Shown here: positions 1 through 64,000 of the stretch, piece by piece
How positions within the stretch are numbered: the first letter of the stretch is position 1
Layout: every line of letters starts with the position of its first letter
The notes under the pieces: generated by a model
The model's database searches: none
Seen by the model: the letters and a program-made list of their open reading frames with translations, nothing else
Told to the model about the DNA's origin: nothing
Source: Chloroflexota bacterium
GTDB taxonomy: Bacteria; Chloroflexota; Dehalococcoidia; SM23-28-2; RBG-16-64-32
Direction of reading: 5' to 3'
DNA: 64,000 nucleotides
Assembly (NCBI GenBank): GCA_022574655.1
Contig: JACZRQ010000001.1
Span: forward strand, 6,214-70,213
Made by a program: the position numbers and the translations under genes

Positions 1-1319
1 AGTATTTCGGTGGGCGCCATGATGACGCCCTGGTAGCCGCTCTTGACGGCTGCGAGCAGCGCCGCGGCGGCGACGACGGTCTTACCGCTTCCGACATCAC
101 CTTCGAGCAGTCGGTTCATAGCAACGCCACCACCGATGTTCGCCAGGATCGCAGCGATCGCTTTTTCCTGCGCTCCAGTCAGCGGGAACGGCAGCGACCG
201 TACGAAGCCGTCACGTGTTTCGTCGGGCAGCTCAAGCGCGGGCGCGCCGCCTCGCGATTCCCATTCCCGCCGCCGCCGAACGACGCCGATCTCGATGAAC
301 AGCAGTTCCTCGAACGCGAACCGGTTTCGGGCCGCCTCCGCATCCTCCAGTGAGTCTGGAGCGTGAATCTGGCGAATGGCGTCCGGCGAGGCCCAAAGGT
401 CGAACCGCTCTCGTATGGCGTCTGGTATCGGGTCAGTGAGACGACCGGCGAAGTTGTCCAGCGCGTGCTGGATTGCTGAGCGAATCATCCCCTGAGTCAG
501 CTTGTCGGTCGATTTGTACACCGGGACGAGCCGGCGCTGACGCAAGGACTCATCGTCAATGTCATGAATCTCGGGACCGTCCATCTGCAAGCGACCGCGG
601 TAGTGGGAGACTTTCCCGCTGAGGGCGATCTTCTCGCCCTGCCTCAACCGGCGCGCCACCCAGGGTTGTCCCCACCAGATCGCGCGCAAGGTTCCGGTCT
701 CGTCGCCGATGATGGCCTCGGCAGCTCTTCTCCGGCCGATCGGCTTGACGCCGACGGACCAAATTTCGCCCATGACCGTTTGCTCGCCGTCCGGCTCAAG
801 TTCGGCTATGGGTCGTAGCTCGGAATAGTCGTGGTAGCGCGTCGGGAAGTGGTAGAGGAGATCGCGAACGGACGAGACGCCGATCTTAGCGAATTTCTGC
901 TCAACCGCCCGGGTGATGCCGGGGAGAACGCTTACGGGCGAGTTGAGCGTTCCGATTATTTCCTGTGGAGCGGGCTTGGCCGGAGACTTCGGCTTCGCCT
1001 TTGAGACGGGCGTCGATTTACGAGGCTTTGGTGGCGGAGACTTCGGCTCGGACGTGCGAGGGGTCGGCGGGATACCGTTCTCCGAGGCAGCTGAAAGCTC
1101 GTCCACGACGCGCTTTCTCTGGATCGGATGCAGGGAGCGGTAGCCGCCGAAGGGCAGGGACTTCAGGATCTTGGTGATCTTGTGCGATGGGGAGAGGGAG
1201 GACCCTTGTGCGAAGTTGAGCAAGTAGCCGTCGAGACCACCGACGACGGCTGTGTCTCTAAATTTTCGCTGGCGTTCCAGCGCCAGTATTTTCCTGAGTT
1301 GTTCGACCGCCTCCGTCAA
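1..1319 (-). CDS. recG: ATP-dependent DNA helicase RecG, N-terminal ~440 codons; the 3' end lies beyond the window start
   Basis: Minus-strand translation of 1..110 gives LLEGDVGSGKTVVAAAALLAAVKSGYQGVIMAPT (Walker A, RecG helicase core). The frame stays open up to a TTG at 1319 and the N-terminus contains a wedge/HhH-like region (LPGITRAVEQKFAKIGVSSVRDLLYHFPTRY). recG-degV-yloV synteny supports the call. Confidence 0.8.
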   Translation of the reverse strand, partial: MTEAVEQLRKILALERQRKFRDTAVVGGLDGYLLNFAQGSSLSPSHKITKILKSLPFGGYRSLHPIQRKRVVDELSAASENGIPPTPRTSEPKSPPPKPRKSTPVSKAKPKSPAKPAPQEIIGTLNSPVSVLPGITRAVEQKFAKIGVSSVRDLLYHFPTRYHDYSELRPIAELEPDGEQTVMGEIWSVGVKPIGRRRAAEAIIGDETGTLRAIWWGQPWVARRLRQGEKIALSGKVSHYRGRLQMDGPEIHDIDDESLRQRRLVPVYKSTDKLTQGMIRSAIQHALDNFAGRLTDPIPDAIRERFDLWASPDAIRQIHAPDSLEDAEAARNRFAFEELLFIEIGVVRRRREWESRGGAPALELPDETRDGFVRSLPFPLTGAQEKAIAAILANIGGGVAMNRLLEGDVGSGKTVVAAAALLAAVKSGYQGVIMAPTEI

Positions 1320-1326
1320 GGCGGGA

Positions 1327-2169
1327 TCACTCCCCCTGGAGCACACCCAGTCCCAACACACCGGGCCCACCGTGCACGCCGAGCACGGGTCCCAGCCTGC
1401 TGATCTCAATCTGGACACCGGACACGCCAGACGCCAACTTCTGCCGCAATTCCTCAGCCTCGTGAGGGTTGGTCGAATAAGCGATCCCAAATTTGGCGAC
1501 GTTCGGGTAGGAGGTGGCGATTTGGTACAACTTCTCCATCACTTTCTTCTTGGTGCGAATCCTCTCCTCGGGGACGAATTCGCCGTCCCGGATCGCGAGC
1601 AGTGGCTTGACCTTCAGCACGGAACCCAGGAAGGCACGAGCGCGGCCGATGCGTCCACCCCTCCGAACATATTCGAGCGTGTCAAAGACGATGAAGAGAT
1701 GCACGCGGGGAATCATATCGTCGATGATCTGCCTGATCTCCTCGACGGTGGCCCCATTGGCAGCAGCCCTAGCCGCCGCGCTCACAAGAAAGGCTATGCC
1801 CTGTGACAAGAAACCCGAGTCTACCACTTCTATTTTCGCGCCGCTGTCCGAGAGGTGACGAGCTGCCTGAGTGGCGTTGTTGCACGTCACCGACATCTTC
1901 GCCGAGAGGTGAATCGAGACGATCTCGTCGGTTTCCTTGAGGACTTCCTCGTATGCCGTTATGAATTCGCCGACCGAGGGTGCTGACGTCGTGGGTAGGT
2001 CTTTACTGCGAACGAGTCTGTCGTAGAAGAGGTCGTGACTTATGTCGATCCCCTCTCGAAGCGATTCCTCGCCGAAGACGACGCTCAGAGGAACGACGGA
2101 AACGCCCAGCTCCGCTGCCATTTCCGGCAGGAGATCGGCAGTGCTATCTGTGACAATACGTACGGTCAA
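1327..2169 (-). CDS. DegV family fatty-acid-binding protein
   Basis: 280-aa ORF beginning MTVRIVTDSTADL, typical of the DegV/DhaL-like family. It sits between recG and yloV as in Firmicute-type synteny. Confidence 0.8.
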   Translation of the reverse strand: MTVRIVTDSTADLLPEMAAELGVSVVPLSVVFGEESLREGIDISHDLFYDRLVRSKDLPTTSAPSVGEFITAYEEVLKETDEIVSIHLSAKMSVTCNNATQAARHLSDSGAKIEVVDSGFLSQGIAFLVSAAARAAANGATVEEIRQIIDDMIPRVHLFIVFDTLEYVRRGGRIGRARAFLGSVLKVKPLLAIRDGEFVPEERIRTKKKVMEKLYQIATSYPNVAKFGIAYSTNPHEAEELRQKLASGVSGVQIEISRLGPVLGVHGGPGVLGLGVLQGE

Positions 2170-2230
2170 TCCGGATACCTACGCGGTAGTATATCAGCCG
2201 CGATCAACGCGTGAACACGCGACTGGCACA

Positions 2231-3910
2231 TCACTCGACAGAGATTATGTAGTCATAGTGTGGCTGGCCGCCGAAGACGATTTCGATTTCATGGCTTTCG
2301 AACGCCGCCTGGGCGAGCTTTCCGAGCTTATTCGCATCGGATTTGGTCCTGTCGCCACCGTAGTAGATACAGATCAAGCTTGTGTCATCGCCAACCGCCT
2401 CGGTCAGAGCCTGTATAGCGGCATCTTCGGCTGATTCAGCTGCGGTCGTTAGCTCGTCGTCGACTATGGCGATCGCCTGGCCCTCCCGCACGTCGACGCC
2501 ACCAATTGTCGTTGAGCGCACGGCTTTCGTCACTTCTACGGTCTGGACAGCCTCGATGGCGCTTTCCATCGCTCGAGCGTTGTCGTCGAAGCTGTCATCG
2601 GGGTTGATTGCCAAGGCGGCGGCGATCCCCTGAGGCACAGATCGTGATTGAACGACCCGAACCCGCTTCGAGGCGAGTTTCGTCGCCTGCTGGGCGGCGA
2701 GAACGACGTTCTTGTCGTTTGGCAGCACCACAACGTCATCCGTGGGACAGGCTTCGATCGCATCGACGATCTCTTGCGTGCTCGGGTTCATCGTTGGGCC
2801 GCCGCTGACGATCCTGGTCCCGCCTACGCTCCCGAAGACGCTTGCCATACCATCACCTGCTACGACCACCACACAACTGAGCGAGCCGATGACTGGCGGA
2901 ACGGGCGTGACATCGCGCGCGAGTGCCTCGCTCTGCTCCCGCACGAATCGCTCGGCCTGCTCCCTTATGTTGTCTACCTTGACCTGTCGCAAGCTTCCGA
3001 TCTCCGTTCCAAGAGAGAGTACGGCGCCGGGATCGTCAGTGTGGACGTGAACCCGTACCAATGTCTGATCGCCAACGACCAGCACGGAGTCGCCGAGAGT
3101 CTCGATTCGTTCCCGGACGGGCTGGATCTCCAGACGATCTCCACCGATCAAGACTTCGGTGCAGTAGCCATAAGCTGACTCTTCGGTTGCGTGCCGTTCA
3201 TCGGTCATTGAGAGCCACTGCTCTTCTACCGCCCCGGCGGCCGACGGAACATCCGCCGGTTCTCCTCGCAGGTGGCGCAGCATCCCTTCGAACAACACCT
3301 GCAACCCGAGGCCACCGGCATCGACGACGCCTGCTTCGGCAAGCACCGGAAGCAACGTCGGTGTCCTTTCGACGCTCGCCTTCGCAGTTTCAACGGCGAT
3401 CTCCAGACTGGACTCGACGTCAGGGGAACCGCCGTTGCTGGCTTGCCTAACCGCCTCCGCCACTTCCCGAATGACGGTCAGGATCGTCCCTTCCGCGGGC
3501 TTGGTCACGGCCTTGTAAGCGGCGGTCGACGCCGATTCGAGGGCGGCGGCGAAAAGGGAAGAGTCGAGCCGCGCCGCGCTGCCGATAGCGCTGGCCATGC
3601 CACTGACGATCTGCGAAAGAATGACGCCCGAGTTGCCGCGCGCGCCCATTAGAGCGCCGTGGGACATGGCAGCCAGCATTGCGCCGGCGCCTTCGTCCTG
3701 GCAGCTGTCAGCCTCACGCATGGTAGACCGCATGGTGAGGAGCATGTTCGTGCCCGTATCGCCATCGGGCACGGGAAAGACGTTGACGGCGTTCACTTGC
3801 TCTGAGTTGACCTCGAGCCAGGCGGTAGCGGCCGCGAACATCTCCCTGAGCTGAGGGCCGCCTAGCGACTCTACAGAATGCGCGGGGTCAGTCATATCGC
3901 CTCGAGTCAC
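2231..3910 (-). CDS. yloV: DAK2 domain fusion protein YloV
   Basis: 559 aa with an N-terminal DAK2 signature (VFPVPDGDTGTNM). Its length and position next to rpmB match YloV. Confidence 0.8.
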   Translation of the reverse strand: MTRGDMTDPAHSVESLGGPQLREMFAAATAWLEVNSEQVNAVNVFPVPDGDTGTNMLLTMRSTMREADSCQDEGAGAMLAAMSHGALMGARGNSGVILSQIVSGMASAIGSAARLDSSLFAAALESASTAAYKAVTKPAEGTILTVIREVAEAVRQASNGGSPDVESSLEIAVETAKASVERTPTLLPVLAEAGVVDAGGLGLQVLFEGMLRHLRGEPADVPSAAGAVEEQWLSMTDERHATEESAYGYCTEVLIGGDRLEIQPVRERIETLGDSVLVVGDQTLVRVHVHTDDPGAVLSLGTEIGSLRQVKVDNIREQAERFVREQSEALARDVTPVPPVIGSLSCVVVVAGDGMASVFGSVGGTRIVSGGPTMNPSTQEIVDAIEACPTDDVVVLPNDKNVVLAAQQATKLASKRVRVVQSRSVPQGIAAALAINPDDSFDDNARAMESAIEAVQTVEVTKAVRSTTIGGVDVREGQAIAIVDDELTTAAESAEDAAIQALTEAVGDDTSLICIYYGGDRTKSDANKLGKLAQAAFESHEIEIVFGGQPHYDYIISVE

Positions 3911-4022
3911 GAATCACGCGGTGAGTTTGGACGAGTTTCATTGCCCACAAGTAAGCGCGATGATACCATACTCGCTGCGGATTCTATCCGGGCGAACAAG
4001 GCCCGACAGAGGTGACAAACAA

Positions 4023-4232
4023 TTGGCAAGATGCGAGGTCTGCGGTAAAGGCACAGCCTTCGGCCGCAGGATCAGACACAAACACTCCGGTCGCTGGGAG
4101 CGCAAGGCCCCCAAGACGAACCGCACGTTCAAGGCGAACGTGCAGAAGAAGACGTTCGTAGTCGAAGGCGTGCCGGTCCGCGTGAAAATTTGCACGCGCT
4201 GCCTCCGCACTATGGTTAAGACCCGCGCTTAA
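4023..4232 (+). CDS. rpmB: 50S ribosomal protein L28
   Basis: ARCEVCGKGTAFGRRIRHKHSGRWERKAPKTNRTFKANVQKKTFVVEGVPVRVKICTRCLRT matches L28. A TTG start at 4023 is preceded by AGAGGTG; the longer ATG-initiated ORF from 3921 adds a non-homologous N-terminus. Confidence 0.75.
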   Translation: MARCEVCGKGTAFGRRIRHKHSGRWERKAPKTNRTFKANVQKKTFVVEGVPVRVKICTRCLRTMVKTRA

Positions 4233-4350
4233 GCGGGCAACTCTACTCACTGCCGAGCGCCACACCCAGACCTGGAAGGCCATGAATGGAACTTCGCCAC
4301 GCACATCCGCGACGTGCCGATCGACGAACTGAAGCCACCGGCGTAGGAAT

Positions 4351-4710
4351 GTGAGCCAAGATCCACTTGAGCGTCTGCGGAAGATCTGCCTGGCGCTGCC
4401 CGAGTCGACGGAAAAGGAGACGTGGGAGACGCCCACCTTCCGTGTGCGAAATAAGTTGTTCGCGATGTTCAGGGCAGAGCAGCGAGGCGAGGGCCGCATC
4501 GGCGTCTGGTGCAAGGGCGCGCCGGGGGCTCAGGACGTGCTCGTCGGCGCGGACCCGGAGCGCTTCTTCGTACCGCCGTACGTCGGCCGCAACGGTTGGA
4601 TCGGAATCTATCTCGACGACGGTGTAGATTGGAAGGCTGTCGCAGCGCTGGTTACGGACAGCTTCGTGATGACGGCGCCGAAGAAGGTGGCGGCGCTGCT
4701 CGATCAGTAG
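4351..4710 (+). CDS. MmcQ/YjbR family DNA-binding protein
   Basis: 119 aa. From memory, the ETWETPTFRVRNKLFAM...GRNGWIGIYLDD pattern is typical of the YjbR/MmcQ family. Overlapping long ORFs on both strands are Arg-rich and judged spurious. Confidence 0.55.
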   Translation: MSQDPLERLRKICLALPESTEKETWETPTFRVRNKLFAMFRAEQRGEGRIGVWCKGAPGAQDVLVGADPERFFVPPYVGRNGWIGIYLDDGVDWKAVAALVTDSFVMTAPKKVAALLDQ

Positions 4711-4724
4711 GTAAGGACGCCGGT

Positions 4725-5399
4725 CTAGTCGCGCGCGGACGCAACGGCGGCGCGGAGGGCCTTGATGTTTTCGGCGACCGAGGCGCGATCGTTGAACACG
4801 GCCGAGGCGCTGACGAGGACGTTTGCGCCCGCGAGGACGCAGCCAGCGGCGGTCTGGACGTTGACGCCACCGTCGACTTCGATCTCGGTGCTGAGCCTCC
4901 GCGAGTCGATCAACTCCCGCAAGCGTTTCACCTTCGGCAGCGCACTCTCGATGAACTTCTGGCCGGACGCGCCGGGGTTCACCGCCATCACCATCACTTG
5001 ATCGATTTCGGGCAGTATCTGCTCGATCTCGCTGACGGGCGTCGCGGGGTTCAGGCAGACGCCCGCCTTCTTCCCGCGACCGTGCACCTCCTGCACGATC
5101 CGGTGGAGGTGGGTCGCTGCCTCGACGTGGACGTTGATGATGTCGGCACCGACGTCCATGAACGTACCGACGTGCTTCTCCGGCTCGACGATCATCAGGT
5201 GGATGTCCAGCACGAGACCCGTCGTCCGGCGCACGGCCTCGACGATGGGGGAACCGATCGTGATGACGGGAACGAAACGCCCGTCCATGATGTCGATGTG
5301 GAGATACTCGGCGCCCGCGGCTTCGCACTCCTTGATCTGCTCGCCCAGCCGCAAGAGATCCGCCGAAACGATCGAAGGGGCAATCTTAATCTGACTCAC
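4725..5399 (-). CDS. rpe: ribulose-phosphate 3-epimerase
   Basis: 224 aa carrying SIVSADLLRLGEQI...HIDIMDGRFVP...DIHLMIV, which are Rpe signature segments. Confidence 0.85.
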   Translation of the reverse strand: MSQIKIAPSIVSADLLRLGEQIKECEAAGAEYLHIDIMDGRFVPVITIGSPIVEAVRRTTGLVLDIHLMIVEPEKHVGTFMDVGADIINVHVEAATHLHRIVQEVHGRGKKAGVCLNPATPVSEIEQILPEIDQVMVMAVNPGASGQKFIESALPKVKRLRELIDSRRLSTEIEVDGGVNVQTAAGCVLAGANVLVSASAVFNDRASVAENIKALRAAVASARD

Positions 5400-6799
5400 G
5401 ATTGTCCCTCAAGCCGCTTCCGTGCTTCGGCGAGGGCGGCTTCTACACGGTTGGGCGCCGTACCGCCGGGCACGTCGCGGGCGGCGATAGACGAACGAAC
5501 ATCGAGCGATAGGATGTCGTCCTCGAACAGCGGCGAGCAGGCGCGGAAATCGGCGAGCGTGAGTTCGTGCAGGCCCTTCCCGGAGTCCTGCGCAGACGCC
5601 ACGAGCTTCGTGACCGCCTGGTGCGCGTCGCGGAAGGGCATGCCTTTGCGAACGAGGTAGTCGGCCACGTCCGTCGCCAAAGTGTACGAGCCTGCCGCTG
5701 CTTCCTCAGATTTGGCGGCGTCGATCTGAAGCGCCGGGATCATCGCCGCTAGAACTTCTAGCGTCGGCAGGAGCGTGTCGACCGTGTCGAACAGCGGCTC
5801 TTTGTCCTCTTGCAGGTCGCGGTTGTAGGCCAGCGGCAGCCCCTTCAGCGTCGTGAGGATCGCGATCAGGTTGCCGTATACACGGCCGGTGCGGCCGCGG
5901 GCCAGCTCGGCGATGTCCGGATTGCGTTTCTGCGGCATGATGCTGGAACCGGTCGCGAACTGCGGCGGCAGCTTCAGGAAGCCAAACTCAGCGCTGGACC
6001 AGACGATGATATCTTCGCACAGCCGCGAGAGGTGCATCATTATGGTCGCGGCGGCGGCGTGGAAGTCGATAACGAAGTCGCGGTCCGAGACAGCGTCGAT
6101 GCTGTTGCGGCTGACGCGGCTAAAGCCAAGCTCCTTCGCGACGAAGTCACGATCGATGTCGTACGGCACGCCGGCGAGCGCACCGGAACCGAGCGGCAGC
6201 TCATCTGCATTTTCGCGAGCGACAGTGAAGCGGCGGACGTCGCGATCGAGCATCTCGAAGTACGCGAGCAGATGATGCGCGAGAAGCACGGGCTGCGCCC
6301 GCTGCAGGTGGGTGTAACCGGGCACAACGACATCGCGGTTCGCCTCGGCTAGCTGTAGCAGGGCCGATTGAAGCGCCCTGGTCCCCGCGACCGTATCCTC
6401 ACACGCCTGCATCACGAACAACCGCATGTCGGTCGCGACCTGGTCGTTGCGGGAGCGCGCTGTGTGTAGACGTGCGGCGGCATCGCCGATCTTTTCCCGC
6501 AGTCTCACCTCGATGTTGAGGTGGACGTCCTCTAGCTCCTCACGCCAAGGGAAGGTATCGCTCTCGATCTCCCGCCGGATGTCTTCGAGACCGCGCACGA
6601 TCGAGTCTGCGTCTTCGGTCGAGATGATCGCTTGTTTGCCGAGCATCCGGGCGTGCGCGATCGACCCAGCGATGTCATCGCGGTAGAGCCTGCGATCGTA
6701 GGCTATCGAAGCGCTGTACTTGAGGGCGCGGCGATCGAGGCCGCTCGCGGTCGGGCTCTTGGCGGACGAGTCGTCAGCCATCGGCGCGGCCATTCGCAA
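5396..6799 (-). CDS. argH: argininosuccinate lyase
   Basis: 467 aa containing SRNDQVATDMRLF and GSSIMPQKRNPD, the fumarate-lyase/ASL signatures. It lies in an arg gene cluster. Confidence 0.9.
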   Translation of the reverse strand: MRMAAPMADDSSAKSPTASGLDRRALKYSASIAYDRRLYRDDIAGSIAHARMLGKQAIISTEDADSIVRGLEDIRREIESDTFPWREELEDVHLNIEVRLREKIGDAAARLHTARSRNDQVATDMRLFVMQACEDTVAGTRALQSALLQLAEANRDVVVPGYTHLQRAQPVLLAHHLLAYFEMLDRDVRRFTVARENADELPLGSGALAGVPYDIDRDFVAKELGFSRVSRNSIDAVSDRDFVIDFHAAAATIMMHLSRLCEDIIVWSSAEFGFLKLPPQFATGSSIMPQKRNPDIAELARGRTGRVYGNLIAILTTLKGLPLAYNRDLQEDKEPLFDTVDTLLPTLEVLAAMIPALQIDAAKSEEAAAGSYTLATDVADYLVRKGMPFRDAHQAVTKLVASAQDSGKGLHELTLADFRACSPLFEDDILSLDVRSSIAARDVPGGTAPNRVEAALAEARKRLEGQS

Positions 6800-7568
6800 A
6801 GAGGGGGATGCTCCTGATGTCGGCGAGCGTTGAGATGGTGTAGTCGGGCACGGGGCCGGGTTCGTCTTCGGCAGGCTCGTCCTCGGTCTCCTCGACGGGC
6901 TCGTCCTTCACAGGCTTGCGCCAGACGGCGACCATGCCGAGCGCCTTCGATCCGCCAACGTCCGCATGGAGGCTATCGCCGACCATGGCGGCCTGATTCG
7001 CTTCGAGGTTCAGTTCTCCGAGTGCCAGTTCGTAAATCATGGGATGCGGTTTCATGTAGCCGACATCACAGGAGATGACGGTGGTCTCGAAGAGGTCGGT
7101 CAGCCCGAGGTCGGCCAGCTCCTGGTGGAAGCGCGGTCCGCTGTGGCCGCGGTTAGTGACACACCCAATCCGATACCCTTTGTCCCGCAGCCAGTGCAGC
7201 GTATCGAGCGCGTCCGGGAACAGCTTACGACCGAGAAAGGCGCCACCGAGGTTCCAGGTGTCCCACAGCTCTTCGCCTTGCTCCCGGGTTAGCTCCATGT
7301 CATGTTCCGCAGCGACCTTGCGACAGAGCGCCGGATAGCCGGGATCGATGCTGTCGCCGTGGAAAGCGCGGTGTGTTGCATCCTCGATCGAAAGGCGGAT
7401 GTCACGTCCGAGGTAGAAGCGGCCATCCGTGAACTCATGGCCCCAGCTTTCGACCAGACGTTTGAGACGCGAAACAGTCTCTCGCCGAATGACCTTGCCG
7501 GGCGGCATGCTTGGGAAGTGCCAAAGCGTGTCGCCGAGATCGAACAGGACCGCCTTGATCTCGCTCAC
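6774..7568 (-). CDS. HAD superfamily hydrolase
   Basis: 264 aa with the N-terminal HAD motif I (AVLFDLGDTLW). It is inserted between argG and argH. Confidence 0.7.
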   Translation of the reverse strand: MSEIKAVLFDLGDTLWHFPSMPPGKVIRRETVSRLKRLVESWGHEFTDGRFYLGRDIRLSIEDATHRAFHGDSIDPGYPALCRKVAAEHDMELTREQGEELWDTWNLGGAFLGRKLFPDALDTLHWLRDKGYRIGCVTNRGHSGPRFHQELADLGLTDLFETTVISCDVGYMKPHPMIYELALGELNLEANQAAMVGDSLHADVGGSKALGMVAVWRKPVKDEPVEETEDEPAEDEPGPVPDYTISTLADIRSIPLFANGRADG

Positions 7569-8773
7569 GCGCCGTCAACCTCGCCCAAGTCCTGAGCCTT
7601 CGCCTGTACGCGGACGGGCAAGCCCCAGATGTCGATGAATCCCACGGCGGAGGTGCGGTCGAACTCGTCGCCTTTGTCGTAGGTCGCCAGAGCGAAGTCG
7701 TACAGGCTTTTCGGCGATTTGCGGCCGACAACCGTCGCGACGCCCTTGTGTAGCCGCAGGCGAACCTCGCCTGTGACGTGCCGCTGGGTGGCCCGAACGT
7801 ACGCTTCGAGGTCCTTGTGGTGTGCGGAGAACCAGAGGCCGTTGTACACGAGCTCGGCGTACTCCTGCGCGATGCGGGCCTTCAGCCGGCGCTGGTCCTT
7901 CGAAAGCGTGAGAGCCTCGAGGGCGTCGTGTGCCGCGAGGAGCGTGATTCCGGCGGGCGCTTCGTAGATCTCACGAGATTTGATGCCGACGAGCCGGTCC
8001 TCAACCCGATCGAGGCGACCGACGCCGTGCTCACCCGCGAGGGCGTTCAACTGCTTGACGAGCGAGACGGGATCGACCTCTTTACCATCGACAGAGACGG
8101 GAGCGCCCTTCTCGAAACCGATCTCGACGTACGCCGGTTCGTCTGGCGCCTCAGCGGGCGACTTCGTCCAAGCGTAGACGTCCGCGGGCGGTTCCTGCCA
8201 CGGGTCCTCGAGGACGCCGCACTCGATGCTGCGTCCCCAGAGGTTCTCGTCGATGCTGTAAGGACTCGCCTTGGTCACTTCAATTGGGATCGAGTGTTCG
8301 TGTGCGTAGGCGATCTCCGACTCGCGGTCCATCTCCCACTCGCGCAGAGGCGCAACGACCTTGAGGTCGGGCGCCAGCGCTCCTACCGATACGTCGAGGC
8401 GGACCTGATCGTTGCCCTTCGCAGTACAGCCGTGAGCGACGGCGGTCGCGCCTTCGGCCCTCGCCACGGCAACCATCTCACGAGCGATCAACGGGCGAGA
8501 GAGCGCCGTCGCGAGCGGGTATCCCTGGTAGCGTGCGCCGGCGGCGAGCGCCGGGAAGACGAAGTGGCGGATGAACGTCTCCTGGCAGTCCGCCCATTGG
8601 TAGCCGACCGCTCCGGCGGTCATCGCCCGCGACTGGAGCGTCTCCCGATCGCGGTCCATGCCGACGTCGACGGTCAGTGCGACGACGTCGTATCCGCGCT
8701 CTTCCTTGAGCCAGCGTATGGCGATGGACGTGTCCAGTCCGCCGGAGTACGCCAGTATGATCTTCTCAGCCAT
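7565..8773 (-). CDS. argG: argininosuccinate synthase
   Basis: 402 aa starting MAEKIILAYSGGLDTSIAIRWLKEE, the PP-loop ArgG signature. Confidence 0.9.
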   Translation of the reverse strand: MAEKIILAYSGGLDTSIAIRWLKEERGYDVVALTVDVGMDRDRETLQSRAMTAGAVGYQWADCQETFIRHFVFPALAAGARYQGYPLATALSRPLIAREMVAVARAEGATAVAHGCTAKGNDQVRLDVSVGALAPDLKVVAPLREWEMDRESEIAYAHEHSIPIEVTKASPYSIDENLWGRSIECGVLEDPWQEPPADVYAWTKSPAEAPDEPAYVEIGFEKGAPVSVDGKEVDPVSLVKQLNALAGEHGVGRLDRVEDRLVGIKSREIYEAPAGITLLAAHDALEALTLSKDQRRLKARIAQEYAELVYNGLWFSAHHKDLEAYVRATQRHVTGEVRLRLHKGVATVVGRKSPKSLYDFALATYDKGDEFDRTSAVGFIDIWGLPVRVQAKAQDLGEVDGA

Positions 8774-8784
8774 AGTTATTCCTT

Positions 8785-10002
8785 CTACTTTGGTGGGCCA
8801 GAATCGAGGCCTGCAAGCACAGCATCCAGTATCTCCATCGCACGATCGATCTCTTCCTCGCTGACGGTGAGTGGTGGCACCATTCGCAGTGCAGTCGGCT
8901 TAACGTTGTTCACGATCAGCCCAGCCTCCAGACACTGTGCCAGAATCTCTTCGCTGACAGGCCGATCCAGCTCTATCGCCAAGAAGAGGCCCTTACCGCG
9001 CACTTCCGTGACGATCTCGTGACGGTCGGCGAGCGATTGTAGCTTCCGTTCCATGTACTCGCCGCTGCGCGCCGCTTGAGCTGGGATATCGTGATCCAGC
9101 ATGTACTTCGTGACGGTGTAACCGACTTCGCAGGCGAGAGGACCACCTCCGAACGTAGTGCCGTGCTCGCCAAAACCGAGCGACGCGCAGTGCTCTTTGG
9201 TTAGAAACGCGCCGATGGGGAATCCGCTGCCGAGCCCTTTGGCGACGGCGATTACGTCCGGCTCGATACCGTAGTGCTGGTAGGCGAACATCTTGCCGGT
9301 TCGTCCCATGCCGCTTTGGACCTCGTCGAGGATCATGAGAATGCCGGCCTCGTCACACCAACGGCGGAGGGCCGGGAGGTACTCGTCGGCAGGCACGATG
9401 ACACCAGCCTCGCCCTGCACAGGCTCGATCAGCACAGCCACGGTCTTGGTGCTCGTCGCCTGTTTGATGGCATCGATATCGTCGAAGGGGACGCGGACGA
9501 AGCCCTCGACCAGAGGCGTGAATGGAGCGCGGTACTTCTCCGTGCCGCCCGCTGTAATGGCGGTAATCGTCCGGCCGTGAAACGCTCCTTCAGCGACGAT
9601 GATCTCGTACGCTCCTTCGCGCTTCTCCTTACCCCACTTGCGGGCGAGCTTGACGCAGCCTTCGACGGCCTCGGCGCCGCTGTTGCAGAAGAAGGCACGA
9701 TCCATGCCCGAGGCTTCGCAAAGGAGTTGCGCGAGCTTCGTCTGTGGTTCGGTGTAGAAGTAGTTAGAGGTGAGCATCAGCGTGCGGGCCTGCCGCTCGA
9801 TGGCGGCGACTACGTCGGGATGACAGTGGCCGAGACTGACGACGGCGATGCCGCCGAGGAAGTCCAGGTATTCCTTGTCGTTGGCGTCCCAGACCTTGGT
9901 ACCCTCTCCGCGAACGAGCGTTACGGGCAGACGCTTATACGTCTGGACAACGTACTGCTTGTCCAGCGCCATCAGGTCCCGCTGCAGTGTCTCGTCCATC
10001 AT
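8785..10002 (-). CDS. argD: acetylornithine aminotransferase (PLP-dependent class III aminotransferase)
   Basis: Class III aminotransferase motifs are present (LMILDEVQSGMGRTGKMFA with the PLP lysine region). The likely start is the internal ATG at 10002 (MMDETLQRDL...); the ORF continues upstream to 10092 with Arg-rich junk. Confidence 0.8.
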   Translation of the reverse strand: MMDETLQRDLMALDKQYVVQTYKRLPVTLVRGEGTKVWDANDKEYLDFLGGIAVVSLGHCHPDVVAAIERQARTLMLTSNYFYTEPQTKLAQLLCEASGMDRAFFCNSGAEAVEGCVKLARKWGKEKREGAYEIIVAEGAFHGRTITAITAGGTEKYRAPFTPLVEGFVRVPFDDIDAIKQATSTKTVAVLIEPVQGEAGVIVPADEYLPALRRWCDEAGILMILDEVQSGMGRTGKMFAYQHYGIEPDVIAVAKGLGSGFPIGAFLTKEHCASLGFGEHGTTFGGGPLACEVGYTVTKYMLDHDIPAQAARSGEYMERKLQSLADRHEIVTEVRGKGLFLAIELDRPVSEEILAQCLEAGLIVNNVKPTALRMVPPLTVSEEEIDRAMEILDAVLAGLDSGPPK

Positions 10003-10784
10003 TCCTCTCCCAGTACGGTTCCCGCGAATTCTCCGCGAACGACCGAGGCCAGCGCGCCTTCGCTCCGTCCATCGACGATGACGCCACGGCATCCTGCCCG
10101 AACGGCGCTGAGGCAGGCCTCGACCTTCGGTATCATACCGCCTTGTATCACGCCAGAATCTATCAGGCTTTTCGCTTCTTCGGATGACACGCGGGACAGC
10201 GAATCGCCTCCTTCACCTCGTATCCCCGGCACGTCCGTCAGGAACACGAGCCAGCGTGCCTTTAGTGCGGCGGCGATCGCTCCGGCCATTGAGTCCGCGT
10301 TGATGTTCAGAAGCTGATCTGTCGCCCGGTCCCCCTCCCAGAGAAGGCCGATCGGAGCGATTACCGGGATTACGCCGGTCATCGTGATCCCCTCCAGTAC
10401 GCGCGAGTCCACTTCCGTCACGTCCCCGACGAAGCCAAGCTTCTCGTCTCGCAGCTTTGCCCGGATCATACCCGCGTCGACGCCGGACATCCCGACAGCG
10501 CGCGCGCCCAGCTTCGTCAACGAGGCCACGATCCGTTTGTTTATCAGACCGGCGAGGACGGCCACGACGACGTTCAGCGACTCTTCGTCGGTGACTCGCA
10601 GGCCGTTCTCGAAGCGCGTGTGGATGTTATGTCGAGTCAGCCATTCGTTGATCAGCGATCCGCCGCCGTGCACAACGACGGAACGAACACCCCGGTGCTG
10701 TAATTCGGCCAAGTCTGTGAGGGTGGTGTCGTGGCTCCCAAGCGTGGAGCCGCCGATCTTGGCCACGAGGACGTCGTCTGTCAT
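9999..10784 (-). CDS. argB: acetylglutamate kinase
   Basis: 261 aa starting LVAKIGGSTLG...VVVHGGG, the amino-acid kinase family signature of ArgB. Confidence 0.85.
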   Translation of the reverse strand: MTDDVLVAKIGGSTLGSHDTTLTDLAELQHRGVRSVVVHGGGSLINEWLTRHNIHTRFENGLRVTDEESLNVVVAVLAGLINKRIVASLTKLGARAVGMSGVDAGMIRAKLRDEKLGFVGDVTEVDSRVLEGITMTGVIPVIAPIGLLWEGDRATDQLLNINADSMAGAIAAALKARWLVFLTDVPGIRGEGGDSLSRVSSEEAKSLIDSGVIQGGMIPKVEACLSAVRAGCRGVIVDGRSEGALASVVRGEFAGTVLGEE

Positions 10785-12004
10785 CAGGTTGTGTACAGGC
10801 TGTTGAGGCGAACGAACTCTTCAGTGAGATCGGAGCCCCAGGCGGTCGCCGACTCGGCGCCCCTCGCGAGGTTGACCCTGACGTGGATCTCCTGCGGGAT
10901 AAGGCACGCCTCCGCGGTGGCTCTGTCCAAGCCGGTGGGAGCGCCGTCCTTGAAGAGGCATAGGTCGCCGCCCTCAGGGCTTCTGAAGTACAGTTCGACG
11001 TTGTCGATGTCGAAGGCCGCACCGCTGTTCCCTACGGCCGCGAGGATGCGCCCGAAGTTTGGGTCGTGGCCCGTCATCGCTGTCTTCACGCCCGGCGACC
11101 TCACGATCTCGCGCGCGGCCTTACGGGCGTCCTCGTGCGATTCCGCTCCGTCGACGCGGACTTCGATGACTTTCGTACCGCCTTCCGCATCGGCGACCAT
11201 CGCCTTTGCGAGATGAGTACAGACGAGCTTCAGCGCCTCGCTAAACGGCCCGGCCTCGGGATGCCCGTCGGATATCGTGTCGCCACCGGCCATGCCGTTG
11301 GCCATCACCAGCGCCATGTCGTTTGTGCTGGTGTCGCTGTCGATGTCGATCATGTGAAACGAGACGTCGACTGCGTTCTTTAACGCCGTCTTCAGGAAAA
11401 CGGGCTCGACCGCCGCATCCGTAGTCAGGAAGCAAAGCATCGTTGCCATGTTGGGATGGATCATCCCAACGCCCTTGACCACGCCACCGACCGTCCACGC
11501 ACCGTGCTTGGCGGCGATGTACTTGGGCACGGTATCCGTCGTCATGATCGCGTTCGCGAAGTCGATTCCGCCCTCGGGTGTGAGGCCGATCTCCTTCACG
11601 CCGCTCGCGATCTTTTCCATCGGCAGGTGCGGCGGACCGATGACGCCCGTCGACGCCACGACCACATCGTGAGGATCGACGCCGAACTTCTCGCCGGCGA
11701 GCTGCGCCATCTCGATCGCGTCGGCGTGGCCCTGCTTGCCGGTGGCGCAGTTCGCACAGCCCGAGTTGGCGATGACTGCTTGCGCTCTGCCGTCTGCGAG
11801 ATGCGACTGGCTGATCAGCACGGGCGCCGCCTTCAGATTGTTGGTCGTAAACACCGCTGCTGTCGTACATGGCTTCTCGGAGTACAGCAGCGTCAGGTCA
11901 AGCTTCTCCCAGTCGCTACGAACGCCGACGGCCGCTGCTCCGGCGACGAAGCCCTTAGGCGTGGTGACAGTTCCTTCTGGTTGAATTTCGATTCCGTTGT
12001 CCAT
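10784..12004 (-). CDS. argJ: bifunctional glutamate N-acetyltransferase / amino-acid acetyltransferase ArgJ
   Basis: 406 aa containing the self-cleavage region ATMLCFLTTDA and the ArgJ fold signature. Confidence 0.85.
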   Translation of the reverse strand: MDNGIEIQPEGTVTTPKGFVAGAAAVGVRSDWEKLDLTLLYSEKPCTTAAVFTTNNLKAAPVLISQSHLADGRAQAVIANSGCANCATGKQGHADAIEMAQLAGEKFGVDPHDVVVASTGVIGPPHLPMEKIASGVKEIGLTPEGGIDFANAIMTTDTVPKYIAAKHGAWTVGGVVKGVGMIHPNMATMLCFLTTDAAVEPVFLKTALKNAVDVSFHMIDIDSDTSTNDMALVMANGMAGGDTISDGHPEAGPFSEALKLVCTHLAKAMVADAEGGTKVIEVRVDGAESHEDARKAAREIVRSPGVKTAMTGHDPNFGRILAAVGNSGAAFDIDNVELYFRSPEGGDLCLFKDGAPTGLDRATAEACLIPQEIHVRVNLARGAESATAWGSDLTEEFVRLNSLYTT

Positions 12005-12030
12005 CGTTGTGGTCCTCTCTAAGGATGCGA

Positions 12031-13050
12031 TTACGGGTATAGCGCCGGCATGTCGATACCCATGGTCTCCGGCAGCCCGAGCATAGCGTTCATGTTCTGG
12101 ATCGCCTGCCCTGCCGCGCCCTTAACGAGGTTGTCGAGGACGCTAACGACCACGAGCCTGTCAGTCCTTTGATCGACCGTCGGGTACACGTGGCAGGCGT
12201 TGGTGCCTCTCACCTGCTTCGTCGAGGGCGGGGCATCAACGATTCGGACGAACGGTTCGTCGCTGTAGAACTGTTGGTACAGCTCGCGAACCTCCACCTC
12301 CGTCTTCGTTGTTGATAGCGGCGCATAGCAGGTCGAGAGGATGCCACGCGTCATCGGGACCAAGTGTGGTGTAAACGTCACCTTCGGCGACTCGGACTCC
12401 CGCCACATCTTCCGTAGCTCCTGGACGATCTCCGGCAAATGCCGGTGCCCTTTGAGGCCGTACACCGACACGCTTTCTCCCGCCTCGGCGAGCAGCAGGC
12501 TCTGCTTGAGACCACGACCCGCGCCCGAGACACCGGACTTGGAGTCGATGATGATGTCTGGGCCGATGAGTCCGGCCTTGGCTGCGGGCGCCAGCGCCAG
12601 CAGCGCACTCTCGGGATAGCAGCCTGGGTTGGCGATTAGCTTCGATGCTTTCACCGCCTCGCGGTTGAGCTCAGTGAGGCCGTATGCGACCTTCGGAAGC
12701 AGTTCGGGCGCTGGGTGCTCGCCGCCATACCACTCGGCGTACTCCTTGGCGTCGTTGAGGCGGAAGTCGGCGCTGATATCGACGACGGGCACTCCCGATT
12801 GGACGAGGGGCGCGACGCTCTCTGCGCTGGCAGCGTGCGGCAGTGCCGAGAACACGAAGTCGACGTCGCCAAGCTCGGGGTCGACGGCCATGTCGTAGGC
12901 AGCGAGGTGCGGGAAGACTTCGGCGAGCTTCTTCCCGGCTTCGCTGCGGCCGGTGACGCTGGCGAGTTGGGCTTCGGGGTGGTTGTACAGCAAGCGAGCG
13001 AGTTCGGCGCCGGCATATCCTGTTACGTTCAGTATTCCCACTTTCACCAT
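12031..13050 (-). CDS. argC: N-acetyl-gamma-glutamyl-phosphate reductase
   Basis: MVKVGILNVTGYAGAELARLL matches the ArgC N-terminal Rossmann motif. The start is taken as the ATG at 13050, preceded by GGAGA; the ORF extends to 13083 but that stretch overlaps a terminator hairpin. Confidence 0.85.
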   Translation of the reverse strand: MVKVGILNVTGYAGAELARLLYNHPEAQLASVTGRSEAGKKLAEVFPHLAAYDMAVDPELGDVDFVFSALPHAASAESVAPLVQSGVPVVDISADFRLNDAKEYAEWYGGEHPAPELLPKVAYGLTELNREAVKASKLIANPGCYPESALLALAPAAKAGLIGPDIIIDSKSGVSGAGRGLKQSLLLAEAGESVSVYGLKGHRHLPEIVQELRKMWRESESPKVTFTPHLVPMTRGILSTCYAPLSTTKTEVEVRELYQQFYSDEPFVRIVDAPPSTKQVRGTNACHVYPTVDQRTDRLVVVSVLDNLVKGAAGQAIQNMNAMLGLPETMGIDMPALYP

Positions 13051-13062
13051 CGGACAGTCTCC

Positions 13063-13099
13063 AAAACTAAAAATCCCCACCACTCGTGTAGTGGTGGGG
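13063..13099 (-). terminator. intrinsic (rho-independent) terminator-like hairpin plus U-tract in the argC 5' leader; possible attenuator
   Basis: On the minus strand, a perfect 10-bp GC-rich stem CCCCACCACT / AGTGGTGGGG with loop ACACG (13099..13075) is followed by AUUUUUAGUUUU (13074..13063). The U-tract then runs straight into the argC RBS GGAGA and the AUG at 13050. Confidence 0.6.
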
Positions 13100-13123
13100 C
13101 GTTTCCGCTCTCGTTATCTGCGT

Positions 13124-13201
13124 CTAACGACGGGTACGACGAAGCCACCCAACCACTGGCTGGACTCGTCGCGGACGCGGGAATGCGTTAACTGCCGTCA
13201 T
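13124..13201 (-). other. candidate Arg-rich leader mini-ORF (25 codons) upstream of the terminator and argC
   Basis: The minus-strand ORF ATG..TAG encodes MTAVNAFPRPRRVQPVVGWLRRTRR (7 Arg in 25 residues, ending RRTRR-stop 25 nt before the terminator stem). A possible TTGACA -35 lies at 13240..13235, about 18 nt before a TAACGT -10-like hexamer. The base rate of Arg-rich small ORFs in high-GC DNA is high, so confidence is low. Confidence 0.25.
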
Positions 13202-13493
13202 GATTCGTATACGTTAGGGTGTGCGTACGGGCGGTGTCAAGGGAGAGGCACTGAGACGGACCGTCGGCCGATCTCGTTCAGTGTTAAGATTGGCGTCACC
13301 CTGAGACGGTCGATACAGTGATCAAGGCCACACCGACAAGAACGATCAACAGAAGGAGAGCCACCGCCACGATGAGCATTCGGGTTGACATTTCAGACTC
13401 TTCACGCATGGTTGGCCTGAGACCACTCTACGGTAGGCATCGTGATTCAAACCGTGACCCTGCTCACATCCCAGGCAAATCTATGAGCACACC

Positions 13494-14606
13494 ATGCTCA
13501 TAGTAGCACGCAAGAATCTCTTCTCAGAACGCGTACGGCTGGCGATCTCAGTGGGCGGTATCGCTCTGTCGGTGCTGCTGATCACTTTCCTCCTGGCGTT
13601 GTTCCGCGGCTGGAACGAGAAGGTCGGTGGGTTCGTGGAGGAGGTTGACGCAGATATTTGGATCGCACGCGAAGGCACGACCGACTTCTTGGTCGCCGCG
13701 TCGATCCTGCCGTTAGAGGGCGCCGACGAGCGCTTTGCCAGGATCGATTCGATCGAACGATGGAGTCCTTTGATTGCCGTACCCATGGGAGCCACCAAGG
13801 GCGACACCAAGATGGATATACAGCTGATCGGCTTCGATCCTGCTACGGGTATGGGCGGTCCAGTTCGCGTTACTGATGGTAAAAGCGTTCCGGGTCCCGG
13901 TGAGATGATTATCGACCAGGCGCTGACCAGCCGTTACGGGGTGGAGATCGGGGACTCGCTCAACGCTGCTGGAACCGACTGGGAAGTCGTTGGCAAGTCC
14001 ACCGGCGGCGATTTCGTGGCCTCGCAAGCGGTGTTCGTGACAATTGAGCAGGCTCAAGCAGCGCTGGTGATGGAGGGGCTCGCAACGTTCCTTCTGGTCG
14101 ATCTGGTTGAGATGAGAGACCCGGCTACTTACGCGCGAACCATCGCGGGTAATCAGCCGGGCGTAGTCGGCATAACCAGCGAGGAGTTTGCCGCCGCAAC
14201 CCGCGACCGGGTCCTCGGCGACGTAATTCCGATACTAACGGTGATCTTAATACTAGCGTTTATCGTTGGTCTGGCTGTGGCCGGACTGACGATCTACACG
14301 GCAACGGTTGAAAAAGCACGCGAATACGGGATTCTGAAGGCGGTGGGATTCCCGAACAGTTATCTGTACCGGGTGGTATTCGAACAAAGTATCGTGACTG
14401 GGCTGTTAGGCTTCGGCATCGGGACTGGCATAACCGTAGTGGCTGGGAGCTTCATTCAAGACCTTGTGCCACAGTTCGTCACACTCATCCGTTGGCAAGA
14501 CGTTCTCGCAGTGGCGGGCGTCACCCTGGTCATGTCGGTGCTCGCAGCATACGTACCGATACGTCGACTGGCCGCCATCGATCCAGTAGCGGTGTTTAAG
14601 GCATAA
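13494..14606 (+). CDS. ABC transporter permease, FtsX/MacB-like
   Basis: 370 aa with an N-terminal TM helix, a large extracytoplasmic domain and C-terminal TM helices, the MacB/FtsX-type architecture. It is followed by a cognate ATPase. Confidence 0.75.
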   Translation: MLIVARKNLFSERVRLAISVGGIALSVLLITFLLALFRGWNEKVGGFVEEVDADIWIAREGTTDFLVAASILPLEGADERFARIDSIERWSPLIAVPMGATKGDTKMDIQLIGFDPATGMGGPVRVTDGKSVPGPGEMIIDQALTSRYGVEIGDSLNAAGTDWEVVGKSTGGDFVASQAVFVTIEQAQAALVMEGLATFLLVDLVEMRDPATYARTIAGNQPGVVGITSEEFAAATRDRVLGDVIPILTVILILAFIVGLAVAGLTIYTATVEKAREYGILKAVGFPNSYLYRVVFEQSIVTGLLGFGIGTGITVVAGSFIQDLVPQFVTLIRWQDVLAVAGVTLVMSVLAAYVPIRRLAAIDPVAVFKA

Positions 14607-14610
14607 GAAG

Positions 14611-15453
14611 ATGGCTGACGACAGAGTAGCCCTTAGGCTCCGTGGCGTGACAAAGATTTACAGTCTTGCTGACTCCGAGGTGATTGCTCTGGACACCGTC
14701 GACTTCGAGGCTCAGGCCGGTCAGGTGGTGGTGATCATGGGCCCGTCCGGCGCCGGTAAAACAACGTTCCTCACGATCGCGGGCACGCTGATGAAGCCGA
14801 CCTCGGGAACGATAGAGGTCGCCGGCATCGAGACCACGAAGCTAAAGGAGAAAGAGCTGGCATCGATCAGGCGTGAGAACGTGGGCTTCATCTTTCAGAG
14901 CTTCAACCTACTTGAGTCACTGACAGCGCTGGAGAATGTGAGAGTGGTAGCCGCCGGCGGGATCACGGCACCGGCAAGCGATACCAACCGAGCGCGCGAA
15001 CTGCTGAACATGTTCGGACTGGACCATAGATTGCATTCGCTTCCGAGACAGCTCAGCGGCGGCGAGAAGCAGCGCGTGGCGATAGCGCGATCGCTGATGA
15101 ACAATCCAGAGATCATTCTGGCTGACGAGCCGACCGGAAATCTGGACTACAAGCGCGGTCAAGAAGTCATGGAGCTACTGCTGCAGATCTCGGTGGAGCT
15201 TCGCAAGGCGGTGGTGATCGTCAGTCACGACCATCGCGTCCGCGAGGTGGCGCACCGCTCGCTCTGGCTCCAGGACGGCAGCTTCCGGGACACGATAGTG
15301 ACGGCCAACGATCCGGTCTGCGGGCAGCTGGTAGAGGTCGATTCAGCCTCGGCGGTGACGTGGGAGAACAAGGACTATTACTTCTGTGCAGGCGAGTGCC
15401 GCCAGTTGTTCAAAGCGAACCAGCAGAAGTACGCAAAACGGGAATCAAAGTAG
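14611..15453 (+). CDS. ABC transporter ATP-binding protein with a C-terminal YHS metal-binding domain
   Basis: Walker A (GPSGAGKTT), signature (LSGGEKQRV) and Walker B (ILADEPT) are present. The C-terminal ~45 aa DPVCGQLVEVDSASAVTWENKDYYFCAGECRQLFKANQQKY match the YHS domain consensus (DPVCGM.V...YYFCS..C...F...P.KY). Confidence 0.8.
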   Translation: MADDRVALRLRGVTKIYSLADSEVIALDTVDFEAQAGQVVVIMGPSGAGKTTFLTIAGTLMKPTSGTIEVAGIETTKLKEKELASIRRENVGFIFQSFNLLESLTALENVRVVAAGGITAPASDTNRARELLNMFGLDHRLHSLPRQLSGGEKQRVAIARSLMNNPEIILADEPTGNLDYKRGQEVMELLLQISVELRKAVVIVSHDHRVREVAHRSLWLQDGSFRDTIVTANDPVCGQLVEVDSASAVTWENKDYYFCAGECRQLFKANQQKYAKRESK

Positions 15454-15460
15454 CCGGGAG

Positions 15461-15955
15461 ATGAATATAAGGGCCGGCTATACGTTGGCGGTCGTGATTG
15501 CGACGATCCTTAGTGTCCTGCAACTGTTTCTGCCCTGGATATCGCTCGATATTGAGGTGCCGATTCTGGGCTCAATCGGAAGCGCTACGCGATACGGCTA
15601 TGACGGTGATGGGCTGATCACGCTGCTCGTAGGCGTCATCGCGTTGGGATTCGCGGCTTACCTCTGCTCCGACGCCAGCACCAAGGCGTTTCGGCTTGTG
15701 ACCGTCTTCAACGGATGTCTTGGCGCTCTGATCGTAGCGATCGCAGTTGTGAATATCGTCGACTCAGAACGAGCGTTGGGCGACGCGCAGCAGCAGATCG
15801 GCATCGACCTCCAAGCGCTGGTTGGGATCGATCTGGACAACGCCACCAGCGTTGAATCTGGGATCTACGTTGCGATCGCTGCCGGCGCGGTTCTGGCGGT
15901 TTCGAGCGTGGGAGCGTGGATCGCTCATCGGTCGGCGGTTACGGAAAGCGGCTGA
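15461..15955 (+). CDS. hypothetical integral membrane protein
   Basis: The start is taken at MNIRAGY, preceded by GGGAG. It has four hydrophobic segments and no recognisable family. Confidence 0.5.
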   Translation: MNIRAGYTLAVVIATILSVLQLFLPWISLDIEVPILGSIGSATRYGYDGDGLITLLVGVIALGFAAYLCSDASTKAFRLVTVFNGCLGALIVAIAVVNIVDSERALGDAQQQIGIDLQALVGIDLDNATSVESGIYVAIAAGAVLAVSSVGAWIAHRSAVTESG

Positions 15956-15970
15956 CTCGGATGTCGGCGG

Positions 15971-16657
15971 CTAACCGGCCTTAGCGCCGACCAGGTTCCG
16001 CCCAAACGGGCAGCCGTCGAGCAACGGGCACTCATCACACTTTGGGCGCTGTGCGTGGCAGATGCGACGGCCGTGCTTGATGAGCGATATGTGGAACGGG
16101 TAGACGTCTTCGGGTTCGAGGATCGCCTCCAGAAGATCGTGTGACTTCTCAGCGGTCGCCTTCTTCGGCACCAGGCCGAGGCGCTGCGCCACGCGGTGCA
16201 CGTGCGTGTCAACCGGGAGAGCGGGTTTCCCGAGCGCGAACATGAGCACGCAGGCGGCGGTCTTCGGTCCGACGCCGGGAAGCGAGGTGAGCCACGACTT
16301 CGCGTCGGCCAGCGGCATCTCGCCGAGGAACGCTAGATCGAACGAGCCGCGCTGCTCCCAAACATCCTCCAGGACTCGCTTGATCCGCGGCGTCTTCACC
16401 TTGGCGAGGCCGCCGACCGAGATCGCGTCTTCGATCTCCGCTGGATCAGCCGCCATCAGCGACTCCCACGCCGGGAACCTCGAGGTCAATCGCATGAACG
16501 CGCGTCCCGAGTTCCCGTCGGAGGTGTTCTGCGAGAGGATCGTCAGCACGAGTTCGGTCATCGGATCGCCATGGATCCGCAGCTCGGGGGCGCCGTATAG
16601 GTCGGACAGCCGCCCGACGATCTCTTTAGGAGCGAGCTTAGCCGCCCTCGCCGGCAT
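15971..16657 (-). CDS. nth: endonuclease III (HhH-GPD DNA glycosylase with a 4Fe-4S cluster)
   Basis: 228 aa with a helix-hairpin-helix region (LPGVGPKTAACVL) and a C-terminal C-x6-C-x2-C-x5-C cluster (CHAQRPKCDECPLLDGC). Confidence 0.8.
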   Translation of the reverse strand: MPARAAKLAPKEIVGRLSDLYGAPELRIHGDPMTELVLTILSQNTSDGNSGRAFMRLTSRFPAWESLMAADPAEIEDAISVGGLAKVKTPRIKRVLEDVWEQRGSFDLAFLGEMPLADAKSWLTSLPGVGPKTAACVLMFALGKPALPVDTHVHRVAQRLGLVPKKATAEKSHDLLEAILEPEDVYPFHISLIKHGRRICHAQRPKCDECPLLDGCPFGRNLVGAKAG

Positions 16658-17674
16658 CTATGGGTTCGCCTCGAAGTACGCCCAGACCGCCACCGCCACG
16701 TCGCGGACCGGATCCAACGTGTACGAGGCGTCGGTCAGAACGGCGATGATGTATGGACCGGCCGGCCCCCAGACAATGGCTACGTCGTGCCCGGCGTTGG
16801 CGAAGCTGCCAGTCTTGTGGGCGATCGCCGTGCCGGCGGGGGCGCCGGCGATGACGCCGCCGGAGAAATGCTCCTGGCGCATGAGGCTCAGCATCTCCAG
16901 CCGCGAGGAGTCGGATACGCCCTCGCCGGAGGCAATGGCAGCGAAGAGGCGGGCCATACCATCCGCGGTTGCCGGGAGGGCGCGGTTCAAGAACTGCGTG
17001 TCCTCGATGCCCAGCTTGAGCAGCGTCTGATCAGCCGCGACGCCGACGAGGTCCTGCATCAGTACCGCGGTCGGCGTGTCGCTGGCGATCGTCATCGCAC
17101 GGATCGCGCCTTCGACGGTGATGATGTCGCCCTCTTCGAGACCGAGGAACTCCAGCGTGCCGAGGTCGTAGACGACGTACTTCTCCTCAAGCACTACCTC
17201 CATCGCGAAATCGAGATTGCCAGCGTCGCGCTGGATGAACGCCTCGTACATGAGACTCGACTTGAAGAGGCTGGCGCCGTAGTAGACGTTCGATTCGTTG
17301 AACGCGGCGTAGCGTCCATCAAGCAGGTTATGGACGACGACGGAGTACTCGCCGCCGAAGTCGGGCAGCGCCGTCTCGATGACGTTCTGTAGGTCAGCGT
17401 CTAGTGCGGGGTCTGCGAACGGGGACGGGAGAGCCGGAACGTTGACTGTGCTTTGGAGCCATTCGAGGGACTGCGGAGAGCGAGTCTGCGTGGGGCTGGG
17501 CCGTGGGGATGACGTCACGGCAGCAGTTGGAGTCGGCGTAGTGATAGTTACGGGAAGCGTCGGCGTCGCTGTTTCCAGGGGATTCTTGCCGCCGCCACAC
17601 GCGACGGCGACGAGGATGCCCAAGGCAACGACCAGTGGCAGCGAAGTCGAAACTGGCAAGCGAATCGTACTCAT
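16658..17674 (-). CDS. class A beta-lactamase-like serine hydrolase lipoprotein
   Basis: The signal/lipobox is VAVACGG, followed by a Pro/Thr-rich linker. S-x-x-K (SLFK) and KTG (HKTGS) motifs are present. Its stop abuts the nth start, suggesting one operon. Confidence 0.65.
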   Translation of the reverse strand: MSTIRLPVSTSLPLVVALGILVAVACGGGKNPLETATPTLPVTITTPTPTAAVTSSPRPSPTQTRSPQSLEWLQSTVNVPALPSPFADPALDADLQNVIETALPDFGGEYSVVVHNLLDGRYAAFNESNVYYGASLFKSSLMYEAFIQRDAGNLDFAMEVVLEEKYVVYDLGTLEFLGLEEGDIITVEGAIRAMTIASDTPTAVLMQDLVGVAADQTLLKLGIEDTQFLNRALPATADGMARLFAAIASGEGVSDSSRLEMLSLMRQEHFSGGVIAGAPAGTAIAHKTGSFANAGHDVAIVWGPAGPYIIAVLTDASYTLDPVRDVAVAVWAYFEANP

Positions 17675-17747
17675 TGTTAGACGGTGGCCAGCGCCAATAT
17701 ACTGAGTCTGGTCGACACCATATTAGTTTACGTGTAGAAGGGACGAA

Positions 17748-18791
17748 ATGACCGAGCCTACTCGTCTGACGGCTCTCGCTTCCTGCGCCGGTTGAGCCGG
17801 TAAAGCAGGGGCGGACGCCCTGGCGCAGGTGCTGCGCCTACTGAACGACTTGAGGCCAGAAGAGGACCCGAACTTGCTGGTCGGTCTCAGCGCGCCCGAC
17901 GACGCCGCCGTCTACCGTCTGAATGACGAGCAAGCGGTGGTGATGACGACCGACTTCTTCGCACCGCTCGTCGACGACCCCTACGACTTCGGCGCCATCT
18001 CCGCGGCGAACGCGATGAGCGACGTCTACGCGATGGGCGGCGAAGTGACGCTAGCACTGAACATCGCGGCGTTCCCCGAGGAGATGGACTCGAAGATCAT
18101 CGCGGCGATCCTGCGCGGGGGCGCCGAGAAGGTGCATGAAGCGGGAGGCATCATCGCCGGCGGACACACCATCATCGACGAGGAACCGAAGTACGGGCTC
18201 GCAGTGCTGGGCCTCGTTCACCCCGGCCAGATCCTGACGAAAGCCGGCGCAAAGGTTGGCGATGCTGTCTTCTTGACGAAGCCATTGGGCACGGGCATCG
18301 TCACGACCGCCGCGATGCGTGATGAAGCCTCGGCAGATGACCTTCGTGCAGCCGTCGAGAGCATGACTCTCCTGAACAGGCACTCCGTTCACCTCGCACG
18401 CGAGTCGGGCGCCCATGCGCTCACCGATGTCACGGGGTTCAGCTTGCTTGGGCACACGTACGAAATCGCCGACGCATCGGGAGTCGAGATTCGCATCACC
18501 ACGGCCGGTCTGCCGACGCTTCCGGGCACCATGGATTACGCGGCGCGCGGAATCCTCACCGGCGGCGCGGCCCGAAACCGAGACTACCTCGAGGGCAAGG
18601 TGCGAGTGGCGGATGACGTGCCAGAAGCGACGGAGCATATCCTGTTCGATCCGCAAACGTCCGGCGGACTGTTGTTTACGGTACCGTCGGACTCAGCCGA
18701 GGACACTGAGAAGAGGTTCGAGGGCTCGAAGGAGCCGATCTGGCGGGTCGGCGAGGTGGTTGAGGGCGAGGGTGTCGAGGTGACGACCTAG
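17748..18791 (+). CDS. selD: selenide, water dikinase (selenophosphate synthetase) with an in-frame UGA selenocysteine codon at 17793..17795
   Basis: The ATG at 17748 is in frame with the annotated ORF at 17829. The upstream translation MTEPTRLTALASCAG-U-AGKAGADALAQVL aligns with the E. coli SelD [24 protein letters not shown], placing the UGA at catalytic Cys17. The rest of the protein is a clear SelD (NLLVG...DDAAVY...TTDFF...DVTGFSLLGH). Confidence 0.8.
17806..17838 (+). promoter_or_regulatory. SECIS-like stem-loops downstream of the selD UGA
   Basis: Hairpin CAGGG-gcggacg-CCCTG begins 11 nt after the UGA. It is followed immediately by a perfect 7-bp stem GGCGCAG-GUG-CUGCGCC with a G/U-containing apical loop about 34 nt after the UGA. 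Confidence 0.5.
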
Positions 18792-18795
18792 GCTG

Positions 18796-19251
18796 CTAGG
18801 CGAGCATCATTCGCATAGACGTCAGCCACTCGACAATCTCCGGATTGTTATTCACGGCGATCCACTGAGTGCATTTTCGGCCGTTCTCTGAAAAGTCATC
18901 GATAGTGCACTTCTCGAAGCCCATGTGACCGAAAAACGGCCCAGCTTCCATAGTGAACAGGTATAGCTCCCGGACACCGTTCGATTTCGCCTCCTCGATC
19001 ACGTTTTGAGTGAGGCGCCGACCCAGCCCGGTGCCACGTAAGGGCTCCGTGACCACAGCCGAGCGAAGAAGGCCAGCGTCGTCGTAGACCTCAAGGCCCA
19101 CGCACCCGACGACCTCGCCCGCGGCTTCAGCTACCCAGAACGTGTCCAAGAAATCCGCCGTCCGGAACAAGGGGAGGTTTACGGTCCTGAGCAGGCCCTC
19201 GATGATCGCTAGATCGTCGGAGCGGGCCGCGCGAATCGCGGGCTCGCTCAC
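18796..19251 (-). CDS. GNAT family N-acetyltransferase
   Basis: 151 aa with a GNAT acetyl-CoA binding motif (RGTGLGRRL). The substrate is unknown. Confidence 0.65.
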   Translation of the reverse strand: MSEPAIRAARSDDLAIIEGLLRTVNLPLFRTADFLDTFWVAEAAGEVVGCVGLEVYDDAGLLRSAVVTEPLRGTGLGRRLTQNVIEEAKSNGVRELYLFTMEAGPFFGHMGFEKCTIDDFSENGRKCTQWIAVNNNPEIVEWLTSMRMMLA

Positions 19252-20225
19252 GCCATCGCCCGGAGGAGTCGTACGCGTTCCTCGACGGGTGGGTGCGTGG
19301 CGAACAGTTTGTTCATGAAGCTCTCGTGCCCCTGCAGAGGCGCAGCGATGTACAGGTGCGCAGTGGCCTTGTTGGCCGCCTCAAGCGGGTCCGGGTCCTT
19401 GGCGATCTTCTCAAGCGCGTCGGCGAGAGCAGCGGGGTTCCGGCAAAGGAGAGCGCCGGAGGAGTCGGCAAGATACTCCCGGCGGCGGGAGAGCGCCATG
19501 CGCATTATGCCGGCGATGATCGGCGAGATGAGCAGAAAGACGATGGCGATTACGAGGAGGATGACGCCTATTCCGCCACCACCTTTGCCGCGGTTGCTGC
19601 GTCGCGCGCCAGCGCCGTACCAGGTAAACCGCAGCATGATGTCCGCGATGAGGGCGGCGATGCCAACTACGACCGCTACGATCGTCATCAGGCGAATGTC
19701 GAGGTTGCCGATGTGCGACATTTCGTGCGCCATTACTGCTTCCAGCTCGCGCTTCTCCAGCTTGTCCAGCAAGCCGCGAGTAACCGCGACATGGGCCCGG
19801 TCCACGTCGCGACCGGTGGCGAGGGCGTTCGGCGCGCCGTCTTCGATCACCCAGACCTTCGGCATCAGCAGCCCGGAGCCGATGCTCAGGTTCTCGACGA
19901 CGCGGTACAGTTCCGGCTCTTCTTCCTTCGTCACTTCGTGAGCTCCAGAAATCGTTAGCACCGCGGTAGGCGCCAGGAAGTACATCATGACGGCGATTGC
20001 GGAGGCGAGGATGGCCGCGGCGATCCCGACGCGAATCGAGGTCTCGAGCAGCTCGGAGTCCTGCACTCCCGCGTAGTAGGAGACGATGACGCCGATGGAA
20101 GTGAACACACCAGCGGCGAGCAGAACGAAGCCCGCCATGATGACAAGCGTGCTGCGCTTGTTGGCGTCTATGCGATCGTATATGAGGATCCGCTCGTGCG
20201 GGGCCTCAGCCATCTGGCTTTGCAA
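19248..20225 (-). CDS. htpX: M48 family zinc metalloprotease HtpX-like
   Basis: It carries the HEMSH zinc motif and TM helices, and lies directly downstream of lemA; the LemA-HtpX pair is a conserved arrangement. Confidence 0.75.
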   Translation of the reverse strand: MQSQMAEAPHERILIYDRIDANKRSTLVIMAGFVLLAAGVFTSIGVIVSYYAGVQDSELLETSIRVGIAAAILASAIAVMMYFLAPTAVLTISGAHEVTKEEEPELYRVVENLSIGSGLLMPKVWVIEDGAPNALATGRDVDRAHVAVTRGLLDKLEKRELEAVMAHEMSHIGNLDIRLMTIVAVVVGIAALIADIMLRFTWYGAGARRSNRGKGGGGIGVILLVIAIVFLLISPIIAGIMRMALSRRREYLADSSGALLCRNPAALADALEKIAKDPDPLEAANKATAHLYIAAPLQGHESFMNKLFATHPPVEERVRLLRAMA

Positions 20226-20240
20226 AGGCTACCGGAACCC

Positions 20241-20822
20241 CTAGTCGCCGACGGCGGCTCCGGCGCTGAAGTCCACCTGCACTTCGGCGCGGCCTTCCTC
20301 GTCGGTCTCGAAGAACTCCTCCGCCTCGAAGCTGAACATGTTGGCGATGAAGACAGACGGCACGACCTGAATGCGGTTGTTGTACGAGAGTACGTTTGCG
20401 TTGAAGAACTGCCGGGCGAAGGCGATCTTCTCCTCGATGTCAGACAGTTCACGCTGGAGCTCCCGGAAGTTGTCGGCAGCCTTCAGCTCCGGGTAGTTCT
20501 CAACCACAGCGAACAGGTGCCTGAGCGCCCCGGTGAGCATGTTGTTGGCAACGGCCGCCTCCGCCGCGCCGTTCGCGTTCTCCAGTTGTGAACGGGCCTT
20601 CGTGACCTCTTCGAACGTCTCACGTTCGTGTTCGGCGTAACCGCGGACCGTCTCGACGAGGTTCGGGATCAGACTCGCCCGTCTGCGCAGCTGCACATCA
20701 ATGCCCGACCAGGCCTCCTTAACGCGGTTACGCGAGCGGATGAGGCGGTTGTACATACCGGCCAGGAAAAATACGAGGAGCGCGACGATACCCACTACCA
20801 CCGCAAGAACAATGATTTCCAT
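20241..20822 (-). CDS. lemA: LemA family protein
   Basis: 193 aa with an N-terminal TM helix and the typical LemA sequence ([25 protein letters not shown]). Confidence 0.8.
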
Positions 20823-20963
20823 TCAGTCCTCCTTCGCCGCCCTATGCGTTGACGGCAGAGACCGTGTCTGCCCACCGAAAGAACGCACGAATGCGAACTC
20901 GGGTTGCTTGAGATCAACCACAGATCGTCCCTATTATCGGACGCCTGATATCATTGGCGCATT

Positions 20964-21476
20964 ATGCCGATGCGAGTGCGAGATTTCATGCCTCTGGTAC
21001 GCGACCAAGTGATAGCGCGCCTCCCGAAAGACCTCCGCGACATGAACCACCGCATTCGCTCGGTATGGCTGCAGCTCCACTATCATAGTCCGAAAGTCCA
21101 TTACGAGGTCTGGCTGGCACGGAAGAACGAGCGCATCGAGATCGGTCTGCATTTCGAGGGACCGAAGGAGTTCTCGTATCTCTGGGCGGAGCGCATCGCC
21201 CCGTATATGCCGGAGATACAGGCTCGTCTCGGGTCTGCGGTAGAACTCGAGGAGTGGACGTCGTCGTGGACGCGTCTTCACCAGACGCTTCCGTACGATC
21301 CGCTGAATGAGCCGCTGGCGGAAGAGGTCGCCGCACGGCTGGCGGACACGATAGTCACGCTTCAGCCGATCGTGGAGCGGGAGCGGAAGAACATACCGTC
21401 AGAGCTGGAGAACGCTGCTGACCCGAACGCCGGGAAGGCCAGGCGTCGGTTTGGCGGACGCCACCACCGGCGTTAG
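20964..21476 (+). CDS. hypothetical protein
   Basis: 170-aa ORF with coding-like GC3 bias and varied composition. It is convergent with the ROK kinase gene and has no recognisable family. Confidence 0.4.
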   Translation: MPMRVRDFMPLVRDQVIARLPKDLRDMNHRIRSVWLQLHYHSPKVHYEVWLARKNERIEIGLHFEGPKEFSYLWAERIAPYMPEIQARLGSAVELEEWTSSWTRLHQTLPYDPLNEPLAEEVAARLADTIVTLQPIVERERKNIPSELENAADPNAGKARRRFGGRHHRR

Positions 21477-21485
21477 CGGCACAGG

Positions 21486-22463
21486 CTAATCGCCGTCTTC
21501 AACCGCGGCTTTGAGGCGAGCGATCATGCCGAGAGTGCCGGCCCGGTCCTGAAGCTGGCCCAGCTTCACGGTCACATCGGCTAGCGGCGCCCTCATCGCC
21601 TTTCGCTTCATGGTCGCGACCGCCTGGTCCATGAACATCTCACCGGACTGAGAGACGCCGCCTCCGATCACGATCACACTGGGGTTGAAGATGTTGACGT
21701 AGCTGGCCAGAGCTACGCCAAGATACATTCCCACCCGGTCGGCATACTCAGCGACAGCTTCGTCACCCGCCTTCACCGCCCTGTTCATCATCTCCGCAGT
21801 TACCGCGCCTTCCGCGTCCCTCAGCTTCGTCAACTCAGGAGCCTTGCCCGCGTCGATCAACCTCTCGCCTTCCTTGGCTATCGCGGTGCCGGATATTAGC
21901 GATTCGAGGCAGCCGTTGCCTCCGCAGCCACACGGCGGACCGTCGTAGTCGATGATCATGTGGCCCAGCTCACCAGCCGCTCCTCGCGTACCGCGGTAGA
22001 GGTCGCCGTCGATGATGATGCCGCCGCCGACGCCGGTGCTGACCGTCATGTAGAGCATGTTCTTCGCGCCCTTGCCTGCGCCGAAGCGGTTTTCGCCAAG
22101 TGCGGCGGCGTTGGCATCGTTTTCGAGCCAGACCGGAACGCCCAGACGTTTAGACATTATCTCAACGATCGGCACGTCCCTCCAACCCGGCAGTTGTGGC
22201 GCTTCGGGAACTACTCCGTTGTAGGCATCGACGGCGCCTGGTGAGGCGATTCCCAAGCCCTTGATGTCCGCGGTGTTGACACCCGCGGCCACACACGCCG
22301 CTTCCAGGCAGGCGACCATTGTGTCCGTGGTTGCGGCGAGACCCTCGCTCGCTCGAGAGAGGCGAATGTCTTCGCCGTAGATTTGTCCGTCGAGATCCGC
22401 AACGATGGCGCGGACCTTGGTACCGCCGAGATCAATCGCCGCATAGCGCTCCGATCTGCTCAA
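21486..22463 (-). CDS. ROK family sugar kinase (glucokinase-like)
   Basis: The N-terminus is AIDLGGTKVR and it carries the ROK Cys/His zinc motif (CGCGGNGCLE). Confidence 0.8.
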   Translation of the reverse strand: MSRSERYAAIDLGGTKVRAIVADLDGQIYGEDIRLSRASEGLAATTDTMVACLEAACVAAGVNTADIKGLGIASPGAVDAYNGVVPEAPQLPGWRDVPIVEIMSKRLGVPVWLENDANAAALGENRFGAGKGAKNMLYMTVSTGVGGGIIIDGDLYRGTRGAAGELGHMIIDYDGPPCGCGGNGCLESLISGTAIAKEGERLIDAGKAPELTKLRDAEGAVTAEMMNRAVKAGDEAVAEYADRVGMYLGVALASYVNIFNPSVIVIGGGVSQSGEMFMDQAVATMKRKAMRAPLADVTVKLGQLQDRAGTLGMIARLKAAVEDGD

Positions 22464-22852
22464 GCGACGGCCGTTGCGTCCATCTCGACCATGAGGCCCG
22501 GGAACGCCAACCTACTGACGCCGATCAAGGTCTGCGCAGACTTTGCTCCGGCAAGCCGCCCGGCGACGGATGGGTACGCCTGGAACGCCGCATCGATGTC
22601 AGTGACGTAGATGGTGAGCTTGACGACGTTTTCGAGCGCCATCTCTGCGCCACCCAGGACAGCTCCCAGGTTGTCCAGAGCCTTGCCCAGTTGCGCCGCC
22701 ATGTCGTTGGCGTGGACCACCGATCCGTTCTCGTCCACGGACACCTGGCCCGAGCAATACAGCACTTTCTCCGCGCCGCTCACCAGGTTCGCTTGCACGA
22801 ACCCGAACTGGTCCTGCCACTTCCAGGGATTCACGGCCTGACGTTCCATCAT
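22460..22852 (-). CDS. ridA: RidA/YjgF family reactive-intermediate deaminase
   Basis: 130 aa with a YjgF/chorismate-mutase-like signature (VKLTIYVTDI). Confidence 0.75.
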   Translation of the reverse strand: MMERQAVNPWKWQDQFGFVQANLVSGAEKVLYCSGQVSVDENGSVVHANDMAAQLGKALDNLGAVLGGAEMALENVVKLTIYVTDIDAAFQAYPSVAGRLAGAKSAQTLIGVSRLAFPGLMVEMDATAVA

Positions 22853-22926
22853 TCTCCTTTCGCCGAAGCGGAAATGAACAGTCGCCCTTCGTACGAAGGG
22901 CGACTTATCGATTGGGTTCTCGTTGC

Positions 22927-23370
22927 TTAGACTTCTTGCGGCCAGATGGTGTGGCAGTTCTCGCCCGTTATCGCGTTTACGACCGCAACTCTCTCCAGGC
23001 CGGACAGGCGCGCCATCGCGGTGTCCATGACCTTGGCCGACTCCCCGTGCTCCACGGCACCGACTCGCTCACGTATCCGATCGGCGATCCCGGACTCCTG
23101 GAAGAAGTTGATCGAGTGAGGCCAGACGAAGAACGTGAAACGCTCCGGCGCGCTGAAGGCGGGCCTGCGCTTGCCGAGCCAGAAGAAGCGCTCTTCAACC
23201 GTTGCTACGGGCCCCACTACCTCAGCCATCGCAATCTCAGATTCGGTTGAGCGCGTATCGACGATGAACCGCTCCGGGAAGAGCCGGAATCCGACGGTGA
23301 ACACATCACAATCGTCGACGACTCTGCGTAGTTCCTCGAGGTCGATCAAGACACCGTTTTCAGTAAACAT
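22927..23370 (-). CDS. hypothetical protein
   Basis: 147-aa ORF on the same strand, between ridA and groEL. It has coding-like composition and no family recognised. Confidence 0.4.
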   Translation of the reverse strand: MFTENGVLIDLEELRRVVDDCDVFTVGFRLFPERFIVDTRSTESEIAMAEVVGPVATVEERFFWLGKRRPAFSAPERFTFFVWPHSINFFQESGIADRIRERVGAVEHGESAKVMDTAMARLSGLERVAVVNAITGENCHTIWPQEV

Positions 23371-23455
23371 AGCTCAACCCCTTACGTTCTGTGCGGTACG
23401 ACCGGCTATTCGATTATACGACGTGGGACGCCAAGGCGTCGCTTCGCGCACGGCT

Positions 23456-25084
<1,629 letters not shown>

Positions 25085-25128
25085 TTACATACTCCTCCGG
25101 AATAGTTTTTGTGGACTGTGAGAGAGCG

Positions 25129-25155
25129 TTAGCACTCGAAAGGGCGGAGTGCTAA
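25129..25155. promoter_or_regulatory. CIRCE (HrcA operator) inverted repeat upstream of groEL
   Basis: TTAGCACTC-gaaagggcg-GAGTGCTAA is a perfect match to the CIRCE consensus TTAGCACTC-N9-GAGTGCTAA, lying 45 nt upstream of the groEL start. Confidence 0.9.
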
Positions 25156-25160
25156 CAGTA

Positions 25161-25189
25161 TTTTTAGCGCATCTGATCCCTGTACGCAA
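25161..25189 (-). promoter_or_regulatory. candidate sigma-A type promoter of groEL (TTGCGT-N17-TAAAAA)
   Basis: On the minus strand, -35 TTGCGT (25189..25184) and -10 TAAAAA (25166..25161) are separated by a 17-nt spacer. The predicted TSS falls within CIRCE. Confidence 0.35.
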
Positions 25190-25262
25190 GCCCTCGGGAG
25201 CTCGACTCCAAAGATTGTCCCCACAGGTACCCCGATTAAGCAGCAAAATTGTTCGTTAATCG

Positions 25263-25291
25263 TTGACAACCGTCAGTTTCGATGCTAGAAT
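25263..25291 (+). promoter_or_regulatory. near-consensus sigma-70 promoter upstream of gltB (TTGACA-N17-TAGAAT)
   Basis: TTGACA at 25263..25268, a 17-nt spacer, and TAGAAT at 25286..25291, about 260 nt upstream of the gltB start. Confidence 0.45.
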
Positions 25292-25554
25292 TCACGCACT
25301 ATTGAAGTCGTCTATAGCGACGGCTCTTCCTTACCCGCGAGACCTATTATGGACAGCCTTCAATTGTTTGGATATACTGCTCTCACATTTTCGCGGGACC
25401 GTGCGGCCGCAATCATGAGACGACGATACATTGCGAATTCAGCCGTTCGAAGCCCCCGTCTAGAACACGGAGGGTTCCTTCACCGCGCACGCCTAATCGC
25501 CGAAAACACGTTAAGCTGAATTCATCGGCTTTACGATAGGCTACGAGGGTCACC

Positions 25555-28500
25555 ATGCAAGAGCCGCACACTCCCACTGCACAAGGTCTATACGATCCCA
25601 GCTTCGAGCACGATAGCTGCGGGGTCGGCTTCATCGTCCATCTCAAGGGCGGGCCGTCCCACAAGATCGTCCGAGATGGTATTGCCGCCCTCGAAAACCT
25701 CTATCATCGCGGCGCCTGCGGTTGTGAGCCCAACACCGGAGATGGCGCAGGCGTTCTTATCCAGATCCCACACGAGTTCCTGACCGAGGAGTGCTCAAAG
25801 CTCGGTATAGCGCTGCCGGACGTTGGCGAGTATGGGGTCGGCACACTGTTTCTTCCGAAGGATGAAGCGGTCCGCGATGAGGTGTTCGGTATCTTCAACA
25901 GGATCGTTGAAGAAGAGGGACAGCTCGCCCTGGGCTGGCGTCGTGTCCCAACGAACAACGAAGACCTCGGCGACTCGGCGCTGGCGTCGGAGCCCTGGAT
26001 GTACCAGGCTCTCGTTGGCCGCGGGTCGGACGATGTGGACGAGGCGGAGCTGGAACGCAGGCTATACGTAATTCGCAAGCGGTTCGAGCACGCCGTCAAG
26101 CGTACCGACATTCCCGCGTCCGATTCGGTGTACTTTGCCAGCCTCTCCTGCCAGCGGCTCGTTTACAAGGGGATGCTCACGGCGCTACAGGTCAACGGAT
26201 ACTTCCCGGACCTCTCGAACCCACTGACGAAGAGCCAGCTCTGCATGTTCCACTCTCGCTTCAGCACTAATACTTTCCCGAGCTGGCGTCTCGCCCATCC
26301 CTACCGGATGATCTCACACAACGGCGAGATCAACACGCTGCGCGGTAACAATAGCTGGATGCGAGCGCGTGAGGCGCTGATCGAGTCGCCTTTGTTCGAC
26401 GACATCAGCAAGACGTTCCCGATAATCGACGAGACCGGAAGCGACACAGCCTGCTTCGACAACGCGCTAGAGCTGCTCACCCTGGCGGGCCGGCCAATCC
26501 ACGAGGCCGTGATGATGATGATCCCGGAGCCGTGGGACGGCCACGAATCGATGAGCCAGGAGAAGAAGGATCTGTACGAGTTCCAGAGCTGCCTCATGGA
26601 GCCGTGGGACGGCCCGGCCTCGATCGCCTTCACCGATGGCAAGCGAATCGGTGCTGTGCTCGACCGTAACGGTCTCCGTCCATCTCGCTATTACGTGACG
26701 AAGGACGGCTACGTGATCATGGCGTCGGAAGTTGGCGTGCTCCCGGTGGAACCCGAGAACATCCTCTATAAGGGTCGCCTGCAACCGGGCCGCATGTTCC
26801 TGATCGACCTCGAAGAGGGCCGCATCGTGGACGATGCGGAGCTAAAGAGCACGATGTCGACGCTGCACCCTTACGGGGAGTGGCTAGAAGAGCACCTGCG
26901 CACGTTCGACAGCCTGCCGAGCGCGGAGCCCGCTGACCGCATCTCCGGAGACGAACTCCTCGAGCAGCAGATGGCGTTCGGCTACACGGTGGAGGACCTC
27001 AAGTACATAGTCGGCCCGATGACTGCGACGGCGCAGGAGGCGCTCGGTTCGATGGGCACCGACACGCCGCTGGCAGTGCTGTCTGACAAGCCTCAACCGC
27101 TTCATTATTACTTCAAGCAACTCTTCGCCCAGGTGACGAATCCACCACTGGACGCTATTCGCGAGGAGATCGTCACCTCAGTCCGCACGCTAATCGGGCC
27201 CGAGGGCAACCTCCTGGACCCGCAGCCCGAGAGCTGTGCCATGATGAGTCTCAATTCGCCGTTCATCAGCAATGAAGAGCTCGCGAAGTTCAAGGCGCTG
27301 GACGACGACGCACTGCGGACGAAAGTGCTGTCGATGCTCTTCGATCCGAATAACGGTTCCCGCTCGCTCGAGACCGCTTTGGACGACCTGTACCAGCAGG
27401 CGGACGAAGCGATCGAAGAGGGAGCAACGATCCTCATCCTCTCCGATCGAGGCGTAGACGAGAATCAGGCGCCGATGCCGTCGCTGCTGGCGGTCGCCGG
27501 GTTGCACAACCACTTGGTCCGTAACCGGACGCGAACTCAGACCGGACTCATCGTCGAAGCCGGGGATGCTCGTGAGGCGCACCACTTCTCTCTGCTCATC
27601 GGCTACGGCGCGGGCGCGATCAACCCGTACCTGGCCATCGACTCGCTCAAGCAGATGATCGACGACGGCATCATCGATGTCGAGTTGGACTACGAGGAGG
27701 CGGTGGCGCGCTACTTGAAGGCGATCAAGAAAGGCGTCGTCAAGGTGATGTCCAAGATGGGCATCTCCACGATCCAGAGCTATCGCGCCGCGCAGATTTT
27801 CGAGGCGATCGGTCTCAACCAGGAGTTCATCGACAAGTACTTCACGTTCACAACTTCACGGATCGGCGGCATCGGTGCGGAAGAGATTGCGCTTGACACG
27901 GCGCATCACCATCGCCGGGCCTATCCAGACCGCGATGGGGGACTCAAGGAGCTAGTCTGGGGCGGTCAGTACCAGTGGCGCCGAGACGGCGAGTATCATC
28001 TGTTCAATCCCGAGACCGTGTTCCGGCTGCAGCACTCTACCCAGACGGGCCGATACGACATCTTCCGCGAATACACGAAGATGGTCGACGACCAGAGCGA
28101 GCGTATGTGTACGCTACGAAGCTTGTTCGAGATCAAGTCTGACCGTGAACCGATTCCGATAGAAGAAGTAGAGCCCGTTGAGGATATGTTCCGGAGGTTC
28201 GCCACCGGTGCCATGTCGTTCGGTTCGATCGGCGCGGAGGCGCACGAAACGCTGGCGATTGCGATGAATCGCATCGGCGGCAAGAGCAATACCGGGGAGG
28301 GCGGCGAGGATCGCCGCCGCTACACACCGGACCCGAACGGCGACCTGCGCCGCAGCGCTATCAAGCAGGTGGCGTCAGGCCGCTTCGGCGTGACGAGCGA
28401 GTACCTCGTAAACGCCGACGAGCTGCAGATTAAGATCGCTCAGGGCGCCAAGCCTGGAGAGGGCGGGCAGCTTCCCGGACACAAGGTCTACCCGTGGATC

Positions 28501-30108
28501 GCCGATGTGCGCTACTCGACGCCCGGCGTCGGTCTCATCAGCCCACCGCCTCACCACGACATCTACTCGATCGAGGACCTGGCGCAGCTCATCCATGACC
28601 TGAAGAACTCGAACCCACGTGCCCGGATCAACGTGAAGCTCGTCGCGGAAGTCGGCGTCGGCACCGTGGCGGCGGGAGTAGCGAAGGCCAAGTCCGACGT
28701 GGTGCTAATCAGCGGCCACGACGGCGGCACGGGCGCGAGCCCGCTGACGTCGATCAAGCACGCCGGCATCCCCTGGGAGCTGGGCCTCGCGGAGACCCAG
28801 CAGACGCTGGTCCTGCAGAAGTTGCGCGACCGCATCGTCGTGCAGACGGACGGGCAGCTGAAAACCGGGCGTGACGTGCTGATCGCGGCTCTTCTCGGCG
28901 CAGAGGAGTACGGCTTCGCGACGGCGCCCCTCGTCGTTATGGGCTGCATCATGATGCGCGTCTGTCATCTCGACACGTGCCCGGTGGGCATCGCGACGCA
29001 GAACCCGAAACTGCGCGAGAAGTTCGAAGGAAAAGCCGAGCACGTCATCAACTTCTTCAAGTTCGTCGCGGAGGAGATCCGCGAGTACCTTGCGGAGATA
29101 GGATACCGCTCGATCGACGAGATCATCGGTCGTAGCGACCTGCTAGACATGCAACGTGCCATCGTGCACTGGAAAGCAAAGGGGCTCGATCTCTCCGCGA
29201 TCCTGTATCGGCCTGACGTGGGACCGGAAGTCGCCACTCGCTGCATCACGACGCAAGACCACGGCCTCGAGAAAGCGCTCGACCAGGAGCTACTGAAGCT
29301 AGCGGCCCCGGCCCTCGAAAAAGGCGAAAAGGTGACGATTGAGATGCCGATCCGCAACATCAACCGTACGGTGGGTACGATCCTCGGTAGCGAATTGACT
29401 CGGAAGTACGGCTTCGACGGACTGCCGGACGATACGATTACGATTAGGTTCACAGGCTCTGCCGGCCAGAGCTTCGGCGCGTTTGTGCCACGAGGCATGA
29501 CGCTCTGGCTGGAGGGCGATGCCAACGACTACTTTGGGAAGGGGCTCTCCGGCGGCAGGATCATCGTGTACCCGCCGAAGAGTTCGACGTTCGTACCGGA
29601 AGAGAACATCCTCATCGGCAACGTCGCGCTTTACGGCGCGACAGCGGGCAGCATGTTCGTCCATGGTGTTGCCGGCGAGCGGTTCTGCGTCAGAAACAGC
29701 GGAGCGATCGCTGTCGTCGAGGGGATAGGCGACCACGGCTGCGAGTACATGACCGGCGGCCGCGTGGTGGTTATCGGACCCACGGGACGCAACTTCGCTG
29801 CCGGGATGAGCGGCGGAATCGCTTACGTTTACGACGAAGACGGTGACTTCGTCATTCGCTGCAACCAGGAGATGGTCGATCTCGAAAAGCTCGACGAGGA
29901 AGACATGGAGCTCGTTCGCGGGCTCATGGAGCGGCACGCCGAATACACGGGCAGCGAGGTTGCGAAGAAACTACTCGCTCAGTGGCCGAAGGTGGCCGAG
30001 AAGTTCGTGAAGATCATGCCACGAGACTTCAAGCGAGTGCTCCAAGAACAGGCTGAGGCCGCGAGCAAGGAAAGCGGAGAAGAGAAGGTTGGCGTGGCCG
30101 GTGGGTAA
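25555..30108 (+). CDS. gltB: glutamate synthase large subunit
   Basis: 1517 aa. The N-terminal amidotransferase nucleophile region is [17 protein letters not shown], with FMN/FeS central and GXGXXG C-terminal domains. Confidence 0.95.
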
Positions 30109-31537
30109 GATCACTGGCTTCATGGAGTTCAAGCGGAGCCTGCCCTCCCGCCGGCCAATCGAAGAACGAGTCCACGACTGGCTCGAGGTTTACGAGGAGT
30201 TTCCGAAGGACCATCTCAAGAACCAGGCCGCGCGTTGCATGGACTGCGGCATCCCGTTCTGTCATGAGGGCTGCCCCCTGGGCAACATCATTCCGGACTG
30301 GAACGACCTTGTCTATAAGGACCAGTGGCAGGAAGCGATCGAGCGCCTCCACGCTACGAACAACTTCCCGGAGTTCACCGGGCGCCTCTGCCCCGCACCG
30401 TGCGAGGCGTCCTGTGTTCTTGGCATCAACGACGACCCAGTTGCGATCAAGCAAGTCGAGCTGGAGATCATCGAGTACGCTTGGGCGCACGGGTGGGTGA
30501 AACCTGAACCGCCGGAGCGTAAGACCGGTTTGAGCGTCGCCGTCGTCGGCTCCGGTCCCGCGGGTCTCGCCTGCGCGCAGCAGCTGGCCCGCGCCGGCCA
30601 TTCGGTCACCATCTTCGAGCGAGACGACCGGATCGGCGGTCTGCTCCGCTACGGGATACCCAGCTTCAAGATGGAGAAGCGCTTCATCGAGCGGCGGCTC
30701 GACCAGATGGAAGCAGAAGGCGTGATCTTCAGGCCAGAAGTCGACATCGGCAAGGACAAGGACGCCCGCTCCCTTCTCAACGAGTTCGACGCGACGTGTC
30801 TGACAGGAGGCGCAACTCAATCTCGCGACCTCGACGTACCCGGCCGCGAACTCAAGGGCGTATACGTTGCGATGGACTACTTGCCGCTCCAAAACAAGCG
30901 CAACGCCGGCGACGAGATCCTGGATGATCAGTTCATAAGCGCCGAGGGGAAGAAGGTCATCATCCTGGGCGGCGGCGACACTGGCGCCGACTGTCTGGGC
31001 ACCGTGCACAGACAAGGCGCCGAGTCGGTGATCCAGATGGAGATACTGACCCGCCCTCCCGACGATAGGGCTGACGATAATCCCTGGCCGACGTGGCCGA
31101 ACATCTACCGTGTCTCGGCGGCGCACGAAGAGGGGGGCGAGCGCGAGTACCAGATCTCGACGAAGAAGCTCACGGGTGAGAACGGGGTTCTCAAGAAGCT
31201 GCACGGCTGCAAGGTGGAGTTCGTCTCCGAGAACGGGAAGATGAACATGAAGGAGATCCCGGATACGGAGTTCGAGGAGGAGGTTGATCTCCTTCTGCTG
31301 GCGATGGGGTTCCTGGGTCCCGAGAACTACATGCTGGAACAGCTAGGCGTCGAGCTGACTGAACGCGGAAACGTTAAGGCCGACGCCGACAAGATGACGA
31401 GCATCCGTGGCGTGTTCGCCGCGGGCGACATGACCCGCGGCCAATCGCTCATTGTATGGGCGATCGCCGAGGGGCGCGACGCTGCACGGGGGATCGACAA
31501 GTTCCTCACCGGCGACACGATGCTGCCGGTCAACTAG
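30089..31537 (+). CDS. gltD: glutamate synthase small subunit (NADPH)
   Basis: 482 aa with the N-terminal 2x[4Fe-4S] Cys motifs and the FAD/NADPH motif [14 protein letters not shown]. It overlaps the gltB stop. Confidence 0.9.
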
Positions 31538-31719
31538 AGAGTGGGCGAGGGCCGCCGACTGAAGTCAGCGGCTGAGGACATCGAGTTGCAGGATCGGCGG
31601 AGTGCGGCCTCGCGCTTGACCCTCGAACGGCCACGTCTGACAATCTGCCGTGTGCCGGAGCTGCCCATGCGAACGAACTGAAACCACGGTGATAACCCTC
31701 GTATCTTCGGAGGCACTGC

Positions 31720-33285
31720 GTGTCGGACAAAGTGAGCATCGAAATCATCCCGCAGATCCGTGAGGCCGTTCACGACCTCGTCGGATCGTACGTCAAGGGC
31801 AAGCGCTCCTGCCGCTACGCCGACATCCGCATCGAAGTCAGCGAGGGCAAGATGGCCGTCGCTGAGAACGGCATGGACAAGTTCAGCGGCGAGGACTACG
31901 GCTTCGAGTTCGGTGTGCGCGTGATCGCAGGCGAGCGCGTCGCCGCGCCGGGCTATTTCGGCGAGATCATCGGGGCAGCTGACCTCGGCCGACTCCAGGA
32001 CAACCTCCGTGAGGCGCTGGACCGCGCCTACGACCGTGCGATGGCGAACGCACGAGGGAAGGACAGCACGCGCAGCCGATTCACTGCGCTGGGTGACGCC
32101 CTGACGGACGTCACGCTGGCGCCGATCGACGTCCGCCAGGACACTACAGACGCGAAATACGAGATCGACCCGCGCGAAGTCCCCCTCGACGACGCTGTCG
32201 AGTACGTTCGAGACGTCTCGAAACGCGTCCAGGGGATCGACGACTCGGTGGCTTTCAACTTCATCTCGGCAAGCACGCAGCTAAGCCGGCAGCTCTTCGT
32301 CAGCTCCGAGGGCGCAAACATCCAGCAGTCCTGGGCGATCACCCAAGGTACCTGCTTCGTTATCGCCGCGACCGAGGAAGGCCATCAGGAGTTGTACGAC
32401 TTCACCGGTCACCTTCGCGGCTGGGAACAGATCATTCACGGCGCCGATGAAGAGTTCGTCAAGTTCCCCCACCTCATGGACTTCTCGCTCGAGCTGGCAC
32501 GAGATACGGTCACGCTTGCCGGTTGCGAGCAGCTCAAGGCGACGGACAAGGACGTGGTCGTCGTCACGGACCCACACTACAACGCGCTTCTTTGCCACGA
32601 GGTGATCGGCCACCCGACGGAGCTGGACCGCGCGCTCAAGTTCGAGACCGGATACGCCGGTCGCTCCTGGTTCCTGCGCAACCCCAAGGACAACCAGCTC
32701 GGCAAACGAGTCGGTTCCGACCTCGTCACGGCGTTCAGCGACCCGACGCTCGACTGCTTCGGTCACTACATGTACGACGACGAGGGCACCCCGGCGCGAC
32801 GTATCTATCACTTCGATAAAGGGATCTTCAACGGATTCACGAACAGCCGCCAGACGGCGGCCATCATGGACGCCGAGCCGAACGGCCACTACAAGGCGAC
32901 CGACGCCTCGTTCGTGCCGCTGATCCGCATGTCGAACACCGCCATCGCACCCGGCGACCGCGATCGCCACGACATCCTCAAGGAGGTCGACGACGGATAT
33001 TACGTCGTCGGGCACCGTATCCCGTCGATCGCCGAGTCGCGGGAGAACTTCCAGATCACGGCGATGAAGGTCTACGAGATCAAGAACGGCGAGATCGGCC
33101 AGCTATTCCGCGACGGTGGCCTGATGAGCGACAGCCGCGACTTCTTCATGAACATAGACGCCGTGGCAGACGACTTCCAGATGTTCGCTATCCCGAACTG
33201 CGGAAAGGGGCAGCCGATGCAGACGAAGCGCATGGGCAACGGCGGGCCGACGATGAGAAGCCGAGCGAGGTTGACGGGCGCGTAG
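31720..33285 (+). CDS. tldD: TldD family metallopeptidase (peptidase U62)
   Basis: 521 aa with an HEVIGH motif and TldD-like N- and C-terminal conserved blocks. Confidence 0.75.
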   Translation: MSDKVSIEIIPQIREAVHDLVGSYVKGKRSCRYADIRIEVSEGKMAVAENGMDKFSGEDYGFEFGVRVIAGERVAAPGYFGEIIGAADLGRLQDNLREALDRAYDRAMANARGKDSTRSRFTALGDALTDVTLAPIDVRQDTTDAKYEIDPREVPLDDAVEYVRDVSKRVQGIDDSVAFNFISASTQLSRQLFVSSEGANIQQSWAITQGTCFVIAATEEGHQELYDFTGHLRGWEQIIHGADEEFVKFPHLMDFSLELARDTVTLAGCEQLKATDKDVVVVTDPHYNALLCHEVIGHPTELDRALKFETGYAGRSWFLRNPKDNQLGKRVGSDLVTAFSDPTLDCFGHYMYDDEGTPARRIYHFDKGIFNGFTNSRQTAAIMDAEPNGHYKATDASFVPLIRMSNTAIAPGDRDRHDILKEVDDGYYVVGHRIPSIAESRENFQITAMKVYEIKNGEIGQLFRDGGLMSDSRDFFMNIDAVADDFQMFAIPNCGKGQPMQTKRMGNGGPTMRSRARLTGA

Positions 33286-33298
33286 CCTCGGTTCGACC

Positions 33299-35368
33299 AT
33301 GAACAACCTCTGGAAGGACAGTGACGCAGGCAAGACCGAACTCGATCAGGTCGTATACTTGTCGAACCTGGTTGGCCGCGATCCGACGCTTGTGCAGCCT
33401 GGCGGCGGTAACACGTCGGTCAAGCTTGACGAAGGCGACCTGTTCGGTGCGTCCGCGAGCGCTCTCGTGGTCAAGGGCAGCGGCACGGACCTGCGGACGA
33501 TCACCGCGGAGGGGTTCACGCATCTCTACAGTGACCGGCTCGCCGCGCTGCAGAACTTCGACTCGATGACCGACGAGGGGATGATGGAGTTCATGCAGGC
33601 CTGCATGCTCTTCCCCGGCCGAGACCCGTTGCCGAGCGTTGAAACGCCGCTCCATGCACTTCTCCCCGCCAAATTCATCGCGCACACCCACGACATCGCC
33701 ACGCTTTCGCTGACCGATACACCCAGCCCACGACAGCACGTTGCGTCGGCGCTTGGATCCGCAGTTGCGTTCCTTGAGTACGTGCGTCCGGGCTTCCCGC
33801 TGGCGAAGCGGCTGGCCCAGCTCTATGCTGACGGCCCGCCTGCCACAACCACCGGGCTGGTCATGGAGAAGCACGGCCTCACAGTCTGGGGCGACACGGC
33901 AAGGGAGTGCTACGAGAACCTAGTTGCGATCATCGATAAGGCCGAGGCGTTCGTAGCGGAGCGCTCGGAGGGGAAGGAAGTTTTCGGCCCGCAGACCGCG
34001 CCGACGCTCGACATCACGACGCGGCGTAAGCACGCCTCTACTTTGCTGCCGATCGTGCGTGGCGAGCTTTCGCGTGCTACGGGAAGTGGGAACTGGCACC
34101 CGGTTCTCGTGTTCACGGACGCGCCCGAGAACCTTGAGGAGATCGCGGGCGAGACGTTTGCCGCCGCAGCAGCCAAGGGCGTGATGACGCCGGAGCACAT
34201 CCTCCGCGCCGGCGTTCGTCCACTCGTTTTAGACCTCGACCTCGACTCCGATCCGACGAAGCTCAAAGATGACGTCCACAAGTCGGTCGCTTCGTTTTAC
34301 GGCGACTACATCGACTACGCGAAGACACACGAACAGAACAACCCGATCCCCGACTTCTTGAAGACGGTGGTGATCCCCGGACTCGGTATCATCAGCGCCG
34401 GGCGAGATCGCAGAAGCGCCACTGTCGCAGCCGACTGCTACCGCGCGACGCTTGACGCTATGGCCGGCGCCGAGGCGGTCGAGTCGTTCGAGTTTCTCTC
34501 GGACGCTGACGCCTGCGAGATGGAGTATTGGCCACTAGAACGGCGCAAGATCGAAGAGAAGGCGAAGTCTAGGCCCGAACTCGACGGTAAGGTCGCGGTA
34601 ATCGTCGGAGCCGCCAACGGCATCGGCCGAGCGACGGCGTTTCGATTCGCCGCCGAAGGGGCTCACGTGGCTCTCGGCGACATCGACTTCGACGGCGTCA
34701 CAGAGGTCGCCAACCGCATCAACAGCGAATCCTCTGAACGCGCATACGCGGTTCGGATGGACGCGTCGGACCCGAACGAGATCTCGTCGTCGTTCCACGA
34801 GGCTGTGATGCGGTTCGGCGGAATCGACGTTCTGTTCTACTCGGCTGGAATCGCGCCGGGGATGCATTCCGTCGTCGACGTGCCGAACTCGGAGGTGGAG
34901 CGACAATCCGCCATCCACTTCGAGGGCGCGGTCGCCGCAACCCGCGAAGCGGCAAAGGTGATGCTCGCCCAGGGGACCGGCGGACGGCTGATCTACAACG
35001 CATCGAAGGCCGCATTCGCGCCCGGACCCGGGGCCGCGGCGTACGGGGCGGCCAAAGCGGCGCTCGTCCACTACGCACGCAACGTCGCTGTCGAGCTGGG
35101 GCGGCACGGCATCACCGCCAACTACATCAACGCCGACGCGGTCGACACACGCTTGTTCCGAGAGCGGCTCGCAGAGCGTGCGCAGGAGACGGGCAAGACT
35201 GAGGAAGAGATGCTGCAGTACTACGCCGAGCGCAGTGTGCTTGGCAAGGCGGTGATCCCGCCAGAAGCCGTGGCGGAGGCCGCGGTCTTCCTTGCGTCCG
35301 ACCGATCTGCGTACACGACCGGTTGCGCTATCACGGTCGGCGGCGGGCATGAGGCGTTCCCGCGATAA
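33299..35368 (+). CDS. bifunctional class II aldolase / short-chain dehydrogenase (rhamnulose-1-phosphate aldolase/alcohol dehydrogenase-like)
   Basis: 689 aa. The N-terminus (LSNLVGRDPTLVQPGGGNTSVK) is a class II aldolase/adducin domain; the C-terminal part is an SDR with a Gly-rich NAD motif (VIVGAANGIGRA) and YxxxK. Confidence 0.8.
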   Translation: MNNLWKDSDAGKTELDQVVYLSNLVGRDPTLVQPGGGNTSVKLDEGDLFGASASALVVKGSGTDLRTITAEGFTHLYSDRLAALQNFDSMTDEGMMEFMQACMLFPGRDPLPSVETPLHALLPAKFIAHTHDIATLSLTDTPSPRQHVASALGSAVAFLEYVRPGFPLAKRLAQLYADGPPATTTGLVMEKHGLTVWGDTARECYENLVAIIDKAEAFVAERSEGKEVFGPQTAPTLDITTRRKHASTLLPIVRGELSRATGSGNWHPVLVFTDAPENLEEIAGETFAAAAAKGVMTPEHILRAGVRPLVLDLDLDSDPTKLKDDVHKSVASFYGDYIDYAKTHEQNNPIPDFLKTVVIPGLGIISAGRDRRSATVAADCYRATLDAMAGAEAVESFEFLSDADACEMEYWPLERRKIEEKAKSRPELDGKVAVIVGAANGIGRATAFRFAAEGAHVALGDIDFDGVTEVANRINSESSERAYAVRMDASDPNEISSSFHEAVMRFGGIDVLFYSAGIAPGMHSVVDVPNSEVERQSAIHFEGAVAATREAAKVMLAQGTGGRLIYNASKAAFAPGPGAAAYGAAKAALVHYARNVAVELGRHGITANYINADAVDTRLFRERLAERAQETGKTEEEMLQYYAERSVLGKAVIPPEAVAEAAVFLASDRSAYTTGCAITVGGGHEAFPR

Positions 35369-35401
35369 GATGCATTTGAACAGGAACGAAGGAGCCCCCG
35401 A

Positions 35402-36961
35402 GTGATCCCACTACAACACTTGCAGAAAGCGGCCGCTGACGGCCTCGCCTTCCTCCGTTCCCAGCAGGACATCGAAGAAGCGGAGGTCTTCGTATCGGCC
35501 AACGGCATCCTTCTCACGCGGCTGAACTACACGTCGCACATACCGTGCAACGGCGTCGAAGAGCCGAAGTCGGTCGTCAACTATGGCGTAGGCGTGCAAG
35601 TGGTGATCAAGGACTTGAACGGGTCAGGTCGTCGGATCGGCTTTGGATCAGAACCATCGGACATCAGCATCTCCGGTGTAAAATCGGCGCTCGATAAAGC
35701 GCGGAAAGGCGCATCCAACGATCCGGAGTTCGTGAGCCTTGCGCGGCCCACGGGGGAGAAGTCATCGATCCGGGGCTACCACGACCAAGCGATCATGGAC
35801 ATTACGGACCAAGACCTGGTGGACGCCGGCTGGGGCGTCATTGATGGCGCGTTACGAGTCTTCGAGACCTCGGAGACGCTGACGAGTATAGCCGGGAATC
35901 CGGATAATTTGAAGGAGCTAGGTCTTATCATCAGCGGCGACGTCAGCATTCTGCAAGAGCGCATGGCGATCGCCTCGACGACGATGCCGGAGGTGCAATC
36001 CGACGAGTCAACGATGGTGATGTCGTTCATCACGTCTATGGTCGAACGGGAGGACGCGAAAGGAAGCGGATACGGTGCTGCGACTGCCCTGAGCGGTTTC
36101 GATGAGGAGGCTGGCTGCGAGGCCGCGCGCAACGCGATCGCAGGCATCAGCGGCGTCCGGGTGCCAAGCGGCGAGTACAAGGTCGTCTTTGGACGCCAGG
36201 CGGTGATGGAGATCCTGCACTACATCCTGATGCCGGGGCTCAACACGAGCATGTTCTACGCCGCAGCCTCGCCGTTCATGGGCAAGCTGGGGCAACAGGT
36301 CGCATCGGAGAAGTTCAACCTTGTGGACGACGGCGGGGCTGCGGGGCTGGTCGGTTCCAAGTCGATCACCTGCGAAGGGCTGCCAACGGGGCGCACCGAG
36401 CTGATAAAGGACGGGCGGCTGGTCGGAATCCTCTCGAACCATTACGAGACCCAACGGCTGCTCGGCGACCCCGGCGCGAAGGAGAAGCTCGGCGTCGACC
36501 CGAAGGAGTGGGCTTCAGCGTTCGTGCCGCGCAACGGGTTCCGCTTCGCGCGTGGCGGCGGCCGTCACTTCGACGCGCAACCGGGCATCAACCCAACGAA
36601 CGTGATGGTACCCGGTGACATCGATTCGACCGAAGAGATATGCCGACTGGTCGGCGATGGGCTCTACATCGGCCGCATCTGGTACACGTATCCGGTCAAC
36701 GGCCTGCGCGCGGGCGACTTCACCGGCACTGTCGTTGCGGACTCTTATCTGATAAAGGACGGCAAGCTCGCGAAACCGATCAAAGCGAACACGCTGCGAA
36801 TCAACGAGAACATTCACCGCTTCCTCAACGGCGTGATCGGCGTCACGAAGGAAGGTAAGCCGACATTGGTATGGGCCGCCGATGAGATCGTCTACGCGCC
36901 TGAGATCGCCGTGGAGAACGTGCGGATCGACGCGATCGGCGAGTATATGGACACCATTTAG
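35402..36961 (+). CDS. TldD/PmbA family protein (PmbA/TldE-like partner)
   Basis: 519 aa of the U62 family, lacking a clear HExxxH motif and so more PmbA-like. It is a paralog of the tldD two genes upstream. Confidence 0.65.
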   Translation: MIPLQHLQKAAADGLAFLRSQQDIEEAEVFVSANGILLTRLNYTSHIPCNGVEEPKSVVNYGVGVQVVIKDLNGSGRRIGFGSEPSDISISGVKSALDKARKGASNDPEFVSLARPTGEKSSIRGYHDQAIMDITDQDLVDAGWGVIDGALRVFETSETLTSIAGNPDNLKELGLIISGDVSILQERMAIASTTMPEVQSDESTMVMSFITSMVEREDAKGSGYGAATALSGFDEEAGCEAARNAIAGISGVRVPSGEYKVVFGRQAVMEILHYILMPGLNTSMFYAAASPFMGKLGQQVASEKFNLVDDGGAAGLVGSKSITCEGLPTGRTELIKDGRLVGILSNHYETQRLLGDPGAKEKLGVDPKEWASAFVPRNGFRFARGGGRHFDAQPGINPTNVMVPGDIDSTEEICRLVGDGLYIGRIWYTYPVNGLRAGDFTGTVVADSYLIKDGKLAKPIKANTLRINENIHRFLNGVIGVTKEGKPTLVWAADEIVYAPEIAVENVRIDAIGEYMDTI

Positions 36962-36987
36962 CGTTAGACGACGTATAAGAGACTGAA

Positions 36988-37455
36988 ATGCTTACACGGC
37001 TGCTACCCATCGCTATCATGGCTTCGCTGCTGCTTGCCGCCTGCGGCGGTTCCAGCGGGCCGCAGGCCACGCCCCAACCGGTCGGGCGTGGCCCCGCCCT
37101 ACAAACGTTCCTCGGTCAGGCGTACGAGAGCGGCTGGTTCGCGGAGGGAGACCCGATCGACGTGAAGATCGTCGGGACGTTCTACGAGCCGGCGGCGGCG
37201 CGCGCAGCAGAGCTTGGGCTGGGCCTCTACGCCACGGCGCCAGGCACGCCACCGTACTCCGACGGTCTTCCGGGATTCCTGATAACGGCGATCGGCGATT
37301 TCTTCGACTACGACGGCGAAGGCCGCCCACCGGCTGACACGCCGCGACGCCCGGCCGTTGCCGCCGGTTATGTCGACACGCTCGGACGGTTCACGTGGGT
37401 GATGCGGTTCCTAGACTATGAGGAGGAGAGCGAAGGGCAGGCCGGCGGCGGCTAG
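36988..37455 (+). CDS. hypothetical lipoprotein
   Basis: A signal peptide with lipobox LLAAC is followed by a Pro/Gly-rich linker. No family recognised. Confidence 0.5.
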   Translation: MLTRLLPIAIMASLLLAACGGSSGPQATPQPVGRGPALQTFLGQAYESGWFAEGDPIDVKIVGTFYEPAAARAAELGLGLYATAPGTPPYSDGLPGFLITAIGDFFDYDGEGRPPADTPRRPAVAAGYVDTLGRFTWVMRFLDYEEESEGQAGGG

Positions 37456-38906
37456 ATGTCCGGCTGTGCTTCGGACTCCAGGCACAGATATTCGTTGATG
37501 GCCGCTCCGGCGCGCTTGGCGTCGGCTAGCGCGGTCACCACCAGGTCCGCTCCACGAACGTTGTCGCCGGCGGCGAAGACGCCGGAGCGGCTGGTCGTAC
37601 CGTCGCTGTTGACGGCGACGGTGCCCCACTCGGTCGCGCAAAGGCCGGGAGTTGTCTCGGTCAAGGTGGCGTCGACTTCGTAGCCGATAGCGACGACGAC
37701 GGTATCGGCCTCGATCTCGAACTCAGAACCGGCGATCGGCTCCGGGCGCCGGCGCCCAGACTCATCCTCATCGCCCAGTTGCATGCGCTGGAGCCGCACT
37801 GTACGGACCGACTCGTCGTCATCTCCCGACAGGATTTCGACGGGGTTGACGAGGAAGGCGAACTCGACGCCTTCCTCTTTTGCATGCCGGCGTTCCTCGA
37901 CACGGCCAATCATCTCGGACTCGTTTCGACGGTAAGCGCAGACGACTGTTTCGGCCCCGGTGCGGACCGCCGATCTGACGGAGTCCATCGCGGTATCACC
38001 ACCACCGATGACGACGACATGCTTACCAACTTCAAGCGGCTGCCTCATATGGGCCGGAAGCTCATCGGCTTCAAGATTCGTACGCACGAGAAACTCCGTT
38101 GCCGCGTAGACGCCTTCGAGCTGCTCGCCCGGGATTCCCATCCGCCTCGCTTTTCCGGCGCCGTGACCGAGAAAGATGGCATCGTAGCCGTCAGCGAAAA
38201 GTTGGTCAATCGGCACGTCCCGGCCGATGACCCGGTCGAACACAAACTGGACACCAAGGGAGTGGAGATAGTCGACCTGGTCGTCGATGTGGAGCTTGTC
38301 CATTTTGAAGGTAGGAATGCCGTATCGCAGGATGCCTCCTGGCCGCGGCCATGCCTCGAACACTTTCACACCGTGCCCACGCCTAGCGAGCGTCTCCGCC
38401 ACGGCCAGGCCCGCGGGTCCCGATCCGACGACAGCGACCCGTTTCCCCGTCGAAGGAGCCGATTCTGGAGCAGTCCTGCCACCGTGATCGCGCTCGTAGT
38501 CAGCCACAAACGCCTCGAGCCTACCGATGGCGACTGGAATCGCCTTCTTGCCGACGACGCAGCTACCTTCGCAGAGGCTCTCCTGGGGGCAGAGCCGCCC
38601 GCACATGTCCGGCGCCGGGTTCGTCTCGCGGAACACGGCCGCGGCGCCCAGCGCATCACCACTTTCGAGCTTGAGCAGCGCACCCGGTATGTCGTTGTCC
38701 ACCGGACAGGCCTTCTGACACGGCACGGCCGGACACTGGATGCAACGCATCGCTTCCAGTTTGGCGGTCTCGAGGTCGTAGCTTTCGTAAACCTCCAGCC
38801 AGTTGTGCACGCGCTGCTCCGGCCGCTGTTTTGGCGAGGGTTGGTACGGAATACGAAGCCGCGCCTTGCGGTCGATCGACTTCAGTTCGTTCGTATCTAT
38901 GACCAT
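37452..38906 (-). CDS. GltD-like FAD/NAD(P)-dependent oxidoreductase with N-terminal [4Fe-4S] motifs (orphan glutamate synthase small-chain homolog)
   Basis: Cys clusters CIQCPAVPCQKACP...CGRLCPQESLCEGSC are followed by the dinucleotide motif [14 protein letters not shown]. The probable start is MVIDTNEL at 38906; the ORF extends to 38960. Confidence 0.75.
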   Translation of the reverse strand: MVIDTNELKSIDRKARLRIPYQPSPKQRPEQRVHNWLEVYESYDLETAKLEAMRCIQCPAVPCQKACPVDNDIPGALLKLESGDALGAAAVFRETNPAPDMCGRLCPQESLCEGSCVVGKKAIPVAIGRLEAFVADYERDHGGRTAPESAPSTGKRVAVVGSGPAGLAVAETLARRGHGVKVFEAWPRPGGILRYGIPTFKMDKLHIDDQVDYLHSLGVQFVFDRVIGRDVPIDQLFADGYDAIFLGHGAGKARRMGIPGEQLEGVYAATEFLVRTNLEADELPAHMRQPLEVGKHVVVIGGGDTAMDSVRSAVRTGAETVVCAYRRNESEMIGRVEERRHAKEEGVEFAFLVNPVEILSGDDDESVRTVRLQRMQLGDEDESGRRRPEPIAGSEFEIEADTVVVAIGYEVDATLTETTPGLCATEWGTVAVNSDGTTSRSGVFAAGDNVRGADLVVTALADAKRAGAAINEYLCLESEAQPDI

Positions 38907-38998
38907 TCTGTTAGATATGACGACTCTGAGCCGGCGACTGATACCATCACAGGGCGGCAATTCTGGAGATACGACCGGCTAGCGTGAAGTTCGGGGGT

Positions 38999-39589
38999 TC
39001 AGTCGCTGTGAAGGCGTTTCTGGCGTTCGCGTTCCAGGCCGACTTGCTCGGCCGAGCGGCCGTAGATGTGCGGGACGTCCCACCCCTGGAGACCGGCGTA
39101 GGTATCAATCTGTGACCTATGGTGCACTTCGTGCTCAAGGCACATCATTAAGATCCGCCAACCGGACAGCGCCCGGTCGCTATCGATCATCTGGATCTTA
39201 CGAGTGAGCCAGTCGGAAGGAGTGCCGCTCAAACGCTCGACCACGAGGTTCGCGGACTGCTCCAAGCAGAGTACCCAGTCCTCCTGAGCCTCAGCCTCGT
39301 GAAGATCGTCCGAGAAGAACCAACCCTCATCACGATACGCTCTCGTGAAGTAGAGGCGAGCCCCGGCGATGTGCCTAACGATCTCACCGATACCCCAGGC
39401 CTTCTCGCCCTCACCCGTCTCAGGGAAATACGCCACGGCCTCGGGCGGAAGCGCCGAAACGTCACGAACTGTGCGCCGGTGAGCGCCCTCGAAGTAGTTG
39501 ATGTACGCGCTGATGTCGGTGAACACTGTGCCTCTAATCTTACAGCTACCGACAGCCGCACGAGGTCGGAAGCTAGCCAAGTAGCTCAA
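38999..39589 (-). CDS. DinB/YfiT-like (DinB_2) family protein
   Basis: 196 aa with a His-rich helix-bundle signature (EHEVHHRSQIDTYAG), typical of the DinB_2 / mycothiol-dependent enzyme superfamily. Confidence 0.55.
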   Translation of the reverse strand: MSYLASFRPRAAVGSCKIRGTVFTDISAYINYFEGAHRRTVRDVSALPPEAVAYFPETGEGEKAWGIGEIVRHIAGARLYFTRAYRDEGWFFSDDLHEAEAQEDWVLCLEQSANLVVERLSGTPSDWLTRKIQMIDSDRALSGWRILMMCLEHEVHHRSQIDTYAGLQGWDVPHIYGRSAEQVGLERERQKRLHSD

Positions 39590-39652
39590 GCGCTTGCCGA
39601 GGCTGTTAAGATGCGGTTTGACGGTCGGACCGCGACCGGATTAGACGAAAGA

Positions 39653-39817
39653 GATGCTCACTACAACCGGGCGAATTTTACTCATCTTCCTGGGTGGCCT
39701 TGTCGGCGTCGGTATCGGCTCGGCCGTCGCCATAACGGGCGACTTCACGTTCGCGCCCGGGATCGGTGCTGTGATCGGCGGAGCGTTCGCCTACGCGCTT
39801 ACACGACTCTGGATCTA
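39653..39817 (+). CDS. candidate small membrane protein (54 aa, glycine-zipper)
   Basis: An ATG..TAA ORF below the 60-aa ORF-track cutoff encodes MLTTTGRILLIFLGGLVGVGIGSAVAITGDFTFAPGIGAVIGGAFAYALTRLWI, two Gly-zipper hydrophobic segments. It sits in the gap between the DinB gene and znuB. Confidence 0.3.
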
Positions 39818-39845
39818 ACGCTGGGCCGCAGTCTGCAATCTCAGC

Positions 39846-40724
39846 CTATGAATCGGGCACTTCCACAGGCGTCTCTTGCGCCCACTGAGTTTGCCGGAGG
39901 AGGCCCGTGCTGGGAGAGAACAAGAAAGCCAGCACGAACATCGCCGTTGCCGTCAACACGATCGACGCGCTTGCGGAGACGTCCGCATACCACGCCGCGT
40001 AGAGACCGATGACCGCTGAAGCGATCCCGAACACCGCTCCCAGACCCATCATCGCCGGAAGACGCCGTGTCAGGAGCTGCGCCGTGGCCGCTGGCGCGAC
40101 AAGCATCGCCAGGACGAGTACTATCCCCATCACCTGCAGAGCAATGACGACAGTGATCGCGATCAGGAACAGAAGACCGTACTGCGCCGCATTCACCGGT
40201 ATTCCAGACGCTGCCGCCATCGACGGATCGTAGGCGGTGAAGAGCAGTTCCTTGTAGAAGAGCGCCACGATGGTTAGCACGAACGCCCCGAGACCAGCGG
40301 TGATCCACACGTCTGTCCAACTAACGCTAAGCACGTTCCCAAAGACAAAGCTGAACAGGTCGACGACGTAGCCTTCTTCGCGACTGATGATCAGGATTCC
40401 CAAGGCGAAACCGGCGATGAACATGATGCCAATCGCTGTGTCGTAGCGAACTACTCCTCGTTTGCCAATGAATCCGATCGCGAAGGCAACAAGAATCGCT
40501 GCGACGGCGGCACCAAGCTGCAGATTCGCGCCGATGACGAAGGCGACGGCAACGCCTCCGAAGCTGGCGTGCGGTAGCGCATCACCGATGAAGGCCATCC
40601 CCTTGAGGATCATAAAGCTGCCAACCACGGCTGACACGACGCCGATGATGACGGCGACGATCAGTGCACGCTGCATGAACTCGAACGTCCATGGCTCTCG
40701 TAGCGTATCGATGATCTCGGTCAC
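39846..40724 (-). CDS. znuB: metal (Zn/Mn) ABC transporter permease, ABC-3 family
   Basis: 292 aa with about 8 TM helices and the ZnuB/MntB-type sequence. It overlaps the znuC stop. Confidence 0.8.
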   Translation of the reverse strand: MTEIIDTLREPWTFEFMQRALIVAVIIGVVSAVVGSFMILKGMAFIGDALPHASFGGVAVAFVIGANLQLGAAVAAILVAFAIGFIGKRGVVRYDTAIGIMFIAGFALGILIISREEGYVVDLFSFVFGNVLSVSWTDVWITAGLGAFVLTIVALFYKELLFTAYDPSMAAASGIPVNAAQYGLLFLIAITVVIALQVMGIVLVLAMLVAPAATAQLLTRRLPAMMGLGAVFGIASAVIGLYAAWYADVSASASIVLTATAMFVLAFLFSPSTGLLRQTQWAQETPVEVPDS

Positions 40725-41491
40725 GGCCCCACCAGCGTCCGGTCACCGCCCGGCAGCACCAGCAAGTGACGCTGGAACGCCTCGGCCAAGAGATCGGCCG
40801 TGAACACGTCCTTGGGCCGTCCGAACGCCACCACTCGCTTGTTGAGCAGAACCGCGTGATCGAAGTCCGAGGCCACGCAGGACAGATCGTGCGTGGCGAC
40901 GAATAACGTACGGTCTTCCTTGCGAAGGTCTTCCAGCAGGCGCAGGAGATCGTGCTGGGCCGCGGCGTCAAGGCCCGCCAACGGCTCGTCGAGCAGGATC
41001 AGGTCCGCTTCCTGTGCCAGCGCCCGCGCGATCAGCACCCGCCGCTGCTGGCCACCGGACAGTTCACCGACTCGGCGACGGCGAAACTGCGCCAGGTTCA
41101 CGCGCTCGAGGGACCGAAGAGCGATGTCTCGATCCTCGCGCCCGGGTCTACGCACGAGCCCGATCTTCCCGTAGCGTCCCATCAACACGACATCCTCTAC
41201 CGTCACGGGAAAGCTCCAGTCGACCAGCTCCGACTGCGGTGCGTAGCCGATGGATGCGGCGCCGGCTTTCACACTGGCTCCGGAGACCTTCACGGCACCG
41301 CTCCACGGCTTCATCAGGCCCATGATCACCTTGATAAGAGTCGACTTGCCCGAGCCGTTCGGTCCGACGAGGCCCGCCAGGCATCCCTTCTCGACGGTGA
41401 ATGTCACATCATCAAGCGCCGCCTGGCCGTTGTAGCCCGCGCTCAGGTGGCTCACGTCGACGGCCGGAACCTGCGTTGCTTCGGAACTCAT
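40721..41491 (-). CDS. znuC: metal ABC transporter ATP-binding protein
   Basis: Walker A (GPNGSGKST), the LSGGQQRR signature and Walker B are present. The start is taken at the ATG at 41491, preceded by GGAGG. Confidence 0.8.
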   Translation of the reverse strand: MSSEATQVPAVDVSHLSAGYNGQAALDDVTFTVEKGCLAGLVGPNGSGKSTLIKVIMGLMKPWSGAVKVSGASVKAGAASIGYAPQSELVDWSFPVTVEDVVLMGRYGKIGLVRRPGREDRDIALRSLERVNLAQFRRRRVGELSGGQQRRVLIARALAQEADLILLDEPLAGLDAAAQHDLLRLLEDLRKEDRTLFVATHDLSCVASDFDHAVLLNKRVVAFGRPKDVFTADLLAEAFQRHLLVLPGGDRTLVGP

Positions 41492-41495
41492 CGAA

Positions 41496-42419
41496 TCAAC
41501 CTCCGAGGCAGCGTGCGAGCTCATCAGCGTTGTGGCGGACAAGGTCCGTATAGGACTCGACATCGCCCATGAAAGCGTCGCTAAGGAGCACACACACCTC
41601 CACTCCAGCATCCGCCGCGGCCTGCTCCAGCACGTCCGTCTCCGGCCCGACTTGCGGCTCTCTGAACACTGCCGGCACCTGCCGATCCTCGATCACCTGC
41701 GTCAGATCAGCCACCGCTCTCGGACTTGGCTCCTGGCCCGGGCCCGTTGCGACCACTGCTCCGACCTCGAAGTCAATCGCGCGTGCGAGATAGGGAAATG
41801 CGTCGTGCGTGGTTACCAACACCCGCCGCCCAAGGGCGACTTCTGCAGCCTTCTGGGCGAGATATGCCGTGGCGTCGTTTAGCTCGCGGGCGTAGTCTAG
41901 ACGGTTCTCTTTGAACTTGTCCTCCTTGCCCGGTACTAGTTCGGCCAAGCGCTCCTCGATGATACCGCCGTAAAAGTGCACAGCTCTGGGATCGAGCCAG
42001 AGGTGCGGGTTGGTGTCGCCGCCTTCGTCACCAACGATTGTCTCGAAACCTCGCGCTGCAGCTTCCTCGGCCAGCTTCACCAGCGACACGTTCGAGCGAA
42101 TGTTCGCCTCTATCAGCGCGATGGTGGCGGTTTCCAGGTTGAATCCATTCGCGAATACGATGTCGGCCTGTGATATCAATGCAACGTCGCCCGGCGAGAG
42201 CTCGAACGTGTGCGGATCGGCCCCGGCCGGGATGAGTGCCGACACTTCGACCTCGTCGCCGCCAACGCCGCGCACAAAGTCTGCGGCCAGTTCCAGAGTC
42301 GTCACCACGCGAAGCCTCTCGCCACTATCATCGTCGCCGCCGCCACACGCGACGGTGGTTAGAATCGCAGTGCAGAGCAACAGAGCGAAGAATCCGATGG
42401 CTATGGTACGCAGCTTCAA
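41496..42419 (-). CDS. znuA: metal ABC transporter substrate-binding lipoprotein (ZnuA/TroA-like)
   Basis: A lipoprotein signal (TVACGGG) on a cluster-A-1 SBP fold sequence, directly downstream of a Fur-family regulator. Confidence 0.75.
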   Translation of the reverse strand: MKLRTIAIGFFALLLCTAILTTVACGGGDDDSGERLRVVTTLELAADFVRGVGGDEVEVSALIPAGADPHTFELSPGDVALISQADIVFANGFNLETATIALIEANIRSNVSLVKLAEEAAARGFETIVGDEGGDTNPHLWLDPRAVHFYGGIIEERLAELVPGKEDKFKENRLDYARELNDATAYLAQKAAEVALGRRVLVTTHDAFPYLARAIDFEVGAVVATGPGQEPSPRAVADLTQVIEDRQVPAVFREPQVGPETDVLEQAAADAGVEVCVLLSDAFMGDVESYTDLVRHNADELARCLGG

Positions 42420-42427
42420 AAAACCAG

Positions 42428-42862
42428 CTACCCAGCCAGAACTGCCCTAGACCGGCTCCGGCACTGGGAACACTTACCGTAAAGCTCGAGCCAGTGGCCT
42501 TCGATTTCGAATCCGGTGGCGCTGGAGAGTTCCCGCATTACGTCTGCGATCACGCACTGGTCGAGATCCTGGACACGTCCGCAGTCGCTACAGACGACAT
42601 GATGATGATGCTTGCCCCGCTCAGACACGCGATAGTGCAAGCTCGCATCCTCCATGAGCACACGGCAGACGACGCCGATCTCCGTCAACAGCCGGATCGT
42701 ACGAAACACAGTGGCGCGACCCGCGCCCTGGTACGAGAGGAGATCATCTACGGTGAAGTGCTCGCTCTGCTGGAGGATAGCCGCAATTACAGCACGGCGC
42801 GACGGCGTTACGCGGTGTCCCCGCGCCTCCAGCTTCAGACTAATCGCTTCAAGATCTGACAT
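42428..42862 (-). CDS. zur: Fur family transcriptional regulator (Zur-like)
   Basis: 144 aa with a Fur winged helix and C-terminal HHHH and CxxC...CxxC metal sites. It is the first gene of the znuACB block. Confidence 0.8.
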   Translation of the reverse strand: MSDLEAISLKLEARGHRVTPSRRAVIAAILQQSEHFTVDDLLSYQGAGRATVFRTIRLLTEIGVVCRVLMEDASLHYRVSERGKHHHHVVCSDCGRVQDLDQCVIADVMRELSSATGFEIEGHWLELYGKCSQCRSRSRAVLAG

Positions 42863-42864
42863 TG

Positions 42865-42891
42865 ATACCTCGTCTCGGTGAGACTAAGTAT
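42865..42891. promoter_or_regulatory. 27-bp palindrome immediately upstream of zur (candidate operator)
   Basis: ATAC-ctc-GTCTC-ggt-GAGAC-taa-GTAT has perfectly symmetric arms centred 16 nt upstream of the zur start codon. Confidence 0.4.
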
Positions 42892-42937
42892 CACTTGGAG
42901 ACGTCCTTGTGTCAATGCAGGAGTCTCTACCGGGATT

Positions 42938-43732
42938 CTAGTCGCCGAAGCTTGTGTACAGAATGTATTCGCCGTGGGCTGGCGAAGTGCTGCCGCCCTC
43001 AGGCTCGATGGTAATACCCAGTCCGCTCGGCGGCCCCGACTCGGTCAACCCGAGCGGCATATTACACGAACCGTTGTGCGAGCTGAAGGTGCCGGCGGAC
43101 TGGGGGCTGCCCTCGAGGGTGAACCACGCCTGATAGACCTGGCCTTCTGCCAGAGGTGGCAGGCCCTCACACAAGATGAACCCCGTCTGATCCTTTTGAC
43201 TCCAAGTGTACGTGACCGCCGCTTCCGCAGCCTCGGGGCCCACCGGCTCCACGTCCAAGGTAGCGAGATCATCTGCCCGCAGGAACACAAACATGATGTC
43301 GCGCATGTCGACGATCGTCTGCTCTTCGACGGCAACCAAGTTCTCGAGGTCGCTGTTGTCGCCACGAAGGTCGCTCAATTGGACCTGCAGGACGGCAGCG
43401 AACACCAAGGCGGCGACACCCGCTAGTCCGAACGCTCCAGCGGCGGTTGGCCAACCGACTCGAAACCGGTCAAAAATGCTGGTTGCCGGTCGCGACTCGC
43501 GGGCAGCCTCCCGTATTATCCGCTCTTCCAAGCCGGCCGGGGCGTCCTCCACGGGAATAGCCAGCGCTAGCATCGCTGCCGCGCGCTGCGCCTCGTTCAA
43601 CTGTTCCCAGCAGCGGACGCAGTCTGACACGTGCTCCTCGAGGCCACGAGCCTCGTCCGGCTCAGAGGCGCCAAGAGAGTAGGCGTCAAGGATCTCCGCT
43701 ACTTGCTCGCAGTCCATCTGCTTCGTACTCAT
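42938..43732 (-). CDS. anti-sigma factor, zinc-binding (ZAS) RskA-like
   Basis: It has an N-terminal H-x3-C-x2-C motif (EEHVSDCVRC), a central TM helix and a C-terminal extracytoplasmic domain. Its start overlaps the stop of the ECF sigma gene. Confidence 0.7.
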   Translation of the reverse strand: MSTKQMDCEQVAEILDAYSLGASEPDEARGLEEHVSDCVRCWEQLNEAQRAAAMLALAIPVEDAPAGLEERIIREAARESRPATSIFDRFRVGWPTAAGAFGLAGVAALVFAAVLQVQLSDLRGDNSDLENLVAVEEQTIVDMRDIMFVFLRADDLATLDVEPVGPEAAEAAVTYTWSQKDQTGFILCEGLPPLAEGQVYQAWFTLEGSPQSAGTFSSHNGSCNMPLGLTESGPPSGLGITIEPEGGSTSPAHGEYILYTSFGD

Positions 43733-44325
43733 GTCACCTCGGGACTGAGGGCCGCCTTCAACTTCTGCATCCCCAGTCTAATCCTCGTCTTCACGGTTCC
43801 CAGCGGCTGATCTAGCTTGTCGGAGATCTCCTGCTGTGTCAGGCCCCCGAAGTAGGCAAGCTCGATCACCCGTCGCTGCTCCGCCGGTAGACCCGAAAGC
43901 GCCGTTAAGATGATCCTGCGCTGATCCGACATCTCTGCCGTCAGCGCCGGATCGTCCCGCTCATCTCCGGGTACGTCCCATTCTTGCTCCTCCGGCGATG
44001 CAGTCTCGTGCCGATAACGTCGGTTCCGTGACCGGATCGCGTCGACCGCTCGGTTCCTGGTCACCGAAGTGAGCCAGGTCGCAAACTTCCCACGCGTCGC
44101 CACGTAGCTCTCTGGCTTGCGCCATATGCGAAGGAATATTTCCTGAACCACATCCTCAGCCAAACTCGCATCTCGCAGCACCCGCAGTGAGGCGGAGTAC
44201 ACGAGACTGCTATATCGGTTGTAAAGCGTCCGAAACGCCGTCAGGTCCCGAAGGGTCAGGCGTTCCATGAGCGCCTGGTCCTCCAGAGCCTTGTACGTCT
44301 CTTCCTCAGATGTTACGTCCGTCAT
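43729..44325 (-). CDS. ECF (sigma-70 family) RNA polymerase sigma factor
   Basis: Region 2 (LVYSASLRVLRD...DVVQEIFLRIW) and region 4 (LTQQEISDKLDQPLGTVKTRI) are present. The start is taken at the ATG at 44325; a TTG at 44358 is also possible. Confidence 0.8.
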   Translation of the reverse strand: MTDVTSEEETYKALEDQALMERLTLRDLTAFRTLYNRYSSLVYSASLRVLRDASLAEDVVQEIFLRIWRKPESYVATRGKFATWLTSVTRNRAVDAIRSRNRRYRHETASPEEQEWDVPGDERDDPALTAEMSDQRRIILTALSGLPAEQRRVIELAYFGGLTQQEISDKLDQPLGTVKTRIRLGMQKLKAALSPEVT

Positions 44326-44372
44326 AGCGTCACTAGATTCGTCGCGATTCGCTGGCAATCAGACCACATTCT

Positions 44373-44395
44373 AACGAGCGGAACCGCCCCGTTCC
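44373..44395 (-). promoter_or_regulatory. candidate ECF-type promoter (GGAAC ... CGTTAGAAT) upstream of the sigma gene
   Basis: The minus strand reads GGAAC-ggggcggttccgct-CGTTAGAATG. The GGAAC -35 box is part of an inverted repeat GGAACcgccccGTTCC. The 14-nt spacing to CGTT is shorter than the usual 16-17. Confidence 0.3.
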
Positions 44396-44548
44396 ACAGA
44401 CCGTTCATTCTATCGGGGTGCCGTCACAAGGAGGACTCAAGTTGAAACGCTTCGCACTGAGGTCCCGCCGGTGAGAACCAGAGTCGACAGCGCAAACCTA
44501 TCATCCAGGAACTGACGGACTCGGTCGCCGTAGACAGGGGCCTTCTCG

Positions 44549-44830
44549 GTGTTACAATCGAGTCAGTGGATCGGGCGCTCGCCGTCGGTTGCTTTCCGCT
44601 CTCGGCATTTCAGTGATGTCCTCATACACATGACAGGGTGCAACGAGGAGGCCCCCGCTGACGAAGCCGGCCTGCAGCCGTGCGGTGTGATCGTCCAGAT
44701 CCAAGACGAACCGATCGATACACTCGGCGATCTCTTCAGCGTTCTGAACGATTATCGTGCCAGCGTCACGGTAGGCGTAGAGTTCATCAGACGAGACGAC
44801 CGCAAATCAACGGAGATCATATTGGGCTGA
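44549..44830 (+). pseudogene. orphan PDZ-domain fragment resembling the C-terminal PDZ of an HtrA/DegP protease
   Basis: 93-aa ORF containing ...PADEAGLQPCGVIVQIQDEPIDTLGDLFSVLNDYRASVTVGVEFIRRDDRKSTEIIL. This matches a PDZ pattern (spa.kAGLqpGDVIvaing.pi.s..dl...l....pgdtv.l.v.R.g...). No protease domain lies upstream. Confidence 0.45.
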
Positions 44831-44862
44831 CGAGACGCCCGGCAACATGGGATAATGGATTT

Positions 44863-45720
44863 ATGTCGATTTACATAGACGGACTATACAGAAATATAGA
44901 GGTTACGACGGCTCCGAAGCGCGTGATCTCGATCGTGCCAAGCCTTACCGAAACGCTCTTCACGTTCGGAGCTGCAGACATCGTCATGGGTGTCACGGAC
45001 TTTTGCGTCGAACCACCCGAAGCGATGAAGTCGAAAGTTAGGGTCGGCGGAACAAAGACGCTTGATATCGAGAAGGTGAAAGAGATGAAGCCGGATCTCG
45101 TGATAGCGAACGCGGAAGAGAACCGCGAAGAAGACATCCGCCAGCTAGTCAGAAGCGGAATCAAGGTCTTCGTGACGTTTCCGCGCACCGTGTCCGCAGC
45201 GATCAAGATGATGCGCCAGATCGCAGAGATGACGGAGACGCTAGACCGAGCCGAGCCTATTCTCCAGGAGGCCGATGAGACCCTGGCGGAGGTTACGGCC
45301 TTGAGCCAGACGAAGCCGCGGCCGCGCGTGTTCTGCCCGATCTGGAGACGACCCTGGATGAGCGTGGGCGCCGATACCTACACGCACGACTTCATAGCCG
45401 TATGCGGTGGCCGCAACCTCTTCGCAGATCGCCACGATCGGTACCCGCGCATCGAGCTTGACGAGGTGGCACGCAGGATACCCGATGTGATCCTCCTCCC
45501 AAATGAGCCGTATAACTTCCGCGAGGAGCACAAAGCAGATTTCACCGACCGCACACACGTCCCCGCGGTACGGGATGATCGTATCCACATAGTGGATGGC
45601 AAGATTCTATGTTGGTATGGACCGAGGATCGCGAAGGGGCTCCGATTCATCAACGGTCTGCTCCAGAACCCTGCCTCTAAAAACAAGGCTAGCGGTAAGA
45701 CAAGCAAAGCATCCACTTGA
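44863..45720 (+). CDS. TroA/BtuF-like (helical-backbone) substrate-binding protein, no signal peptide
   Basis: VISIVPSLTETLFTFGAADIVMGVTDFC...KPDLVIA matches the cobalamin/siderophore-type PBP N-terminal pattern. The start is taken at the ATG at 44863 (MSIYIDG); upstream ORF sequence to 44680 is Arg-rich junk. Confidence 0.6.
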   Translation: MSIYIDGLYRNIEVTTAPKRVISIVPSLTETLFTFGAADIVMGVTDFCVEPPEAMKSKVRVGGTKTLDIEKVKEMKPDLVIANAEENREEDIRQLVRSGIKVFVTFPRTVSAAIKMMRQIAEMTETLDRAEPILQEADETLAEVTALSQTKPRPRVFCPIWRRPWMSVGADTYTHDFIAVCGGRNLFADRHDRYPRIELDEVARRIPDVILLPNEPYNFREEHKADFTDRTHVPAVRDDRIHIVDGKILCWYGPRIAKGLRFINGLLQNPASKNKASGKTSKAST

Positions 45721-45790
45721 GAGCCCACTGGGCTTGGATTAAGCTAGATAGTAGGGGTGATAGCACCGCCCCATTGAGGTGATGACTTAG

Positions 45791-46681
45791 ATGACTCAAG
45801 TCAAGACAGTTTTCCTCTTAACCATTCTCTCGGGGATCTTCTTGGCCATCGGCTATTTTTTGTTCGGTACTATCGGGATCGTCGGCGGCGCCATCTTTGG
45901 TCTCGCCATGAACGTCGGCTCATACTGGGGCTCGGACAAGCTCGCGCTACGAATGACCGGCTCCAAAGAGGTCACCCAGGACGAAGAGCCCCGGCTTCAC
46001 AGGATCGTAGACGAAGTATCGTCCATGGCACGGATGCCGAAGCCCAAGGTCTACATTATCCAGAACGACGCACCGAACGCGTTCGCGACCGGCCGTAACG
46101 AGAACCACGCGGCAGTCGCCGCGACCACCGGCATTTTGCGCATTCTCGACGACCGCGAGCTGACGGCTGTCTTCGGTCACGAGCTGGGACACGTTAAGAA
46201 CCGCGACATCCTAGTCAGCGCCATCGTCGCCTCTATTGCAACGGCAATCATGGCGCTGGCCTTCATCGGCAGATTTGCGATGTTCTTCGGCGGCCGACGA
46301 GGCATGGGCGGCATGATCGCCATGCTGGCGATCATCATTCTCGCACCGCTTGCTGCCACAGCCGTCCGATTCGCCATTTCACGCCAGCGCGAGTTTGGCG
46401 CGGACGCAACGGGCGCCGAGATCACTCACACACCGATGGCACTGGCAAGCGCGCTACAGAAGCTTGAGAGTTATTCAAAGGCGCGACCGATGCAGGTCAA
46501 CCCAGCCGTTTCCCATCTATTCATCGTCAACCCGCTAGGCGCGACGAAGAGTCAGGGACAGGGGGGAGACTCGATGATGTCCGGATTCATCGGTGGCGGC
46601 CTGTTTAGCAGCCACCCGCCGATGGAGAAGCGCATCGAGCGACTCAACGAGATCGCTCGCCGCACCGGCAACTACTCGTAG
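45791..46681 (+). CDS. htpX: M48 family zinc metalloprotease HtpX (second paralog)
   Basis: It has N-terminal TM helices and an HELGHV zinc motif, and a C-terminal segment conserved in HtpX. Confidence 0.8.
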   Translation: MTQVKTVFLLTILSGIFLAIGYFLFGTIGIVGGAIFGLAMNVGSYWGSDKLALRMTGSKEVTQDEEPRLHRIVDEVSSMARMPKPKVYIIQNDAPNAFATGRNENHAAVAATTGILRILDDRELTAVFGHELGHVKNRDILVSAIVASIATAIMALAFIGRFAMFFGGRRGMGGMIAMLAIIILAPLAATAVRFAISRQREFGADATGAEITHTPMALASALQKLESYSKARPMQVNPAVSHLFIVNPLGATKSQGQGGDSMMSGFIGGGLFSSHPPMEKRIERLNEIARRTGNYS

Positions 46682-46779
46682 CCACAAACCCATGAACGAC
46701 TAGGGCCTCCCGGGCGGGAGGCCCTGCTGCTATAGTGGTCTGTACGCACCATCCGTATGTACGAAAGGAGCCTCAAGCT

Positions 46780-47247
46780 GTGAGATTCCTCGCGGTTCCC
46801 GCCGCCTTCATTGCACTCCTTGCATTCTTCGCCTGTAGCGACGACGAGGGCGAAGACTCCAAACTAGACGTTACCCTTGGCGAATTCTTCATCGATACCA
46901 CTCTAGACACCGTGCCGCCCGGCGACGTCACGTTCGACATCGAAAACGACGGCCCTGATCTAGATCATGAGCTGATAATCATTCGCACGGACTTTGGGAT
47001 TGACGAGTTGCCTACGGAAAACGACGGGACCGTCGATGAGCGTGCGGCCGGAATGGACGTAAAAGGCCGGATCGAGAAGGTGGATCCAGACCGAAAGACT
47101 AGCGGCACCTTCAGTCTGACGGATCCGGGCGCGTACGTTCTGATCTGCAACCTGAAGGATAGAGACGACGAGCCAGACGCCTCTCACTACGCGGACGGAA
47201 TGCGCATCGCCTTCACCGTTGAAGAGTTCGCCGTAACTTCAGAATAA
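46780..47247 (+). CDS. lipoprotein, possible cupredoxin-like domain
   Basis: A GTG start at 46780 follows AAGGAG. The lipobox is LAFFACS. The C-terminal YVLICNL...SHYADGM is suggestive of a C/H/M type-1 Cu site, but the loop spacing is atypical. Confidence 0.4.
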   Translation: MRFLAVPAAFIALLAFFACSDDEGEDSKLDVTLGEFFIDTTLDTVPPGDVTFDIENDGPDLDHELIIIRTDFGIDELPTENDGTVDERAAGMDVKGRIEKVDPDRKTSGTFSLTDPGAYVLICNLKDRDDEPDASHYADGMRIAFTVEEFAVTSE

Positions 47248-47273
47248 CCAGGATACGCGCCTAGCACGGCCGT

Positions 47274-48356
47274 CTAGGCGGAGGAGACGGCTTCGGTGTG
47301 CTTTCCCGCGAAGTGCGGCATTACGTACTTGCCAAATCGCTCCGCCTCTTCAAGGTGCGGGTATCCGGAAAGGATGAACGTGTCGAGGCCGATGTCGGCG
47401 TACTCCTGTAACCGCTTCGCGACGTTCTCGCCTGAGCCCACGAGCGCCGTACCGACTCCCACGCGGGCCTTGCCGATGCCGGTCCACAGGTTGGGTGCGA
47501 TCACGAGGTTCTCTCCGTCTTTGCTGCGCATCTGCTGCTGCCTTCGTTCTCCTTCTGAATCGGTGCGAGCGTGGACCTTGTCCATCGCAGATTCCATGCG
47601 TTCTGGAATCTGCGAGATCAGATCGTCAGCCGCGGCCCACGCCTCCTCCTCCGTCTCACGCACGACGACGTGCAGCCGCATTCCGAAGCGTAACGTCTTG
47701 CCTAAGGCAGACGCCCTTTTGCGCATATCTTCGATTCGCTCCCGCACCATCTCCTGCGTTTCAGCCCAAAGGAGGTATACGTCGGTTTCCTCGGCGCCGA
47801 CGCGCTTCCCGGCCTCCGAAGCGCCACCGAAATAGAAGGGTGGGCACGGCTGCTGATAGGGGCGCGGGAACAGCTTCGCGCCTTCCACCTTGTAGTACTT
47901 GCCTTCGTGATCCCAACGCTTTTCCTCGGTCCAGGCCCTTCGTACAACCTGCATAAACTCCCGGGTCCGTTCGTATCGCTCGTCGTGGTCAAGGAAATCG
48001 CCGTCGGCTGCAAGCTCCGCAGGGTAGCCGCCAGTGACGATGTTGATGAGCACCCGGCCTTTGGTCAGCTGGTCGAGCGTGTTGGACATCTTCGCGGCTA
48101 CCGTCGGCGCCACGAAGCCGGGACGCATCGCGACCAGGAACTTCAACCGCTTCGTCCTGCCGGCAACCGCGGCCGCAGAGAGCCAAGCGTCCTGACATGC
48201 AGCCCCGACCGGAACCAGCGCGAACGTGAAGCCGGCATCCTCAGCCGTCGTGACGACTTCCTCGAGGTAGTCCAAGCTTGGCTCTCTGGTCGGCGGCCCG
48301 ATTATCTCGGAGTCACCCATCGTTGGTAGGAACCAACCAAAATCAATCTTCGTCAT
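47274..48356 (-). CDS. LLM class flavin-dependent oxidoreductase (luciferase-like monooxygenase)
   Basis: 360 aa with a TIM-barrel LLM pattern (FTFALVPVG...RVLINIVTGG), typical of FMNH2-dependent monooxygenases. Confidence 0.75.
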   Translation of the reverse strand: MTKIDFGWFLPTMGDSEIIGPPTREPSLDYLEEVVTTAEDAGFTFALVPVGAACQDAWLSAAAVAGRTKRLKFLVAMRPGFVAPTVAAKMSNTLDQLTKGRVLINIVTGGYPAELAADGDFLDHDERYERTREFMQVVRRAWTEEKRWDHEGKYYKVEGAKLFPRPYQQPCPPFYFGGASEAGKRVGAEETDVYLLWAETQEMVRERIEDMRKRASALGKTLRFGMRLHVVVRETEEEAWAAADDLISQIPERMESAMDKVHARTDSEGERRQQQMRSKDGENLVIAPNLWTGIGKARVGVGTALVGSGENVAKRLQEYADIGLDTFILSGYPHLEEAERFGKYVMPHFAGKHTEAVSSA

Positions 48357-48387
48357 ACCGCTCTCCCCGCTTACAGGCCCCTCGTTG

Positions 48388-48852
48388 CTACCCCTTCAGC
48401 GCCACCGCACACTCATCCAGGTCAGGCACCTCTAGCACCGGATGGACGTCAATGTAGCGGATGATCCCTTCCTTGTCGATCCCGATGACAGCGCGCTCGG
48501 CAACGCCGACCGGGAACAGCACACCGAACTTCTCTGCCACGGCCCCGTGCGGCCAGAAGTCGCTCAAGAGCGGAAATTCGATCCCCATCTGCTTCGCCCA
48601 AGCGTCGAGGGTGTAGTTGTTGTCCACGCTGACGCCGAACACGAGGGTGTCGTCATCGAACATGCTCTTTTGATCCTGGATCCGTGGCATCTGCTGAGAG
48701 CAGACCCCCGAAAATGCTGCCGGAAAGAAGTTGAGCACCACATTGTGCTTGCCTTTGGCATCGCTCAACTTAAATTCGCTGTTCTCCGTGCCTTTCAGCT
48801 CAAAGTCAGGGGCAGCGTCCCCTACCTTCAGCGTCTTCGTCGAATCTCCCAT
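48388..48852 (-). CDS. peroxiredoxin (AhpC/TSA family, AhpE-like 1-Cys type)
   Basis: 154 aa with the peroxidatic Cys context FFPAAFSGVCSQQ on a thioredoxin fold. Confidence 0.7.
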   Translation of the reverse strand: MGDSTKTLKVGDAAPDFELKGTENSEFKLSDAKGKHNVVLNFFPAAFSGVCSQQMPRIQDQKSMFDDDTLVFGVSVDNNYTLDAWAKQMGIEFPLLSDFWPHGAVAEKFGVLFPVGVAERAVIGIDKEGIIRYIDVHPVLEVPDLDECAVALKG

Positions 48853-48900
48853 GTGTCCCTCCTTGCGAGCTTGCTGATCAAGTGAACCGAAATGATACCA

Positions 48901-49737
48901 CTAGTTCGGCACTGCTGAAACGAACATTATCCCTTTGGCGACGACCTCGCCCGAGAGAACCAGTGCCATGGCGATGTACAGCAGGCCCGTTGCGGACTGC
49001 ATCGCCCGCACGCCGGATGAGTCGTAGGCCATGTATGCGAGGAGCATCGGAAACGCTAAGCCGCCAGCCACACGCATCCAGAAGAACGGATTCTCGAGAA
49101 TCGGCGTGTCTACCGAGCTGGGGAACGAGTCTCGCGGCAGCGCCAACGCGAGGATGATGAGCACGGCCTGCAGCAGCATCATGACGAGCAGCAGTCCAGT
49201 CATCTCGCGCAGCGGCTTCTCGGGGAGTCGTGGCGTAACCAGATACCAGTGGCCGAGGACCATGCCCATAGAGACGGCGCCGACGACCAGCGCGCCGACG
49301 ATGAGACTGAGCAGCGTTCCCACGTAACCCCACGTTGGCACCGCTAGCACCTGCGCGAAGAATGCCATCGCCACCAGCCCGGCTATGGAAGCCAGCACGC
49401 CCGCAGCGATCCCCAGCCTACGAGCTTCGATCAGTGTGAGGAGCGAGTACGGCAGCGATAGGCCAAACAGCAAGGCCAACGCCAGCCGCGCCTCCGGCAT
49501 GTACGACGGATCGAGCGGATAGCCGTCGATCTCGTCGCCGACGTTGATCGTGGCGGCCACCCAAAAGGCGAACCCGGCCATGACGAAAACGGTTGCCGCG
49601 CCGAACTTGATGAACGACGGCGTCGCCTGTCCGCGGATCTGGGAAAAGAGGACGACCCACAGCGAGCCGATCGCGAACTCAACGAGGACGATCAGGAGGG
49701 CGAAAGGAAGTGCTTCAGCGCTCATCGACGACAGCAA
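48901..49737 (-). CDS. hypothetical polytopic membrane protein
   Basis: 278 aa with about 8 predicted TM helices and no family recognised. The start could be the internal M (MSAEAL). Confidence 0.45.
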   Translation of the reverse strand: MLSSMSAEALPFALLIVLVEFAIGSLWVVLFSQIRGQATPSFIKFGAATVFVMAGFAFWVAATINVGDEIDGYPLDPSYMPEARLALALLFGLSLPYSLLTLIEARRLGIAAGVLASIAGLVAMAFFAQVLAVPTWGYVGTLLSLIVGALVVGAVSMGMVLGHWYLVTPRLPEKPLREMTGLLLVMMLLQAVLIILALALPRDSFPSSVDTPILENPFFWMRVAGGLAFPMLLAYMAYDSSGVRAMQSATGLLYIAMALVLSGEVVAKGIMFVSAVPN

Positions 49738-49817
49738 TTATCCGACTCGCTCGAAGTACCAGCAAGACAGGCCAAGCCATCACGCAAATCGGGTCGGTCC
49801 AGCGCTACAATAGCGGC

Positions 49818-50303
49818 ATGCTCCTTCAAGAACGTGACTCCCTCGGCTGGGTGCTCAAGGCTCTTCGCGAGACCGGCGGCCTGATCGGACGCGAATTCTA
49901 TGGCATGGCTGAAGACGAGCTCATCGAGCGTCCGCATGAAGACGAACTTTCGCTGAAGGAGATTGCGGCGCACCTGCGCGACGCCGAGGAGCTTGCGGTC
50001 AAGCAGTTCAACGCCTTCGCCGAACGGACGCGGAAGCTGCCCGCATGGGACATCGACGTCCTTCCCTTCGAGCGCGACTATCGGTCATCGGACCTCGAAG
50101 AGGTTCTCAGCCAGCTGCGGATGCTACGACGCGAGTCGACGCATCTACTGTGGAGCGTATCTGAAGATGACTGGAGCCGGGAGGCCGATCATCCCTATCG
50201 TGACAAGGTCACGCTGGAGCAGATGGCGAGGGAGCTAGCAGAGCACGACCTTGAGCACCTCTGGCAGATGCGCCGGATCAAGTCCGACTTCGCGCCCGAC
50301 TAG
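49818..50303 (+). CDS. DinB family protein
   Basis: The start is taken at the ATG at 49818 (MLLQERD). It has the conserved His-containing helices of the DinB superfamily (HLRDAEE...HDLEHLWQ). Confidence 0.55.
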   Translation: MLLQERDSLGWVLKALRETGGLIGREFYGMAEDELIERPHEDELSLKEIAAHLRDAEELAVKQFNAFAERTRKLPAWDIDVLPFERDYRSSDLEEVLSQLRMLRRESTHLLWSVSEDDWSREADHPYRDKVTLEQMARELAEHDLEHLWQMRRIKSDFAPD

Positions 50304-50779
50304 GCAACAACAGCCTTCAGATCGTTCACGTGGCCGCCCAGGTGCTCAGTGAATGAACCGGCGATGATATCCGCCACCGTTCCCCTCTCGCCCCAAGGCG
50401 CCTCGAACGGAGCGGCCAGTAGCTGATCCGGAGCGGCCTTGACGACCTGCCTGTCGCGATACAGCGTATCCGTTATCTCGGTCAGCAGCGCCTTGACCGC
50501 CTTCTTCTCGCGAGCCGCGACCTGTTGCGCGTTGAACGCATCGTTGTCGAACTCGCTGTCGCCCTCTCGCCGGCCGACAACGGGACCGGTTCGTGCCAGG
50601 GTAAGGATGAAGCCCGCGACGCCGGCGGTGGACGACAAGTGCGACAGCACTTGTTTGGCGTTCCAGCCGTTTTCGTAGATGCCCTTGTCCCACTCTGACT
50701 TCGGCAGCGTGGCAACTAGCTCCTCTACGGTGGCTTGGAACGCCTCAAGGGCCGCGATTACGTCTTCCTTCGTCGTCAT
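50300..50779 (-). CDS. DinB_2 / DUF664-like protein
   Basis: 159 aa with a helical-bundle pattern (WNAKQVLSHL...FTEHLGGHVNDL), typical of DinB_2 / maleylpyruvate-isomerase N-terminal-domain-like proteins. Confidence 0.5.
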   Translation of the reverse strand: MTTKEDVIAALEAFQATVEELVATLPKSEWDKGIYENGWNAKQVLSHLSSTAGVAGFILTLARTGPVVGRREGDSEFDNDAFNAQQVAAREKKAVKALLTEITDTLYRDRQVVKAAPDQLLAAPFEAPWGERGTVADIIAGSFTEHLGGHVNDLKAVVA

Positions 50780-50798
50780 CCGATTCTCCCGCTTAAGC

Positions 50799-51320
50799 TC
50801 AGCCGCTGTACGTCCAACCAGTGTACCCGGACGTCATCGGCTCGACTTCCTTCTCGATTCGCCCGTCGAGCACCCGCCCCACTACCAGCGTATGATCGCC
50901 GATCGAGAACGATTCCTCGACCTCGCACTCGAACCACGCCATCGCTGAGGAAAGCACGGGGCAGCCGGAGCCCGTCAGCTCGCAGTCCACGCCATCGAGC
51001 TTGTGGTGGACCTTGGCGGCTTCCGCCCCCTTTCGCCCCTTCACCTTCCCGCCGCTGCTCGGCTGCGCGAACCGGCGCGCCAACTCCATGCCTTCGTCGT
51101 TCTGCGCCAGCAGGTTCACCGTGAACGCCTTGTGCTCGCTCACATGCTTGAGGGTGTTGGAGTCGTTCTCAAACGAGACAGCGACGAGCCTCGGCTCGAA
51201 TGAGACCTGCATCACCCAGTCCGCCATCATGGCGTTAACTCCGTCGCCCTCCCGGCAACCGATGATGTACAGACCGTACGGCATCTCGTGCATCACGCGC
51301 GCTACTTCGTCTTTTTCCAT
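50799..51320 (-). CDS. flavin reductase family protein (FMN-binding split barrel)
   Basis: The start is taken at the ATG at 51320 (MEKDEVARVMHEMPYGLYIIG). Flavin reductase-like domain motifs are present. Confidence 0.7.
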   Translation of the reverse strand: MEKDEVARVMHEMPYGLYIIGCREGDGVNAMMADWVMQVSFEPRLVAVSFENDSNTLKHVSEHKAFTVNLLAQNDEGMELARRFAQPSSGGKVKGRKGAEAAKVHHKLDGVDCELTGSGCPVLSSAMAWFECEVEESFSIGDHTLVVGRVLDGRIEKEVEPMTSGYTGWTYSG

Positions 51321-51334
51321 GATTAGCGATCCGC

Positions 51335-53140
51335 CTAGGCGGGCTTTGCCACCTCTGCCATCTGCTTCACCGACGCCAATAGCTCGGCAGCCTCTGTGAC
51401 GGGAGGCGAACACATCGTGCCGAAGCAGGCGTATGCTGCGGGCGCTGGTTCCGAGGGAAGCACCAGCGCTTCCAGCCGCTTGGCATCCTCGGGATTGATG
51501 ATCTGCACGCTGCGCGAAGGGACGTCGAGCGCCAAGGCGGCCTGATGCAGGCTGGAGGCGGACTCGGCATCACCAACGATGTTCACTTCGGCAGGCGGAT
51601 TGAGGAACGTATCCGTCTGCCGCGCGTAGCCCGCTGCGAAGTGGCCCATGTGAGGCACGTCTCCGGCAAATGCTTCGAGGGTCGATCGTGCGACATCCTT
51701 GTAGTCGTCCGTGCGCGTCAGGTGGTGGAGACGCAGGAACAGCTCGGCGCACACGGTGTTGTCCTGCAGGGACTTCTGGCGTTCCTCCAGGCGGCCCACG
51801 GTCGACGGCTCGTCCCAGACATCGAAGAATCCCTTACGGCCGTTCGGATCGAGAAATCGGTCGAGGAGGAAGGCGGCTAGCTGTTCGGCGCGATCGAGGT
51901 ATACGGGATCGCCCGTGACCTCGTAGGCGTCGAGCATCGCACGGGCGGTGTGTGACTGGTCTCCGAGAAGGCCAAGCACTTGCGGACCGCTGCCGTCATG
52001 GAAGCGGTACATGCCTTTTTTCGGTTCGCGACACTCGTCCCAGAGGAACGTCAGCGCCTGTGCGGCAGCATCACGGAGATCCGGACGGCCGAGCGTCCAC
52101 GATGCTTCCAAGTACGCGGAGGCCGCCATCGCGTTCCAGCTCGTGTAGCAGGTGTGATCGATGTACGGTTCTTCTTTTCCTTCGCGTTCCGCCTTCGATA
52201 GCTTGTAGAACTCCTCGTCCGCGTCCTGGGAGCCATAGAAGAACCCCTTTTCTGGGTCGCGCAGCTTCCACTCGATGTAGTCGATCGTGCGACGCGCGAA
52301 GTCAGCGTGCTCCTCGTCGCCGGTGATGCGGTAGAGCGCCAGAAGCGCCTTGAGCAGGCCGCCGTGGTCCTCCAACATCTTCTCGTAGTGGGGCTCCGAC
52401 CAGTCGCGCCTCGTGGAGTAGCGGAAGAAGCCACCCCACTCATGGTCGTACATTCCGCCACGCGCCATCGATTCCAGCGTCTTGCGCGCCATGTGCAGCA
52501 CGTCGGGGTCGCGCGACTTGCGATGCGCGTACAGGAGGAGGTCGATGGCGTCCGAGTGCGGGAACTTCGGGGCGTCGCCGAACCCTCCGTGCATCGGATC
52601 GTAGTGATCGCCCACTGCCCTCAAGACCGTGTCGTAGACCTCCGAGGTGATCTCGCTCGTTGCTTGAGAGGAGAGCGCCGCCGCTCGCTTTTCGCGCAGA
52701 TCAGCGACCTTGCGGGCCACCTCATCCTTGTTGCTCTGGAAGTAGACCCAGACCTTTGGGAGAAGCTCCAGCATCTGTTCCGGCGGCACGTAGGTCGAAC
52801 CGGAAATCGCCTCGCCGTCGGGGGTGAGAAACGCCGTCGTCGGCCAGCCGCCCATGTTGTAGCGGGCGTTGATGTCCGGGCGCTGATCGTTGTCGACGCG
52901 GACCGGGATGTAGTGCTTGTTGATGTATGTGATGACGCCTTCGTTGGAGTACGAGGTCTCGTCCATGACGTGACACCAGTGACACCACACAGCGGAGAGG
53001 GCGAGCAGAACCGGCTTGTTCGAGACGCGCGCCTGTTCGAAGGGCTCCGGGCCCCACTCCTGCCAGTTGATCTCGTGCGCGCGGTTCGGGCGCGGCGAGA
53101 AGTGGAACGGAGGCTTCGCCTCTTTTTTAGATTTCGCCAT
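51335..53140 (-). CDS. thioredoxin-domain protein of the YyaL/DUF255 family (N-terminal Trx-like plus six-hairpin glycosidase-like domain)
   Basis: 601 aa with an N-terminal Trx-like region (WCHWCHVM), the hallmark of DUF255, and a long alpha/alpha toroid-like remainder. Confidence 0.75.
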   Translation of the reverse strand: MAKSKKEAKPPFHFSPRPNRAHEINWQEWGPEPFEQARVSNKPVLLALSAVWCHWCHVMDETSYSNEGVITYINKHYIPVRVDNDQRPDINARYNMGGWPTTAFLTPDGEAISGSTYVPPEQMLELLPKVWVYFQSNKDEVARKVADLREKRAAALSSQATSEITSEVYDTVLRAVGDHYDPMHGGFGDAPKFPHSDAIDLLLYAHRKSRDPDVLHMARKTLESMARGGMYDHEWGGFFRYSTRRDWSEPHYEKMLEDHGGLLKALLALYRITGDEEHADFARRTIDYIEWKLRDPEKGFFYGSQDADEEFYKLSKAEREGKEEPYIDHTCYTSWNAMAASAYLEASWTLGRPDLRDAAAQALTFLWDECREPKKGMYRFHDGSGPQVLGLLGDQSHTARAMLDAYEVTGDPVYLDRAEQLAAFLLDRFLDPNGRKGFFDVWDEPSTVGRLEERQKSLQDNTVCAELFLRLHHLTRTDDYKDVARSTLEAFAGDVPHMGHFAAGYARQTDTFLNPPAEVNIVGDAESASSLHQAALALDVPSRSVQIINPEDAKRLEALVLPSEPAPAAYACFGTMCSPPVTEAAELLASVKQMAEVAKPA

Positions 53141-53173
53141 TCAGTAATCCCTGCTATCCGGCACTAGCTACTT

Positions 53174-53590
53174 CTATTCTGTCAGAAATCGGTCTTTGAC
53201 ATCAGCCGCCGGTACCATGCACTCCTCCTTCCGGCCGAACCAGCGATAGCGCCGCTTCGCGAACCAGTTGTAGAGGACGTCTCGCAGCGGGCGTGGGACG
53301 ACGATCGCCGCGTATAGGGCAGGATACACGCCGCCGAGCCTCCGCGCGATCCTCAGCGCAGCCGTGGAACGCAGGTACGCCTTCCCGCCCTCGATTAGGA
53401 CGAACGTATCCAGTTGAGACGGGTCGAACCCGTACTGACGCTGGAGGCGCGCTCCCGCCTCCGACTGCAGCGGCGCGAAGCGAAAGTAGGATCGCTTGTC
53501 GTTACCGATCACGAAGTTGATGGAGGCGTCGCAGAAGTTGCAGACGCCGTCGAAGAGGACGGTTGGGTGGGCTCCGGAGTCGGGAGGCAT
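53174..53590 (-). CDS. thiol-disulfide oxidoreductase DCC family (DUF393)
   Basis: 138 aa with the N-terminal FDGVCNFC motif characteristic of DCC proteins. Confidence 0.7.
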   Translation of the reverse strand: MPPDSGAHPTVLFDGVCNFCDASINFVIGNDKRSYFRFAPLQSEAGARLQRQYGFDPSQLDTFVLIEGGKAYLRSTAALRIARRLGGVYPALYAAIVVPRPLRDVLYNWFAKRRYRWFGRKEECMVPAADVKDRFLTE

Positions 53591-53626
53591 TTCGGGTCTA
53601 TGTTATCGAAGACGGATACTCCGTCT

Positions 53627-54592
53627 CTACTTGACGTCGGCGATCAGGTCGGCGATGACGTCGTAGCGCCCGAACGACGGTACCAGGTAGACGCCAGCGG
53701 CCTTGTCGCGGCACAAGGCGATGAAGTCTCGCGCCATCGCCTTGCCTTCGGCGAGGCCGCGTTCGTCGCCGGCCTTGCGCATACGGTCGCGCACGTCGTC
53801 CGGGAGGTACATGCCGGGGACTTCCTTGTGCAGGAACTCGGCGTGACGGGAGTTGGCGAGCGGCAGGACGCCGACCATCGCCGGGCGCTTGAACTTGGCG
53901 GCGCCGTCGAGGAAGCGTTCGAGCACCTTTTCGTCGAAGACGTTCTGGGTCATGAAGAAGTTGGCGCCGGCCTCCACCTTACGTCGCATCAGCCGTAGCT
54001 CCGGCTCGATCGGGTTGGCGTTCAGGTTCGCCGCGCCGCCGACGAAGAACGACGCCTTGCGGCCGATGGACTTGCCAGCGAAGTCGACGCCATCGTTGGC
54101 GAGCTTGAGGAAGCGGATGAGCCCGACGGCGCTGATGTCCCAGACGCCAACGATGTCCGTGTAGCCGCCGACGGACGGCGGGTCGCCGCGCAGACAGAGG
54201 ATGTTGCGGACGCCGAGGACGTGCGCGCCGACCATGTCCGAGTGGATGGCCATGGCGTTACGGTCGCGGGTGGTGTAGTGCATGATGATGTCGGCGCCGA
54301 CCTCGCGCTGGAGCAGCACGGACATCGCCAGGGGCGACATCCGTACCTTGGCGGTGGGGCTGTCGCCGACGTTGAGGCCGTCGACGCCCGCTTCTTGCAG
54401 GAGCTTGGCGCCTTCGAGCGCCCGCTTAGGGCTGAGGCCGTGCGGCGGGTCGACCTCGACGGTGACGACGAACTGGCCGGCCTCGACCTTCTCGCGGAAG
54501 GTGGCGGGTTCGAGGGCGTCGCTCGTCTGGGCGGCGGCTGGCTTCTTGGTCACAGTGGGTACAAGGGTAGGGGATGGGGGAGAGGCGGGCAA
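53627..54592 (-). CDS. metF: 5,10-methylenetetrahydrofolate reductase
   Basis: 321 aa with a MetF TIM-barrel pattern (FVVTVEVDPP...GVDGLNVGDSP...IMHYTTRDRN...ILCLRGDPP) and a low-complexity N-terminal extension. Confidence 0.8.
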   Translation of the reverse strand: MPASPPSPTLVPTVTKKPAAAQTSDALEPATFREKVEAGQFVVTVEVDPPHGLSPKRALEGAKLLQEAGVDGLNVGDSPTAKVRMSPLAMSVLLQREVGADIIMHYTTRDRNAMAIHSDMVGAHVLGVRNILCLRGDPPSVGGYTDIVGVWDISAVGLIRFLKLANDGVDFAGKSIGRKASFFVGGAANLNANPIEPELRLMRRKVEAGANFFMTQNVFDEKVLERFLDGAAKFKRPAMVGVLPLANSRHAEFLHKEVPGMYLPDDVRDRMRKAGDERGLAEGKAMARDFIALCRDKAAGVYLVPSFGRYDVIADLIADVK

Positions 54593-54610
54593 CGGGCGAT
54601 AGCGTGAGGG

Positions 54611-56092
54611 CTACCGCAGGTAGCGTCTGCGGGCGTACCAGCCACCAACGATGAGCGTGGCTCCGATTGCGGCCATGAGCCCCGCTATGTGGCCGGTGTT
54701 GTCATGTCGACTTTCGCTGGCCGGAGCATCTCCCGCCTCCAGCAGGCCAGCGATGCCGCCAACCGCCAGCGGCGGTCCGGGGGGTGGGCAACCGTTGTGT
54801 TGAGGGACACCGGGGAGATCAGGGCAGACGTCGAACGGATCGAAGATGTCGTCATCATCGCTGTCACTTCTGCAGTTCGGATTACTGCAATGCAGCACCT
54901 TCAGGTCGTCGTTCGGAACGCCGTCGAAGTAGCTAACCACTGAGTTGCCGATGCCATCCAGCGCCAGCGATGTGTGAAAGCCGACAATTCCCGCCGTGTC
55001 TGGGGAGGTGATGACGTTGTCTGCGCTGCAGTCCGGGCTTCCGCAGTGCAGCACCTTCAGGTCTCCGTTTGTGTCGTCGGCGTAGCTGACCACTGGGTTG
55101 CCGATGCCGTCCAGCGCCAGCGATGTGTAGAACCCGACATTCCCCGCCGTGTCGGGGGACGTGATGACATTGCCGCCGCTACAGTCCGAGTCGCCACACT
55201 GCAGCATCTTCAGGTCCTTGTTGGTGCTGTCGTAGTAGCTGACCACCGGGTTGCCGCTCCCGTCCAGCGCCAGCGACGAGTACAACCCCACGAAGCCCGC
55301 CGTGTCGGGAGAGGTGATAACGTTTCCTGCGCCGCAGTTCGGGTCGCCGCAGTGCAGCACCTTCAGGTCTCCATTGCTGCGGTCGTAGTAGCTCACCACC
55401 GGGTTTCCGCTCACGTCCAAGGCCAGAGCCGAGTGCTCGCCTACGAGACCTACCGTGTCGGGAGAGGTGATGACGTTGCCCATGCTGCAGTCCGGGTCGC
55501 CGCAGTGCAACACCTTCAGATCAAAGTTGCTGCCGTCGAGGTAGCTGACCACGGGGTTGCCGTTGCCGTCCAGCGCCAGCGATGTGTAGAACCCGACATT
55601 CCCCGCCATGTCAGGGGACGTGATAACGTTCCCCGCGGCGCAGTTCGCGTCTCGGCAGTGCAACACTTTTAGGTCTAAGTTGCTGTTGTCCCAGTAGCTG
55701 ACAACTGGATTGCCGCTACTATCCAGCGCCAGCGATGTGTGGATCCCGACATTTCCCGCCGTGTCGGGGGAGGTGATGACGTTGCCCGCGCTGCAGTTCG
55801 GGTCGCCGCAGTGTAGCAACTTAAGATCCCCGTTGCTCCCGTCGTGGTAACTGACGACCGGGTTGCCGGTGCCATCGAGCGCCAGGGAAGTCGAACCCCC
55901 GACGCTGCCTGCCGTGTCAGGGGAGGTGATGACGTTGTCGACGGCCTCTACTGCGGGGGCTTTGCATAGCGCCGAGGCGAACAGTACCGCAACTATGGCA
56001 GCCGCCACGGCGACCGAAGGCGGGATTATTGACGGACGAAGCGTATAAGCGGCGTGTCCAGCATGGGACATGCTGCACCCCCTGTACGGCAA
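54611..56092 (-). CDS. cell-surface tandem-repeat protein (8 x ~50-aa repeats) with an N-terminal signal and a C-terminal TM anchor plus basic tail
   Basis: 493 aa. The signal peptide is followed by eight repeats of consensus [51 protein letters not shown], then an Asp-rich and Pro-rich segment, a TM helix ([18 protein letters not shown]) and ARRRYLR at the C-terminus. Confidence 0.7.
54740..55940. repeat. in-frame ~150-bp tandem coding repeats (x8)
   Basis: A recurring DNA motif GTGATGACGTTGCC...GCAGTGCAGCACCTTCAGGTC appears near 55011, 55161, 55310, 55460, 55620 and 55770, with a ~150-bp period inside the CDS. Confidence 0.7.
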
Positions 56093-56155
56093 TTATAGTC
56101 AACCTGAGGGGCGTGTCAATGTGACGATAGGGGCTCTGAGGCCCCTCCGGGAGCT

Positions 56156-56200
56156 CTACGCCTTGACGCCGGCGGCTTGGCGCATGAGGCCTGTAAGGCG
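56156..56200 (-). repeat. degenerate duplicate of the 3' end of the EVE-domain gene
   Basis: CTACGCCTTGACGCCGGCGGCTTGGCGCATGAGGCCTGTAAG resembles TTACGCTTTGACGCCGGAGGCTTCGCGCATGAGGCCGGTCAG at 56386..56427. It encodes ...LTGLMRQAAGVKA* versus the authentic ...LTGLMREASGVKA*. Confidence 0.6.
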
Positions 56201-56385
56201 CTCGTGGTTAGGGGTAGAATGACGGCGTAAGGAGATTCTGGTCCGTGCCCCAAATGACATCTGCTGCCGAAGGGACGATTGCTGGCGGCGGTACCCCTTG
56301 CGTTGCTCTCGGCGCTGGTGATAGGCGCGGCGGGGGTGGCGGGAGAGCCGTTGAGTGTTGTAGGGGCGACCTGGCCGATCCGCCC

Positions 56386-56835
56386 TTACGCTTTGACGCC
56401 GGAGGCTTCGCGCATGAGGCCGGTCAGCCATTCGTAGTCTTCTTCGGGGATCTGGTGTAGGTTGCCCTGGAAGGCGAGGCGCCAGTGCTCGGCGGGCCAC
56501 TTCTTCGTGTACTTCATCTGGGGGCCGAGCTCGCGTACGTCGAGGTACTGGTCCGGGGTGAGCACGATCTCCGACTTGATGCTGACGCGCCAGGGGTAGT
56601 CTTCCTTGGGCTTCACGCTCTTGAACACGGGATCGTGGTCCTCGAAGTACTCGGAGGTGACTTCGGCGAGGCCGCCGAACTTCATGATCTTCGTGAGGTA
56701 GAAGATCAGCTTGTCGCCGGGCTGCATCTTCGCTACTTCCTTGCGGCGGGTGCTCTTGAAGCCGAACATGTCGAAGCCGCGCGACTCGGCGATGCGCATG
56801 TTTTCTTCTGATCCGACTACGATCCAGTAGGTCAT
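56386..56835 (-). CDS. EVE domain (PUA-like) protein
   Basis: The start is taken at the ATG at 56835 (MTYWIVVGSEENMRIAESRGFDMFGF), preceded by AGGAGG. The sequence is typical of EVE/DUF55. Confidence 0.7.
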   Translation of the reverse strand: MTYWIVVGSEENMRIAESRGFDMFGFKSTRRKEVAKMQPGDKLIFYLTKIMKFGGLAEVTSEYFEDHDPVFKSVKPKEDYPWRVSIKSEIVLTPDQYLDVRELGPQMKYTKKWPAEHWRLAFQGNLHQIPEEDYEWLTGLMREASGVKA

Positions 56836-57056
56836 TTTGTCCTCCTTTTGACAGGTGCCCACCCGCCCACCCATTGAAGAAGGGGACACCCCCATGCCCT
56901 CAGCCCCGATTGGATCGGGGAACCCGCTTGCCTCAGATTATACGGACACCGGCCTGACGGCGGGCTAAAGCCCGCCCCCCAAAGGATCAGCGCGGGCCAA
57001 TTGGGAAGCCCGGTGGTCTCCCACCGGGCTTTGTGTCTCGTGTTAGGTTTGCGGCG

Positions 57057-57419
57057 CTAGTGCGAGCAGGCCTTGGCTTCACCGCCGCCTTCGGCGGTCT
57101 GGAAGGAGGTGCCGCAGGCGCAGGACTTGACTGCGTTGGGATTGTTGATCGTGAAGCCGGCCTTCATCAGATCGTCCACGTAGTCGATCTCGGCGCCTTC
57201 GAGCAGCGGAGCGCTCTCCGGGTCTACGATGATGCGGATGCCGCCGTGCTCGATGACCAGGTCGTCATCATCGACCTCTTTGGCTAGCGCCATGCCGTAC
57301 TGATAGCCGGAGCAGCCGCCGCCCGCCACGAACACGCGTAGGCCAGCGTCTTCCTTGAGGCCCTTCTCTTCGAACAACTCTTTGGCCTTGACGGCCGCTT
57401 TTTCTGTCATCGTCAGCAT
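57057..57419 (-). CDS. erpA: iron-sulfur cluster insertion protein, IscA/ErpA/HesB family
   Basis: 120 aa with GGGCSGYQY and a C-terminal SCACGTSF motif (three conserved Cys). Confidence 0.85.
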   Translation of the reverse strand: MLTMTEKAAVKAKELFEEKGLKEDAGLRVFVAGGGCSGYQYGMALAKEVDDDDLVIEHGGIRIIVDPESAPLLEGAEIDYVDDLMKAGFTINNPNAVKSCACGTSFQTAEGGGEAKACSH

Positions 57420-57528
57420 GCTCTACACCTCATTCGGAGATAAAGGAACCAAACGCTTCTATTAAGCTACAGCAAGCGTATCAACGCTACCGTACGCTGT
57501 CAATACGACGACGCCCATCGGCGTATCG

Positions 57529-58143
57529 TTACCACTCGACGCCGAGGGCACGCAGCGACTTCTCAAGCGCCGGGAAGTGTCCCTCGTAATGGATCGCGCT
57601 GAATCCGGCCGCGATGGCGCCGTCGATGTTCGGCTGGAGATCGTCGATGTGGACGCAGGCCGAGTAGCCGACGTTCATCTGGTCGGCGGCGTGGTGATAG
57701 ATACGGGTGTCGGGCTTGGCGATGCCCAGGCGGGCGGAGTTCACAACGATCTCGAACAAGTCGCTCAGCCCGCTTGGCTCCAGCATCTCCTTCTCGAGAC
57801 GCTTCGTCGTGTTCGAGATCATCCCAACGCGGTAGCGCGATCCCAGTGCGCGTGCCAGCTCCACCACATCCTCGTCCAACCCCTGCCACATCTGCCGCCA
57901 GTCCTCGTGGAGTTGCGGCACTGGCTTACCAGCCTTCTCGTCGAGAGCCCGGTTCGCCGCCGCGATCCACTCCTCGGTCGGGATACGGCCAATCTCTGCC
58001 TTGCGCCACTCGGGGATGCCGTAGATCGAGCGCAGCAGGTCGTTCTCCTTGAGGCCGTACGAGCTTTCGAGGCGGCGGATCTCGTCACGGTCGAGCCTCC
58101 CGATCACGCCGCCGAAGTCGAAGAAGACGGCTTCGATCACCAT
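57529..58143 (-). CDS. HAD family hydrolase (subfamily IA)
   Basis: 204 aa starting AVFFDFGGVI (motif I), with a C-terminal motif IV (HIDD). Confidence 0.7.
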   Translation of the reverse strand: MVIEAVFFDFGGVIGRLDRDEIRRLESSYGLKENDLLRSIYGIPEWRKAEIGRIPTEEWIAAANRALDEKAGKPVPQLHEDWRQMWQGLDEDVVELARALGSRYRVGMISNTTKRLEKEMLEPSGLSDLFEIVVNSARLGIAKPDTRIYHHAADQMNVGYSACVHIDDLQPNIDGAIAAGFSAIHYEGHFPALEKSLRALGVEW

Positions 58144-58754
58144 GCCACACCTATCGCTTCCAGCTTGGCGACGAACGACTCGTAGTCCGTGAAGTGGATG
58201 CCATGCATCCCCAGCTCCGATGCCGCCAATGCGTAAGATGCCGTGTCGTCAGTGAAGACGCTGCTCTCCAGCGACACGCCCATCTGATTCGTGGCGTGGT
58301 GGAAGATCTCCGGATCGGGCTTGGCGATCTTGAGGTCGCCGGAGCCGACGCGCGCCTCTGTCAACTCGATGAGTTGGGGGAACTGCGTCTGCAACCGCTC
58401 TTCCATGCCCGGTGTAGTGTTCGAGATGATCCCCAGGCGATAGCGACCGTGCAGGCGTTCCATCAGCCGAACCATGTCGAGGTTCAGTTCACTATCGGCC
58501 TCCCGTAGCGCCTTCAGCATTCCCCGCGCCTTGTCGCCGACGTTGCGCTCGGCCGCCTCGCGGATCGACTCGACCCACTCCTGCTCGGTGCATCTGCCGA
58601 CGAAGAAGTCCTTGTAGCGGCTGTCGCGGTAGAGGCAGTTGAAGACACTGCGCTCAGGCAGATCGAACTGAGCTTCGATCGCCTTGTGGTCGATTCCGTC
58701 GGCGTGCTTCAGCAGCACACCACCGAAGTCGAAAAAGATAGCTTCTACTGACAA
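58137..58754 (-). CDS. HAD family hydrolase (subfamily IA), tandem paralog
   Basis: 205 aa starting AIFFDFGGVL. It has the same architecture as the downstream gene, which it overlaps by 7 nt. Confidence 0.7.
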   Translation of the reverse strand: MSVEAIFFDFGGVLLKHADGIDHKAIEAQFDLPERSVFNCLYRDSRYKDFFVGRCTEQEWVESIREAAERNVGDKARGMLKALREADSELNLDMVRLMERLHGRYRLGIISNTTPGMEERLQTQFPQLIELTEARVGSGDLKIAKPDPEIFHHATNQMGVSLESSVFTDDTASYALAASELGMHGIHFTDYESFVAKLEAIGVAW

Positions 58755-58799
58755 AACAGTTGCGCTTGGATGATCCCGTGTTACCGGAGCGATTCGCTC

Positions 58800-60503
58800 C
58801 TACTCGACACGATACTGGTTTGCGATCGGCGGGCGCCAGTCGCGGCCGAAGGAGCGCGGCGTGATCTTGACGCCGGGCGGCGCCTGGCGGCGCTTGTACT
58901 CGTTGCGGTCCACCATGCGAACAACGTTCAACACCATCTCGCGGTCGTATCCTAGCTCGACGATCTCGGGGACGCTCTTGTCACCCTCGACGTAGGCCTC
59001 GAGAATCGCGTCCAGAACATCGTATGGCGGCAGCGTGTCCTGATCGAGCTGGTCGGGCTTCAGCTCGGCGGAGGGTGGTTTCGTGAGCACCGACTCCGGG
59101 ATCACCGGCGCGTCGCCGAGCGAGTTCCGATAGCGGCAGAGGTCGTAGACCATCGTCTTCGGCACGTCCTTGATCACGGCGTACCCGCCCGACATGTCGC
59201 CGTACAGCGTCGCATAGCCGGTGGCGAACTCGCTCTTGTTACCGGTGGTGAGGACGATCCGGCCGAGCTTATTCGACAGCGCCATGATGATGTTGCCGCG
59301 GATCCGCGACTGGACGTTCTCTTCGGCGACTCCCGACTCAGGGCTGCCGCCCAGCTTCTCGAACGGCGTTTCGAGCATGCCCAGGTAGGCGGCGTGCGCC
59401 GGTTCGATTGGCACGATGATCAGTTCGATGCCAAGGTTGTGGGCCAGCGCCTTCGCGTCGGCGATGCTTCCCTCGGACGAATAGCGGGACGGCATCCCAA
59501 CGCAAACGACGTTCCCGGCGCCGATGGCGTCGGCAGCGACGGTTGCGACGAGGCTCGAGTCGATGCCGCCGGACAGCGCGACCAACGCCTTGCCGAAGCC
59601 GGTCTTGCGAAGGTAGTCGCGGGTCCCGAGCACGAGCGCCGAATACACCTCCGCCTCCGCCGATAGCTCGGGCGCGATCCGTGGCTCGAGCGGCGGTTTG
59701 TCGCCGCGCGAGGGCGCGGCGCTGACCTGTACACGAGTCACACGATCATTGGCCGTTGGTTTGCGATCGTCGATCTTGAGGTCGCAGACGAGAAGCTCCT
59801 CCTCGAAGGCGGCGGCGCGGGCGATCAACTCGCCGTTCGGGTCGAGCACCATCGACCCGCCGTCGAAGACGAGTTCGTCCTGGCCGCCGAGCAGGTTCGT
59901 GTAGCAGATGAACACGCCGTAGGCGCGCGCCCGCTCGGCGAGCATCTCCTGACGGTCGCGGCGCTTGCCGGCGTGGAACGGCGACCCGTTGATGTTGATG
60001 ATCACGCCGGCGCCAGCGGCGGCCTGCGATGCGGTGGGATCGCCCGGATACCAGATGTCCTCGCAGACGTTGACGCCTATGTCGACGCCAGCGATCTCGC
60101 AGACCGGGAGGTCAGCGCCGGCGCGGAAGTAGCGCAGCTCGTCGAAGACGCCGTAGTTGGGCAGTCGCTGCTTGTGGTAGACGGATGCGAGCTTCCCGCC
60201 GTGGATGACGGCGGCGGCGTTGTACACACCGTTCTCGTCGCGGTCGGCGAAGCCGACAACGGCTGTGATGCCATGCGAGCCATCGACGATCGCGTCCAGT
60301 GCACGGAGGTTGGCGTCGATGAAGGCGGGGCGCAGCAGGAGGTCTTCCGGCGGGTAGCCGGTGACCGCGAGTTCCGGGAACGAGACGACGTCAACGCCGA
60401 GGTCTCGCGCACGGGCGACGTAGACGAGGATCTTCTCGACGTTGCCATCGAGGTCCCCGACGATGAGGTTGATCTGCGCGAGGCCGACTCTAAGGATGGT
60501 CAT
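58800..60503 (-). CDS. nadE: glutamine-dependent NAD+ synthetase
   Basis: An N-terminal nitrilase/CN-hydrolase domain (LRVGLAQINLIVGDLDGN...SFPEL) is joined to a C-terminal NAD synthetase PP-loop (VALSGGIDSS). The start is taken at the ATG at 60503 (MTILRVG); the ORF extends to 60605. Confidence 0.85.
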   Translation of the reverse strand: MTILRVGLAQINLIVGDLDGNVEKILVYVARARDLGVDVVSFPELAVTGYPPEDLLLRPAFIDANLRALDAIVDGSHGITAVVGFADRDENGVYNAAAVIHGGKLASVYHKQRLPNYGVFDELRYFRAGADLPVCEIAGVDIGVNVCEDIWYPGDPTASQAAAGAGVIININGSPFHAGKRRDRQEMLAERARAYGVFICYTNLLGGQDELVFDGGSMVLDPNGELIARAAAFEEELLVCDLKIDDRKPTANDRVTRVQVSAAPSRGDKPPLEPRIAPELSAEAEVYSALVLGTRDYLRKTGFGKALVALSGGIDSSLVATVAADAIGAGNVVCVGMPSRYSSEGSIADAKALAHNLGIELIIVPIEPAHAAYLGMLETPFEKLGGSPESGVAEENVQSRIRGNIIMALSNKLGRIVLTTGNKSEFATGYATLYGDMSGGYAVIKDVPKTMVYDLCRYRNSLGDAPVIPESVLTKPPSAELKPDQLDQDTLPPYDVLDAILEAYVEGDKSVPEIVELGYDREMVLNVVRMVDRNEYKRRQAPPGVKITPRSFGRDWRPPIANQYRVE

Positions 60504-60585
60504 TTGGATTGGGTACGATGTTAGTGTATCAGCTACACTTACTCGATTCGCCGTGCGCAGCTTACGAGGGTACGAGGCCAGAGTA

Positions 60586-61119
60586 TCAAATCGTCTTGGG
60601 GGCAATCGTCGAAATGCGCTGAAGAAGCTCCGTGATGTATCCCAAGGTGTCGTTCATTTCCGGATAGTAGCCGCTCGGATGTGCGCACTCGTTTCTCTTG
60701 TTGAGCAGTCCCTGTAGAGCCTTCTTCTGATTCTTCGTGGCGAGCTTCAGTGGTTGTGTCAGTTCAAGAATATGATACTCAGTTTGGTACTCCCGAAGCT
60801 CTTCCACGGAGCTGGCTCGCCATTTCGGTCTAAGCGCTCTCACCATTGCCAATCCATCAACCGACAGTTTTTCCTCAAGAAAGTCCATGAACGCCGCCCA
60901 AGCCATAACGTGAGCGGCTCTAAACAATCCGTTCTCAACGCAGCGCAGTGCCTGACGCATGAGATCATCCTGCTTCAGGCTTAGGACGGTAAGCTTCGAA
61001 TACGTATCGGTAAGCAGAACGATCCGCGAGGCAGCACTCTCATGCACCGATAGAATAACGTGGGCTTCTTTCTCGAAGGCCTTGGCTCTAGCGATCCAAT
61101 CGTGGCCACCCCGGATCAT
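60586..61119 (-). CDS. hypothetical all-alpha protein with a C-terminal R-x4-H motif (HEPN-like; candidate RNase toxin/effector)
   Basis: 177 aa. It has an ATG start 9 nt after the stop of the upstream gene. The motif KRNECAH (R142..H147) sits at the start of the last predicted helix, as in HEPN. Local GC is about 45-54% against about 64% for the window. Confidence 0.55.
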   Translation of the reverse strand: MIRGGHDWIARAKAFEKEAHVILSVHESAASRIVLLTDTYSKLTVLSLKQDDLMRQALRCVENGLFRAAHVMAWAAFMDFLEEKLSVDGLAMVRALRPKWRASSVEELREYQTEYHILELTQPLKLATKNQKKALQGLLNKRNECAHPSGYYPEMNDTLGYITELLQRISTIAPKTI

Positions 61120-61128
61120 GTGTCTTGC

Positions 61129-61764
61129 CTACAGTCCCAGATGCTTTTTCATCGACGCGAACAGTTTGTCGTACACGGATGCGTCGTCTGTTGGAGGAAG
61201 CTGAAGCTGGATATTGAGGTTGATGGTTAGACCGCCACCTTTCGCGGGCACCTCTACTATCTGCTTGATGACCTTTGGCTCCAGGTTCGTAGAGCCATCC
61301 AGAGGCTCCTGTTTAGTAGAGCCGTCCGCGGCCTCGACTGCGTTGCCCGCGAAGTCACCGAGACCACAAAGCGTCTTGAAGGTTCCAACGACCTGTGTGA
61401 CCGCGCCAGCGGCAAGGGAGGTCTGACCGGAAAAGTAATTGCGGAGAGCTTCGGTGTCTTTTCTATCCGCGTCTGGATACGTCCCGAAGAGACCACTGTA
61501 TGCGCCTCTGATGGCTTGAGCTAGCACCATCCGTGCCTGCGTTTTGTCACGATAGGCCTTCCATGGCTCGGTGGGTACACCTGACGGATCCAGAAAACCG
61601 ATGAACCTCAAGATCGGGATTATCTTTCGGTCATTTTTACTCTTGAACCCGACTGATTCGAGATACTTCCGAGTCAGCTTGTCGGGAACTCCACCACTTT
61701 GAATGTAGTCGAAAAACTTCTTTAGGTTTCCAACGTTGGGCATGTACGGATAATCAGCCATCAC
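61129..61764 (-). CDS. hypothetical protein, partner of the HEPN-like gene
   Basis: 211 aa with a strong RBS AAGGAGG. The N-terminal pattern YPYMPNVGNLKKFFDYIQSGGVPDKLTRKYLESVGF...IIPILRFIGFLDPSGVPTEPW recalls, from memory and unverified, an uncharacterised DUF family. It has a Gly/Ala-rich middle and reduced GC. Confidence 0.5.
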   Translation of the reverse strand: MMADYPYMPNVGNLKKFFDYIQSGGVPDKLTRKYLESVGFKSKNDRKIIPILRFIGFLDPSGVPTEPWKAYRDKTQARMVLAQAIRGAYSGLFGTYPDADRKDTEALRNYFSGQTSLAAGAVTQVVGTFKTLCGLGDFAGNAVEAADGSTKQEPLDGSTNLEPKVIKQIVEVPAKGGGLTINLNIQLQLPPTDDASVYDKLFASMKKHLGL

Positions 61765-61952
61765 AACCTCCTTCGATCATCTTTCAAACCATAGACTCTA
61801 CAGCAAGCTTGGCGAACCGCCAACGCCAGAATGGCACTCCGGAAATCATCACCACTCGAGAGTAAGTACGACTTACCCGCTGGAGAGGTTCCGAGACCGC
61901 TTTAGCACACCGAACGCTTGACCCTCGTGCCGCTGCACGGGAACCTAGAACC

Positions 61953-62903
61953 GTGCAATCACCCGCTGCCCCGCCCCGTACCGCCGTAGCCGCTGAGGCC
62001 GTGGACGTGACGTTCTCCTACGAGAATCGTCAGGCGTTGAACGGACTCTCCCTGAGCGTCGCCGCCGGTTCGATTTTTGGTCTGCTGGGGCCGAACGGGT
62101 CGGGGAAGACAACGTTGCTCTCGCTGTTCGCCGGGCTGCGCGCGCCCGACTCCGGCAGCGTGACGGTGCTGGGCGAGACGCCCTCTACGGGCCTCCGCGC
62201 ACGCATCGGATTCGTCTTCCAGGAGTCCACACTCGATCCGCTGATGACGGTGCGTGAGGTGCTGGCGTTTCACGGAAAGCTATTCGGAATGACCGGCGCA
62301 CGAGCGCGCCAGCGCCTGGACGAGGCGTTGGAGACGGTGGCCCTTACAGATCGCGCTAACGACGCTGTGCGAACGCTCTCCGGAGGCATGCGGCGACGCC
62401 TCGAACTGGCGCGCGCCTTCCTGCCATCGCCCGAGCTGCTTCTTCTCGACGAGCCCACAGCCGGACTCGACCCAGATTCCGAGAAGGCCGTCTGGGCCTA
62501 CCTGCACGAGCGGAACGAGGAAGGCGTGACGATCATCGCCGCCACGAACAAGGTTTCGGAGGCGGACCGGCACGCCGACGCCGTGGCGTTCGTACACGAT
62601 GGGCGAATCGTGGCGCAGGGTGCGCCGCCGGAACTGAAGTCCGGACTCAAGCACGACGGTCTGTTCGTCGAAGGCGAATTCAGCGACGACGAGATATCGG
62701 AGATCAAAGCGTGGCCGGAGGTCGGAGCGCTGCGATGGTCCAGCCCGCTGCTCCACCTGACGGTCGACAGCGCCGCCACGTTCGTGCCCAAGCTCTTTCA
62801 GGCGGCGGGGGCTTCCGTTTCAGCGGTCCGGGTACACGAGGCCAGTCTCGAGGACGCCTACTTCGACGTCGTAGGCTCCGGGCTGGATGGGGACGAGCGA
62901 TGA
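61953..62903 (+). CDS. ABC transporter ATP-binding protein (ABC-2/DrrA-like exporter ATPase)
   Basis: Walker A (GPNGSGKTT), the LSGGMRRRLELARA signature and Walker B (LLLDEPTAGLD) are present. Confidence 0.85.
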   Translation: MQSPAAPPRTAVAAEAVDVTFSYENRQALNGLSLSVAAGSIFGLLGPNGSGKTTLLSLFAGLRAPDSGSVTVLGETPSTGLRARIGFVFQESTLDPLMTVREVLAFHGKLFGMTGARARQRLDEALETVALTDRANDAVRTLSGGMRRRLELARAFLPSPELLLLDEPTAGLDPDSEKAVWAYLHERNEEGVTIIAATNKVSEADRHADAVAFVHDGRIVAQGAPPELKSGLKHDGLFVEGEFSDDEISEIKAWPEVGALRWSSPLLHLTVDSAATFVPKLFQAAGASVSAVRVHEASLEDAYFDVVGSGLDGDER

Positions 62904-63691
62904 TCGCGGGCCCGCTGCTCGCCTGCCAAGCGATCCTTGTTCGCGACCTCCGCGCCGTGCTGCGTTCACGCTCGCAGCTCTACTCCTCGCTGCTGCTGCC
63001 GCTGATGTTGCTTGCGGTGCTCGGTGTCGGCATCTCGGAGGGGCTGGAACCATCGTCGTCGTCCATCCGTGACGGCGACTACACGAGCTTCCTGGTGGCC
63101 GGCCTGATCGCGATGACGGCCCTCTTTTCGTCGACGTTCTCGAGCGCGTCCTACTACCAGGACCGCGACTCAGGGCAGCTACGGGCGATGATGGCATCAC
63201 CTCATCCGCAACAGATCATCCTGCTGGGAAAATCGCTCGCCGGCGTTGCCATCGGCTCTTTGCAGGCGATCGCTCTACTTGCAATCGCTTCCGTGATTCC
63301 GGGCATCGAACTAGAGTGGCAGCACGGCGTCGTCCCGGGGATCGGCCTCGCGGTGCTCGCGGTGTTGCTTCTCGCGTTCATCCTCAACGGGTTCGCACAG
63401 CTCGTGGCGTCCCGTATCCGGACGATGCAGGGGTTCCACCTCGTGATGAACCTGCTGCTGTTCCCCCTGCTCTTTCTGTCGGGAGCGTTCTTCCCGCTGG
63501 CGGACCTGCCGGGCTGGCTCAAGGTGTTTGCGACGGTGAACCCGATTTCGTACGCCGTGGATCTGCTGCAGATCGCAGCTTACGCCGACGGCGATGGCCA
63601 CTTCGGTATCGTCATCGACTTGATCGTTCTCGGCATCCTCACACCGACGGTCTTCGCGCTCGGCATTGGCGCAAAACACCCGATCGAGTGA
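62900..63691 (+). CDS. ABC-2 type transporter permease
   Basis: The start is taken at the ATG at 62900, overlapping the ATPase stop (ATGA). It has 6 TM helices in the ABC-2 family pattern. Confidence 0.75.
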   Translation: MIAGPLLACQAILVRDLRAVLRSRSQLYSSLLLPLMLLAVLGVGISEGLEPSSSSIRDGDYTSFLVAGLIAMTALFSSTFSSASYYQDRDSGQLRAMMASPHPQQIILLGKSLAGVAIGSLQAIALLAIASVIPGIELEWQHGVVPGIGLAVLAVLLLAFILNGFAQLVASRIRTMQGFHLVMNLLLFPLLFLSGAFFPLADLPGWLKVFATVNPISYAVDLLQIAAYADGDGHFGIVIDLIVLGILTPTVFALGIGAKHPIE

Positions 63692-63806
63692 TGGGGTGCT
63701 ATTTTGCTTGACGCTCCGCCGGACTTTGTGATACCTGTTACGAACAGAATGCCACAGGTCTGTTACAGCAGGGAACGGACGTAGTTGACTCGATAGGTAT
63801 CACCAA

Positions 63807-64000
63807 ATGGAATACATTCAGACTGTCCTATTTCAGGTAGCTACCGCGGGCCTCGAACGAGCCACGGCAGCGGGCGGGCTCATCCCTGAGCTGGACGAGC
63901 ACCGCAAGTTCCTGAAGCAGCAGGCGGGCTTCGAGGACATGCGAGTTACACGCTCGATCAACCCCGAAGGCAACATCCTCATCATGGTCGAGACACGCTG
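63807..64000 (+). CDS. partial CDS (5' end) of an unknown protein, running off the window end
   Basis: The ATG at 63807 opens MEYIQTVLFQVATAGLERATAAGGLIPELDEHRKFLKQQAGFEDMRVTRSINPEGNILIMVETR..., which is still open at 64000. It resembles small dimeric alpha+beta-barrel (ABM-like) stress proteins, but this is uncertain. Confidence 0.35.
   Translation, partial: MEYIQTVLFQVATAGLERATAAGGLIPELDEHRKFLKQQAGFEDMRVTRSINPEGNILIMVETR

Follow-up and report, generated by a model that had tools for sequence, protein, structure and literature searches.

A conserved leader upstream of argC in Dehalococcoidia as a likely arginine-codon transcription attenuator

Introduction

Arginine biosynthesis is the textbook case of control by the ArgR repressor, and ArgR does this job in most bacteria. 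Leader-peptide attenuation is a familiar mechanism for Trp, His, Leu, Thr, Phe, and Ile/Val. The arginine-synthesis operon of an uncultured Dehalococcoidia bacterium raises the question of how its expression is set, as a short arginine-rich ORF and a terminator-like hairpin stand directly before its first gene, argC. A sequence-only reading of the 64-kb stretch of DNA that was analyzed, called the window here, had proposed that this terminator and mini-ORF act as an attenuator of the arg operon. Comparative and folding evidence supports the proposal. We consider it likely, from sequence comparison and modeled RNA folds, that a ribosome-mediated leader-peptide transcription attenuator sets argCJBDGH expression by the supply of charged tRNA-Arg.

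Results

The argC leader and its terminator

All features of the leader are read on the minus strand, in the order promoter, mini-ORF, hairpin, U-tract, Shine-Dalgarno (SD) sequence, and argC. The identity of argC (12031..13050), the operon's first gene, was confirmed by the Pfam domains Semialdhyde_dh and Semialdhyde_dhC_1. The operon order is argC-argJ-argB-argD-argG-(HAD)-argH, and the genes downstream of argC carry the Pfam families ArgJ, AA_kinase, Aminotran_3, Arginosuc_synth, and ASL_C2. The argC ATG lies at 13050, preceded by the SD sequence GGAGA (13058..13062); a GGAG-type SD also follows the T-tract in relatives. In the minimum free energy (MFE) fold, this SD is nearly all unpaired; the one exception is its first G, which joins the base of the extended terminator helix. 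The gene upstream of the leader in the window is divergent.

The intrinsic terminator (13063..13100, -20.0 kcal/mol) consists of a G and CCCCACCACT (13099..13090), the loop ACACG, AGTGGTGGGG (13084..13075), and the tail ATTTTTAGTTTT (13074..13063). Everything that had been described for it is present: 10 perfect pairs, seven of them G-C, and a U-tract, here seen to be interrupted, that runs into GGAGA and ends 12 nt ahead of the argC ATG. A loose terminator scan of the window gave five sites, compared to 6.2 expected from shuffled sequence. Since this is the chance level, the hairpin alone would carry no significance. The motif CCCCACC...GGTGGGG occurs once in the 64 kb, with zero occurrences expected.

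Five other terminator-like sites in the window (22904..22881 on the minus strand; 57008..57029, 37853..37875, 24050..24069, and 1269..1286 on the plus strand) were considered as attenuators and rejected. None has an amino-acid-rich mini-ORF upstream, and they look like ordinary intergenic or intragenic hairpins.

The leader promoter has the -35 hexamer TTGACA (13235..13240) and, after an 18-nt spacer, the -10 hexamer TAACGT (13211..13216), 9 nt before the leader ATG. Both had been recognized in the sequence-only reading. The leader ORF, MTAVNAFPRPRRVQPVVGWLRRTRR (13124..13201), has 25 codons and a TAG stop and contains the seven Arg codons noted earlier. Only a trivial correction was needed, in that the gap from the stop codon to the stem is 24 nt and not 25 nt.

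Conservation of the leader

Absence of the hairpin or the mini-ORF upstream of argC in relatives had been named beforehand as evidence against an attenuator. Both are kept before argC in 37 relatives. The same module was found in 37 other Dehalococcoidia/Chloroflexota sequences, giving 38 sources with the window. Carriers include complete Dehalococcoidia chromosomes, for example OY762959.1, CAVTYE010000001.1, and CAXXTF010000002.1. All 38 have the promoter, a start codon, an in-frame ORF of 23-35 codons, an Arg cluster, a G-rich segment termed the G-box, a stop codon, and the hairpin with its T-tract, and every instance is directly upstream of argC. A whole-leader profile HMM gave full-length matches in exactly these 38 sources, each abutting the 5' side of argC. 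Its single match in the window is at 13204..13061 (E=1.4e-18). A pattern scan of metagenomes matched at least 120 loci. Among the matches listed, 114 were unrelated GC-rich palindromes and six were true leaders, all before argC; none of these matches placed the element before a second operon type.

The neighboring genes upstream of the leader differ among the 31 genome loci examined and belong to several unrelated families. The ORF clustering behind this statement is noisy due to shadow ORFs in GC-rich DNA and was used solely to show that the neighbors differ. Some relatives have a co-directional gene ending about 200 nt upstream. Because the upstream families are unrelated and the neighbor in the window is divergent, the hairpin is not the terminator of another gene.

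The terminator core GCCCCACC/GGTGGGG is invariant in the 38 leaders, and seven of 11 terminator pairs never vary. Terminator energies range from -16 to -25 kcal/mol across the leaders. RNAalifold on a MAFFT alignment recovered the invariant 8-bp terminator core alone, with zero covariation. As the core stems are invariant, covariation is uninformative there. The spacer between the arms varies from 4 to 12 nt and the T-rich tail is found only on the argC strand; for these two reasons, the idea that the palindrome is a DNA operator was rejected.

The promoter is conserved as well. The distance between the -35 element, TTGAC[A/T/G], and the leader start codon is the same in all 38 leaders. All 31 genome-derived leaders have a TAnnnT hexamer 17-18 nt after the -35 element, with 9 nt between this hexamer and the start codon. 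L098, L145, and L153 differ in having TATAAT 6 nt ahead of the ATG. No leader has an SD between the -10 hexamer and the leader start codon. From this absence and the distance between the -10 and the start codon, the predicted 5' UTR of the leader transcript is 0-3 nt. The conserved spacing and the missing SD support a leader ORF that is leaderless or nearly so, in line with the earlier suggestion of a leaderless transcript.

Arginine codons of the leader ORF

In the window, codons 9-12 of the ORF (CGT CCG CGA CGA, encoding R-P-R-R; 13166..13177) form the putative regulatory Arg cluster, which aligns with the R-x-R-R-P-R-P core of relatives. A second group of Arg codons, numbers 21, 22, 24, and 25, all CGT, lies at the end of the ORF (13127..13141). 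The final codon is Arg in 29 of the 38 leaders. Across the leaders, the ORF ends 24-45 nt ahead of the terminator arm.

Arg makes up 22% of leader residues compared to 6% in the genes of the window. The sequence-only reading had cautioned that Arg-rich ORFs are common by chance in high-GC DNA. This holds for Arg frequency as such, which is 21%, 17%, and 15% in the three leader frames, but not for the dense cluster or for CGA, both of which are frame-specific. The densest 7-codon window holds a mean of 3.6 Arg in frame 0 and 2.2-2.4 in the other frames. CGA accounts for 53% of Arg codons in the leaders compared to 7% in the window genes, and there are 3.0 CGA per leader in the ORF frame compared to 0.3-0.5 in the others. 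CGA is slow to be read and is strongly de-attenuating in a Salmonella his-leader reporter (PMC4046918).

The start codons ATG and GTG are exchanged among the leaders, as are the stop codons TAG, TAA, and TGA. Indels that fall after the start codon and before the cluster preserve the reading frame; one of them is a 15-nt insertion in L006. Members of one close subgroup differ only synonymously in the R-A-R-R-P-R-P core, but freely at codons 4-6. Over all leaders, the Arg codons vary among CGA, CGC, CGT, CGG, and AGG, and the core takes the forms RPRR, RARRPRP, QPRPRP, RERRRARP, and WRRPRS, which have the Arg codons alone in common. Three group-B leaders have just two Arg codons in the cluster. 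The leader peptide outside the core is not conserved. Part of the Arg enrichment could be a structural by-product, because strand 1 of the hairpin described below needs the same C-rich Arg/Pro codons to pair with the G-box.

Alternative RNA structures

The sequence-only reading suggested that a segment of the ORF, AGTGGTTGGGT, could pair with the 5' arm of the terminator as an antiterminator. It is indeed the best partner for that arm in the window leader, at -15.7 kcal/mol, and none of 300 shuffles equaled it. The 5' strand of this candidate antiterminator is the G-box, AGUGGUUGGGU (13147..13157), a near-copy of the terminator 3' arm. An equivalently placed G-box, right after the cluster, is the best 5'-arm partner in 30 of 31 leaders (-13 to -23 kcal/mol), and across leaders the pairing usually beats shuffles. 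It had also been suggested that the leader be folded for mutually exclusive structures, and the predicted folds include such alternatives, the terminator and the G-box antiterminator.

A third helix appears in the MFE folds. Hairpin 1:2 (13136..13172), GCGACGAG-U-CCA-G-CCA / UGG-G-UGG-C-UUCGUCGU, places the Arg codons on the 5' side and the G-box on the 3' side and would act as an anti-antiterminator. An analogous hairpin between Arg/Pro codons and the G-box is found in most relatives, with modest statistical support. Folding of the leader ahead of the terminator, compared to shuffles, gave a mean z of -1.2, and six of 38 leaders fell below -2. When the MFE pairs of hairpin 1:2 were mapped to alignment columns, they were common to about one third of the sequences. 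Due to the differing registers of the subgroups, we claim no consensus 1:2 helix and built no covariance model.

Covariation in the antiterminator was counted in a hand-anchored alignment of the G-box, 5' arm, and 3' arm. Three pairs showed double changes, no better than shuffles. The pair at arm position 9 is G-C, G-U, A-U (in the window), or C-G (in L029, L030, and one further sequence). Little covariation was seen outside arm positions 9-11.

A stalled ribosome was simulated by folding the RNA with the ribosome masked and its A site placed codon by codon. In free RNA, the 5' arm was sequestered with a median probability of 0.27. The value was 0.87 when the A site occupied the first Arg of the stretch densest in Arg, which differs from the G-box-proximal cluster in the window leader, L010, L015, and L016, whose per-codon profiles agree. 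In all leaders this probability falls sharply right after the last codon of the cluster. The antiterminator of the window leader is predicted to form only with the A site at codon 9, 11, or 12, or at codon 25 or the stop. A stall on the last Arg codon produces a secondary rise in antiterminator probability, and codons 21-24 produce none. These simulations support a cluster placement that would let a stalled ribosome disrupt pairing 1:2 and select pairing 2:3, between the G-box and the terminator 5' arm. In some leaders a simulated ribosome at the stop codon also favors the antiterminator, so that the arginine-replete state would rest on kinetics.

Searches for other control elements

Rfam was searched with the whole window and 20 related loci, and no relevant match was found at the gathering threshold, T-box and known leader families included. 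The His, Trp, Leu, Thr, Phe, and other leader families gave no match in the window or in the 20 relatives, and the T-box covariance model gave none at E<=10 in 12900..13600. The sole Rfam match at E<=10 in this region, to Pseudomonas sRNA P9, was rejected as a spurious hairpin (12.5 bits against a threshold of 43). A scan for tRNA and tmRNA found none.

That the arg cluster lacks argR agrees with our searches of the window, in which neither an ArgR homologue nor an ARG box was detectable. The ARG box, an 18-bp AT-rich palindrome, was sought with the consensus TNTGAATWWWWATTCANW and is absent throughout the window at up to three mismatches. In tblastn with E. coli ArgR and B. subtilis AhrC, the best match in the window had E=0.14, and no homologue was found within 2.5 kb of argC in 80 relatives.

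Discussion

Sequence analysis establishes the parts of the argC leader, their order, their conservation, and their mutual complementarity. From these we infer a working cycle in which the transcription start, leader translation, stalling, termination near 13063, and an arginine response would follow one another. Transcription would start from the TTGACA-18-TAACGT promoter at the leader AUG or 1-3 nt before it, and the 25-codon ORF would be read as a leaderless mRNA. With plentiful Arg-tRNA, the ribosome would pass through, and the G-box (13157..13147) would be either covered by it or paired with the Arg/Pro codons in hairpin 1:2. This would leave the terminator 5' arm free to form the 10-bp terminator, and polymerase would halt in the U-tract, 12 nt short of the argC ATG. 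With scarce Arg-tRNA, the ribosome would stall on the slow CGU/CGA/CGA cluster (codons 9-12) and hold strand 1 of the hairpin. The freed G-box could then pair with GCCCCACCACU as the arm leaves the polymerase, and the blocked terminator would allow read-through into argC.

Other explanations of the same hairpin have to be weighed. The terminator might be conditional without any translation, worked by a riboswitch or by a TRAP/PyrR-like protein on the CGA/CCG repeats or the G-box, with the ORF being incidental. Such control would share the terminator/antiterminator alternative, which is real, and would account for core sequences far more conserved than a simple hairpin needs; Arg codons are present in all frames, and CGACGACCGCGACC could be kept as RNA and not as codons. 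The invariance of the stems, though, is also expected from attenuation, because region 3, the terminator 5' arm, must pair with both region 2 (the G-box) and region 4 (the 3' arm). We regard translation-free control as improbable, given that start and stop codons exchange while the frame is kept, that the core changes only synonymously, and that CGA is frame-specific. The fold z-scores are modest with no multi-helix aptamer-like structure, and no riboswitch or T-box of Rfam matched. Less probable still, the hairpin could be a plain constitutive terminator or an insulator that protects argC from read-through or closes off a short upstream transcript, with the Arg-rich ORF a chance product of GC-rich DNA. 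Terminator-like sites do occur at chance frequency in the loose scan, short Arg-rich ORFs are frequent in such DNA, and some relatives have the co-directional upstream gene described above. However, any upstream gene is separated from the hairpin by a conserved sigma-70-type promoter. It is the sole evident promoter of argC, and a terminator that always acted would silence it. The upstream gene of the window is divergent, the promoter-ORF-G-box-hairpin module keeps its spacing in 38 sources, and the complementarity of the G-box would have no role.

A further explanation accepts translation and changes the signal. The nascent R-R-P-R-P peptide could act by arrest, sensing free arginine in the exit tunnel instead of tRNA charging. 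The fungal arginine attenuator peptide and bacterial TnaC and SpeFL are precedents. The Pro residues and the R-x-R-R-P-R-P spacing are kept beyond the Arg codons themselves, and Arg/Pro-rich stretches are slow in translation (PMC4046918). The sign of the response would be wrong, however: stalling at the cluster is predicted to release the G-box and favor the antiterminator, so arrest induced by arginine would turn the operon on when arginine is high. The core also varies, with Arg codons alone in common, and the remaining peptide is not conserved. We therefore give this explanation very little weight and retain attenuation by tRNA-Arg supply as the preferred reading.

A broader proposal is put forward more tentatively. 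The leaderless Arg-codon attenuator of this Dehalococcoidia clade may replace ArgR as the principal, or even sole, arginine-responsive control of the arg operon, with one checkpoint at the CGA cluster and another at the ORF's terminal Arg codon. It might then be the first natural arginine leader-peptide attenuator, and the first of its class in Chloroflexota, known to us. A conserved Arg attenuator would fill a gap in leader-peptide attenuation, and it would show ribosome-coupled transcription control and leaderless translation in a poorly studied, uncultured phylum. Annotators of Dehalococcoidia MAGs gain a recognizable regulatory element of about 145 nt upstream of argC. The preference for slow CGA offers a natural test of how codon choice tunes the sensitivity of an attenuator, and the element is small, self-contained, and easily tested by reporter.

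The closest models are the classical attenuators of E. coli and Salmonella, trpL, hisL, leuL, thrL, pheL, and ilvL. These likewise have a short leader ORF with repeated codons for the amino acid that the pathway makes, the pairings 1:2, 3:4 (terminator), and 2:3 (antiterminator), and a terminator immediately ahead of the first structural gene. Their regulatory codons are positioned for a stalled ribosome to choose 2:3, as the folds predict for the argC leader. The leu leader uses rare CUA codons, to which CGA is a parallel here. The argC leader differs in its amino acid, arginine, and its phylum, Chloroflexota. Its ORF lacks an SD, its start codon is 6-9 nt downstream of the -10 hexamer, its stop codon is well downstream of region 2 and not between regions 1 and 2, and it usually ends with a second Arg codon. 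It also has no similarity to the Rfam leader families.

We found no arginine leader-peptide attenuator described in the literature, and a 2005 survey lists T-boxes as the sole RNA-level control of arginine genes (PMC1262725). Like the mechanism proposed here, the arginine T-boxes of Firmicutes respond to tRNA-Arg charging through a terminator/antiterminator choice in the 5' leader and are an alternative to ArgR (PMC1262725). Unlike them, the argC leader has an ORF with a conserved start and stop and does not match the T-box model. The orf34 leader of Salmonella speF is reported to be similar in that its Arg codons read arginine through ribosome progress and alternative mRNA conformations, but it belongs to a polyamine gene (ornithine decarboxylase) in a multi-level enterobacterial system (PMC6386406). 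The leaderless poly-cysteine short ORFs of mycobacteria are also found at the 5' end of an operon and carry a run of codons for the operon's product (10.1101/834739). Pausing in that run remodels downstream mRNA structure and raises operon expression by translational attenuation, in which the downstream RBS is unmasked (10.1101/834739). The argC leader differs in amino acid and phylum and, in addition, has a hairpin with a U-tract and an argC SD that is nearly unpaired in the predicted fold. Its control most likely acts at transcription termination and not by RBS unmasking.

Layout of the argC leader

The arg genes of the window form a minus-strand operon, argC, argJ, argB, argD, argG, a HAD hydrolase gene, argH and rpe (Pfam). 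The HAD-family hydrolase gene (6774..7568, minus), which lies between argG and argH and overlaps them by 4 nt and 26 nt, respectively, appears to belong to the arg operon. Reading the minus strand before argC, a -35 hexamer, TTGACA (13240..13235), is separated by an 18-nt spacer from a -10 hexamer, TAACGT (13216..13211). After 9 nt without a Shine-Dalgarno (SD) sequence comes the ATG (13201) of a 25-codon leader ORF, MTAVNAFPRPRRVQPVVGWLRRTRR, whose stop codon occupies 13126..13124. A perfect 10-bp hairpin, CCCCACCACT-ACACG-AGTGGTGGGG (13099..13075), starts 24 nt after the stop codon and runs into the terminator tail ATTTTTAGTTTT (13074..13063), the argC SD GGAGA (13062..13058) and the argC ATG (13050). 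An earlier sequence-only reading had located all of these elements correctly on the minus strand, apart from a stop-to-stem gap given as 25 nt.

The hairpin has a folding energy of -20.0 kcal/mol, and a pattern scan found its 10-pair stem to be unique within 8-18 kb. The leader is preceded by a divergent gene for an FtsX/MacB-type ABC permease (start at 13494), which means that no upstream gene can use the hairpin as its terminator. Purine-rich AGAGCGGAAA (within 13063..13113, minus), just 5' of the terminator, is able to pair with the U-tract, which would give a longer terminator helix than the 10-bp stem. Between the permease start and the leader promoter lies a 37-codon ORF (13296..13409, minus) for a strongly hydrophobic peptide, MREESEMSTRMLIVAVALLLLIVLVGVALITVSTVSG, which may represent a small membrane protein or have arisen by chance. 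The ABC ATPase divergent from argC (14611..15453, plus) has a YHS-like (metal-binding) C-terminal stretch, with a match slightly under the Pfam cutoff (27.8 vs 30.3 bits).

Conservation of the leader before argC

Loose terminator-like sites are no more common in the window than in shuffled sequence, and Arg codons make up 15-21% of each reading frame in these CG-rich leaders. The window by itself therefore gives weak evidence, and it is sequence comparison that decides the question of chance. ArgC relatives were taken from one genome per species. The close relatives, all uncultured Dehalococcoidia/Chloroflexota with 64-76% ArgC identity, carry the hairpin core GCCCCACC...GGTGGGG and a T-rich tail in the 130-170 nt before argC (loci L001-L030 and L077). 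The hairpin is preceded in each by a short ORF whose core is of the R-x-R-R-P-R-P type, for example MFLAPESRARRPRPVSGAVSHVFR, MTALRIRDAQPRPRPSFGGGFPVPAGSR and VTVAFDGRERRRARPIAGGAPSHACR. A metagenome pattern scan gave 6 further leaders among the matches listed, each immediately before argC, while the remaining 114 loci among those matches were unrelated palindromes. A profile HMM built from the aligned leaders has full-length matches in exactly 38 sources: the window, the 31 genome-derived relatives and the 6 metagenome leaders. Its single match in the window is at 13204..13061 (E=1.4e-18), and outside the leaders of the 38 sources it matches the palindrome only. The sequence-only reading had named conservation of the hairpin and mini-ORF before argC as a point on which it could fail, and the same module was found in these relatives. 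Their upstream neighbour genes belong to several unrelated families, none like the ABC permease of the window, so the leader module travels with argC.

The element is absent from more distant Dehalococcoidia (L031-L076, ArgC identity at most 62%); in many of these, TTGCTATACT, which resembles a promoter, lies roughly 35 nt ahead of argC in its place. Among the loci without the element, L039-L047 and L066-L068 share a conserved, promoter-like TTGCTATACT at about 45 nt from argC. Downstream of this box comes ATGCTGGTTGT(A/T)TAGGAG, a 4-codon mini-ORF (MLVV) whose stop overlaps the argC SD. Elsewhere in the window, other strong hairpins with a T-tract were seen at 22881..22904 (minus; between two co-directional genes, just 5' of an AAAGGAG SD), 57008..57029 (plus; intergenic) and 37853..37875 (plus; within an open frame). 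None of these three has an amino-acid-rich mini-ORF upstream.

Promoter and coding signature of the leader ORF

Each of the 31 genome-derived leaders carries TTGAC[A/T], TAnnnT at a distance of 17-18 nt and, 9 nt beyond, a start codon (ATG or GTG) that is mostly inside CATCATG; no SD precedes the leader ORF. This common spacing supports the TTGACA/TAACGT pair proposed earlier as the promoter. The loci L098, L145 and L153 have TTGAC[A/G], TATAAT 16-17 nt on and ATG 6 nt after the -10. Because transcription usually starts 6-8 nt after the -10, the leader 5' UTR would be 0-3 nt, and we infer from this arrangement that the leader ORF is leaderless or near-leaderless.

In 38/38 leaders, the frame set by the leader start stays open for 23-35 codons and closes 24-45 nt short of the terminator arm. 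Starts exchange ATG and GTG, stops exchange TAG, TAA and TGA, and Arg is encoded by CGA, CGC, CGT, CGG or AGG. Where the distance from start codon to Arg cluster differs, the frame is still preserved, even across the 15-nt insertion of L006. In the closest subgroup (L002, L003, L004, L005, L007 and L013), changes in the R-A-R-R-P-R-P core are all synonymous and at third positions, whereas codons 4-6 change amino acid freely. The densest 7-codon window holds a mean of 3.6 Arg in frame 0 vs 2.2-2.4 in the other frames, and there are 3.0 CGA codons per leader in frame 0 vs 0.3-0.5. Thus, the earlier caution that Arg-rich ORFs are common by chance holds for overall Arg content, but not for the dense cluster or CGA, which are frame-specific. 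CGA makes up 53% of Arg codons in the leaders vs 7% in ten window genes, and the Arg cluster is almost wholly CGA. In a Salmonella his-leader reporter, CGA was slower than CGU/CGC and gave strong de-attenuation (PMC4046918); by analogy, it is the codon that would be expected in a sensitive sensor. Together, several sequence observations favour the leader ORF being a translated coding unit. Coding and structural constraints are confounded here, as the C-rich Arg/Pro codons also form the strand pairing with the G-box, a G-rich segment after the Arg cluster.

Alternative structures and simulated ribosome stalling

For each leader, we sought the upstream segment pairing best with the terminator 5' arm, using 300 dinucleotide shuffles as a control. 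In 30/31 leaders, this was the G-box (GUGGGGC, GGCGGUGGG), which directly follows the Arg cluster at ORF nt 44-61 or, in the insertion-bearing L006, at nt 67-76. Its duplexes with the 5' arm have energies of -13 to -23 kcal/mol vs -16 to -25 for the terminators, and in most leaders few or none of the 300 shuffles match them. The sequence-only reading had suggested that a mini-ORF segment pairs with this arm; in the window, AGUGGUUGGGU was the best partner (-15.7 kcal/mol, 0/300 shuffles as good). When leaders were folded up to the arm, almost every sequence had its G-box paired with the Arg/Pro codons instead (hairpin 13172..13136 in the window).

Stalling was simulated by masking a 28-nt ribosome footprint at each A-site position and folding the transcript before the 3' arm is made. 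In free window RNA the 5' arm is single-stranded, which allows the terminator to form. A ribosome whose A site is at codon 9, 11 or 12 gives the antiterminator AGUGGU-UGGGU/GCCCCA-CCACU, and one at codons 21-24 does not. Among the 31 genome-derived leaders, arm sequestration had a median probability of 0.27 in free RNA vs 0.87 when the A site was set on the leading Arg of the most Arg-dense stretch. In the window, L010, L015 and L016, this stretch is not the G-box-proximal cluster, and per-codon profiles follow the same course there. The probability drops sharply one or two codons past the last cluster codon, placing the cluster at the last positions where a stall can select the antiterminator; in this model, its placement is the geometry of a classical attenuator. 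The last sense codon is Arg (CGA or CGC; window 13127..13129) in 29/38 leaders, and a simulated stall there gives a second, smaller antitermination peak. This final Arg codon is possibly a further checkpoint; alternatively, its presence may stem from RNA pairing at the foot of the long hairpin.

In several leaders, a simulated ribosome on the stop codon likewise favours the antiterminator, so the repressed state would then depend on fast ribosome release and refolding of hairpin 1:2, or on a ribosome over the G-box during terminator transcription. The register of hairpin 1:2 differs between leader subgroups, and the pre-terminator leader folds modestly better than shuffles (mean z -1.2). RNAalifold found no covariation because the terminator core CCCCACC/GGUGGGG and the antiterminator core GGGG/CCCC never vary; pair counting has few informative positions. 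Arm position 9 pairs with the G-box as G-C, G-U, A-U (window) or C-G (L029, L030 and one further sequence). We interpret the core invariance as fitting a region 3 that has to pair with two partners.

Other explanations

A DNA operator is unlikely, as the half-site spacer varies from 4 to 12 nt and the T-tract is on one strand only. Rfam gave no T-box, known riboswitch or known leader family, whether for the window, for the region around the leader at E<=10 or for 20 relatives, and no ARG box was found at up to 3 mismatches to the consensus. No ArgR/AhrC homologue was found in the 64-kb window, in agreement with the earlier remark that the cluster lacks argR, nor near argC in relatives.

If the leader ORF encoded an arrest peptide that senses arginine, high arginine would have the wrong effect, because stalling within the cluster would switch the operon on. 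The Arg codons alone are common to all core variants, and we consider such a peptide very improbable. The leader might instead control argC translation, as mycobacterial poly-Cys leaderless ORFs do by unmasking an RBS. However, the argC SD is essentially free in the predicted fold, where the base of the extended terminator helix takes up just the first G, and the hairpin carries a U-tract. Termination is therefore the likelier control point.

Comparison with known attenuators

The best explanation, and we think a probable one, is that the leader is a ribosome-mediated transcription attenuator through which the arg operon responds to arginine, in line with the possible attenuator first suggested from the sequence. 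We found no description of an arginine leader-peptide attenuator in the full-text literature, where subscription journals are thinly covered. A comparative study of Actinobacteria reported arginine operons without an RNA element and cited T-boxes alone for RNA-level control of arginine genes elsewhere (PMC1262725). A broad ncRNA survey described Cys and other uORF attenuators, with none for Arg (PMC8632094). Leader-peptide attenuation is a textbook mechanism; arginine and Chloroflexota appear to be new for it, and the element is well defined. The arg leader is like the trp, his and leu attenuators in its proposed mechanism and has their defining features at the sequence level. In contrast to them, it would sense a different amino acid and has a predicted leaderless start, a stop codon well past region 2 and, in most leaders, a terminal Arg codon (29/38).

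Follow-up and report, generated by a model that had tools for sequence, protein, structure and literature searches.

A Chloroflexota selD gene with an in-frame UGA and a conserved downstream hairpin, a very probable case of a selenocysteine-containing SelD

The selD gene considered here belongs to a soil Chloroflexota genome and lies in a stretch of 64,000 nucleotides with ~62% G+C (the window, i.e., the whole of the analysed DNA) and is called by the ORF track from GTG 17829 to TAG 18789-18791, yielding a protein of 320 amino acids. The locus raises the question of where this gene actually begins and how an in-frame TGA upstream of the called start is read. According to a first-pass annotation of the DNA, ATG 17748 opens a frame that crosses the TGA and continues into the SelD ORF, with the UGA serving as codon for selenocysteine (Sec). 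Reading and direct translation of the DNA bear out this frame: the sequence MTEPTRLTALASCAG is followed by TGA as codon 16, then by AGKAGADALAQVLRLL... (AGKAGADALAQVLRLLNDL...), with no further stop up to TAG 18789-18791 (Table 1). Judged from sequence comparison, the product of this selD is very probably itself a selenoprotein, with Sec predicted at the UGA and directed by a downstream SECIS hairpin.

Table 1 Features of the selD locus and its neighbours (positions refer to the window)
Feature	Position	Strand	Basis or remark
beta-lactamase-family gene	16658-17674	-	Divergent from selD
Shine-Dalgarno-like GAAGGGA, purine-rich	17737..17743	+	Read from sequence; 4 nt 5' of ATG; kept in L124; putative function
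Full-length selD CDS	17748..18791	+	347 residues including Sec16; TAG stop 18789-18791; TIGR00476 and PDB SelD matches
True start codon ATG	17748..17750	+	Recurs in most close relatives
Cys13 codon, C-x-x-U arrangement, 3 residues before Sec	17784..17786	+	Conservation across Sec loci
In-frame TGA, read as Sec codon (residue 16), equivalent of E. coli Cys17	17793..17795	+	
Lys19 codon AAA	17802..17804	+	Equivalent of E. coli catalytic-loop Lys20 by 3u0o alignment
Hairpin 1, 5-bp stem, GGAC loop, possible accessory or spacer helix	17808..17821	+	Folding, partial covariation
Hairpin 2, GGCGCAG-GUG-CUGCGCC, SECIS-type element, proposed SelB-binding site	17822..17838	+	Fold, covariation, Sec-specificity
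GTG, start in the ORF track, encodes Val28	17829..17831	+	Apical loop of hairpin 2
GNAT acetyltransferase gene	18796-19251	-	Convergent with selD

The affiliation of the read-through protein with SelD was examined with Cys as placeholder for the TGA in the 347-residue query. The protein matches NCBIfam model TIGR00476 (selD; cut-off 125 bits) with 375.9 bits, the match spanning residues 6-316 of the protein and positions 1-310 of the 311 in the model, i.e., virtually the full length of the family model, and also exceeds the cut-off of NF002098 (338.3 versus 299 bits). The truncated 320-residue ORF reaches 351.4 bits with TIGR00476, but only from model position 31 onwards; reading through the TGA adds 24.5 bits, and the 27 additional N-terminal residues restore model positions 1-30. 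A 46-residue N-terminal fragment alone matches SelD models only (E = 9.5e-5). Together with the profile match starting at model position 1, this is in line with the earlier proposal that the residues located 5' of the called start represent a genuine SelD N-terminus. For the identical database protein, the domains PF00586 and PF02769 (AIRS and AIRS_C) are recorded.

Among proteins of known structure, the read-through protein matches SelD of E. coli (3u0o, E = 3.4e-65; aligned residues 5-341) and of Aquifex aeolicus (2yye, E = 6.4e-60). The alignment with 3u0o places U16 opposite Cys17, as had been predicted for the UGA, and K19 opposite Lys20. The motifs PDDAAV, TTDFF, AANAMSDVYAMGG (NAxSD) and TDVTGF align with E. 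coli SelD motifs and are common to both proteins; the conserved ATP/metal-site residues of the E. coli enzyme are D51, D68, N87, D91 and D227. Each hallmark of SelD that was checked is present, namely the full-length family match, the loop with Sec/Cys17 and Lys20, and the ATP/metal-site motifs. Differences concern the catalytic loop and the gene: E. coli SelD is of the Cys type and possesses a second Cys (Cys17 and Cys19 in G-C-G-C-K) where the present protein reads C-A-G-U-A-G-K, and E. coli selD contains neither UGA nor SECIS. The loop SSG-C-AAKVG of A. aeolicus SelD (2yye/2zod) aligns with CAG-U-AGKAG of the present protein, but belongs to a member of another phylum and has no Cys at position -3. 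Native Aquifex SelD is a selenoprotein that was reportedly crystallised as a Sec-to-Cys variant.

Conservation of the UGA was assessed in related loci from two sources, a one-genome-per-species scan (41 loci, nearly all from Chloroflexota/Dehalococcoidia MAGs, 46-70% identity) and a metagenome scan (80 further selD loci); 115 sequences were compared, i.e., the window and 114 loci with a readable N-terminal motif. The codon at the Sec position is TGA in 90 of these 115 sequences and TGC or TGT in the other 25, agreeing with a Sec/Cys position as originally proposed; since the compared loci are related by phylogeny, such counts overstate the number of independent events. In the 90 Sec sequences, the residues preceding the TGA are highly conserved (R at -10 in 87, L at -9 in 89, T at -8 in all 90, C at -3 in 81 and G at -1 in all 90), and they are encoded by many synonymous codons (5 for Arg, 6 for Leu, 4 for Thr). 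Retention of these residues despite the many synonymous codons points to translation of the region in this frame, and to judge from this pattern the peptide upstream of the TGA is under purifying selection. Cys at -3 is also present in Cys-type relatives, as CAGC. On the other side of the TGA, the first two positions of the Lys19 codon (AA) are invariant among the 90 Sec loci. The nucleotides directly 5' of the UGA are GGU in 66 of 90 Sec loci versus none of 25 Cys loci; this strong preference for U may contribute to the signal for recoding.

The start codon shows a similar recurrence, since an ATG located 14-16 codons before the TGA is also found in L001, L002, L004, L007, L009 and L124; in L005, CTG (Leu) takes its place. 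In L124, a JGI contig whose SelD is 87% identical, TGA, ATG and Shine-Dalgarno-like sequence are all present. The GTG 17829 start is an annotation artefact arising because UGA was read as a stop, as already suspected in the first-pass annotation, and this GTG forms the apical loop of a conserved hairpin. The expectation that standard gene callers truncate such genes also proved correct: the best 120 database homologues (clusters) comprise 79 full-length proteins with Cys at the aligned position and 41 N-terminally truncated calls cut short in the same region, the latter including almost all of the closest relatives (70-87% identity).

Folding of the RNA downstream of the UGA revealed both stem-loops that had been described there. 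The distal one (hairpin 2) was found as the perfect 7-bp stem (17822-17828/17832-17838) with a GUG apical loop (17829-17831) stated in the first-pass annotation; the stem starts 26 nt from the UGA and the loop 33 nt from it. Folded alone, hairpin 2 reaches -12.5 kcal/mol (z = -3.0), and only 2 of 200 shuffles fold as well. In the bSECIS model, the apical loop measures 3-9 nt and has a G within its first two positions (mostly as N1-G-[G/U]-N-N2 with N1 and N2 paired), the upper stem measures 4-16 bp, the MFE is <= -7.5 kcal/mol and the UGA-to-loop spacing is 16-37 nt (PMC13188914). Hairpin 2 falls within all of these limits in terms of loop (G-GUG-C, with G and C paired), stem length, spacing and stability. 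The whole window yields no Rfam match at gathering score, and a search of 17700-17900 at E <= 10 returned only chance-level matches (E >= 0.5).

Comparison of the related loci ties hairpin 2 to the UGA. Perfect pairing of the 6-bp core is seen in 73 of 90 Sec loci versus none of 25 Cys loci, and the mean MFE is -10.05 kcal/mol in Sec loci versus -4.10 kcal/mol in Cys loci. Among the loop bases, the G is almost and the U fully invariant across the 90 loci (alignment columns 46 and 47). Different stems are formed by compensatory exchanges (GGCGCA/UGCGCC, GGCUCA/UGAGCC, GACGCA/UGCGUC, GAUGCA/UGCAUC, GGAGCA/UGCUCC and GGCACA/UGUGUC), several of which entail residue swaps (R to S, A to T, A to E with R to L), implying that RNA pairing is kept at the expense of the peptide. 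The covariation observed in the 90-sequence alignment is reached by none of 500 column shuffles, all slid registers score far lower, and a set of 35 sequences gave the same outcome.

The peptide also occurs without the UGA: the Cys-type locus L047 has the same peptide LAQVLRP, but encodes it with CTT and CGG codons and forms no stem. Only 2.1% of the synonymous recodings of the window peptide (at the codon usage of the window) match the stability of hairpin 2, and hairpin 2 beats 95% of such recodings in 81% of Sec loci versus 4% of Cys loci. Accordance with the published criteria, covariation and specificity for Sec loci agree with the bacterial SECIS layout that had been suggested for this site. 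In our reading, hairpin 2 represents a selected SECIS element, and it is probably the SelB-binding site. The locus combines what characterizes bacterial genes with a Sec UGA, i.e., a UGA at the Cys position of homologues, peptide conservation on both sides of it, a bSECIS and compensatory pairing linked to the UGA.

The proximal stem-loop (hairpin 1; 17808-17812/17817-17821, loop GGAC) has a stability of -8.0 kcal/mol (z = -1.3) and starts 12 nt after the UGA; the stem-loop described earlier as starting 11 nt after the UGA is present as an alternative register of it, beginning at 17806/17807. Hairpin 1 passes the bSECIS criteria as well (GGAC loop, 5 bp, 17-nt spacing, -8.0 kcal/mol), and its start is close to the 11-nt spacing of the fdhF minihelix. 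One may therefore consider hairpin 1 as the SelB-binding SECIS and hairpin 2 as accessory or a by-product. Some covariation (CG/GC exchange at two pairs, with 73% of cells paired in the 90 Sec loci) and a higher mean stability in Sec than in Cys loci (-6.8 versus -4.7 kcal/mol; Mann-Whitney p = 1.6e-4) would fit this assignment, as would the predicted SECIS of Acetomicrobium SelD in BSepDB, which sits at the position of hairpin 1 (PMC13326102).

However, 18.8% of the synonymous recodings in the window are as stable as hairpin 1, which accordingly does not stand out from them, and recoding is outdone by it in just 22% of Sec loci versus 12% of Cys loci. Its register and loop differ among lineages (GGAC, UGAG, GAAA, CCGAA), no base of the loop is invariant, Cys-type loci (e.g., L008 and L003) form comparable hairpins, and in the 87%-identical L124 hairpin 1 is weakened while hairpin 2 is unchanged. 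An assignment of the SelB-binding function to hairpin 1 thus appears unlikely; this structure is largely explained by peptide and codon bias, and at most accessory. The first-pass claim of two SECIS-like hairpins holds insofar as both exist and both pass the criteria, whereas on the comparative evidence clear selection at the RNA level is apparent for the distal stem-loop (17822-17838) alone.

Other structural signals around the UGA were also considered. Folded as a single piece, 17793-17860 is not significant (z = -0.86) in this GC-rich DNA, and the weight accordingly rests on the isolated fold of hairpin 2 and on the comparative tests rather than on the fold of the whole stretch. A small hairpin enclosing the UGA (17787-17801) was rejected as a signal: the same palindrome surrounds the TGC of the Cys-type locus L003 and thus follows from the AG-x-AG peptide.

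A further possibility concerns both hairpins together. SelD of Chloroflexota and many uncultured lineages could carry an undescribed, family-specific tandem SECIS for which Rfam holds no model, a proposition that we regard as rather doubtful. The putative tandem may consist of a variable proximal hairpin abutting (0 or 1 nt) a conserved distal GGCGCA-NGUNN-UGCGCC, the loop of the latter being located 32-33 nt from the UGA. A conceivable role of the proximal helix is that of a spacer, placing the hairpin bound by SelB at the entrance of the ribosome.

Returning to Sec as the favoured reading of codon 16, an alternative is decoding of the UGA as Cys, Trp or Gly, due to a reassigned code, a suppressor tRNA or near-cognate read-through. 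The inserted amino acid is not distinguishable from sequence alone, but this alternative is very improbable for several reasons. Of 19 window genes verified with Pfam, 3 end with TGA, and argH, a DAK2/FakA-like gene and an M48 peptidase gene have normal lengths with this stop; TGA being an ordinary stop in window genes, it is not reassigned genome-wide. Moreover, the UGA is located at the one SelD position with established Sec/Cys exchange (PMC13188914), and the SECIS-type hairpin following it is found in UGA-bearing loci only.

Even less credible is the view that the UGA is a true stop and the locus either a pseudogene or a gene for an N-terminally truncated SelD starting at GTG 17829. Standard ORF calling does yield such a truncated SelD, here as well as for the 41 of the best 120 database homologues, and no Sec machinery is visible in the 64-kb window. 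The truncated protein would, however, be devoid of model positions 1-30 including Sec/Cys and Lys of the catalytic loop. Furthermore, the 15 codons before the TGA vary synonymously across 90 loci while the encoded peptide is conserved, a conserved ATG and a Shine-Dalgarno-like sequence precede the TGA, GTG 17829 lies inside the loop of a stable hairpin, and the remainder of selD is intact without signs of decay.

A sequencing or assembly error for TGC or TGT can practically be dismissed: although TGA is one base away from a Cys codon and Cys-type relatives exist, the identical 320-residue database protein is encoded on contigs of two independent ENA assemblies (ERZ24945681 and ERZ27267515) whose DNA is identical to the window through ATG, TGA and both hairpins, the JGI relative and 89 other loci likewise have TGA, and it is accompanied by a Sec-specific hairpin.

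The following sequence of events is proposed for expression of the gene. Translation would begin at ATG 17748, and the 7-bp hairpin at 17822-17838 with G-U in its apical loop, rather than hairpin 1, would most likely serve as recoding element to which SelB binds. Sec would be inserted as residue 16 into a glycine-rich N-terminal loop at the position of the catalytic Cys17 of E. coli SelD, with Lys19 corresponding to E. coli Lys20, and the outcome would be a 347-residue enzyme.

The SECIS of E. coli fdhF is a SelB-binding minihelix that starts ~11 nt after the UGA and has a bulged U in the upper stem. Like this minihelix, hairpin 2 is part of the coding sequence and lies 3' of the UGA, and it resembles the minihelix at the apex (...CA-GGU-N-C-UG... 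versus ...GCA-GGUC-UGC... in fdhF), including the G-U in the loop. It differs in starting 26 rather than 11 nt after the UGA, in having a perfect stem with no bulged U, and in that a second hairpin fills the space between it and the UGA. Hairpin 2 would be SECIS-like in function; it is not a copy of the fdhF type, yet lies inside the general bSECIS model.

Sec-containing SelD constitutes the second most widespread prokaryotic selenoprotein family (PMC13188914; PMC1794560). A closely comparable case is SelD of Acetomicrobium mobile (BSepDB, LRLTELARTSGUAAKLGP..., PMC13326102), which belongs to the same enzyme family, has Sec at the same position of the N-terminal loop (...G-U-A-[AG]-K...) and a stem-loop in the coding region directly after the UGA, and suffers from the same truncation in annotation. 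The two differ in that the predicted SECIS of the Acetomicrobium gene has its loop ~20 nt after the UGA, at the position of hairpin 1, while the selected hairpin of the present gene is the distal one with the loop at 33 nt; the Cys three residues before Sec is present only in the latter protein.

Relatives of selD place the window in the Chloroflexota, the nearest genomes being labelled Dehalococcoidia or Chloroflexi soil MAGs. The gene is monocistronic and has the same neighbours on the identical and the 87%-identical contigs. Pfam analysis of essentially all long ORFs of the window revealed an arginine-biosynthesis operon, gltB/gltD, TldD/PmbA, znuABC, an ECF sigma/anti-sigma pair, groEL, nadE and others; selA, selB, selC, selU or other selenium-utilisation genes were not found within the 64 kb. 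ARAGORN detected no tRNA at all in the window and no tRNA-Sec near selD in 101 related loci (L001-L101). A motif scan for selA, selB and selU across all loci revealed selA adjoining selD only in the acidobacterial locus L038 (Acidobacteriota), and none of these motifs in the Chloroflexota loci scanned.

Some Dehalococcoidia rank among the selenoprotein-richest bacteria, with MAGs harbouring 46-49 selenoproteins (PMC13326102). Based on this literature, on the intact and selected coding region before the UGA and on the perfect SECIS, it is reasonable to expect selA, selB and selC elsewhere in the genome, as the first-pass annotation had implied.

A crude bSECIS-like scan of the window returned selD and six other matches, and no credible second selenoprotein gene was found by it among the three of these six that were compared with ORFs (at 62290, 35253 and 15853), all being out of frame relative to called ORFs. 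A codon-usage scan for other interrupted genes was discarded, as antisense shadow frames of the GC-rich DNA dominated and selD was unranked.

Sec-containing SelD and its misannotation are already well documented, and the gene of the window is an ordinary case in this respect; a mildly new aspect is offered only by the distal SelD hairpin, which is widely conserved, together with the abutting proximal hairpin and the GGU bias. The main value lies in the corrected annotation, considering that databases store this protein, like 41 of its 120 best homologue clusters, without the catalytic loop. Since selenophosphate, the product of SelD, is required for the synthesis of the enzyme itself, a Sec-containing SelD would be part of a self-dependent loop. 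Its presence marks the organism as a probable selenocysteine user, in whose genome annotators should look for further UGA-interrupted genes.

A minority class of Sec-type selD genes, recognizable by the peptide ...PGDLQ[DE]VL..., lacks the distal stem-loop found at 17822-17838 in the window (hairpin 2, a SECIS-type element with a 6-bp core). These genes instead carry a long near-palindromic hairpin (GGUCCUGGAGAUCUCCAGGAC), the centre of which lies ~24 nt downstream of the UGA, and which represents a different SECIS solution inside one protein family, SelD. Degenerate remnants of hairpin 2, retaining 4-5 of the 6 core pairs, were found in the Cys-type loci L003, L045, L099, L102 and L103. Such remnants agree with published cases of SelD in which Sec was converted to Cys and a fossil SECIS was left behind (PMC1794560).

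A further small hairpin encloses the UGA itself, but was rejected as a signal: it is confined to the closest clade, and Cys-type L003 has it too, around its TGC. Most likely, therefore, it is a by-product of repeated Ala-Gly codons.

The Gly codon directly 5' of the Sec-UGA (17790-17792) is GGT in 66 of the 90 loci with TGA at the residue-16 codon and in none of the 25 with a Cys codon there, 20 of which have GGC (raw counts from phylogenetically related loci). The genes of the window, too, use GGC more than any other Gly codon. A U preceding the Sec-UGA may reflect a context preference. The Cys three residues N-terminal of Sec (C-A-G-U; 17784-17795) is kept in 81/90 Sec loci, the equivalent motif of Cys-type relatives reading C-A-G-C. 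Whereas the second Cys of E. coli SelD is positioned two residues after Cys17, the Cys of the window SelD precedes Sec by three; this Cys may serve as a resolving or selenium-binding partner.

Linked selenium genes were observed in only one of the 121 compared loci, that of an Acidobacteriota MAG (L038), where a selA-like ORF of 507 aa (1730-3250) with the PLP motif FSGDKLVGGPQ is located directly upstream of Sec-type selD.

Features of the window and of homologous selD loci (z, fold stability versus shuffled sequence)
Feature	Position	Strand	Remarks
Small hairpin GCCGGU-UGA-GCCGGU	17787-17801		UGA in loop; -8.4 kcal/mol, z = -2.75
Hairpin GGUCCUGGAGAUCUCCAGGAC	about +13 to +36 nt after TGA		L052, L072, L073, L084, L093, L105, L120
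Arginine-biosynthesis cluster	5396-13083	minus	
628-aa ORF	23135-25021	plus	no Pfam match
groEL	23456-25084	minus	Cpn60_TCP1, 256.9 bits
gltB (1517 aa) with adjacent gltD-like gene (482 aa); second gltD-like gene	within 25555-31537 and 37452-38960		

Elsewhere in the window, the arginine cluster is ordered argC, argJ, argB, argD-type aminotransferase, argG, HAD-family hydrolase and argH, the hydrolase gene being an insertion that separates argG from argH. The window ORFs scanned included none for an ornithine carbamoyltransferase. The second gltD-like gene (Fer4_20/Pyr_redox_2) has the opposite orientation and lies roughly 6 kb from the gltB/gltD-like pair; the interval holds two genes of the TldD/PmbA type as well as one for an aldolase-SDR fusion. 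Long antisense ORFs are frequent in this GC-rich window and defeat a simple coding-potential scan; the 628-aa ORF is a shadow frame of groEL.

Gene calls truncated at the N-terminus account for 41 of the best 120 database homologue clusters of the window SelD. Most of them begin inside the SECIS hairpin or a few codons downstream, at MLR..., MAQVLR... or VAQVLR..., and a few further into the protein. This pattern indicates that metagenome gene catalogues misannotate Sec-type selD systematically.
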